This document shows, one piece after another, positions 1 to 33,668 of a DNA stretch of 33,668 nucleotides; position 1 is the first letter of the stretch, and the number at the start of each line of letters is the position of its first letter. Location: IMG/VR virus record IMGVR_UViG_3300010384_000118, positions 1 to 33,668 of that record, one strand, 5' to 3'. The notes beneath the pieces were generated by a model, which made no database searches, had not been told where the DNA came from, and saw nothing but the letters and a program-made list of their open reading frames with translations. The translations under genes and the position numbers were made by a program. This DNA is from a virus (taxonomy: Duplodnaviria; Caudoviricetes).

Positions 1-1125
1 ATGTCTAGGAAGCCTTTGGAGTTCGCAAATCAGCCCGTTTTTGGTAAATCCGAGCGCGGGGATGCTAAAACACAATATATAGGTGTGCTTGAAGCGTCTG
101 AGATGCTGAAAAAGTCACAAAACACAATCATCAACATGTGTAAAGATGGTCGTTTGACAGCTGTACCAACGTCTTACGGTAGAAAAACAAGTTATATGGT
201 AAGTATAGCGTCTGTTTTCGCTATGCAAGAGCTGTTAAAAGAGAAGACTACATTGAAGATTTACAGAAAATCCCCTAGTACAGCTTACAAACACAAGGAT
301 CTTATCGCAACCTACATGAGGTTCTGTGAGCAGGGAATGATCTCTGGTAGACCACATGCAGCCTCTACAATGAAGAATAACAGATACTTCCTTAAGAAGT
401 TCTTATCCAAGTATGAGTTTGCAAGCTATGAGTCTGTAAGGGCTGAACTACTAGAGATTCCTGTTGATATGTTTGCAAAGCGTGAAAAGACTTGGGTTGT
501 AGTTCTTGGATTCTGTAAATGGTTGGCTGAGGAAGGATATGGAGATCCTGAAACTGTTCAAAAGATGATGAAACTTAAGCCAAGACGACATAAACCAGCT
601 AAACAGCTTGCTCTCTCTGAGGAAGAGATTGATTTGATGGAAAAAGCCTGTAAAAATGCTTTTGAAAGAGCTATTGTCATGTTGCTTTCACAGACTGGAG
701 CTAGATCTTCAGAGTTTTGTTCCTGGACAATGCAGAATGTGAACCTTGAAACTCGGGAAGTGAAATTCAGAGGTAAGGGCAACAAGGATAGATGGGTCGG
801 TCTTACTGATAAAGCCTATGAAGCCTTGAAAAACTACCTTGAGTTGAATCCTCCAATCAATGATACAGAGGCTATCTTCAGAGGTAAAGATGGGAAACAG
901 CTAAAACCAGATGGTTTAGGATATAGAGTTCGTGATATTGCCTCAAGAGTTAATATTCATGCCCATCCACATGCTATGAGACGCTCATTCGTAACGATTA
1001 ACGTCACTAAAGGTCGTAACTTGATTGATATACAGCTGGCTTGTGGTCATAGTGACTTGAAAGTTACTCGTGGATACATCCGTATTGAACAACAAGAGAC
1101 TGTAAACCGGATGAAGAATTGGTAG
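1..1125 (+). CDS. int: Tyrosine recombinase/integrase with N-terminal excisionase-like HTH
   Basis: Complete catalytic set: TGARSSE (R), GKGNK (K), HAMRR (HxxR), GHSD (H), RGY (Y). N-terminal YIGVLEASEMLKKSQNTIINMCKDGRLTA resembles an Xis/MerR-type HTH. Confidence 0.93.
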   Translation: MSRKPLEFANQPVFGKSERGDAKTQYIGVLEASEMLKKSQNTIINMCKDGRLTAVPTSYGRKTSYMVSIASVFAMQELLKEKTTLKIYRKSPSTAYKHKDLIATYMRFCEQGMISGRPHAASTMKNNRYFLKKFLSKYEFASYESVRAELLEIPVDMFAKREKTWVVVLGFCKWLAEEGYGDPETVQKMMKLKPRRHKPAKQLALSEEEIDLMEKACKNAFERAIVMLLSQTGARSSEFCSWTMQNVNLETREVKFRGKGNKDRWVGLTDKAYEALKNYLELNPPINDTEAIFRGKDGKQLKPDGLGYRVRDIASRVNIHAHPHAMRRSFVTINVTKGRNLIDIQLACGHSDLKVTRGYIRIEQQETVNRMKNW

Positions 1126-1149
1126 AATAAGTCTTCATAAGTTGGTTGC

Positions 1150-1191
1150 AAAATGGAAGAGCCTAGTCGTTAGACCAAGCTCTTCCATTTT
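1150..1191. terminator. Bidirectional intrinsic terminator between int and the convergent ORF
   Basis: AAAATGGAAGAGC...GCTCTTCCATTTT, perfect 13-bp arms with A/T tails on both sides. Confidence 0.8.
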
Positions 1192-1393
1192 AGTATGAAT
1201 CAACAGAGGCTAACACTTCTTTTGCTAATTCTTCAATCAAATTGGACGCTTTTCCAATCCTGTTTAATTTTTCAATATCTTCCTCAAGCAATTTGCAGCC
1301 ATGAAAACATGTAACAGAGTCGTGGATCTGATTAGCGGAAGCAATGATGTCTTCACAATGATCACTGTAGACCTCTTTAGTTGGTTTGGTCAT
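1190..1393 (-). CDS. Small hypothetical protein (67 aa, MTKPTKE...)
   Basis: The ORF track starts at 1429, but the ATG at 1393 has a good SD (AGAGGAGA). Ends at the terminator. Confidence 0.6.
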   Translation of the reverse strand: MTKPTKEVYSDHCEDIIASANQIHDSVTCFHGCKLLEEDIEKLNRIGKASNLIEELAKEVLASVDSY

Positions 1394-1680
1394 CTCTGAA
1401 TCTCCTCTATAGCTGCCCAATAAACTCATTATACTAAAACATCTTAATCACAAAAACCAAACTATCCGATTTTTCAAAAATTAAGTATAAAACACCAGTA
1501 ACCTTAACAACGTGTCGTAACTACCCAAACTTTTTTAAAATAACCGGAATTTTTGCAGCTTTTTTAAGATACAGATGAAGAAAATTTTCGCGGAATAAAA
1601 ATCAATTTCTTTACTATCCAACTTTTACTACAGATTCTTCTAGCAAACTCTCTACTGAAACCAATATGTCTAATCAACAG

Positions 1681-2105
1681 GACTTTGGACAACGAAGTTG
1701 TTCTAAGTCTCTGGAAACTTTCAAGTCTTATTGCTTTCATTTCTCAACGTCTAAACGTTTAAAAAACTTTTAAATTAAAACTAAATTCCTTCTCTACTTT
1801 CCCTTTGGGAAATAGAGATCTAAGGAATTATAAAAGACTCCCTCCTAAAGGGGTCTTATATTTAAAATTAATATATATATACTCTAAGTATATATATATC
1901 TTTAACAGGCTCATCTTAAGTAAAATCCAGTTTTTTACTTAACGAAGCTATCTTAAGCAAATCGCACTTAAAGACAACTCATCCATTTCCGCGTCCAAAA
2001 CACCCAAAATCCACCTCATTTTCTCCCATTTTCATCGATTCCACCAAACTGCCGTATTTCCCACTTAAGATACTGATCTTAAATAAGTGATTTTACTTAA
2101 GATAC
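1681..2105. other. Candidate replication origin / regulatory region (hairpin cluster, AT palindrome, CTTAAG repeats)
   Basis: Non-coding. Hairpins at 1681-1709, 1784-1829 and 1834-1857; AT palindrome at 1871-1899; 15-bp inverted repeat 1913-1927/2089-2103; direct repeat ACTTAAGATAC at 2063 and 2095. Confidence 0.5.
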
Positions 2106-2157
2106 CCACATTGGCAAATTGGCTATATAATTATTGGTATAAAAGAGGCTAAAAATT

Positions 2158-2637
2158 ATGAAAAAACCATCACTTATGGTGCCATTGAAATTCTGTGAAT
2201 TTTTTGATTCTGCTGATTTAACCTTAAACGAAAAAATCACTTTGGCACATGGATTCATCACTCAACGTGAAAAAGTCCTAATCAATGCTCAATACACAAA
2301 TGCACAATTTGAATGGTCGAGTATCAAGAAGCTCTTTGGCAAAGCTGGTTATAAAACCTTAAGCGAGAAGGGTTACTTGGAACGAATCAACAAAAGCTTT
2401 GTGAAACTCACTGATGCAAATTATAACGAGTTGAACAAGGCATTAGATGAAACCAGCAAAACGGATAATTCCTCTGTTGAGCTTGTTGCATGGTTAGAAA
2501 GTAAGGTGACAGTAGATGATATGTTACCAACTTTTGATGAGAAAGGATTCTTGGCTTTATACGATGATGTTAAAGCATTGAAAGCACAAGTAAAAACGCT
2601 ACAAGGTGAAGTAGAAAGGCTGAGAGGGGACGCTTAA
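2158..2637 (+). CDS. Putative winged-helix DNA-binding protein (initiator or regulator candidate) with C-terminal coiled coil
   Basis: SD AGAGG. LTLNEKITLA...LSEKGYLER resembles wHTH N-termini of phage initiators. Heptad tail VKALKAQVKTLQGEVERL. Confidence 0.45.
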   Translation: MKKPSLMVPLKFCEFFDSADLTLNEKITLAHGFITQREKVLINAQYTNAQFEWSSIKKLFGKAGYKTLSEKGYLERINKSFVKLTDANYNELNKALDETSKTDNSSVELVAWLESKVTVDDMLPTFDEKGFLALYDDVKALKAQVKTLQGEVERLRGDA

Positions 2638-3029
2638 TGTCTGGATATGATTATGACGGGTTTAATAAAAAGAAAAATGATGACATTACCCAAAGTGATC
2701 TTAATAATTTAGGTCACTTTACAGAAGAGGAGTATCATCAGACTTATGAACGATTAGAGAGGCTTTGGGCAGAGGAAGATGAACTCATAAAGAATAACAA
2801 AGAGCTTTCACATGAGGAAATAAGAAAAATATTAAGAGACAAATACGGTTTAGGCAAGGCTGATCAGACAAAACTTTATAGTGCTATAAGTGAGATGAGA
2901 AAAGATCAGCAAGGTGAAGAGAATCCTGTCATTTATCCATTTAATAAATTGCAATTTGATAAAGAGGCAATGGAGAGGGTTAGAAAAGGCGTTCTAGTAG
3001 CAAAAGAAAAACTAAGAGGGTTTAGATAA
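2637..3029 (+). CDS. Hypothetical protein, charged and helical
   Basis: TAATG stop-start overlap with the upstream gene, SD GAGGGG. Confidence 0.7.
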   Translation: MSGYDYDGFNKKKNDDITQSDLNNLGHFTEEEYHQTYERLERLWAEEDELIKNNKELSHEEIRKILRDKYGLGKADQTKLYSAISEMRKDQQGEENPVIYPFNKLQFDKEAMERVRKGVLVAKEKLRGFR

Positions 3030-3033
3030 AAAA

Positions 3034-3435
3034 ATGGTAAATATCACACTATGTAAGAACGAGGAAGACTTTTTATCCAATGAACCAAGGCGTTTGACTA
3101 TCTCTGACCTTACGCCGATTCCTGGGGTTTCCCGTCTATCTGCTGAATATTGGTTATCTATGTCCTGTAAACTAATGCTGCGGAACAAAGGCATTGAGTT
3201 TACTGATGAAGCAATCAAAGTCTTGGTTTTAGACTCTTGGCCTAAGTTTCATGTTTCACAGTTGGATGCGTTTATCCTCATCTTCAGGCAAGTTGAGGCA
3301 TTAAAAGGCATATGGATTTCGCAAAATAAAGAGATTCTTCAGCCTAAAGCACCTAATGTCCAAAAAGCTCTGATAGGTGAGTTGAAAGAGCATCTTGAGG
3401 CCATGATGGGAATTGTTAGGGAGTTGGAGTCGTAG
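3034..3435 (+). CDS. Hypothetical protein
   Basis: Starts 4 nt after the upstream stop, SD GAGGG, 133 aa. Confidence 0.7.
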   Translation: MVNITLCKNEEDFLSNEPRRLTISDLTPIPGVSRLSAEYWLSMSCKLMLRNKGIEFTDEAIKVLVLDSWPKFHVSQLDAFILIFRQVEALKGIWISQNKEILQPKAPNVQKALIGELKEHLEAMMGIVRELES

Positions 3436-3436
3436 A

Positions 3437-3952
3437 CTAATACTCGTCCTTAAATAACTCTTCCTCACCATATAATTGTTCCATTTCCTCTGGTAAAAGC
3501 TGCTCTCTTAATTCTTTAAACCCAAATCCACCTTTGATGGAATTCTGCATGTATGACCGTATCTTTTCTTGAATATCATCAAAGAGTTCAGAATTAAGAG
3601 ATGTAATAGAGGACTGTGATTCAGCTTTTATCAAGGTTTCATTCGTTTTTATGCGAGCTGGAAGTTGTGTAGCGACATGCCAATAATGGGCAGTTCCATC
3701 ATAAGCAGCAATTATGAGCATAGGCCCACTATAATAAGTCTGAATCCAGAAGAATCCAAGAGTATCAACTTGACTTGGTATGTTTCTAGTGCGATCTAAG
3801 AAAAATAGTAGATCTTTGAGATCTGGAAGTGTATTGAAGTCTTCACTACTCGGATAAAAGTCAATGCTGTTTATGTTTTTGTTTATTCTGAAAGAGTAGT
3901 ATTTCTTAGGCGCTAAGGTATTACCTTGTCTGCCTTTCATGTGTAGTGTCAC
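3437..3952 (-). CDS. Hypothetical protein, paralog of 3957-4397
   Basis: 171-aa ORF. Shares the YYS..., L.FL..T.N.P and H.A motifs with its neighbour. Confidence 0.7.
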   Translation of the reverse strand: MTLHMKGRQGNTLAPKKYYSFRINKNINSIDFYPSSEDFNTLPDLKDLLFFLDRTRNIPSQVDTLGFFWIQTYYSGPMLIIAAYDGTAHYWHVATQLPARIKTNETLIKAESQSSITSLNSELFDDIQEKIRSYMQNSIKGGFGFKELREQLLPEEMEQLYGEEELFKDEY

Positions 3953-3956
3953 TACT

Positions 3957-4397
3957 CTACTTCCATAAAGATGGTACTTTTTTGAAGTTTATTAAATCTG
4001 TCGCAGCAACGGCGTTGTCAACTTGTCTAAGATAATGTTCGGCCATAGCTGTAGCATCATCACCTTTAAGTCTACCAAGCTGTTTTTCAATACTCTTTAT
4101 TCTGTAGTCATTTTTGACAGAGATGGCTAAGTGAAAAATTGTATTACCAGTTTTAGGATGTGTGGAAACTATTTGCATCCAAGAACCACCAGCAGGAAGA
4201 TGGAGATAATAAACCTTTATGGCATCTTTGCTCTTTGGTAAATTCTTGGTTTTTTTGAGAAAACCCATTAACTGAATTGCTGGTGGCTCAGAATATCTAT
4301 CAAGCCCTTTAAAATCAACAGTTCCGTTTGAGAGATTGTATTCTAATGAATAATAATTAAGAACAGGAAGTGGACCAATAGATAAGCCGGTCTGCAT
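3957..4397 (-). CDS. Hypothetical protein, paralog of 3437-3952
   Basis: The ATG at 4397 (MQTGLSIG) is preceded by GGAG and is preferred to the TTG at 4415. Confidence 0.7.
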   Translation of the reverse strand: MQTGLSIGPLPVLNYYSLEYNLSNGTVDFKGLDRYSEPPAIQLMGFLKKTKNLPKSKDAIKVYYLHLPAGGSWMQIVSTHPKTGNTIFHLAISVKNDYRIKSIEKQLGRLKGDDATAMAEHYLRQVDNAVAATDLINFKKVPSLWK

Positions 4398-4499
4398 TAT
4401 TGCAACTCCATACAAGTCATCTAAATACCCAAATATTATTTCATCTCACTCAAAAGTCCAACCTCTAACTAGAGGATTTTCTTATTCTATTACCGATAT

Positions 4500-4679
4500 A
4501 TGGGAACTAACCTTTCATCAGAGGCACTAGCACTTCTCTCACAAATCCAAATCAACCAACATCTTGAAATGTCATGGGAAACATACCAACTTTATCTTGC
4601 TGAACTTTGCCAACTCATTGAGGCAAGAAAAGTTGAACGCATAATATCTGAAAATGGCGTGAAAATCAGCCTTTTATAG
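4500..4679 (+). CDS. Small hypothetical protein (59 aa, MGTNLSSEALALLSQ...KISLL), not in the ORF track
   Basis: Hand-translated open frame from ATG 4500 to TAG 4679 with protein-like composition. No well-spaced SD. Confidence 0.4.
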   Translation: MGTNLSSEALALLSQIQINQHLEMSWETYQLYLAELCQLIEARKVERIISENGVKISLL

Positions 4680-4806
4680 CTTTCTTTTCTTTTTCTACTT
4701 TTAGCTTGTGTATCTCTCTAAGAACCACTACAAACTTGTTTTCTGGTTCTTTAAATTCATCCCTAGAATATGTTTCATGGATCTCATAAGGGAAAAGTTC
4801 AAACAT
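4666..4806 (-). CDS. Small hypothetical protein (46 aa, MFELFPYEIHE...KAIKG), not in the ORF track
   Basis: Hand-translated. Strong SD AGAGGT upstream of ATG 4806. Confidence 0.55.
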   Translation of the reverse strand: MFELFPYEIHETYSRDEFKEPENKFVVVLREIHKLKVEKEKKAIKG

Positions 4807-4871
4807 AATCTACCTCTTTGCTTGCTATTATCAAAATAGTGCAAGGTTACTGCCTCTTCTTTGCATGAGAT

Positions 4872-4903
4872 AGGGAGATTCGTATGAGTCTCTCTTTTCT
4901 TTT
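4872..4903 (+). terminator. Intrinsic terminator, possibly the 3' end of a small RNA
   Basis: AGGGAGATTC-GTAT-GAGTCTCTCT forms a 10-bp stem with two G-U pairs, followed by TTTCTTTT. Confidence 0.65.
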
Positions 4904-4915
4904 AATCCTATTAAT
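4903..4915 (+). promoter_or_regulatory. Phage promoter-like motif class A, TAATCCTATTAAT
   Basis: The same 13-mer lies on the coding strand upstream of genes at 27632-27644 and 32143-32155, and with one mismatch at 31349-31361. Confidence 0.6.
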
Positions 4916-4941
4916 TACTTAGAAGAAACAAGAGGTAGTAC

Positions 4942-5256
4942 GTGTTTAACTTCTTCAAAAACAAAGAGACTGATGTTCCAGTTTTCCAACCGGGAAAAGT
5001 GATTCCACTCCCTAGCCTAGATTCAGAGATAACAAAGCTTTTGGAGGCTTATAAAAATTCATCCTTTAGCTCACAAAATTCACTAGTTGATATTATCTTG
5101 CACCATATCAGTGAGCCTTACAAACAAGGTAATCCTGAACAACTTAGAAAAATCATCAGAACCAAGATTGAATCATTTGTTGAAATAGATAGCTATGTTC
5201 GTTCTCTTTCTGTCCAACCACAAGAACCAAAACGTAGAGGCAAAAAACGTGTATAA
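4942..5256 (+). CDS. Hypothetical protein
   Basis: GTG start with SD AGAGGT, 104 aa, basic C-terminus. Confidence 0.7.
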   Translation: MFNFFKNKETDVPVFQPGKVIPLPSLDSEITKLLEAYKNSSFSSQNSLVDIILHHISEPYKQGNPEQLRKIIRTKIESFVEIDSYVRSLSVQPQEPKRRGKKRV

Positions 5257-5557
5257 ATTTGACATTAACTCTCTAAAACTAGCTGGGGATAAGCTTTTAT
5301 TGATTGAGGATACTCCCCCTACCTCAACTATCATTGTTGCTGGGGAGCAAAAAAAGACAAAGAATCACACCTATTCTGCATTTGTACATCTTGTAGGAAA
5401 TGATGCCACAGCCCAGGTTGGAGATCGTGTGTTCTTTACTGGTGATGCTGTAGAACATGCAGGTGTTCTCATGTCTATCAATAATCAACAATATTTCTTA
5501 CTCCCACAAGGCTATTGCATTGCAGTTTTACCATCTAACATTAAGGACATCTACTAA
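5249..5557 (+). CDS. GroES-like co-chaperonin (phage-encoded)
   Basis: LKLAGDKLLL...IIV...VHLVG...VGDRVFF...GVLMSINNQQYFLL...IAVL follows the GroES pattern. The GTG at 5249 has SD AGAGG and is preferred to 5195. Confidence 0.75.
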   Translation: MYKFDINSLKLAGDKLLLIEDTPPTSTIIVAGEQKKTKNHTYSAFVHLVGNDATAQVGDRVFFTGDAVEHAGVLMSINNQQYFLLPQGYCIAVLPSNIKDIY

Positions 5558-5799
5558 TGAGTAATCCAGTTGACACACTTTTCTCTTTTATCAAAACCTC
5601 TGTAAGTCATATTCATCATGGAATGGGTGCTGATAGCTTATCAGATGAGGTTAAAGCCAAGATTAATGATCTTTTTGGTTCATTTAAAGCCATTCTTGAT
5701 GATCTAGTACAGCTTAAAGAAACAGTAGAAAAGCTTTCCAAAGATGTTGAAAGTCTAAAAGCTGCATCTGGTAGGAAAAGCAGCTCTAAAGAATCCTAA
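5557..5799 (+). CDS. Hypothetical coiled-coil protein
   Basis: TAATG coupling, SD AAGGA, heptad repeat LVQLKETVEKLSKDVESLK. Confidence 0.7.
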   Translation: MSNPVDTLFSFIKTSVSHIHHGMGADSLSDEVKAKINDLFGSFKAILDDLVQLKETVEKLSKDVESLKAASGRKSSSKES

Positions 5800-5840
5800 C
5801 TATTTCATAATTGTTATCGATAACTCAAGGAATAAACCCA

Positions 5841-6089
5841 ATGTCAATGAATAATATGAACGAGTCAATGCCAGCTGAAGGAAGTCCAGTAGAGGAATCT
5901 AGTGAAAGTTCACCCGAAGCAGACTTTGAAACTCTAACTGAAGCCGCAGCTATCAAGGCAGATCCAATGCGTTTAAAGGCTGTACAAGCTTTTGCAGAAG
6001 CTCAAGGTCAACCATTACCTGATGGTGCTGTAGTTAAGAAGTCATTTAAAGAGTCTATCAAAGGTCTTGGTGCTGATCTCAGTCAGTAA
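5841..6089 (+). CDS. Small acidic hypothetical protein
   Basis: ATG 5841 with SD AAGGA. Class B motif at 5800-5813 upstream. Confidence 0.65.
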   Translation: MSMNNMNESMPAEGSPVEESSESSPEADFETLTEAAAIKADPMRLKAVQAFAEAQGQPLPDGAVVKKSFKESIKGLGADLSQ

Positions 6090-6145
6090 GGCTATTTAGA
6101 AAGTAGATAAAAATCTTTTAAAGCTCCGTTATTATAGGGATCCAT

Positions 6146-6177
6146 AAGTCCGACTTAAAACCTCGGACTTTTTCTTT
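6146..6177 (+). terminator. Intrinsic terminator of the 4942-6089 cluster
   Basis: AAGTCCGA-cttaaaacc-TCGGACTT followed by TTTCTTT. Confidence 0.7.
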
Positions 6178-6320
6178 GCTATAAAACAAGCTCATATCCT
6201 GCGAATAACAGCTCATATTCAAGCGTTTATGGGCAAAGGTAAGGGGTAGTGTAGGTTGAAGACAAAACAGCGCATAAAACAGCTAAAACCAGTGCCTCCA
6301 TTGGGTATCTAAGATTTTGT

Positions 6321-6349
6321 TTGACGGTTAAAACAAAAAATGGTAGCAT
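6321..6349 (+). promoter_or_regulatory. Sigma70-type promoter with extended -10
   Basis: TTGACG (6321-6326), 17-bp spacer, TG-n-TAGCAT (6341-6349). Confidence 0.7.
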
Positions 6350-6381
6350 TCAAGAGATACAGTTGAGGCTTATATCCCCAG

Positions 6382-6534
6382 ATGAACGCAGAACAAGCAC
6401 AAATCATCTCCGCCGCTATTCAAGGCTTCAGCACCATTCTGGGTGGTGTGATTGCCGCTTGGGCTGTCATCCATACCTCCGAAATTAAAAAAAAAACTTT
6501 TTTTATGTTAAGCAAATTTAACATAATCCACTAG
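6382..6534 (+). CDS. Small single-TM membrane peptide (50 aa, MNAEQAQIISAAIQGFSTILGGVIAAWAVIHTSEIKKK...), not in the ORF track
   Basis: Hand-translated. Lies downstream of a near-consensus promoter and has a hydrophobic helix followed by KKK. Confidence 0.55.
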   Translation: MNAEQAQIISAAIQGFSTILGGVIAAWAVIHTSEIKKKTFFMLSKFNIIH

Positions 6535-6554
6535 AAGACAATGACAAATTGAAC

Positions 6555-6830
6555 TTATTTGAATATTGAAACCATCAAATCTAAGAATGTTTTGTTTCGC
6601 TCATCAGATATTTCAATCATCTTTTTGATTTCAAGTGTTTCATCTTTTACTTCCTGAGTTCGAGTGTCTAATACCTTCTTAAGGTCATCTATTTGAGATT
6701 GTCTTTCTCTATCCCTTTTGAACATTTCCCAAACTATCCAAGCCATTGTTGCGGTTGGTGCAAAGAGAAGTAGACCTAGAAAACCTAAAGCTGTTGGGTT
6801 ACTGAGAATTGCGGTTATCAGTGGTAGCAT
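6555..6830 (-). CDS. Holin-like membrane protein
   Basis: N-terminal hydrophobic segment, charged coiled-coil tail, last gene of the tail module. Confidence 0.5.
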   Translation of the reverse strand: MLPLITAILSNPTALGFLGLLLFAPTATMAWIVWEMFKRDRERQSQIDDLKKVLDTRTQEVKDETLEIKKMIEISDERNKTFLDLMVSIFK

Positions 6831-6945
6831 TTGTCTCTCTCTCGTTCCAGTCTTGTTGAAGCTGTAGCAATTTGAACTTTACTTCTTTATCGACAAGAAT
6901 CTGAATAACTTTAGCTGCTTCCTCTTTCTGCTTTTTATTGGACAT
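6799..6945 (-). CDS. Small hypothetical protein (48 aa, MSNKKQKEEAAKVIQILVD...), not in the ORF track
   Basis: Hand-translated. Fills the gap between the chaperone and the holin-like gene and overlaps both. Confidence 0.5.
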   Translation of the reverse strand: MSNKKQKEEAAKVIQILVDKEVKFKLLQLQQDWNERETNATTDNRNSQ

Positions 6946-7435
6946 TGTTGTTACCTGTAATGAAGTTCCAGAGCCTTGTCCACCAACTAGTTGCAGTTGT
7001 AGATGGGTTAGAGTTTTCAGCTGCTATAAAGTCTGTAGGAACTGAATCTTTAATTGGTTCCTCAAGAAGAGTGAGCATTTGTTCTTTGATAGGTAACAGT
7101 TCTGAATCAACTGAAACAGAAGTAATGATAAAACCAGCAGCCTCATAGTCACCCTTTTGTAATGCTTCATTGACTGCGTTTCTAACTCCATAAAAAGCAG
7201 CTCTAGCATTAACAGGTAGGCCATCAAACATTAAAGCAAGTTGTTCAATTGGTGTTGGAGGCTCATCTACTGGTTGATGAAAGTCCGTTCCATCGAAAGT
7301 CCATTTCTCAACAATTCCTTCAATCCCTGTTGCATCAACAAATTGTTGCGCCACATCAGGATGAAATGGAGGAAGTTCATCAGCAATGATGATTTCTCTA
7401 ACTATCCCATTCTCTACTCTAACAAAGGTTTTCAT
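6935..7435 (-). CDS. Tail fibre assembly/chaperone-like protein
   Basis: MKTFVRVENGIVREIII...WTFDGTDF N-terminus is typical of genes following glycine-rich fibre tips. TAATG-coupled to the fibre gene. Confidence 0.6.
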   Translation of the reverse strand: MKTFVRVENGIVREIIIADELPPFHPDVAQQFVDATGIEGIVEKWTFDGTDFHQPVDEPPTPIEQLALMFDGLPVNARAAFYGVRNAVNEALQKGDYEAAGFIITSVSVDSELLPIKEQMLTLLEEPIKDSVPTDFIAAENSNPSTTATSWWTRLWNFITGNNNVQ

Positions 7436-9606
7436 TAACTAAACTCCCATACAATACAGATGCCATTGGCCCCAATACCACCGTCATTATTTCCACCACT
7501 GGATACTGAGTAACCACCGCTTCCACCTGAACCTGGGCTTACCCCAGAAAATCCACCACCATTGGTATAAATATTGATACCACCTTGACCAAAATAGCTG
7601 GCTCCACCTACACCGTTCATGTTGTAGTTGGAGTTGATACCATGACCACCAGTTTGACCATAACCGTTGAAATTACCACCAGAACCAACACCACCATAAC
7701 CGCCTTTAGCAGTTGAAATAGTTCCACCAGAACACTTTCCACCACCTGAGCCACCAGTAGCACTACACCATGCACCAAAACTAGTTGATCCACCACTTCC
7801 ACCATCAGTTGGGCCAATACCAGTTCCACCAGTTCCAAATGTTCCTATGGTGACAGTTTCAGATGAGTTAGGGGATGTAATCCAAAGACGTGCATAACCA
7901 CCAGCTCCCCCGCCACCACCTAAGTCAGCACTTGCAGTATTAGAGGCACCACCTCCTCCTCCACCAGCTCCAACAAGTTCAACAAGAACTTTGGTGGTGG
8001 AAGCGTTTTTAGTCCAAGTAGTAGAACCTGTAATAACTGTATATGCAACAAGCCTTCCAGATAATGAGCTTAAAGTACCCCAACTAGTGTTAGATCCATC
8101 AGTTGTTAAAAATTTGCCATTATTTCCTGTTTGAGAAGGGATAAGAGCATTTAAAGCAGCATTAGCACTTGTTTGTCCTGTACCACCATTGGCAATTGGA
8201 AGAGTTCCAGTAACACCACTAGATAAAGATACGTTAGTGATAGTGTTAGAGGAGCCAGAAATAGTCTTATTGGTAAGAGTGTCAGTAGTTGCACGACCAA
8301 CAACAGTATCAGTTGCGGAGAATAGTGTAACAGTCCCTGTATTTGAAATTGTTGATATAACAGGTGAGGTTAAAGTCTTATTGGTTAATGTTTGAGTGGC
8401 ATCAGTTCCAACAAGTGTTGTAGATGCGTTAGGGATTGTTAATGTACGAGTAGTTCCTGTTGTAATACCGCTTAACTGGAATACCGCTTGTTTTGTAGTA
8501 TCACCATCATCCTGAAGAGTGAATAAAGTATCTTTAATGGTAACGGTGTTGGTATTATCTAAGGTTTTGTTGGTAAGCGTTACAGAGGCACTATTTTTAG
8601 TTGAATCTGATGTGTTATCAACGTTTGAAAGACCAACATCTGCTTTAACAATGCCGGTTGGCGAGTTAATAACAGGGGTTGTTAGAGTTTTATTGGTTAA
8701 AGTATCAGTTGTATCGCGTCCTACCAAAGTATCAGTTGAAGTAGGAAGTGTTAAAGTGCCAGTATTACTAATACTAGAGATAACAGGGGCTGTTAAAGTC
8801 TTATTTGTCAGTGTTTGAGTAGCAGTCAGAGTTACAAGAGTATCTGTACCACTTGGTATAGTGACAGTTCCACTATTTGAGATAGACCTGATAACAGGAC
8901 TGGTTAAAGTCTTGTTAGTTAAAGTATCTGTTGTATCTCGACCTACTAAGGTATCTGTAGATGTAGGTAAAGTCAGAGTTCCAGTGTTTGAAATGGATGA
9001 AATAACAGGACTTGTAAGTGTTTTATTGGTAAAAGTCTCTGAGCCATCAAGTGTTGCAATAGTTCCATCATAATCAGGAGCTGAAAGTATTCTGGTTGTT
9101 GCAGTTGTAACACCACTTACCTCAAAAGCAAGCTGTTTTGTTACATCTCCATTATCTTGAATCCTGAAAACATCATCTTCAAAGGTAGGCCCACCGCCTC
9201 CACCTCCTCCGCCACTTGGTGCTGCCCATTTCACACCTAATGGTTGTCCAGAATCAGCAGTTAAAACATAGCCATTTGTTCCAAGAGGGAGTCTTGTATT
9301 GGTAGTACCAAAGATAACAAGATCACCTTTGGTAGTTGCTGGTGAAAGAGCATTAAAAGCATTATTAGCTGTAGTTTCACCTGTTCCACCTGAATTTATA
9401 GGTAAAACACCTGTTGTTTGAGTGGATAAATCAATAGTATCAACAGAGATGGTTACATCAAGTTTTCTGTTTAATGAATCATCTGAACCATCCAGTGTAA
9501 TACCTGAACCGGCAACAAGGTTTAAGGTTTTCTGGCTACCGATGGCAATATTATCAATCTTGAGATTTAGGCTTCCACCACCGCCACCACCTGTAAAGTA
9601 GCTCAT
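7435..9606 (-). CDS. Tail fibre with Thr-rich shaft repeats and glycine-rich C-terminal adhesin domain
   Basis: Seven TNKT repeats, LPIxxGGTG motif twice, C-terminal VELVGAGGGGGG...GGGGAGGY...GANGICIVWEF. Confidence 0.85.
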   Translation of the reverse strand: MSYFTGGGGGGSLNLKIDNIAIGSQKTLNLVAGSGITLDGSDDSLNRKLDVTISVDTIDLSTQTTGVLPINSGGTGETTANNAFNALSPATTKGDLVIFGTTNTRLPLGTNGYVLTADSGQPLGVKWAAPSGGGGGGGGPTFEDDVFRIQDNGDVTKQLAFEVSGVTTATTRILSAPDYDGTIATLDGSETFTNKTLTSPVISSISNTGTLTLPTSTDTLVGRDTTDTLTNKTLTSPVIRSISNSGTVTIPSGTDTLVTLTATQTLTNKTLTAPVISSISNTGTLTLPTSTDTLVGRDTTDTLTNKTLTTPVINSPTGIVKADVGLSNVDNTSDSTKNSASVTLTNKTLDNTNTVTIKDTLFTLQDDGDTTKQAVFQLSGITTGTTRTLTIPNASTTLVGTDATQTLTNKTLTSPVISTISNTGTVTLFSATDTVVGRATTDTLTNKTISGSSNTITNVSLSSGVTGTLPIANGGTGQTSANAALNALIPSQTGNNGKFLTTDGSNTSWGTLSSLSGRLVAYTVITGSTTWTKNASTTKVLVELVGAGGGGGGASNTASADLGGGGGAGGYARLWITSPNSSETVTIGTFGTGGTGIGPTDGGSGGSTSFGAWCSATGGSGGGKCSGGTISTAKGGYGGVGSGGNFNGYGQTGGHGINSNYNMNGVGGASYFGQGGINIYTNGGGFSGVSPGSGGSGGYSVSSGGNNDGGIGANGICIVWEFS
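8256..9040 (-). repeat. In-frame ~37-aa (111-nt) shaft repeats of the tail fibre
   Basis: Unit TLTNKTLTSPVISSISNTGTLTLPTSTDTLVGRDTTD, copies synonymously diverged. Confidence 0.85.
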
Positions 9607-9674
9607 TCTTATCCCTCACCGTAATTCTTATTTAAGAAATAGGTGGGGAAGATGATTTACTAGATGTAATGGTT

Positions 9675-11366
9675 TTAAACGACTGTACCGTCAGCTAAAA
9701 CCCAATCGGAACCACTATAAAAGATGGGTTTACCGAGCGTTGTATCAAAGTAGAACTGTCCTATTGTAGGACTTGCTGGTCTGTTAGCTGTAATATCGGC
9801 ATTAGTGATTAATCCACTAGCCTGAAGTGTTGAACTACAAGTTACCGTATCTTGAAAATCAACGTGATTACCAAAAGTAGAACCAGCATTGGCAGAAATT
9901 GTAGTAGAAGGTCCACCATCACCTTGTAAAACTATTGATGCTGGTTGTTCAAACCCAACAGTAATATTTATTGAAGAATTTCCAGCAGTCCCGCCACCTA
10001 AGCTAATGAATGACCCAGATGGATTTGCGGACATTAAAAAACTACCATAATTTCCATCAATACCTACTGTAGTATGGTCATTAACGCTAATTTCTCCTGG
10101 AAGAAAGAGTCCTTGTTGGAATGTATCAATAGATTGAACTTGAACTGCTGGACTTCCAGCATAATTCCCAATAAAAACATTAGCAGTGGTATAAAGATTA
10201 GAATCCCCAGCATCAATTCCATCCATAAATACACCCATACCACTTTTTTCTATGGCTGTGGTAGGTGCTTCAGGAATCGTGTTTCCACCAAGAATTATGC
10301 TATCAAGATTGATCAAATCAGAAGGTAAGCTTCCACCAGCTGCATCAATAGTGAGTGTATTACCAGTATCATCATAGGTAAGAGTGATGTTATCACCTGC
10401 AACCAGTAAATCAGCTACAACATCTTGAATTTGTTCAGAACTTGAACCACCACTACCTGTAAAGTCACTTGAATCTAGTGATAATGTTGGATTATAAATT
10501 AAATGTCTTGGATGACCTTCATTCCCAAAGATCAACTGAAGCTGTAAACCATCAGCCCCTTGCTTACGCATATATTTCTCATGAGTATCATCCAAGGTGA
10601 AAGAATAAGTTACCAGATGCCAGTCAGAATCCACAGTATAGTTAAGGAGAGTTGTTTTAGCGATAACTTCACTGCCTAGAATATCAACAATTCTGAATTT
10701 AAAGAGGTTTTTAGGACAAGGAGGTGTAGTAGGCTCCCAATTGACAAATCCAGTTACATCTTGACCAGTAGGATTTGTAAGATTCTGTTGCATAATGTCC
10801 GCAGTATAAGGGAGTGCGGCAAAATAGACGCTAAAATTCCAAGTCTTATAACCTAAATGATACCACTGTCTAATAGTTGCAATATCAAGACCATGTTCAA
10901 GCCTTACTGCTTCATCATGTAGGTTTGGGTTATTACACCAGACACCCATTGCATAACCAGTATTAGAATCTGGTCTGGCTGGAACACCATCTACACCGAA
11001 ATCATCAAATGGTGAGCAACCATGATAAACAACAGTATTTAAAGGTGAAATTGTCCAAGCTTCATCAAATCTTGCATCTACAGAATAAGAAGGGTTTTTG
11101 ATTGGATAACAAGCACTAAAGTGTGTATCATCTGTGTAACCAAACTCGTTCTTATGGTCTGTATAGTCAAAGCCATTGATATTATCCATCTTTGAATCAA
11201 GAAGTTGGACATTAGTAGGATCTAATACGACACCATCCATATTGATGGTTAGACTATTTGCAGAATCATTATAGTCTAATGTAATGTTAGTGCCTTCTTG
11301 TAAAAGGTCTGCAACTAAATCTTGAATCGATTCAGGGCTTGGTCTTCCGCCACCAAAGAAACTCAT
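9675..11366 (-). CDS. Tail fibre / receptor-binding protein
   Basis: Duplicated EQIQDxVADLL..GxNITLxYxD..NxLTI motif. C-terminal RPASPTIGQFYFDTTLGKPIFYSGSDW fibre motif. SD AGGAGG. Confidence 0.75.
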   Translation of the reverse strand: MSFFGGGRPSPESIQDLVADLLQEGTNITLDYNDSANSLTINMDGVVLDPTNVQLLDSKMDNINGFDYTDHKNEFGYTDDTHFSACYPIKNPSYSVDARFDEAWTISPLNTVVYHGCSPFDDFGVDGVPARPDSNTGYAMGVWCNNPNLHDEAVRLEHGLDIATIRQWYHLGYKTWNFSVYFAALPYTADIMQQNLTNPTGQDVTGFVNWEPTTPPCPKNLFKFRIVDILGSEVIAKTTLLNYTVDSDWHLVTYSFTLDDTHEKYMRKQGADGLQLQLIFGNEGHPRHLIYNPTLSLDSSDFTGSGGSSSEQIQDVVADLLVAGDNITLTYDDTGNTLTIDAAGGSLPSDLINLDSIILGGNTIPEAPTTAIEKSGMGVFMDGIDAGDSNLYTTANVFIGNYAGSPAVQVQSIDTFQQGLFLPGEISVNDHTTVGIDGNYGSFLMSANPSGSFISLGGGTAGNSSINITVGFEQPASIVLQGDGGPSTTISANAGSTFGNHVDFQDTVTCSSTLQASGLITNADITANRPASPTIGQFYFDTTLGKPIFYSGSDWVLADGTVV

Positions 11367-11377
11367 ATCAATCCCTC

Positions 11378-11758
11378 CTACTGATGAAAGGTTAGTGATA
11401 GTGCTTCAATGTAAAAAATGGATAAGTCAGTAACACCAGCATCTGACTTGATAATCAAAGGAATATCTTGTTGAAGAGGAATGATATTAGAGCCAACAGG
11501 CATGAAAACACCCTGATTCTCTGCTAATTCAAAGTTAAAGTAGCTAGTATCAGAATATTTAATCTTGAAGTTCATAGCGTTATTCTCAGAGAACAATAGA
11601 CCTACAATAAAGATGCAACGTCCTTCTGCTGGGGTAACAACGGTAATATCAGTATCTACATCGCCATCTGGAATAGTGATGACTGCTTGTTTTACAGGGC
11701 CTTCACCTGTATGCATTTTTCTCATGTTGTGAGTGATAGTATCGATGGTAACAGTCAT
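11378..11758 (-). CDS. Small beta-rich structural protein (possible fibre-branching adaptor)
   Basis: Located between fibre genes, beta-strand-like pattern, TAATG coupling. Confidence 0.5.
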   Translation of the reverse strand: MTVTIDTITHNMRKMHTGEGPVKQAVITIPDGDVDTDITVVTPAEGRCIFIVGLLFSENNAMNFKIKYSDTSYFNFELAENQGVFMPVGSNIIPLQQDIPLIIKSDAGVTDLSIFYIEALSLTFHQ

Positions 11759-11979
11759 TACTTTCTCCCTAGTAGTCTTTCAATCAAGGTTTTGGTTCTT
11801 AAACCATTGCTAGAACTGATTAAATCTGTGTGATTAATAAGTAAATAGCCATCTGGTAAACGCCCTTCCACTTGTTCAAATTCAGTAGGATCAAATTGAC
11901 CAGAGAAGTCACTATAGCCATGTTGGAGGACTTCATTTGGTGCTTTGATTCGTCTTACATAAAAATGTGATGAGTACAT
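11758..11979 (-). CDS. Small tail-associated hypothetical protein
   Basis: Tightly packed downstream of the fibre gene (4-nt gap) and coupled to the next gene. Confidence 0.55.
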   Translation of the reverse strand: MYSSHFYVRRIKAPNEVLQHGYSDFSGQFDPTEFEQVEGRLPDGYLLINHTDLISSSNGLRTKTLIERLLGRK

Positions 11980-11983
11980 AGTC

Positions 11984-13531
11984 TTAATAAACCTCTGTTA
12001 TGTAGTAGCCCCTAACAGCAACGTTTACAGCTGTTGCACCAGAGTTCTTATATTGGATATTTCGACTTGAATCAGTATCAACAATGAGTTCATAGCTGTT
12101 ATTAGCTACTGTGAGCCTTGGAACACCAGTTGTTGAAGGTGTACCTTTAGCTTGAAGATAGGTACGAATAGCACCAGCTGACCAATACCAGAACAAACCT
12201 TGTCTTGAAATAGCTGGAATCCAAGTAGAGGTGGAGACATCGGTAAAACTTGTTGCAACCCCACCAGATAAGACACTGGTTGTTGTATTTGAAAATGTAG
12301 AATCATCATAAGCAGTGTTATAGATGATGAGTGGTCTATAAGGGCCACCAACACAATAAAAAGGTGTTATAAGTGGTGTTGTGGTACTTGCATCAGTTCT
12401 TAAAGCAAATGGAAGCTGTCTAACATTAGAGTATGAAACATACGAAACAGTGACAGTTCCTGTTTTTGAGCCTGTAATATTGATTGGACTAGCACCAGTT
12501 AATGCATCAGTTGAGTTTGTATGCATTGTAAAGGTCGTAGAGGAGTTTACATGAGCATAATATGTAGTTGCAAAAGCAAGTCCAGAGGGTAAAGTGGATG
12601 TTCCAGTTGCATCATTGAAAACAATGGCAAGTCCATTTCTTAAGTTATGGTTGGCAGTTGTGGTACAAGTATCAGCTGTTGCATCAAAGCTAGAAACAGT
12701 ATTCAACGAACTTGGGAGATCAACGATTGAATCACCACCAGCTATATTTCTTGTGCTTAAAACTAAACCAGTATTAGAAACAGTGTCAGAGACTGCATAG
12801 AGATTAAAGAATGTGTTAGGCGCTCTACCCCCTCTGTAATAAGCAACAGCACTAGCTGATGTTACAAAGGTACTTTCAACAGTTAATGAAGTATTTGAAG
12901 AAACAGCAGTAATTCTACGACTTTCAGAACCTGTAACAGAGATAACATCACCAACTTGGAAATCAGTTAAGAATGCTGTGCTTGAACCTGTAACAGAGGC
13001 TGAACCTGAAGATACAGTTACAGTTCCAAGGAATTGAGAGGCAGCTGATTGTGCAAGTCCATTTAAACCAGTTGTAGTTATATCAACAGTAGTTGTAGAG
13101 CTTTTAGTGATAGTGTCAGTATTAGTGCTATTACGACAAGAAATTTGAGCAACAGTGAATTGAGTGGTATTCCCATAGACAGGTGCTGTAGTAGTGTTAA
13201 ACCCTAATAATCCTGCACCAAATTTAGTATCAACATAAAGTTTGGATGCTGCATGAGCATTTTGAGAGGGTGTTGTTTGACCAAGTGTTAAAAAGCCTGT
13301 AACAGTTGCAGTTCCAGAAACAGAAAGACTAGATGCGGTTGTTACACCCAATGTCATAGTTCCATTAAAGGTCTTATTGCCAGTAATGGTCAGATTTCCA
13401 GATTCAACAGCAGTTAGACGAGTATCAACATCATTGATTCCATTTACAAAAACATCATGTTCTTGGTTATGAATCACGGCATCAATAATAGAACCATTTG
13501 TATAGTTTGTAAGTCTACTAACTTGTGCCAA
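11984..13531 (-). CDS. Primary (anchor-bearing) tail fibre
   Basis: Ser/Thr-rich, with HAASKLYVD and GTVTVSSGSASVTGSSTAF fibre motifs. The TTG at 13531 follows GGGAATGAGGG and is preferred to 13576. Confidence 0.75.
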   Translation of the reverse strand: MAQVSRLTNYTNGSIIDAVIHNQEHDVFVNGINDVDTRLTAVESGNLTITGNKTFNGTMTLGVTTASSLSVSGTATVTGFLTLGQTTPSQNAHAASKLYVDTKFGAGLLGFNTTTAPVYGNTTQFTVAQISCRNSTNTDTITKSSTTTVDITTTGLNGLAQSAASQFLGTVTVSSGSASVTGSSTAFLTDFQVGDVISVTGSESRRITAVSSNTSLTVESTFVTSASAVAYYRGGRAPNTFFNLYAVSDTVSNTGLVLSTRNIAGGDSIVDLPSSLNTVSSFDATADTCTTTANHNLRNGLAIVFNDATGTSTLPSGLAFATTYYAHVNSSTTFTMHTNSTDALTGASPINITGSKTGTVTVSYVSYSNVRQLPFALRTDASTTTPLITPFYCVGGPYRPLIIYNTAYDDSTFSNTTTSVLSGGVATSFTDVSTSTWIPAISRQGLFWYWSAGAIRTYLQAKGTPSTTGVPRLTVANNSYELIVDTDSSRNIQYKNSGATAVNVAVRGYYITEVY

Positions 13532-13549
13532 GTCCTTACCCTCATTCCC

Positions 13550-13595
13550 TACTAAAGAAATAGGGATTGAAAGCACTAGAACTATTTTCTAAATA
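13550..13595. promoter_or_regulatory. Back-to-back class B promoter-like motifs
   Basis: CTATTTCTTTAGTA on minus (13550-13563) and CTATTTTCTAAATA on plus (13582-13595), each facing its gene. Confidence 0.55.
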
Positions 13596-13614
13596 TAGAA
13601 TCCGAGTGTTTATA

Positions 13615-16491
13615 ATGGCTCATAATTGCAGTTTAGATGGTCTTATCAAAGCATTAAAAAAGATCTCTGGTGTTGAAGATAAGAAGCAAGCTGAATTATT
13701 AGGTGAACAGAATGTTCTTCCTTCAGTGGATAGAAATAAAGGTGTCTTCAGTAATTTTAGAGATACCTTCAATTCTGAAGCTAATTTCAAAGGAAAGACT
13801 TTTAAAGGTGTTCAAGGTGAAGAGTATTTGTTTGCAAGAGACAATTGGGCTTCAAACAGAAATAATGCAAGCCTTACAAACACTATCAAAGGCGCACAAG
13901 TTGCTTTAAATCCTACTGATTTCAATATCAATGGGAAGCTAACTAGATTAGATGCTTTCCAGCAAAGAAAAGCTCTTTGGGACTACTTGATGTTCAAGAA
14001 CTTTGAAGCTAGAGAAGGTCAAGGTGAGGAGTTACCCTTTAACCTACAGCCAGGTGAAGCAACTAGCTCTGCATCTAATCTTGAGGCTATTATTAGACAA
14101 AACCCACAACTATCAGGTCTTTTAGACCATTACAATGCTGTTTTAGATTTATCAACACAAGTAGGTAGACAACTAGGGATTATAGGTGAAGATGCAACCA
14201 TTCCCGGAAGACTACCTTATGAGGCTGAAGAACTCTTGTATGCGGCCCAAAAGCAAGGTGTTTTAGATGAGGGAATCTATACAAACCTCGATACTATCCT
14301 TGATTCACACTTAAAGCGCGTTGATAAAGCTGTCAACGAGTATCGTTTTAAAGCTGAAGTGGCTGAAAAGTATGGTACACCTTACAACCCAGAGTCACCT
14401 ATTCCTCAAGGTGAGGAAATCATGCAGCTTCGACCTTATGATCTCATGTCTATTGTTAATGGTGGTCAACAACCTGCCAATGGAATCTTTACAGCTATTG
14501 CAGAACATTATGAGAACAGAGCAGGTCTTCCAACAGGTGAAGCTTATACCGTTCCCAAAGAAATGGTTAGTGATATGGATAACTTCATCGATGATGTAAG
14601 GCTTCCAGAGTTTTGGAAAGCTGCAAATCAAGGAACATCGAACTGGAAAGCTCTTGTTACTGCAAATCCATTGAATCCCGGTGTTTTAAGGTATGTTGTC
14701 AATCAGCTAGTTCAAGATAACCTAATGAACTTTTCTATGATGGACCCTACAGCTTGGCGTAGTGTTCCAGAGGCTTTTGTAACCTTAAAAGACATTATTA
14801 AAGATCCAAAAGGTCAGATTGAAATCACTTTAGATAATGGACAACAGAAAGTCTTTTCGTCTAAAGAAATATCTGAAGGTCTTGGTATTACTGGTGTTTA
14901 TACAGACACTTATGGCAATGCAACTAGACCAACAAGTGCTTCATACCTTGAAAAGTTTGGAAACAAGCCTATGAGAGTTCTTTTAGGACTTCCAATTATT
15001 AAACAACTTGGAATGGGGTTTGATTTATTAGGTGACAAGATTATTTCAACCAATGAGTTTAGAGAGTCCTTACCTAAAATGGCTTCTTTCTTGAATCAAA
15101 TCAAACAAGGTAAATCTTTGGTTGAGGCCCATGAATATGCTGGTGAAAGACTTTTAAACCTTACTCGTATGTCACCTACTGAAAGAGCTTGGTTTGCAAA
15201 TGGACTTGTGCCTTTCTATAACGTTTACAAGCAATTGATTGTTACCCAAGCCAAAGCCTTAACAGGTAAGTATGGAGCTGGTGCAGCAGTTGGTGCATGG
15301 ATGATAGGTGTTGGAATCCCAGCGGCCATTGATACAGTCAATATGATGAGATACCCAGAACAAGAGGAAAAGCTAAGAAAAGCTTATCCAAATGATCATT
15401 TCTTCATTGCCAGTGTTGATGAAGATGGAAATGCAATAGCTGTCAAATATCCAGCCCCTGTACCTCTTCAGATGATTGGTTTAGATGGATTAGCACCTGC
15501 TATAGCACATATGGTTGCAGGTGGAACACTAGAGGAATCAACAGATATTCTAATGAGATCCTTAACAAGAGAAGGTTCTGACAATATTGCAGCTGGTGTT
15601 CCAGTTGTAGCACCACTCATTGATACTGTTGAAGGATTGTTATCACCCGGTGTTCAAGCCTTATCAACGCTTACAACAGGTTATGATCCTCATACAGGTA
15701 GACAAATTGTTAAACCTGATGATTCACCTATGGATAGATTGTCTAAAGCTGCTGGTGTTGGCATCAATGCTTTCAATCCCATTATAGGTGGTTGGTCAAG
15801 GCTCACTGATACAGCTTTAAGTGGTAATGATCAGTATCAAGACTTTAAAAGTAGTCTTCCTGATGCTGTAAAGAATCTTGCTGGTGTTCAAGATGACAAT
15901 AAACCCAGATCTGGAACAAATCAGGCTTATAAGCTTGCTGGTCAAATTGTTGGTCAAACCAAAGATATGAAAGGCCCAGGTATCCTTTATCAAGAGGAAC
16001 AACAAGTTGGTCAACTACAATCCCATAAAGTAAAAGACTTCAAGAAAGAAGAATCTGACTTTAAACGCTCTGAAAGAAAGCAATTGAACTCGGATAAAGA
16101 CTATGTTGATCTAACACCAAACTTAAGAAAGAAAGTTCAAAGCTTATTGTCATCATCTAAAGATGATGCTGGAATGTCATATCGGGCTATCATGGACCAT
16201 ATGAAACAAGTTGATGAGTATTATGCTGCTGTTGAAAAGGGTCAATTGAAGCTAACACCACAAGAACAACAGGCTTTAGACCAACATTATCAAGTCGGAC
16301 AACAATATTGGAACGCTTGGAAGAATGAAAGTCATTTAAGACAGCAAGTGGCTATCTTGGTTGCAAAAAGTTATCCTGATGCCGATTCAAGAACACAAAC
16401 AGAAATATATAAAGCAGCTTTATCACAGTATTCACAACTAGACACAGCTGATGTTGATACTGAAGAAACAAAGACTGAATCTACTGATTAA
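13615..16491 (+). CDS. Large internal virion / DNA-ejection protein with LPD38-like C-terminal region, inverted relative to the module
   Basis: VPFYN..Q and TGYDPHTGRQIV motifs plus an amphipathic GAGAAVGAW segment resemble large podophage ejection proteins. ATG 13615 (958 aa) is preferred to TTG 13567. Confidence 0.7.
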   Translation: MAHNCSLDGLIKALKKISGVEDKKQAELLGEQNVLPSVDRNKGVFSNFRDTFNSEANFKGKTFKGVQGEEYLFARDNWASNRNNASLTNTIKGAQVALNPTDFNINGKLTRLDAFQQRKALWDYLMFKNFEAREGQGEELPFNLQPGEATSSASNLEAIIRQNPQLSGLLDHYNAVLDLSTQVGRQLGIIGEDATIPGRLPYEAEELLYAAQKQGVLDEGIYTNLDTILDSHLKRVDKAVNEYRFKAEVAEKYGTPYNPESPIPQGEEIMQLRPYDLMSIVNGGQQPANGIFTAIAEHYENRAGLPTGEAYTVPKEMVSDMDNFIDDVRLPEFWKAANQGTSNWKALVTANPLNPGVLRYVVNQLVQDNLMNFSMMDPTAWRSVPEAFVTLKDIIKDPKGQIEITLDNGQQKVFSSKEISEGLGITGVYTDTYGNATRPTSASYLEKFGNKPMRVLLGLPIIKQLGMGFDLLGDKIISTNEFRESLPKMASFLNQIKQGKSLVEAHEYAGERLLNLTRMSPTERAWFANGLVPFYNVYKQLIVTQAKALTGKYGAGAAVGAWMIGVGIPAAIDTVNMMRYPEQEEKLRKAYPNDHFFIASVDEDGNAIAVKYPAPVPLQMIGLDGLAPAIAHMVAGGTLEESTDILMRSLTREGSDNIAAGVPVVAPLIDTVEGLLSPGVQALSTLTTGYDPHTGRQIVKPDDSPMDRLSKAAGVGINAFNPIIGGWSRLTDTALSGNDQYQDFKSSLPDAVKNLAGVQDDNKPRSGTNQAYKLAGQIVGQTKDMKGPGILYQEEQQVGQLQSHKVKDFKKEESDFKRSERKQLNSDKDYVDLTPNLRKKVQSLLSSSKDDAGMSYRAIMDHMKQVDEYYAAVEKGQLKLTPQEQQALDQHYQVGQQYWNAWKNESHLRQQVAILVAKSYPDADSRTQTEIYKAALSQYSQLDTADVDTEETKTESTD

Positions 16492-18827
16492 CAGCCTATT
16501 TGTTTGCCAAAGAAGTTCTTTTCTCTTTGTGATAAACCATCTAATTGACCATGAAGTTCTTCAGCCATGTCTTTTTCAACTAGTTCCCTATAGAGATTAG
16601 AGATATGGTCTACATCAAGGGGTTTTCTGTTTTTAATGTCCTTGAAAACATCAGTTAGTTTGCTGTTTATGGCTACTCTTTCTGTATTTGAGACAATATT
16701 AGACTTACTTTGTCTTTCAAATCCAAATTTTTCAATTAGATTAGCCGCTTTATCTGGTGTTACAGTTCTTGGTTCACCAATGAGCCTTCCATTAACATCA
16801 GTAAGTGTTAAATCAACAGCCTTATGATTAGCTTTAGAAGGTTCAGCTATAAGTGTTTGACCTTCAGCATTAGTATAAAAGTTTGGTTTTTCAGTAGGGA
16901 TTTTTTCATTCTGACCATAAAGGTTACGACCTGAATAAGCTTCCGCTGGAATCTCACCACCGGGAAACAAATCTTCCATTTTTCCAGATGCAATGTAAGG
17001 ATCAGACTCATATTGTGCTGCACGTTGTGCATATTCCTCTGGTGTATAACCTAGAATTGTTCTCTGAACGTCTTTATAGTTGTGTTTTTTGTTGGAAAAC
17101 ATTGATCCAATGGCTTTTTCATAGTCGCCACCATTAGAATCTAAATTTCCTCTTAAGGTTCTAGCTTGTGTCTCAATCACAGTCATTGGATCAGCATCAC
17201 CAATGTTGTATTTATCTGCCATCATAAGGTTTCTAACAACATCAGGATCAACCTTGTATTTGGCTGAAATTTCATCAATTAAAGGATAAAAAGCTTGTCT
17301 TGCCTCAAGATTCTGACCACCAGCTTGCTCAGTGTTATCTCCTACATAACGACCTTTATATAAAGAGTAATCAGGTTGACCTTCAAAGGATTGATCACTG
17401 AAAGGTAAAGGACTAGATGCTGTTTCCTCTGTTGATTGAGGTGTAAAGGTTGGTTCTGTTTGAACTTCAGGTTGAGCAGCTATTTTTTCACCGTCATTAC
17501 CTAAGAATTTAACAGCTCTTTGTCTTAAATCCCCAGATAGCATACGTTTTGCAACACCAGCAGCTGATGTTCCATTGCTATCTCTAGAACCCCAATACTT
17601 ACGTTCAGGACTACCAGCTAAAACAGTAGAGTATAAAGCAGTCTGTCTATCAGCTGGATTGGTATATTTTGAGGCATCAAAACCTCTGCCTTTAAAGTAT
17701 TTGACAACATAAGGCATCTGAGATTCAAATGTATTGTGGACATTAGGATTAAAACCAGTCTCTTTCATAGCACCTGGGCCAAACTGGATAAGTCCGTGAT
17801 AAAGTCCTTTATCTCCACCAACAGCTTTAGGATTTAAATCTGATTCAAGAGCCATTACAGAGGCCAATTCCTCTGGTGAAACACCTAATTGTTCAGCTCC
17901 CCACTTTAATGCATTAATATCAGCTGGTTTTCCTGTGCCTTTGATAACAGGCTTATTATCAACAGATTGTGGAGTAAAGGTAGGTTCATGTGTCTCACCA
18001 CCTTTTAAGGCGTTAGCAAGGATTTTAGCCCCCTCTGTTACACCATGAGCTACAGCACCACCAGCGGCTCCCATAACAGCCCCTTGTGCTGCACCACTTA
18101 CACGTCCTTGAAGTCCTTCTTTAGATTCGTTTAAAGCACCTAATCCTGCGCCAATAGCAGCATCTTTAGCTACTCTTTGAGCTAAACCAACATCCTTAAC
18201 ACCTTCAGCAGCTTTTCCTAGGTTTAATGCCTCACCACCAAACAAGAAAGGTACTTGTTCACCAGCAAAACCATAGACAGGATGATTATCCAGATAAGAT
18301 TGAGTCTTATCATCATAAACACCAAGCTGTATTTGAGGCTTATAAACATCTTTTCCTTGATAAGTATTACCAATATCAGCAGGTAGACTTAAAATACCTT
18401 GACCTAAATCTCTAACACCTTTACCAGTACCTAATGCAGCAGCACCAAGTCCAGTAATAACAGAAGTAGCACCTTCTTTGTTGGCTGTTTGACCTTCTTG
18501 ATTAAAGCTATTGCCTATATTTTTACCAATTTGTTGGTAGGTTTGTGGATTAGTTAAGGCAGATGCAGTATCACCAATACCTTTAATACCAGCATTAAAG
18601 AGATTTCCAAGCCCTTGTTGAACTGAAACACCTTGTTCTGTTGGCTTTACTTCAGTTTTAGCAGGTTCTTGAGGTGGTTCAATAGGGTTTTGCTTCTGCA
18701 TTTGACTTGCCCAATTATTAAAGTCAAAGCTTTGACCTGTAGTTGGACTAGTATTGTTAGTTGGTTGACCAACAGGTGCTTGCTTCTGCATCTTATTGGC
18801 CCAAGTATTGAAATCAAAACCACTCAT
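16488..18827 (-). CDS. Internal virion / DNA-ejection protein with lytic transglycosylase-like domain(s)
   Basis: LGVSPEELASVMALESDLNPKA...YHGLIQF matches the SLT motifs ES and GLxQ. Gly/Ala-rich membrane-insertion-like segment. Second degenerate SLT-like region. Confidence 0.8.
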   Translation of the reverse strand: MSGFDFNTWANKMQKQAPVGQPTNNTSPTTGQSFDFNNWASQMQKQNPIEPPQEPAKTEVKPTEQGVSVQQGLGNLFNAGIKGIGDTASALTNPQTYQQIGKNIGNSFNQEGQTANKEGATSVITGLGAAALGTGKGVRDLGQGILSLPADIGNTYQGKDVYKPQIQLGVYDDKTQSYLDNHPVYGFAGEQVPFLFGGEALNLGKAAEGVKDVGLAQRVAKDAAIGAGLGALNESKEGLQGRVSGAAQGAVMGAAGGAVAHGVTEGAKILANALKGGETHEPTFTPQSVDNKPVIKGTGKPADINALKWGAEQLGVSPEELASVMALESDLNPKAVGGDKGLYHGLIQFGPGAMKETGFNPNVHNTFESQMPYVVKYFKGRGFDASKYTNPADRQTALYSTVLAGSPERKYWGSRDSNGTSAAGVAKRMLSGDLRQRAVKFLGNDGEKIAAQPEVQTEPTFTPQSTEETASSPLPFSDQSFEGQPDYSLYKGRYVGDNTEQAGGQNLEARQAFYPLIDEISAKYKVDPDVVRNLMMADKYNIGDADPMTVIETQARTLRGNLDSNGGDYEKAIGSMFSNKKHNYKDVQRTILGYTPEEYAQRAAQYESDPYIASGKMEDLFPGGEIPAEAYSGRNLYGQNEKIPTEKPNFYTNAEGQTLIAEPSKANHKAVDLTLTDVNGRLIGEPRTVTPDKAANLIEKFGFERQSKSNIVSNTERVAINSKLTDVFKDIKNRKPLDVDHISNLYRELVEKDMAEELHGQLDGLSQREKNFFGKQIGC

Positions 18828-18836
18828 GTAATCACC

Positions 18837-20588
18837 TTACTTTTTAAGATTAGGTAGACCTGATAAGCCACCAGCACCAATTCCACCAATTGTTTTAGGT
18901 GTTGCTCTCTTTGGAATACCCATTCCTTCAGCAAAGATTGTGTCTAACTCTTGAGCTGAAGCACCTCTTTGCAATGCTGCAATGTAACGTGCAACCTCTG
19001 CACTAGACCAGCTGCCAGATTTATTAGCTAGAGCTTGAACATTAGGATCTTTTTCAGGATGTGTTTTAAATTCTTCTAAATGTTGAGCATTAGTAGCAGT
19101 TGTATTTAGACCTTGAATCTTTATCTGATATTCTTTTGATAAGTGACCAAATGCTTCTTTCAATTGATCTTGAGTTAAGCCTTTAAGTTCTTCAGCACTA
19201 GGTGTATAGTTTCCTTTTGCTTGATCAATCTTATTGATCACATTCTGAAACTGAATGTAAGAACCAGCAGTAGCAGGTGTTCCAGTAGCAACTTTTTGTT
19301 TATCAGATTGAAGTTGTGTTCTACCTTGTGGCGAAATCATATTTCCAACAGCAGATTGGAAAGCAGATGATTGTAGGCTTTGAATAGCTTGCATTTCCTC
19401 TGGTGTAGGTTGATAGTTAGGATCATTTTGTAGCTTTGTAGATAATTGGCTATAAATATCAATATCATGAGCATATTTCTGTTGATCAACTTGTGGTTGA
19501 ATAGCTTTGTTGTAATCCTCAATATTCCCTTTTCTGGTTCTAGCTCTTGTCTCTAAATCACCAGTTGTAAGACTAGTATTTAAAGCTGTACCGGGAACAT
19601 CAGAATAAACTCTTCCTCTTTCAAGGCCAGATGCTGCATTGCCTCTAAAGGTATTCATGTCTTTGGTATATTGATCACGAGCTGATTCAACAGTATTGCT
19701 ACCATTACGAACACCAGCACCAAGACCATTAATCATATTGGCAGCTAACATATTATTAGGATTGCCACGACCATAACCAGACATCATTGCCCCTTGAGAA
19801 ACGCCTTGTAATGCTTGTTGTGCTAAAGCTGCAAAAGGATGTTGAACAGCCCAAGGTGCTTCAGGTTTAATCATGTTGTTTTGAACTTGAAATCTGTTTT
19901 CGGGTGTATCAGCAAGTCCCAAAGCATTTAGAATATGAGGCATATTGGCATCAATTTGAGCTTGTCTAGCTTCTATATTCTTCTTTTCAGCCTCAACAGG
20001 ATTCTCAATGATAGGTGTAACTTGTGGTTGAGTAGCTTGTACTTGACCTTGAACAGGTTGACTAGGAGGCATTTGTTCAGGTGGAATAGGTTGTGTTGCA
20101 CCAGTAGATGCATTATGAACTACACCAGCGCCAGTTTGTTGATCTTGAAAGACAGTAGTTCCAGTCTTTGGATCTTGAGCAACAGGTTTAAAGCTTTGAG
20201 ATGGTGCAGGTTTTGTCTGCTGTATTGGCTTCTTAGTTAAAGTGCCAGGTAAAGCATTTTCAGCAGCTTGATTGATGGTTTTAGCAGGGGTGGCCGCTGG
20301 GTTTGATTGAATAGCTTGTTGTACAGCATTGTTTGCGATTTGCTGGGCTTGTGGATGAAGCATTTTATAAGCTACTGTTTGATGATCTGGATCATACCAA
20401 TCGCCCATAACACTAGTATTCCAAGCATTTCCAATACCTTTAAAGATGTTATTCATGTCTCTAGGGAAATTGACTACATCATTGCCAGCTGAAATAGCTG
20501 TGTCAGGATAAGGAAGCTGTTTTGGTGCAGCACTCATAGTGGTAGGCATATTAGGATCTAGTTTTTTCTTTTTGTTGTTATTACTCAT
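18837..20588 (-). CDS. Internal virion / DNA-ejection protein
   Basis: Q/P/A-rich, helical, Cys-free. Position in the ejectosome cluster. Confidence 0.6.
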   Translation of the reverse strand: MSNNNKKKKLDPNMPTTMSAAPKQLPYPDTAISAGNDVVNFPRDMNNIFKGIGNAWNTSVMGDWYDPDHQTVAYKMLHPQAQQIANNAVQQAIQSNPAATPAKTINQAAENALPGTLTKKPIQQTKPAPSQSFKPVAQDPKTGTTVFQDQQTGAGVVHNASTGATQPIPPEQMPPSQPVQGQVQATQPQVTPIIENPVEAEKKNIEARQAQIDANMPHILNALGLADTPENRFQVQNNMIKPEAPWAVQHPFAALAQQALQGVSQGAMMSGYGRGNPNNMLAANMINGLGAGVRNGSNTVESARDQYTKDMNTFRGNAASGLERGRVYSDVPGTALNTSLTTGDLETRARTRKGNIEDYNKAIQPQVDQQKYAHDIDIYSQLSTKLQNDPNYQPTPEEMQAIQSLQSSAFQSAVGNMISPQGRTQLQSDKQKVATGTPATAGSYIQFQNVINKIDQAKGNYTPSAEELKGLTQDQLKEAFGHLSKEYQIKIQGLNTTATNAQHLEEFKTHPEKDPNVQALANKSGSWSSAEVARYIAALQRGASAQELDTIFAEGMGIPKRATPKTIGGIGAGGLSGLPNLKK

Positions 20589-20590
20589 CG

Positions 20591-21097
20591 TTATAAACCT
20601 ACTTTTTGTTGTGCAATTAGTGCTTGTAAACGTGATAATGGATTGTCATCAACATAGTTTGGATTAACTTGTGTTGTTTGAAAGAATGGTGTTTGTTGAG
20701 TTGTAGGAAGTTGAACTTCAGGATTCAAGATAGGTGAAGTGTTATGATCAACTTGAATAGGTGAAATATTAGGATTTTCACTACCCATTGAATCCCCAAT
20801 ATTGGATAATGAACCCAAGCCAGCAAGTAGACCTGCTTTTGAAGCATTAAAGAGTTTTCCATGTGTTTTAGTAGTAGGATCTGCCAGTGATCCACCCTTT
20901 AGATAAGAGTTGATCTTTGTATAGTCAGGAATAGAGCTTCCAGAGCCATAGCTATTGATGTTGGTATAGTCAAAGATTCCTTCATGACCAATTTTAGGTG
21001 TTTTTAATAAAGGATCAGTGGAACTCAAGAAATCCGTCTTTGGTTTTGAATTACCAAAGAGCTTTGTGATATTCCCAATCTTTCCAAATGAAAACAT
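20591..21097 (-). CDS. Small internal virion protein
   Basis: Low complexity, GLLAGLG segment, position in the ejectosome cluster. Confidence 0.5.
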   Translation of the reverse strand: MFSFGKIGNITKLFGNSKPKTDFLSSTDPLLKTPKIGHEGIFDYTNINSYGSGSSIPDYTKINSYLKGGSLADPTTKTHGKLFNASKAGLLAGLGSLSNIGDSMGSENPNISPIQVDHNTSPILNPEVQLPTTQQTPFFQTTQVNPNYVDDNPLSRLQALIAQQKVGL

Positions 21098-21107
21098 TTA
21101 TAAGCAC

Positions 21108-21854
21108 CTACATCATGAATGGAATGGCCGCAGCAGCTATTGAGCCAGCAGCACCAATAGATGGGCCTAACCAGCTGTTACCTTGATTACCTGCATTGTA
21201 AGATTGCATTTGAGCATTAAACCTACTCATGATGCCATTGAGCTGATTCTGATAGTTTTGAGAGGCTACAGAGTTTCCATAAGCACCATTAGAGTTAGCA
21301 AACTGACCTAATGACATGAACTGATTATTGACATTGTTTGAGCCATTTGAACCAAGTGTTGCTTGATTCATCAAGTTATTGGTATAGTTCTGTTTTATTT
21401 GTTCTTTGTTTAAAGTAGCTTCATTTTGAACATCCTGTAAGCCTTGAGCTTCAGTCTTATCAATGTTTTGATTGATATAATCACTAGCACCAGATGCACC
21501 TAATACACCTTTAGAGTTATAGCTATTGATAGCAGCGTTTCTTGCTTGTCTAGCTGTATCTTTAATGGGTTGTGAGTTCTTTTGAACATAAGCAGCAGAC
21601 CAATCATTTAAGTAGCTATCAGCACCATTTGGATTGATCAATTGGTTCATAGCTTTAGAAGTTAATGTATTTGCTTGCTCTTGAGCTTGTTTTTGAGCAG
21701 GTGATAGAAAAGTCTGTTGAGTCCAGCTGTTTGTGGCTTTATCATAATGATTCTGAGCAATAACATTTCCATCAGAATCCTTGATAAAAGAATCAGAAGG
21801 ATCTGGTGCTTTTGGTATTGCCGGTGCTTTAGGTGCTTTTTTGCCAGAACCCAT
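21108..21854 (-). CDS. DNA-ejection/pilot protein
   Basis: MGSGKKAPKAPAIPKAPD N-terminus, Q/N/A-rich coiled body and hydrophobic Gly/Ala C-terminus are typical of the first podophage ejection protein. Confidence 0.7.
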   Translation of the reverse strand: MGSGKKAPKAPAIPKAPDPSDSFIKDSDGNVIAQNHYDKATNSWTQQTFLSPAQKQAQEQANTLTSKAMNQLINPNGADSYLNDWSAAYVQKNSQPIKDTARQARNAAINSYNSKGVLGASGASDYINQNIDKTEAQGLQDVQNEATLNKEQIKQNYTNNLMNQATLGSNGSNNVNNQFMSLGQFANSNGAYGNSVASQNYQNQLNGIMSRFNAQMQSYNAGNQGNSWLGPSIGAAGSIAAAAIPFMM

Positions 21855-21880
21855 TGATATTCCCTCATTCCCCTAGTTAT

Positions 21881-22414
21881 TTATGAAATAGAGGCAAGAA
21901 TATATTCATTCCTTAGTTCACCATGCAAATAAACCCTAGCCCTTATCAAGCCTTCTTTCTGAAACCCAATAGATTCATAAAACCTCACCCCATTTGTATT
22001 TTCCTCATCAATGTAGGTGAAGATTCTTTTAAGACCACGATTAAACAACATGTTTTTTGCAAAATTTGCAGCCTTTAACATAGCCTTTACACATTTATGT
22101 TCTTTGATACACCAAGTATGCAGAGAACAAGCATGTAGATAATCGTTTTGATAATCCCAATTATCAACAGCTATCATTCCAACTGGTTGATCACCTTTAT
22201 AGACAACCCAAATCCAATCTTCAAACTCTGATAGTCTTTGTGTAATATCTATTGCTGCCCATTCAGTACGAACTAATCCATCCTGATAGAGATCCATTGT
22301 TTGGTTGTAGAGTTTAGCTATAAAATCAGCTCTTTCATCTGTAAAGTAGTTTTCACCACCATTAAAGAGATTCTTAAACGTAATATCATCAAACTGAAAG
22401 ATAGTCTTATCCAT
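21881..22414 (-). CDS. GNAT (RimJ/RimL-like) acetyltransferase-fold protein
   Basis: C-terminal GLKRIFTYIDEENTNGVRFYESIGFQKEG motif. The ATG at 22414, just after the nozzle stop, is preferred to 22522. Confidence 0.8.
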   Translation of the reverse strand: MDKTIFQFDDITFKNLFNGGENYFTDERADFIAKLYNQTMDLYQDGLVRTEWAAIDITQRLSEFEDWIWVVYKGDQPVGMIAVDNWDYQNDYLHACSLHTWCIKEHKCVKAMLKAANFAKNMLFNRGLKRIFTYIDEENTNGVRFYESIGFQKEGLIRARVYLHGELRNEYILASIS

Positions 22415-22415
22415 A

Positions 22416-24002
22416 CTACTTTGGTGAAACACCATATGTTCCATAGATGAAATCAAAGCCAAGTATTCTAAAGGGTTCATCAGCATTGAGATTTGAAAAT
22501 CTAATTTTGACATTAGAACCACGCCCTAATGGACCATCCTCAATGCGAATCTTTTTTACCTTTTTAGAGGTGAAAGTGCTTATGTTCCATAAGGATTCAC
22601 CAAACAAGGAAAATTCTGTTGGCTGCATATTTAATGACTTGGAAAAGTAGGTATCACCTAGATTCCAAGATAGTTCTACCTCTAAATCAAAGTTCCCAAC
22701 TTGTTCTAAGAATAAATCAAGTCTGATAAGCCTTTTGTTTAAAGCGATATTGCCTAGATTAAACCAAGATGATCCCCAATATGATTCAATAGCAACACCA
22801 TCATAAGAGTCAGATGTATCATGCTTTTGTAACCAACCATCATAACCACCTAGAATAGGTCTACTTTTATAAAATGTCCCACAACCAGCTGAGAATCCAG
22901 TTCTGATAGTCCAATACCACATAGGGCCACCTTGAGGGTTTAAAGAACCATCATCAGAGTAGTCAAGAACAATGACCTTATTGTTTTTTGGGGATGAACC
23001 ATCTGGAATAACAAACCAGACTTGCTTTTTAGTCTCGTAGTGGATTGCATAAGCTGAATTTATTTTATTTGAGTTCCAACCAGCAATAGTCTTTGTAAGC
23101 TTGGTTGATACACTGTTTGCAATGATGTTACCTACAATGTTCTGATTGATAGCGGCAGATAGCTTGTTAATCCCTGTATAATCAATGAAATACTGCTCGT
23201 TATAGATGTTGACTACAGAACGTGGTGCTATACAGCCTTTTGTAGCATTTACAACAGATAATCCAAACTCATTTGAACCACCTGAACCAATTGCAGAATC
23301 ACCAGTCAATTGATGAATGGATGCTGTTTTATAGATGATGATAGAGTTGTAGAAAGTGGAAATGTTAGTAATCGATTGACCATCATTGACGTTTACAGGA
23401 ATAAAACCACCATAGTTTGATTCAAAGGCAGTACCAACAGATTCATTCTTTGTTAGAAAGGTGATTCCACCATTTGTGGGGTCTACGGCATTTGAATACC
23501 AAATGTTTTGAGGTTTAGAACTAGCACCACTCATCCATAATCTGTTTTTCCAGACTAAAACTAATGATGGGATAGACGAATCAGTCCACCAAGGGGCTAT
23601 AGAGATTGTTGTACTATCAAAAATTAACGGCCTATCAGCACCATTGACCATGATTGCATAGTCAGAAAAAGTAGCAAATTGGAAGTATTTTCCTGGGGTG
23701 ACACCTGTATAAGCTACAGTGAAGTTCTTACCATCTTGTGAGGTATAGATTTTATCCCCACAACAGACAATGAGGTAAGATGCACCAGTTGATAATATAA
23801 ACTCGTAAACACCAGTAATAGAGGCTCCATCATTGAGCTGTGAGATATTTTGAGTAACATATCCTTTGCACTTAACGATTGATCCATCCTGATTGAACTC
23901 AACATTCTGAATCTCTGTTGCCTCATAAGGGCTTAGAGTAAGTTCATTCTTAGCTTCATTTAATCCACCTTTAAAGACGGAATAGTTAGCTGTTTGAGAC
24001 AT
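22416..24002 (-). CDS. Tail nozzle / tubular protein B-like (beta-propeller)
   Basis: FKGGLN...NVEF..G N-terminus, WKNRLW, IWYS and GCIAPRSV motifs. Follows the adaptor gene. Confidence 0.85.
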   Translation of the reverse strand: MSQTANYSVFKGGLNEAKNELTLSPYEATEIQNVEFNQDGSIVKCKGYVTQNISQLNDGASITGVYEFILSTGASYLIVCCGDKIYTSQDGKNFTVAYTGVTPGKYFQFATFSDYAIMVNGADRPLIFDSTTISIAPWWTDSSIPSLVLVWKNRLWMSGASSKPQNIWYSNAVDPTNGGITFLTKNESVGTAFESNYGGFIPVNVNDGQSITNISTFYNSIIIYKTASIHQLTGDSAIGSGGSNEFGLSVVNATKGCIAPRSVVNIYNEQYFIDYTGINKLSAAINQNIVGNIIANSVSTKLTKTIAGWNSNKINSAYAIHYETKKQVWFVIPDGSSPKNNKVIVLDYSDDGSLNPQGGPMWYWTIRTGFSAGCGTFYKSRPILGGYDGWLQKHDTSDSYDGVAIESYWGSSWFNLGNIALNKRLIRLDLFLEQVGNFDLEVELSWNLGDTYFSKSLNMQPTEFSLFGESLWNISTFTSKKVKKIRIEDGPLGRGSNVKIRFSNLNADEPFRILGFDFIYGTYGVSPK

Positions 24003-24004
24003 AA

Positions 24005-24697
24005 CTATCCCCTCTTGCGTCTGGTGTTTATGGTTGCAGAAGGCTTATAGCCATAGGTTTTACGGTTATGAACTAACATCTCACCAAGTTTTGTTGTGTA
24101 GAGGTTCTGATAGCTTTGCGCTCTAGTGTTTTCCTCTAAGAAAGCAGCTAATAAAGCTGATGCACCATAAATCAATACGTTATGATCTTTAGCTGGAATG
24201 ATTGGTGTGTCATCGTTTTCAGATAAATCATCTGGAACTACTTGATACCGTAGTTTAACGGTTGAACCTGCATCAGGGACTGGATAAAAGGTGATTTGGT
24301 TATTGAAAATATAACAGACAAAGGGAAATGGACTTGTTTGAATATTATTGATTAGAAACAAATCATAGTTATAGTCAAATACAACACGATCAAATTCGCT
24401 GTAGGTGAGTTGTTCAATTAGATAGCCATTAGTTGCAAAGCGAACTTCTTTGATAGAGTTGGGATCACAACCAGTTGGTAAATCATAAGTGCTGGTTCCA
24501 GCTATAATGCTGATTGTGCCTTCTCTTTCACGCCAAGACCAATCTAAGGAATGACCATAAACATCTCTGTAAATCTGGTTAATGAAGGTTTTTGTTTGGG
24601 GAACACGTTCAGTTGTATTGTTATCAAGATCTGTAACAGCTGTGAAATCGTTATTGGTTAAAACTTCATTGACAAGTTGGAGATAATTCACTGTCAA
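24005..24697 (-). CDS. Head-tail adaptor / tubular protein A-like
   Basis: NYLQLVNEVL...WSW...YDLP...FYPVPD...DTPIIP..H.VLIYGA pattern. TTG start. Confidence 0.85.
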   Translation of the reverse strand: MTVNYLQLVNEVLTNNDFTAVTDLDNNTTERVPQTKTFINQIYRDVYGHSLDWSWREREGTISIIAGTSTYDLPTGCDPNSIKEVRFATNGYLIEQLTYSEFDRVVFDYNYDLFLINNIQTSPFPFVCYIFNNQITFYPVPDAGSTVKLRYQVVPDDLSENDDTPIIPAKDHNVLIYGASALLAAFLEENTRAQSYQNLYTTKLGEMLVHNRKTYGYKPSATINTRRKRG

Positions 24698-24711
24698 ACC
24701 CTTCGTATTTA

Positions 24712-24754
24712 TAAAATAAAAATAGATAAGGCCCCTCTTACAGAGCCTTATCTA
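24712..24754 (-). terminator. Intrinsic terminator after the methyltransferase
   Basis: Minus strand TAGATAAGGC...GCCTTATCTA followed by TTTTTATTTT. Confidence 0.75.
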
Positions 24755-24784
24755 CAAAGGGTTTATCCCCACGATCACATTTAA

Positions 24785-25423
24785 TTATATCTTCAGAATG
24801 AAAATGTCAGATGTATCAGTGTTTTCCAGTTCAATACTAGTCCAAGAATGTTCTCTTAACAGCATATAGACCTGTAATGGCTCCCAATACTTAACCTTAT
24901 TCAACTCATGAGTATCATTGATGTTTGTAATTTGAGTGAATACTTGTGTCTTTGGATCATAATGATTCAAGATATTGATACCATTGAAAGAAGTATGACT
25001 AGGATTATTCTTTAAGGTCTGTAGTTTTGGCAGGTCAAAGATAAAAATCGAATCTTTAGATAGTAAACTATGCATTTTAGTTATAAATGCTCTTAAAACA
25101 GCTAGATTCTGCATATGATTTAAGATATTTGTACTACATAGAATCAAATCAAAACGGTTGTGAAAGAGGTGAAAGAGAACATCATCATTGATGAAGGTTA
25201 TTGATGGGTCTTTTTCTTTGGCAATAGCTACCATTTCAGCGGATAGATCAATTCCAGTTACAGTATAGCCCTTGTCTTTAAGTAATAAAGAGCTTGATCC
25301 AGTACCACAACCAACATCTAGTACCTCTTTATGGTCATCTGGTATGAATCTCATTAGAGAATCACGAACTAGCTTCCTGCTATCGTCAATAGAATCATAG
25401 TATTTGGCATGTTTGTAATACAT
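24785..25423 (-). CDS. Class I SAM-dependent methyltransferase (non-DNA type)
   Basis: Motif I VLDVGCGTG, then GIDLSAEMV, FDLIL and IFIFD. No DPPY/NPPY or PCQ motif. Confidence 0.9.
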   Translation of the reverse strand: MYYKHAKYYDSIDDSRKLVRDSLMRFIPDDHKEVLDVGCGTGSSSLLLKDKGYTVTGIDLSAEMVAIAKEKDPSITFINDDVLFHLFHNRFDLILCSTNILNHMQNLAVLRAFITKMHSLLSKDSIFIFDLPKLQTLKNNPSHTSFNGINILNHYDPKTQVFTQITNINDTHELNKVKYWEPLQVYMLLREHSWTSIELENTDTSDIFILKI

Positions 25424-25426
25424 GAT

Positions 25427-25465
25427 AAAAAAATAGAGCCAATCTTTCGACTAGCTCTATCTTTT
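25427..25465 (-). terminator. Intrinsic terminator after the major capsid gene
   Basis: Minus strand ATAGAGCTAGTC-GAAA-GATTGGCTCTAT followed by a T run. Confidence 0.85.
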
Positions 25466-25480
25466 GAGTGTTTTTGATTA

Positions 25481-26635
25481 TTAGGATGCGAGTACGTTTT
25501 TGAAGTGCCAGTGAGTCTCTGGTAAACGAATTTCCATTGTGAATTCACCGAATGCTTGCGCTCTTTGAACTAGACCAGTACGAGCTAAAGGCTCCATTTG
25601 GAAACCCATACCTTGTAGAGGTGCAAAGGTCAAATTCTCGCTAGAAATGATAAATACATCAGTAGGACGAACGTTTTGACTTACAATAATTGGTAGATCA
25701 CCAGCTTCAGAACCATAAACATCTAAGATGTTTTGTAGTTTCTTGGTGTCTTGGCTTTGTGCTTTATCAAAGCGTGAAGACTGTAACTGGTTAAATGATT
25801 TTTTCTGAGCATTACCAACTAAAATTCCATCAGGTTTAGCACCTAGTGCTAGTAAGCTGAAGATAGCCGTATCTAGGTCAGTTGTTGCAAGAGCATTACT
25901 AGACATATCAGTTACATTGCCAGTAGGGATTTTGGAACGGAAACCAGCCATAGTTCTTAAAGTTGCATCACCGGGATCATATTGGCGCCCATAGATAGAT
26001 GTAATTTCAGCTTCTTTTAACATCTCTTTCATTTTTTTGGATGTTTGAGCTTTAACATCACCTTCAGATGCTTGCTGTCTTACATGACTAGAGGTATCAG
26101 AGATTTCAATCAAGCGATGGAAGATCTGAGTTACGTTAGAGTCACGACTTGCAACTTCTACTTCATTCTCGGTAGGTGTGTAAGATTCAGGTTTTGGTTT
26201 AGAAACAATATAAACAGTTCTTAAAGTGGAACCAGAAACAACAGAAGTGTGAGCTACATGAGTAGTGCCTGCATACTGACGAGAACAAGTTAAAGTTACA
26301 TCTGGTGCGTTAGTCACTTCATCAATAGATAACACTCGGAATTGCTCTGAATCAATCTCAATGATAGTGTTTACAACGTATTTTGTGCTAGTACCAGATA
26401 CGCTAGAACCTTTAACTTGAACAGAAACGTTGCTAGTTCCATCTGCAATGTTTGCTGATAAGCGGTCTACCATACCTGTTAAGCGATAGTTGATCCAATA
26501 GTGAACAACGTTTTGAGCTGCTTTACTTTGGTCCATAATTTTATTTAAGAAAGGTGTTTCTCTCTCAGCAAGAATAGATACCGCTGGAGATAAGTCCTCG
26601 TTATCACCTTCAAGTGAATAACTTATAAGTGCCAT
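25481..26635 (-). CDS. Major capsid protein (SU10/DUF5309-like HK97 fold with an inserted beta domain)
   Basis: EDLS...ETPF...HYW, NVTQIF, RTMAG, PLARTG and GEFTME motifs. Follows the scaffold gene and precedes a strong terminator. Confidence 0.9.
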   Translation of the reverse strand: MALISYSLEGDNEDLSPAVSILAERETPFLNKIMDQSKAAQNVVHYWINYRLTGMVDRLSANIADGTSNVSVQVKGSSVSGTSTKYVVNTIIEIDSEQFRVLSIDEVTNAPDVTLTCSRQYAGTTHVAHTSVVSGSTLRTVYIVSKPKPESYTPTENEVEVASRDSNVTQIFHRLIEISDTSSHVRQQASEGDVKAQTSKKMKEMLKEAEITSIYGRQYDPGDATLRTMAGFRSKIPTGNVTDMSSNALATTDLDTAIFSLLALGAKPDGILVGNAQKKSFNQLQSSRFDKAQSQDTKKLQNILDVYGSEAGDLPIIVSQNVRPTDVFIISSENLTFAPLQGMGFQMEPLARTGLVQRAQAFGEFTMEIRLPETHWHFKNVLAS

Positions 26636-26728
26636 GTTTTACCCTCATTCCCTTTTCTTTCTGCTGAAAGAGTTATTTCTGTGGTTAATCTGGATATTGA
26701 ATAGGTAAAACAGGTTATGATTTTATTT

Positions 26729-27601
26729 TTAGACCTTTTTAAGATTACGTAATTTGATACCTAAAATGGCATCAAGATCCTTATTAGCAATGGCCTCTTG
26801 CAGGTCATCATTCTTAGAACGAGGAGGAATAACATTGCCTGAACCTTCAACATAAGCACGTTTTTTCTTGTTGGATTCAGCCATGGCTTTCTCATATCCC
26901 TTCTTTTCAGCAAATTGATAGGCTGCATTGATACGCTGTGCAGCATCTTTAAAGATTTCACCAGCATTAGCATATTTTTTATCTTGCATATCACGTTCAG
27001 CTAAATCATTAGCCAGATCAAATAAGAAGGTGTCAAAAACAGGATCTTTAAAGTATTCAAACTCTTGATGGATAGATTCTATAGCTTCGGTGACAGAGGC
27101 TTTAACTTCCTCTTGTCTCTCTAAAAGTTGTTTATGTTCTTCCTCTTTAGTAGTTCTTTCTTGATCATGTTGTTTCATCATGACCTTATTCATCCAAGCA
27201 TTAGCATTGATTGGATCTTTATCAAACCACTCTAAATACTTTTGGTTTAAGAGTTCTTGTCTTTCAGGGCTTAAAGCAAGAGGAATATCATTAGCTAATG
27301 CCCAATCTATAGCTTGAAATGGGTTTTGATCGAAAGAATTACAGAATTGAACATCAATCTGTTGTAATTGTTCTTGGGTGAAACGACCTAAAAGTAGTTC
27401 TGGTTGTTCAGTCTTTGTTTCTTCAACCTTTGGTTCTACAACTTGAACCATAGTATCCACATTGACTTTATCTTGTGTTTTGACTGGTCCAGTAGTGGAG
27501 ACACTTTCTTTTACAGGTGCTTCAGTCTTTGTTTCCTCAACTGGAACGGATTCAGTCTTTGTTTCCGCTGGTGCAAGTCCAAAAAGGTTGCTATTAGACA
27601 T
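26729..27601 (-). CDS. Capsid scaffolding protein
   Basis: Acidic low-complexity N-terminus, coiled-coil core, directly upstream of the MCP. Confidence 0.75.
   Translation of the reverse strand: MSNSNLFGLAPAETKTESVPVEETKTEAPVKESVSTTGPVKTQDKVNVDTMVQVVEPKVEETKTEQPELLLGRFTQEQLQQIDVQFCNSFDQNPFQAIDWALANDIPLALSPERQELLNQKYLEWFDKDPINANAWMNKVMMKQHDQERTTKEEEHKQLLERQEEVKASVTEAIESIHQEFEYFKDPVFDTFLFDLANDLAERDMQDKKYANAGEIFKDAAQRINAAYQFAEKKGYEKAMAESNKKKRAYVEGSGNVIPPRSKNDDLQEAIANKDLDAILGIKLRNLKKV
27407..27565 (-). repeat. Three GAAACAAAGACTGAA (ETKTE) repeats in the scaffold gene, with a fourth copy at 16465-16479 (+)
   Basis: Copies at 27407-27425, 27521-27539 and 27549-27565 read directly from the sequence. 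Confidence 0.85.
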
Positions 27602-27641
27602 ATTTGAATAATCCTACTATTGCTTTGTTTTATTAATAGGA

Positions 27642-27911
27642 TTATTGCTTTGCCTTTCTTTCACAGATATTAAAGAACTCCAAGAGTCCTTCATTGAACT
27701 TGGTATGACCATGAAGAACAAGTAAACCCTCTTGTGTTGGCTGATAGTCACAAGGTTTACGAGATAAAGCTTCTAACTCTTCTTTGAGCTGTTTATATAC
27801 TGGTGTGTTAATGAATGACTTATAAGCTATTGCCTCTTGTTCTTTTTGCTTTTTATTCAGTTTTCTTTCAGTATCTAATTTCTTAAAGAACTCTGACTGT
27901 TGTTCATTCAT
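27642..27911 (-). CDS. Small portal-associated hypothetical protein
   Basis: Position between portal and scaffold, SD AAGGA. Confidence 0.65.
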   Translation of the reverse strand: MNEQQSEFFKKLDTERKLNKKQKEQEAIAYKSFINTPVYKQLKEELEALSRKPCDYQPTQEGLLVLHGHTKFNEGLLEFFNICERKAKQ

Positions 27912-27921
27912 AAGTTAATCC

Positions 27922-29775
27922 TTATTGTGGTGTAGCACCTGGGCTAGATGGTTGTGCTAACTGTGGTGCCTCTAAACTGTTAGCATTACCTTGTGGAAGA
28001 GTAGGTGGCCCTTGCATAGCAGCAGATTGTGCCATAGCTTGTTGCTGCATCATTTGTTGTGAGGCAATAAGCGCCTGAAGACTTTGTGTGATGATGGATT
28101 GTTGAACTTGTTTGCAAACTTCATCACCCATCATGTATCTTTCTTTGTCATCAAAGCCATGTAGCTTCATCCAGTCCTCTGTAATAGACTCCCAGTTGAC
28201 CATTCCACCTTGAGGAAGCTGGGCTAGTGTGGCATAAAGCTTTTCAATGCTTTGAATACGTTCGTTATTGTCTGTAACAGTCTGTAAGCCAGTAATATCA
28301 ATGGCTAAATCACTTAAAGGAACACCTTCCATTAGGATTTCAGGATCACAACCTGTGTAAGTTGCAATATCTTCTTTGCTTCCAAACATCCTGATAAGCT
28401 CATAGGTAAAAGCAACAGCAGGTTCTAGGAACTTTTCGTTTAGATGCTTGGCTATGTTGGTAAAGTTTTTATCTGAGGCTTGAGAAAGGATAGTATCACT
28501 GGTTGCTGTGCCACTCCCGGATGAACTATCTCCACCTTTAGCATATTTTAAGACTGTAGTTGTCTCTTCATACTCTGCTTTCAATACATTTAACATTTCA
28601 AGAGGTGTGGAAATATTGCTACTGTTATCAATTGTCCAAATAGAATCTGGCCCATCCATAGCATGTAGACCACCGGGGCGTTGTATAAAATTATCTGGGT
28701 CAAAGGTTCTGTCAGTTGCCTTATAGCCATATTGTTTAAAGAGTTTGATAGTTAGCTCATCAGATAAGAAATTGCTAATAAATTCAGCTCTATCTTGGAT
28801 AGGTAAGCCTTTTTCAATGAAGCCTTCTCCATATGCGGAACCGGGAATCTCTCTAAAAGATGTAAATAAGAAAGGTCTTTGTGGATAAGGATTAGGTTCA
28901 AAACGTATAACATGTTTTCTGTTTGCAACAACACAAACAAAGTCCCTATAAGTCTTTCCATCAATAACAAAATCACCCCAAGCCTCAAGTAACTCTGCCT
29001 GATTCTTTGGAGGAGTAGGATCTTTAACACCTAGAAAACATGCTATATTCTTGGAAAATGAATCATCATTAGGATTGGACACTGCATCATTGCTAGTAAT
29101 TGAGTCAGTATTGATGTAAACACCACCATTTGATTCATCATTAGCTTTAATATCACTGATATTACGGAATAAGCGCTGAATCATCATAGACTCAGATACA
29201 TCAGCATTATTTGCAGGATAGATAACAAAGTCCTGCATCTTAACAAACTCATACCAAGGAGCATCATAGACAAGACCTTCAGTCTCCATATCTATCTTGC
29301 CTTGTCTTTGTTTCCAGTAGACCTTCATACAAGTACAACCAATAACAGAACCTTGTAATAAGAAGAGATCAGTGGAATTTGCAAAGTTTCCCTTCTTAAA
29401 GATTCTCTTTTGATATTTGGTTAGAGCCTCTGCATTTAAAACTTGTAGTTCATCAGATCCATTGACAGGTCTAATCTGAAAGAAATTTTCATCATTAGGC
29501 ATTGTGATAGATCTGATTTGTGTGGTTCCAGCAATAGCAGCTTGATAAGACCAAGGTAATGAATGATTGCTACGCCATCTTTCATGTTCAGGATAAAACT
29601 CTGGATCTACATATTGGGAGAATGCTTTCCAGCATCTTTCCCAGACCTTCTCTCTTTCAGCTCTGTCTTTACGGCCATTAGACCAATTCTCAACAACAGT
29701 GTTAGCTATCTTGGCTTGTGTATCTTCGCTAAAGCTTTCAGGTTGAAGATTATTGTCTTGGATTTCTAAGGCCAT
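27922..29775 (-). CDS. Portal protein (podovirus type)
   Basis: 617 aa following TerL. Motifs G....KVYW, LEAWG, NPY..RPF, PGSAYGEG, TAT; Q-rich tail. Confidence 0.9.
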   Translation of the reverse strand: MALEIQDNNLQPESFSEDTQAKIANTVVENWSNGRKDRAEREKVWERCWKAFSQYVDPEFYPEHERWRSNHSLPWSYQAAIAGTTQIRSITMPNDENFFQIRPVNGSDELQVLNAEALTKYQKRIFKKGNFANSTDLFLLQGSVIGCTCMKVYWKQRQGKIDMETEGLVYDAPWYEFVKMQDFVIYPANNADVSESMMIQRLFRNISDIKANDESNGGVYINTDSITSNDAVSNPNDDSFSKNIACFLGVKDPTPPKNQAELLEAWGDFVIDGKTYRDFVCVVANRKHVIRFEPNPYPQRPFLFTSFREIPGSAYGEGFIEKGLPIQDRAEFISNFLSDELTIKLFKQYGYKATDRTFDPDNFIQRPGGLHAMDGPDSIWTIDNSSNISTPLEMLNVLKAEYEETTTVLKYAKGGDSSSGSGTATSDTILSQASDKNFTNIAKHLNEKFLEPAVAFTYELIRMFGSKEDIATYTGCDPEILMEGVPLSDLAIDITGLQTVTDNNERIQSIEKLYATLAQLPQGGMVNWESITEDWMKLHGFDDKERYMMGDEVCKQVQQSIITQSLQALIASQQMMQQQAMAQSAAMQGPPTLPQGNANSLEAPQLAQPSSPGATPQ

Positions 29776-29822
29776 TAAGGCATCCCCACTATTTCAAATC
29801 TGTTGATAATGAAATAGTGGTT

Positions 29823-31343
29823 TTAATAGCGGCTACGGTATTGGATAAGGTTATGAGTTGGTTTTTGACGCCAAACCTTTTTATTACCTGCCACTTGATC
29901 TGATGTTCTGTTGTATTTATTGATGATGATGTATCTTAAAGCATCTTGTAAGTGGATATATTCGTTTCTTTCCACTTTTGGGATAGGTAAAGATGTAACG
30001 TTCTTACGCCATCTATAACCACCTTGAAAACCTTCAATCAAGATAGTACAAGTTCTATCAAAGAGAATCTTTCTTCTTTGGTCTTTAGCAATACTGGAAA
30101 GCTTTTCTCTTGTGAGTTGGATACCATTGTTTACAGACCCAGGAACACTAGGAATATGTCTAGGCATGACGTTGGTCATCTGATAAAACACATCGATGTT
30201 GTTCTGTCCTGTTTGTTCGTTATCCAAACGTCCAGCAGGATCACAATAAGCTTCAAATGAATCCAATTGTTCAGGATACTTGACCGCTATAATGTCCAGA
30301 ATATTGTTGATAAAGTCTTTTAATTGCGCTCTTTGGTCATAATACTCATCTAATACAATCAATTGACCTGATTCACATTCTTGAGCAAAGACACAAGCTG
30401 GATTGACCGCACCCCAATCTAAACCAAGTATTAAAGTCTTGTTCTTGTCATAAACAGCATCTATAACGTGATGTTCCATATAGAAATCATCTTCATAGAC
30501 ACCTTGACCATCTGAAACAACACTCCACTCACCCTCTAACTGTTGTTTAGCTAGTGAACCTGTGTATTTTGACTCGTATTTGGCTCTTGTATCTATGGAA
30601 AGAGTAGGATTATCAAGTGTTTTAGCCTTAATCTCTATAAGTTCAACACCAGTCTTCTTGCGTTTTTCAATCTTTTCAGTGTCATGAATCAAGTCATAGA
30701 GCCATCTAGCACCTAACTTATCAGGTGTTGTGGTTATTTTGATTTGGTTACGAACAAACATTCCAGCTTTATCAAGCTTGGAAACCTCTTTCTTATCGGC
30801 TAAAGCCCCGTAAACCTCACCAGTCTCTTTATGAACCTTTTCCCTTAAACGGTCAGTTAGAACATCAAATGAATCAGCAGGTGTTGCTTCAGCCTCATCT
30901 AGCCATGCCCAGCATACGTCAAAACCTTCAATCTTACCTGCCCCTTTATCCAAGGACTTACAGAAGATCTTTTGCCCCTCATGACCGGGTAGTAGGATAT
31001 GTAAGACATTTTGTTGATCAAACTTGTAAATCTTTTGTCCAACTTGTTTAGAGGCTTCATCTAAAAAGCTCAATAAAGACTTCATGGAAGCATTTTTCAG
31101 CTGATCATAGTTGTTGGCACAGATCATGCCTGAGGCTTTTGGATACTTAAAAATCATATCCGTAGCCCAAGCACCACCAATAGTAGATTTGCCTGTACCT
31201 ACACCACCTACAAAGCAAGTATAATGTGCGTTAGACTCTAAAAAGTCTTGCTGGGGTGAATAACCATCTGATTCTCTTGCCCAAGGACTAAATGAAACAG
31301 ATGCAGCTTTTAACAGGACGGGTTTATGCTTCTTAATTGCCAT
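29823..31343 (-). CDS. terL: Terminase large subunit
   Basis: Walker A GGVGTGKS, Walker B WLDEA, coupling motif TTTP, nuclease motifs LGLDWG and HLQDALRY. Confidence 0.95.
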   Translation of the reverse strand: MAIKKHKPVLLKAASVSFSPWARESDGYSPQQDFLESNAHYTCFVGGVGTGKSTIGGAWATDMIFKYPKASGMICANNYDQLKNASMKSLLSFLDEASKQVGQKIYKFDQQNVLHILLPGHEGQKIFCKSLDKGAGKIEGFDVCWAWLDEAEATPADSFDVLTDRLREKVHKETGEVYGALADKKEVSKLDKAGMFVRNQIKITTTPDKLGARWLYDLIHDTEKIEKRKKTGVELIEIKAKTLDNPTLSIDTRAKYESKYTGSLAKQQLEGEWSVVSDGQGVYEDDFYMEHHVIDAVYDKNKTLILGLDWGAVNPACVFAQECESGQLIVLDEYYDQRAQLKDFINNILDIIAVKYPEQLDSFEAYCDPAGRLDNEQTGQNNIDVFYQMTNVMPRHIPSVPGSVNNGIQLTREKLSSIAKDQRRKILFDRTCTILIEGFQGGYRWRKNVTSLPIPKVERNEYIHLQDALRYIIINKYNRTSDQVAGNKKVWRQKPTHNLIQYRSRY

Positions 31344-31366
31344 GTCTTATCAATAGGATTAATGCT

Positions 31367-31843
31367 TTAGAGCATAAAGCCTTGTCTTATAGCGCTTAAA
31401 AAGCCATGCCTAATACCATGTTCCCCATGATACTTTTCAGAGGCCTTGTTGTAGGCCATAATCGCCGAAAACATGTTTTTAAATGTCCCAATGTTATAAC
31501 AGCGTCTGTCTTTATAGATTCTGACTAAAAACTTGTTATTTGGGCGTTTTACAATGCCTTTTAAACCTGTGTTTGATAGAGCATGTTTAGAATTCTGTTT
31601 GTTTTGTTGACGTGTAACTACTCGTAAATTAGAACGTCTGTTATCTGATCTGTTATGGTTGATATGGTCTACATCTAATCCATAAGGGGCGTTTGTTATC
31701 ATTCGATGTAGATAAACAGTTTTTCCTTTTTGCCAACCTTGAATGTACCCACTAACACTGTTATAAGACCAACAATAATCATTTACTAGATGAAGATCTT
31801 CTTTATCAATCTGAATGGTGTGACCTTTTATTTGAACTTTCAT
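31367..31843 (-). CDS. HNH-AP2 homing endonuclease
   Basis: YLHRMI...VDHINHNRSDNRRSNLR..T...N (HNH_3) plus AP2-like KGI...IGTF....A..AYN. Start probably MKVQIKG (31843). Confidence 0.9.
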   Translation of the reverse strand: MKVQIKGHTIQIDKEDLHLVNDYCWSYNSVSGYIQGWQKGKTVYLHRMITNAPYGLDVDHINHNRSDNRRSNLRVVTRQQNKQNSKHALSNTGLKGIVKRPNNKFLVRIYKDRRCYNIGTFKNMFSAIMAYNKASEKYHGEHGIRHGFLSAIRQGFML

Positions 31844-32117
31844 AACTAACCCTTTGTGTGTCAATTAGAGCTTTTACAAACTCTAAATGTTTTGTGATCG
31901 TGACAGAGTTAGGCACTTTATCCACTTGATCTTCCAGTCTTAAAACCAATCCAAAACCATAGATTAAATCCTGATTGATATTCCCACGCTTATTGGTTAA
32001 ACAAGCAATCCCATAGCGTTTGATCAGCTCTAGGATTATCTTTTCAATTCTTATAAGTGAGGGTTTGACCATAGGATGTAGGTCTGGATGTTTTTCAAGA
32101 TATGTTTGAATCGACAT
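31806..32117 (-). CDS. Hypothetical protein, first gene of the packaging operon
   Basis: 103-aa ORF preceded by a class A motif at 32143-32155. Confidence 0.6.
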   Translation of the reverse strand: MSIQTYLEKHPDLHPMVKPSLIRIEKIILELIKRYGIACLTNKRGNINQDLIYGFGLVLRLEDQVDKVPNSVTITKHLEFVKALIDTQRVSYESSNKRSHHSD

Positions 32118-32217
32118 AGTGGGGTGTACCTTTCTCTGGTTTATTAATAGGATTAATGAAAATATGTGATTAGACCTATTTCAGTGATAAGGAAGTAGAT
32201 ATAGGTGTTAAGTCATC

Positions 32218-32595
32218 ATGAGTGAGAAGAGTAATAAGCGTTTTAAAAACTGGATGGATAAGTACAGTATTGAATTTGATGTTGACCAAAAGGCATATCA
32301 ACATGAATACCTAATGCAGCATGATGCAATGATGGAACAAGTTGATGAGATTTCTTTTCAAATATCCCGAAATAAGGATGTTCCTATTCAATGCAGACAA
32401 GCATCTATCAACACCTTAGTTCATAGAAATGAGATCCTTCATAAGCGTAAAGAGTCAGAAGTAATTGCTGAAGAGATAAGGAACTATAAGCCTCTTGTAT
32501 CGTTTAAGATTGAAAAGCTTGAGTCCAAAACCATTAAACAGATTGAAACCAGTCAGCCTACTTTGAATGAACTTGACTTTGAGATTGAAGAATAA
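32218..32595 (+). CDS. Possible terminase small subunit, divergently oriented
   Basis: Size, proximity to TerL, a helical-hairpin-like DVPIQCRQASINTL segment and a class B motif upstream. Function is inferred. Confidence 0.35.
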   Translation: MSEKSNKRFKNWMDKYSIEFDVDQKAYQHEYLMQHDAMMEQVDEISFQISRNKDVPIQCRQASINTLVHRNEILHKRKESEVIAEEIRNYKPLVSFKIEKLESKTIKQIETSQPTLNELDFEIEE

Positions 32596-32652
32596 GCCTT
32601 TTTCTTCAAATTAATTACTAATTAGGGCTTTTTTATTTTGTTGCTTTGAAAA

Positions 32653-32669
32653 TAGACGTATAACGTCTA
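32653..32669. promoter_or_regulatory. Operator-like palindrome upstream of DUF3768
   Basis: TAGACGT-ATA-ACGTCTA overlapping a TATAAC hexamer. Confidence 0.45.
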
Positions 32670-32685
32670 CTAGGAGCTATTTTGA

Positions 32686-33021
32686 ATGGAATTAGATGAG
32701 AAAACAAAGCTAATACAGACATTGAATGACAGATTAAGGAAGACTTTTCTGGGTGGTCAGATAATGGTTACAACTGGTGTACAAGCATTAGATGAACTTG
32801 ATCAAAGGCGTGTAATGCAGGCTGTTAGTGACTTTAATGGATTTAATCCTGATAATGACCCATATGAAGAGCATGATTGTGCAACTTTAACGGTGAATGG
32901 ACATAAGGTGATGTTCAAGATTGATTATTATGCGCTTGATATGCTTCATGGAAGTGAAGAACCAAGTGATGAGAGCCAGACAAAGCGTGTGTTGACGATT
33001 ATGTTGGCTGAGGAGTATTGA
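32686..33021 (+). CDS. DUF3768 family protein
   Basis: LNDRLR...T.GV.AL...F..F..DNDPY.EHD...FKIDYY...T.RVLTIMLAEEY signature, SD AGGAG. Confidence 0.88.
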   Translation: MELDEKTKLIQTLNDRLRKTFLGGQIMVTTGVQALDELDQRRVMQAVSDFNGFNPDNDPYEEHDCATLTVNGHKVMFKIDYYALDMLHGSEEPSDESQTKRVLTIMLAEEY

Positions 33022-33084
33022 TTGATATATAATCACAGTCGATTAGTGAGAGTATGACATAATATCTCCCTCAAAATAATTGAT

Positions 33085-33109
33085 AAGCCTTCAGTTTGGA
33101 GGCTTTTTT
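33085..33109 (+). terminator. Intrinsic terminator 1
   Basis: AAGCCTTCA-GTT-TGGAGGCTT followed by TTTT. Confidence 0.75.
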
Positions 33110-33145
33110 CTTGTGTAAAAAAGATAAAACAACAACTGATTATTG

Positions 33146-33169
33146 AAGCCTCAGAGATGGGGCTTTTTT
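33146..33169 (+). terminator. Intrinsic terminator 2 (tandem)
   Basis: AAGCCTCA-GAGA-TGGGGCTT followed by TTTT. Confidence 0.75.
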
Positions 33170-33205
33170 GCTGCTTTCTGCTACTGCTGATTAGTGCCTC
33201 CTTTT

Positions 33206-33214
33206 TGCTATAAT
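33206..33214 (+). promoter_or_regulatory. Extended -10 promoter for the EVE gene
   Basis: TG-C-TATAAT. Confidence 0.6.
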
Positions 33215-33245
33215 GCTCGGACAAGTAGTTGTAAAGAACAAAGAG

Positions 33246-33668
33246 ATGACCGAAAATCAAGCTTGGATTATTGTTGCAGACCGAGCAAGTATGGAAAAAT
33301 GCGCTGAGCTAAAGACATACGGCTTGAATCATGGCTCTAGAATGGCTGGTATGAAGGTTGGGGATAAGTTAATCGCGTATATCCGCAAAGAAGTTGCATT
33401 TGGCGGTACCGGTGAAGTCCTTAAGCCTTACTATATTGATAATGAAGAGATATTTGAAGGTGGAATCTTCCCACATAGAGTTGGTGTAGAGCTTCAGTTG
33501 GTTCCCAAAAGTGATACTGTAAATGTTTGGGGCCTTGTTGAAGGGCTGGATTTTGCACCAAACAAACAAAATTGGCAAAGTGCTATCGTGGGTGGTATTA
33601 AAAAGATACCTATGAAAGACTTTGAGACTATAAAGAGTGCTTTGTTTTCTATGAAAGTGAGTAGATAG
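33246..33668 (+). CDS. EVE-domain (PUA-like) protein
   Basis: W....,  M..GD.L..Y...F.G..EV....Y.D...IF....FP.R...L.F..NK..W...IP..DF..I pattern. ATG 33246 is preferred because 33213 overlaps the -10 box. Confidence 0.85.
   Translation: MTENQAWIIVADRASMEKCAELKTYGLNHGSRMAGMKVGDKLIAYIRKEVAFGGTGEVLKPYYIDNEEIFEGGIFPHRVGVELQLVPKSDTVNVWGLVEGLDFAPNKQNWQSAIVGGIKKIPMKDFETIKSALFSMKVSR

What the first reader, a model, noticed from the sequence alone, without database searches (positions are those of the whole stretch)
13615..18827. Split ejection protein whose only two cysteines sit at the junction (...KQIGC-stop / MAHNC...)
Seen: the 779-aa SLT-bearing protein has a single Cys, its last residue. The 958-aa LPD38-like protein has a single Cys, residue 5. 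The other three ejection proteins (583, 168 and 248 aa) have none, so roughly 2,700 aa contain two Cys, both at the facing termini. Known: muralytic and LPD38-like regions often occur in one giant podophage virion protein, and ejection proteins cross the oxidising periplasm. Inference: the two genes encode halves of one functional chain that is relinked end-to-end after translation, most simply by a disulfide, possibly forming only on ejection. An alternative is a vestigial or trans-catalysed splice junction, because Cys1 and His-Asn/Cys are the canonical intein boundary residues. No Hint domain is visible in the window.
Basis: partly seen in the sequence, partly recalled or inferred. Interest (0 to 1): 0.85.

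Follow-up and report, generated by a model that had tools for sequence, protein, structure and literature searches.

The report
Terminal cysteines tie split ejection protein
Two large proteins that this prophage likely packs in its head and injects each carry a single cysteine at one end; relatives keep both cysteines when the gene is split and lack them when it is fused, so the two halves are likely tied tail-to-head by a disulfide, a link already seen in the solved particle of a cyanobacterial phage.

Summary
The cysteine counts are right; the geometry is not. The 779-aa SLT gene (minus strand) and the 958-aa LPD38-like gene (plus strand) converge and share a stop, so the second is inverted. 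All 3 split pairs end IGC-stop and begin xxHNC with no other cysteine, at 29-42% identity, but they form one clade. Of 17 long, fused-type relatives, 16 have no cysteine and none has a terminal one. The mechanism has a solved precedent: cyanopodophage A4 has a gp27 Cys1715-gp26 Cys5 disulfide inside the mature capsid (PMC12002296). The window's C-half is a remote homolog of gp26 (profile-profile 96.8%). A tail-to-head disulfide, likely formed before ejection, is the best reading (0.78). Splicing is unlikely: no Hint domain was found. The bond itself is untested here. This scan noted the same rule earlier in crAss-like phages; crAss001 shows it, with convergent genes too.

The parts
16488..18827 (-). 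N-half, 779 aa: low-complexity and Gly/Ala-rich N-terminus shared with fused relatives, SLT muramidase domain, C-terminal helical segment ending in its only Cys
17499..17942 (-). SLT-type domain core (residues 296-443; Pfam SLT 311-361; Glu328 invariant in 3 of 3, catalytic role inferred)
16491..16493 (-). Cys779 codon, last residue of the N-half; I-G-C-stop in 3 of 3 split forms
13615..16491 (+). C-half, 958 aa, LPD38-like all-alpha protein; inverted relative to the virion operon and to relative L002
13627..13629 (+). Cys5 codon of the C-half; H-N-C in 3 of 3 split forms
14041..15714 (+). Residues 143-700 of the C-half, remote match to cyanopodophage A4 gp26 residues 320-899
   Evidence: hhalign 96.8%, E 2.7e-10; controls
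16488..16491 (.). Overlapping stop codons of the two convergent genes; one inversion boundary, no long repeat
13532..13614 (.). 83-nt divergent spacer, the other inversion boundary, with back-to-back copies of a CTATTT motif ahead of the C-half gene (+) and the tail fibre gene (-); candidate late promoter, inferred
18837..21854 (-). Three further Cys-free putative ejection proteins (583, 168, 248 aa), with orthologs in the same order in L002
11984..13531 (-). Tail fibre gene; probable start is the TTG at 13531 (aligns 1-515 with the L002 ortholog, 65%)
21881..31343 (-). SU10-type podovirus head-tail module: terminase, portal, scaffold, major capsid, methyltransferase, adaptor, nozzle, GNAT acetyltransferase
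1..1125 (+). Tyrosine integrase; the record is classed as a provirus

Best explanation
The 779-aa and 958-aa proteins are the two halves of what is a single giant protein in related prophages, and they are likely packed in the capsid as ejection proteins and likely re-tied tail to head by a disulfide between Cys779 and Cys5. Shown: homology of each half to one end of fused relatives, the conserved terminal cysteines, their absence in fused forms, and the inversion of the second gene. Inferred from phage A4: the C-terminal helix of the N-half docks on the C-half around the portal, and the bond forms in the assembled particle once it meets oxidising conditions, before infection. Inferred further: the bond keeps the halves at 1:1 and in order as they unfold through the tail; all other cysteines are avoided so that only this bond can form; it would be reduced if the junction reaches the cytoplasm. 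Because the link is made between proteins, gene order and strand are free to change.
For: 3 of 3 split N-halves end IGC with no other Cys; 3 of 3 C-halves have HNC at Cys5/7/7 and no other Cys, although the window's C-half is only 29% identical to the other two. 16 of 17 long forms of 1,262-2,722 aa have no Cys, and the 17th has two internal ones. P0004, P0006 and P0008 match both halves (33-39% over 241-272 aa; 22-23% over about 880-970 aa). Fused G107 has the same gene slot. A4: cryo-EM disulfide between gp27 Cys1715 (of 1717) and gp26 Cys5; each is the protein's only Cys, in the last two ejection genes. 6 of 6 cyanopodophage pairs checked keep the pair. C-half family against gp26 family: 92.5% and 96.8%; 9 of 9 reversed or shuffled controls gave 0.3% or less. 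crAss001 shows the pattern with convergent genes. An LPD38 protein is found in phi24B virions.
Against: No bond, virion or expression was observed for this phage. The three split pairs are one clade (100/99) and two are 63-73% identical, so this is one split event and about two independent comparisons. P0003 and P0025 are paired only by their shared longest-contig length (36,728). The gp26 match covers residues 143-700, not the termini; narrower profiles gave only 2-4%, and the N-half shows no match to gp27 (0.3% or less). An invariant His next to Cys5 is not needed for a disulfide.
Confidence: 0.78

Rival explanations
1. Metal clasp: His3 and Cys5 of the C-half with Cys779 (and the free C-terminal carboxylate) bind a zinc ion that holds the halves together, also in the reducing cytoplasm during assembly.
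For: His is invariant two residues before the Cys in 3 of 3 C-halves. The Cys is the very last residue in 3 of 3 N-halves. A metal site would work before lysis (inference).
Against: In the homologous cyanopodophage pairs a His near Cys5 occurs in 1 of 6, and the A4 model shows a disulfide. A Gly-His lies at a similar distance from the first conserved block in the fused P0005 cluster and G107 (registered by hand, MAFFT does not place it there), so the His may be inherited.
Confidence: 0.09
2. The cysteines are conserved but do not link these two chains: each bonds to the same residue of a ring neighbour or to another virion protein, or they survive by descent in a small clade.
For: One clade, about two independent comparisons. 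Neighbouring virion proteins (nozzle, adaptor, portal) carry cysteines. The termini show no detectable homology to the A4 termini.
Against: Both Cys appear exactly where the chain is split and in none of 17 long forms. HNC survives 29% identity. The same tail-to-head arrangement recurs in 6 of 6 cyanopodophages and in crAss001, and is a hetero-link where solved.
Confidence: 0.09
3. Splice or ligation junction: Gly-Cys(end) and His-Asn/Cys are the remains of intein boundaries, and a catalyst in trans joins the halves by a peptide bond.
For: The residues match intein block A and G boundaries (recalled, no call), and are invariant in 3 of 3 pairs.
Against: No Hint match in the window (PF14890 at E up to 1; Pfam scan of 27 proteins) or for PF07591 in G000 and G001; both records may be incomplete (G000 estimated 37%). 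One residue on one side and 3-5 on the other give a trans catalyst almost nothing to bind (inference). In A4 both proteins keep their termini and are disulfide-bonded. His-Asn-Cys occurs in 0 of 6 cyanopodophage partners.
Confidence: 0.04

Closest known systems
Cyanopodophage A4 (Anabaena phage A-4L, Saffermanviridae) pre-ejectosome gp27-gp26, disulfide Cys1715-Cys5 (PMC12002296; PDB 9K2V, 9K3A)
   Same: Last two ejection genes before the tail fibre; each protein has a single Cys, at the C-terminal end of the first and at position 5 of the second; the window's C-half family matches gp26 residues 320-899 at 96.8%.
   Different: Here the Cys is the very last residue, the muramidase is in the N-half (in A4 it is in gp28), the N-half has no detectable homology to gp27, the second gene is inverted, the phage is temperate with an SU10-type head, and fused Cys-free relatives exist in the same gene slot.
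Cys-free ejection proteins of N4-like phages (Schitoviridae: N4 gp50-52, DEV gp71-73; PMC11445570)
   Same: Near-total cysteine suppression in the ejection operon (here 2 in 2,736 aa).
   Different: The passages read describe the few cysteines as unconserved or as sequence errors; here two are conserved and terminal. No RNA polymerase match here.
Phage polyvalent proteins with LPD38 (PMC5512222; phi24B gp47, bioRxiv 10.64898/2026.04.10.717836)
   Same: LPD38-like C-terminal module, variable enzyme cargo in the N-terminal part (SLT here; ParB-like and kinase-like domains in fused relatives), encoded among virion genes.
   Different: Those are single chains; here the chain is cut just ahead of the LPD38-bearing module. 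The window protein has no Pfam LPD38 hit.
crAss001 cargo proteins gp47, gp50, gp49 (NC_049977; PMC10172136)
   Same: gp47 has its only Cys at 2339 of 2341; gp50 has Cys5 and Cys2404 of 2412 (plus 1334); gp49 has only Cys5; gp47 converges on gp49-gp50.
   Different: No homology was tested; they carry an RNA polymerase; the passages read report disulfides in the tail and vertex proteins, not between cargo proteins.

Membership tests
A4-type disulfide-linked ejection pair | Two large proteins in the last ejection-gene slots between nozzle and tail fibre | tested here: met
A4-type disulfide-linked ejection pair | Single Cys within the last 3 residues of the first protein and within the first 8 of the second | tested here: met
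   Cys779 of 779 and Cys5; 3 of 3 pairs; 6 of 6 cyanopodophage pairs, one with two extra Cys
A4-type disulfide-linked ejection pair | Second protein homologous to gp26 | tested here: met
   hhalign 92.5% and 96.8% with wide profiles, controls 0.3% or less; narrower profiles 2-4%; remote, and termini not covered
A4-type disulfide-linked ejection pair | First protein homologous to gp27 | tested here: not met
   hhalign 0.3% or less, hmmsearch no hit; lowers membership of the gp27 family, not the mechanism
A4-type disulfide-linked ejection pair | Fold like gp26 | tested here: inconclusive
   model of mean pLDDT 58.5; see Tried and rejected
A4-type disulfide-linked ejection pair | Disulfide present in the virion | not testable with these tools
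   needs particles or purified proteins
LPD38 polyvalent phage protein | Pfam PF18857 above cut-off | tested here: not met
   no hit for the window protein; relative P0011 15.6 bits against 27
LPD38 polyvalent phage protein | Likeness to LPD38 clusters by embedding and predicted structure | tested here: met
   0.97, 196 of 256 features, cluster 94% LPD38; TM 0.50 over 609 residues
SLT lytic transglycosylase | SLT profile match with catalytic Glu | tested here: inconclusive
   21.0 bits against 21.3; Glu328-Ser invariant in 3 of 3; PDB 9udh lytic transglycosidase E 0.023
Split intein / trans-splicing | Hint domain fragments on the two halves or a free Hint gene | tested here: not met
   records may be incomplete
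Split intein / trans-splicing | Boundary residues Cys1 and His-Asn/Cys+1 (recalled) | tested here: met
   IGC-stop and HNC in 3 of 3 pairs; insufficient without the catalytic core
Recombinase-invertible segment | Inverted repeats at both ends of the inverted gene | tested here: not met
   longest shared word between the two boundary regions is 9 nt and lies inside the ORFs; none among the 25 longest inverted repeats

The most novel reading that the evidence does not exclude
Podoviruses use one terminal disulfide as a stand-in for a peptide bond: whenever a giant ejection protein splits, a cysteine pair is gained at the new ends, so the cargo still threads through the tail as one ordered chain and is released by reduction in the host cytoplasm. 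This frees the halves to be swapped, inverted and separately expressed. This family would show the step directly, with fused cysteine-free and split cysteine-tipped forms in one gene slot, and it ties the A4 structure to the LPD38 polyvalent proteins.
Probability: 0.4. Interest if true: 0.75.

Novelty: new member of a known kind. Interest (0 to 1): 0.56.

Why it matters
How podoviruses order and deliver their injected proteins is open, and cysteine avoidance in these proteins is usually read as simple protection from periplasmic oxidation. The A4 paper reports one inter-subunit disulfide and, in the sections read, treats it as stabilising. This family adds the comparison that was missing there: the cysteine pair is present where the chain is split and absent where it is fused. 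That makes a general rule testable with two point mutants in an editable phage such as A4. It also gives a simple sequence marker (terminal-only cysteines) for finding partner ejection proteins even when their genes are inverted. The score is held down because the bond type is already solved in a homologous system and this phage adds one split event.

Full report
Observation. The window is a 33.7-kb provirus record with an integrase and an SU10-type podovirus virion operon on the minus strand. Between the GNAT gene and the tail fibre lie five large ORFs without Pfam or PHROG names, apart from a borderline SLT match in the 779-aa one. The geometry differs from the description: the 958-aa gene is on the plus strand and converges on the 779-aa gene, the stops overlapping at 16488-16491. 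Twenty-two cysteines would be expected at the window's background rate; the placement of the two has a chance of about 5e-5 to 7.5e-4, with zones chosen after the fact.

One chain in relatives. A search of 1.84 billion representatives gave 12 rows, one of them the query and one a repetitive false hit. P0004, P0006 and P0008 match the N-half at their start (33-39% over 241-272 aa) and the C-half at their end (22-23%), so the two proteins are a single chain there. A prophage in genome G107 has a fused 1,651-aa gene in the same slot, before the tail fibres. I counted cysteines in 17 long forms: 15, L021 and L034. Sixteen have none, and P0017 has two internal ones. Eight of the 17 belong to one 90% cluster, so about ten are distinct. 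P0010, P0011, P0012, L021 and L034 are called fused from their length, not from a clear match to this N-half.

Split relatives. P0003 (942 aa, 29-31% identical over the full length) starts with HNC and has no other Cys. Locus L002, a prophage in a Candidatus Melainabacteria genome with the same gene order, has both genes in tandem: a 698-aa SLT protein ending IGC-stop, a 279-nt gap, and a 949-aa protein with Cys7 in HNC. P0025 (692 aa) ends IGC and shares its longest-contig length with P0003; I infer that they are neighbours but could not fetch the contig. So 3 of 3 split pairs keep both cysteines and have no other. Against over-reading: the three form one clade (100/99) among fused forms on a midpoint-rooted tree of 15 rows, from which 8 near-copies of P0005 were left out, and two of them are 63-73% identical. 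This is one split, probably derived, though the tree has no outgroup. The host of the window itself was not determined; Melainabacteria is inferred from L002, G107 and G115.

Where the cut falls. The C-half begins 49-52 residues ahead of the first conserved block. In fused forms a basic helix followed by Gly-His, Gly-Gln or Gly-aromatic lies at about that distance, 50-55 where I counted it. By hand, G-H-N-C-N-P lines up with G-H-M-L-N-P of G107, which suggests that the His was inherited and the Cys was gained. MAFFT does not place them together, so this is a lead only.

Precedent. A literature search led to the cryo-EM structure of cyanopodophage A4 (PMC12002296; I read sections 8 and 9, search passages, and part 1 of 2 of the supplement as text; figures, including the S9 alignments, are not held). 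There the C-terminal helix of gp27 inserts into a cleft of gp26 and Cys1715 bonds to Cys5, inside the mature capsid. In the A-4L genome these are the only cysteines of gp27 (1,717 aa) and gp26 (1,114 aa), the last two ejection genes. I checked 6 of the 20 records with a gp26 homolog, chosen across genera: all 6 have a sole Cys in the last three residues of the first protein and a Cys at 5-8 in the second; TR020 has two more. Profile-profile comparison of the window's C-half family with the gp26 family gave 92.5% and 96.8%, E 2.7e-10, over residues 143-700; one reversed and eight block-shuffled controls gave 0.3% or less. Narrower profiles gave 2-4%, HMM searches gave nothing, and the N-half does not match gp27. 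Cysteine suppression in N4-like ejection proteins is published (PMC11445570, passages). LPD38 is limited to phage-type polyvalent proteins (PMC5512222, passages), and one is in phi24B virions (bioRxiv 10.64898/2026.04.10.717836, passages; supplements closed).

Earlier notes of this scan. Four unchecked notes describe the same rule in crAss-like phages, three of them citing A4, which I had found independently. I tested the rule on crAss001: gp47 has its only Cys at 2339 of 2341, gp50 has Cys5, 1334 and 2404 of 2412, gp49 has only Cys5, and gp47 converges on the other two. The passages of PMC10172136 that I read mention disulfides only in tail and vertex proteins.

The inversion. No repeat longer than 9 nt joins the two boundary regions, both genes are complete, and the 83-nt spacer holds back-to-back copies of a CTATTT motif. 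CTATT[TAG] lies upstream of 8 of 19 late genes in the window and 6 of 11 in L002, against 0.9 and 0.4 in shuffles; the pattern was picked from these same sequences. The C-half gene has it in both phages, so it likely has its own promoter and can be turned round. The C-half is the most diverged of 12 ortholog pairs (29%, against 61% for nozzle and capsid), and the window's N-half begins like P0006 and not like L002, so both halves have changed much while the two cysteines stayed.

Mechanism. The best reading is a tail-to-head disulfide that restores the connection of the fused chain (0.78). In A4 the bond is present before infection, so 'only on ejection' is unlikely; oxidation after lysis is inferred. 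A zinc clasp (0.09) and cysteines that bond elsewhere (0.09) remain open. Splicing (0.04) rests on boundary residues recalled from intein chemistry; no Hint match was found and none of the six cyanopodophage partners has His-Asn-Cys.

Novelty. The bond type is known from A4, so this is a new member of a known kind. Searches for 'pre-ejectosome' with 'disulfide' (1 paper), for ejection protein, disulfide, cysteine, podovirus and periplasm (12 papers), for cargo protein with terminal cysteine (28 papers, 20 listed) and for LPD38 with phage (5 papers) showed no paper on a split-versus-fused rule or on a link between gp26 and LPD38 proteins; most of these I saw only as listings, and the library lacks most subscription journals.

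Noticed in passing
window 13532-13614 and upstream of late genes; L002 likewise: A CTATT(T/A/G) motif 25-40 nt ahead of terminase, portal, scaffold, adaptor, the 248-aa, 958-aa, tail fibre and 723-aa genes; candidate late promoter or regulator site (8 of 19 and 6 of 11, pattern picked post hoc).
   Followed up: partly
L002 9712-9921, minus strand: A roughly 70-aa hydrophobic antisense ORF fills the gap between the two halves. crAss001 has a small minus-strand gene (gp48) between gp47 and gp49. Possibly a moron-type membrane protein.
   Followed up: no
window 17060-17300 (N-half residues about 510-590): A second, degenerate SLT-like stretch, conserved in all three N-halves and lacking the Glu-Ser motif (seen by eye; atlas lead 0.85).
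   Followed up: partly
window 18590-18700 region (N-half residues 45-303) against L002 7619-8300: The window's N-half starts like the fused P0006, P0008 and P0004, while L002 and P0025 carry a different N-terminal module: mosaic exchange ahead of the SLT domain.
   Followed up: partly
window 24785-25423: A class I SAM methyltransferase gene sits between capsid and adaptor in both the window and L002 (40% identical); its only Cys residues are 39 and 96. Role unknown.
   Followed up: no
L001 (MW495066.1) 14219-24036: The best GenBank match of the nozzle lies in 'Microcystis phage MaAM05', among tRNA ligases, FtsH and glgX; it looks like a bacterial contig with a prophage remnant lacking the giant ejection gene. 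A published comment and reply on PhiMa05 appear (listing only).
   Followed up: no
P0026: The window's SLT domain is 60% identical to a domain in a C40-family peptidase from an Archangiaceae genome, a possible transfer between predatory bacteria or their phages.
   Followed up: no
P0004, P0008, P0005: Fused relatives carry different inserted cargo between the two shared ends: a zeta-type kinase, ddrB-ParB domains.
   Followed up: no
L023 25321-28497; L027 469-2139: A4 gp28 and its CHP58 counterpart have Cys-x-x-Cys near the C-terminus, a separate feature of the M23-bearing ejection protein.
   Followed up: no
window 7435-9606: A 723-aa Thr-rich fibre-like protein with 111-nt repeats and a Gly-rich C-terminus.
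   Followed up: no
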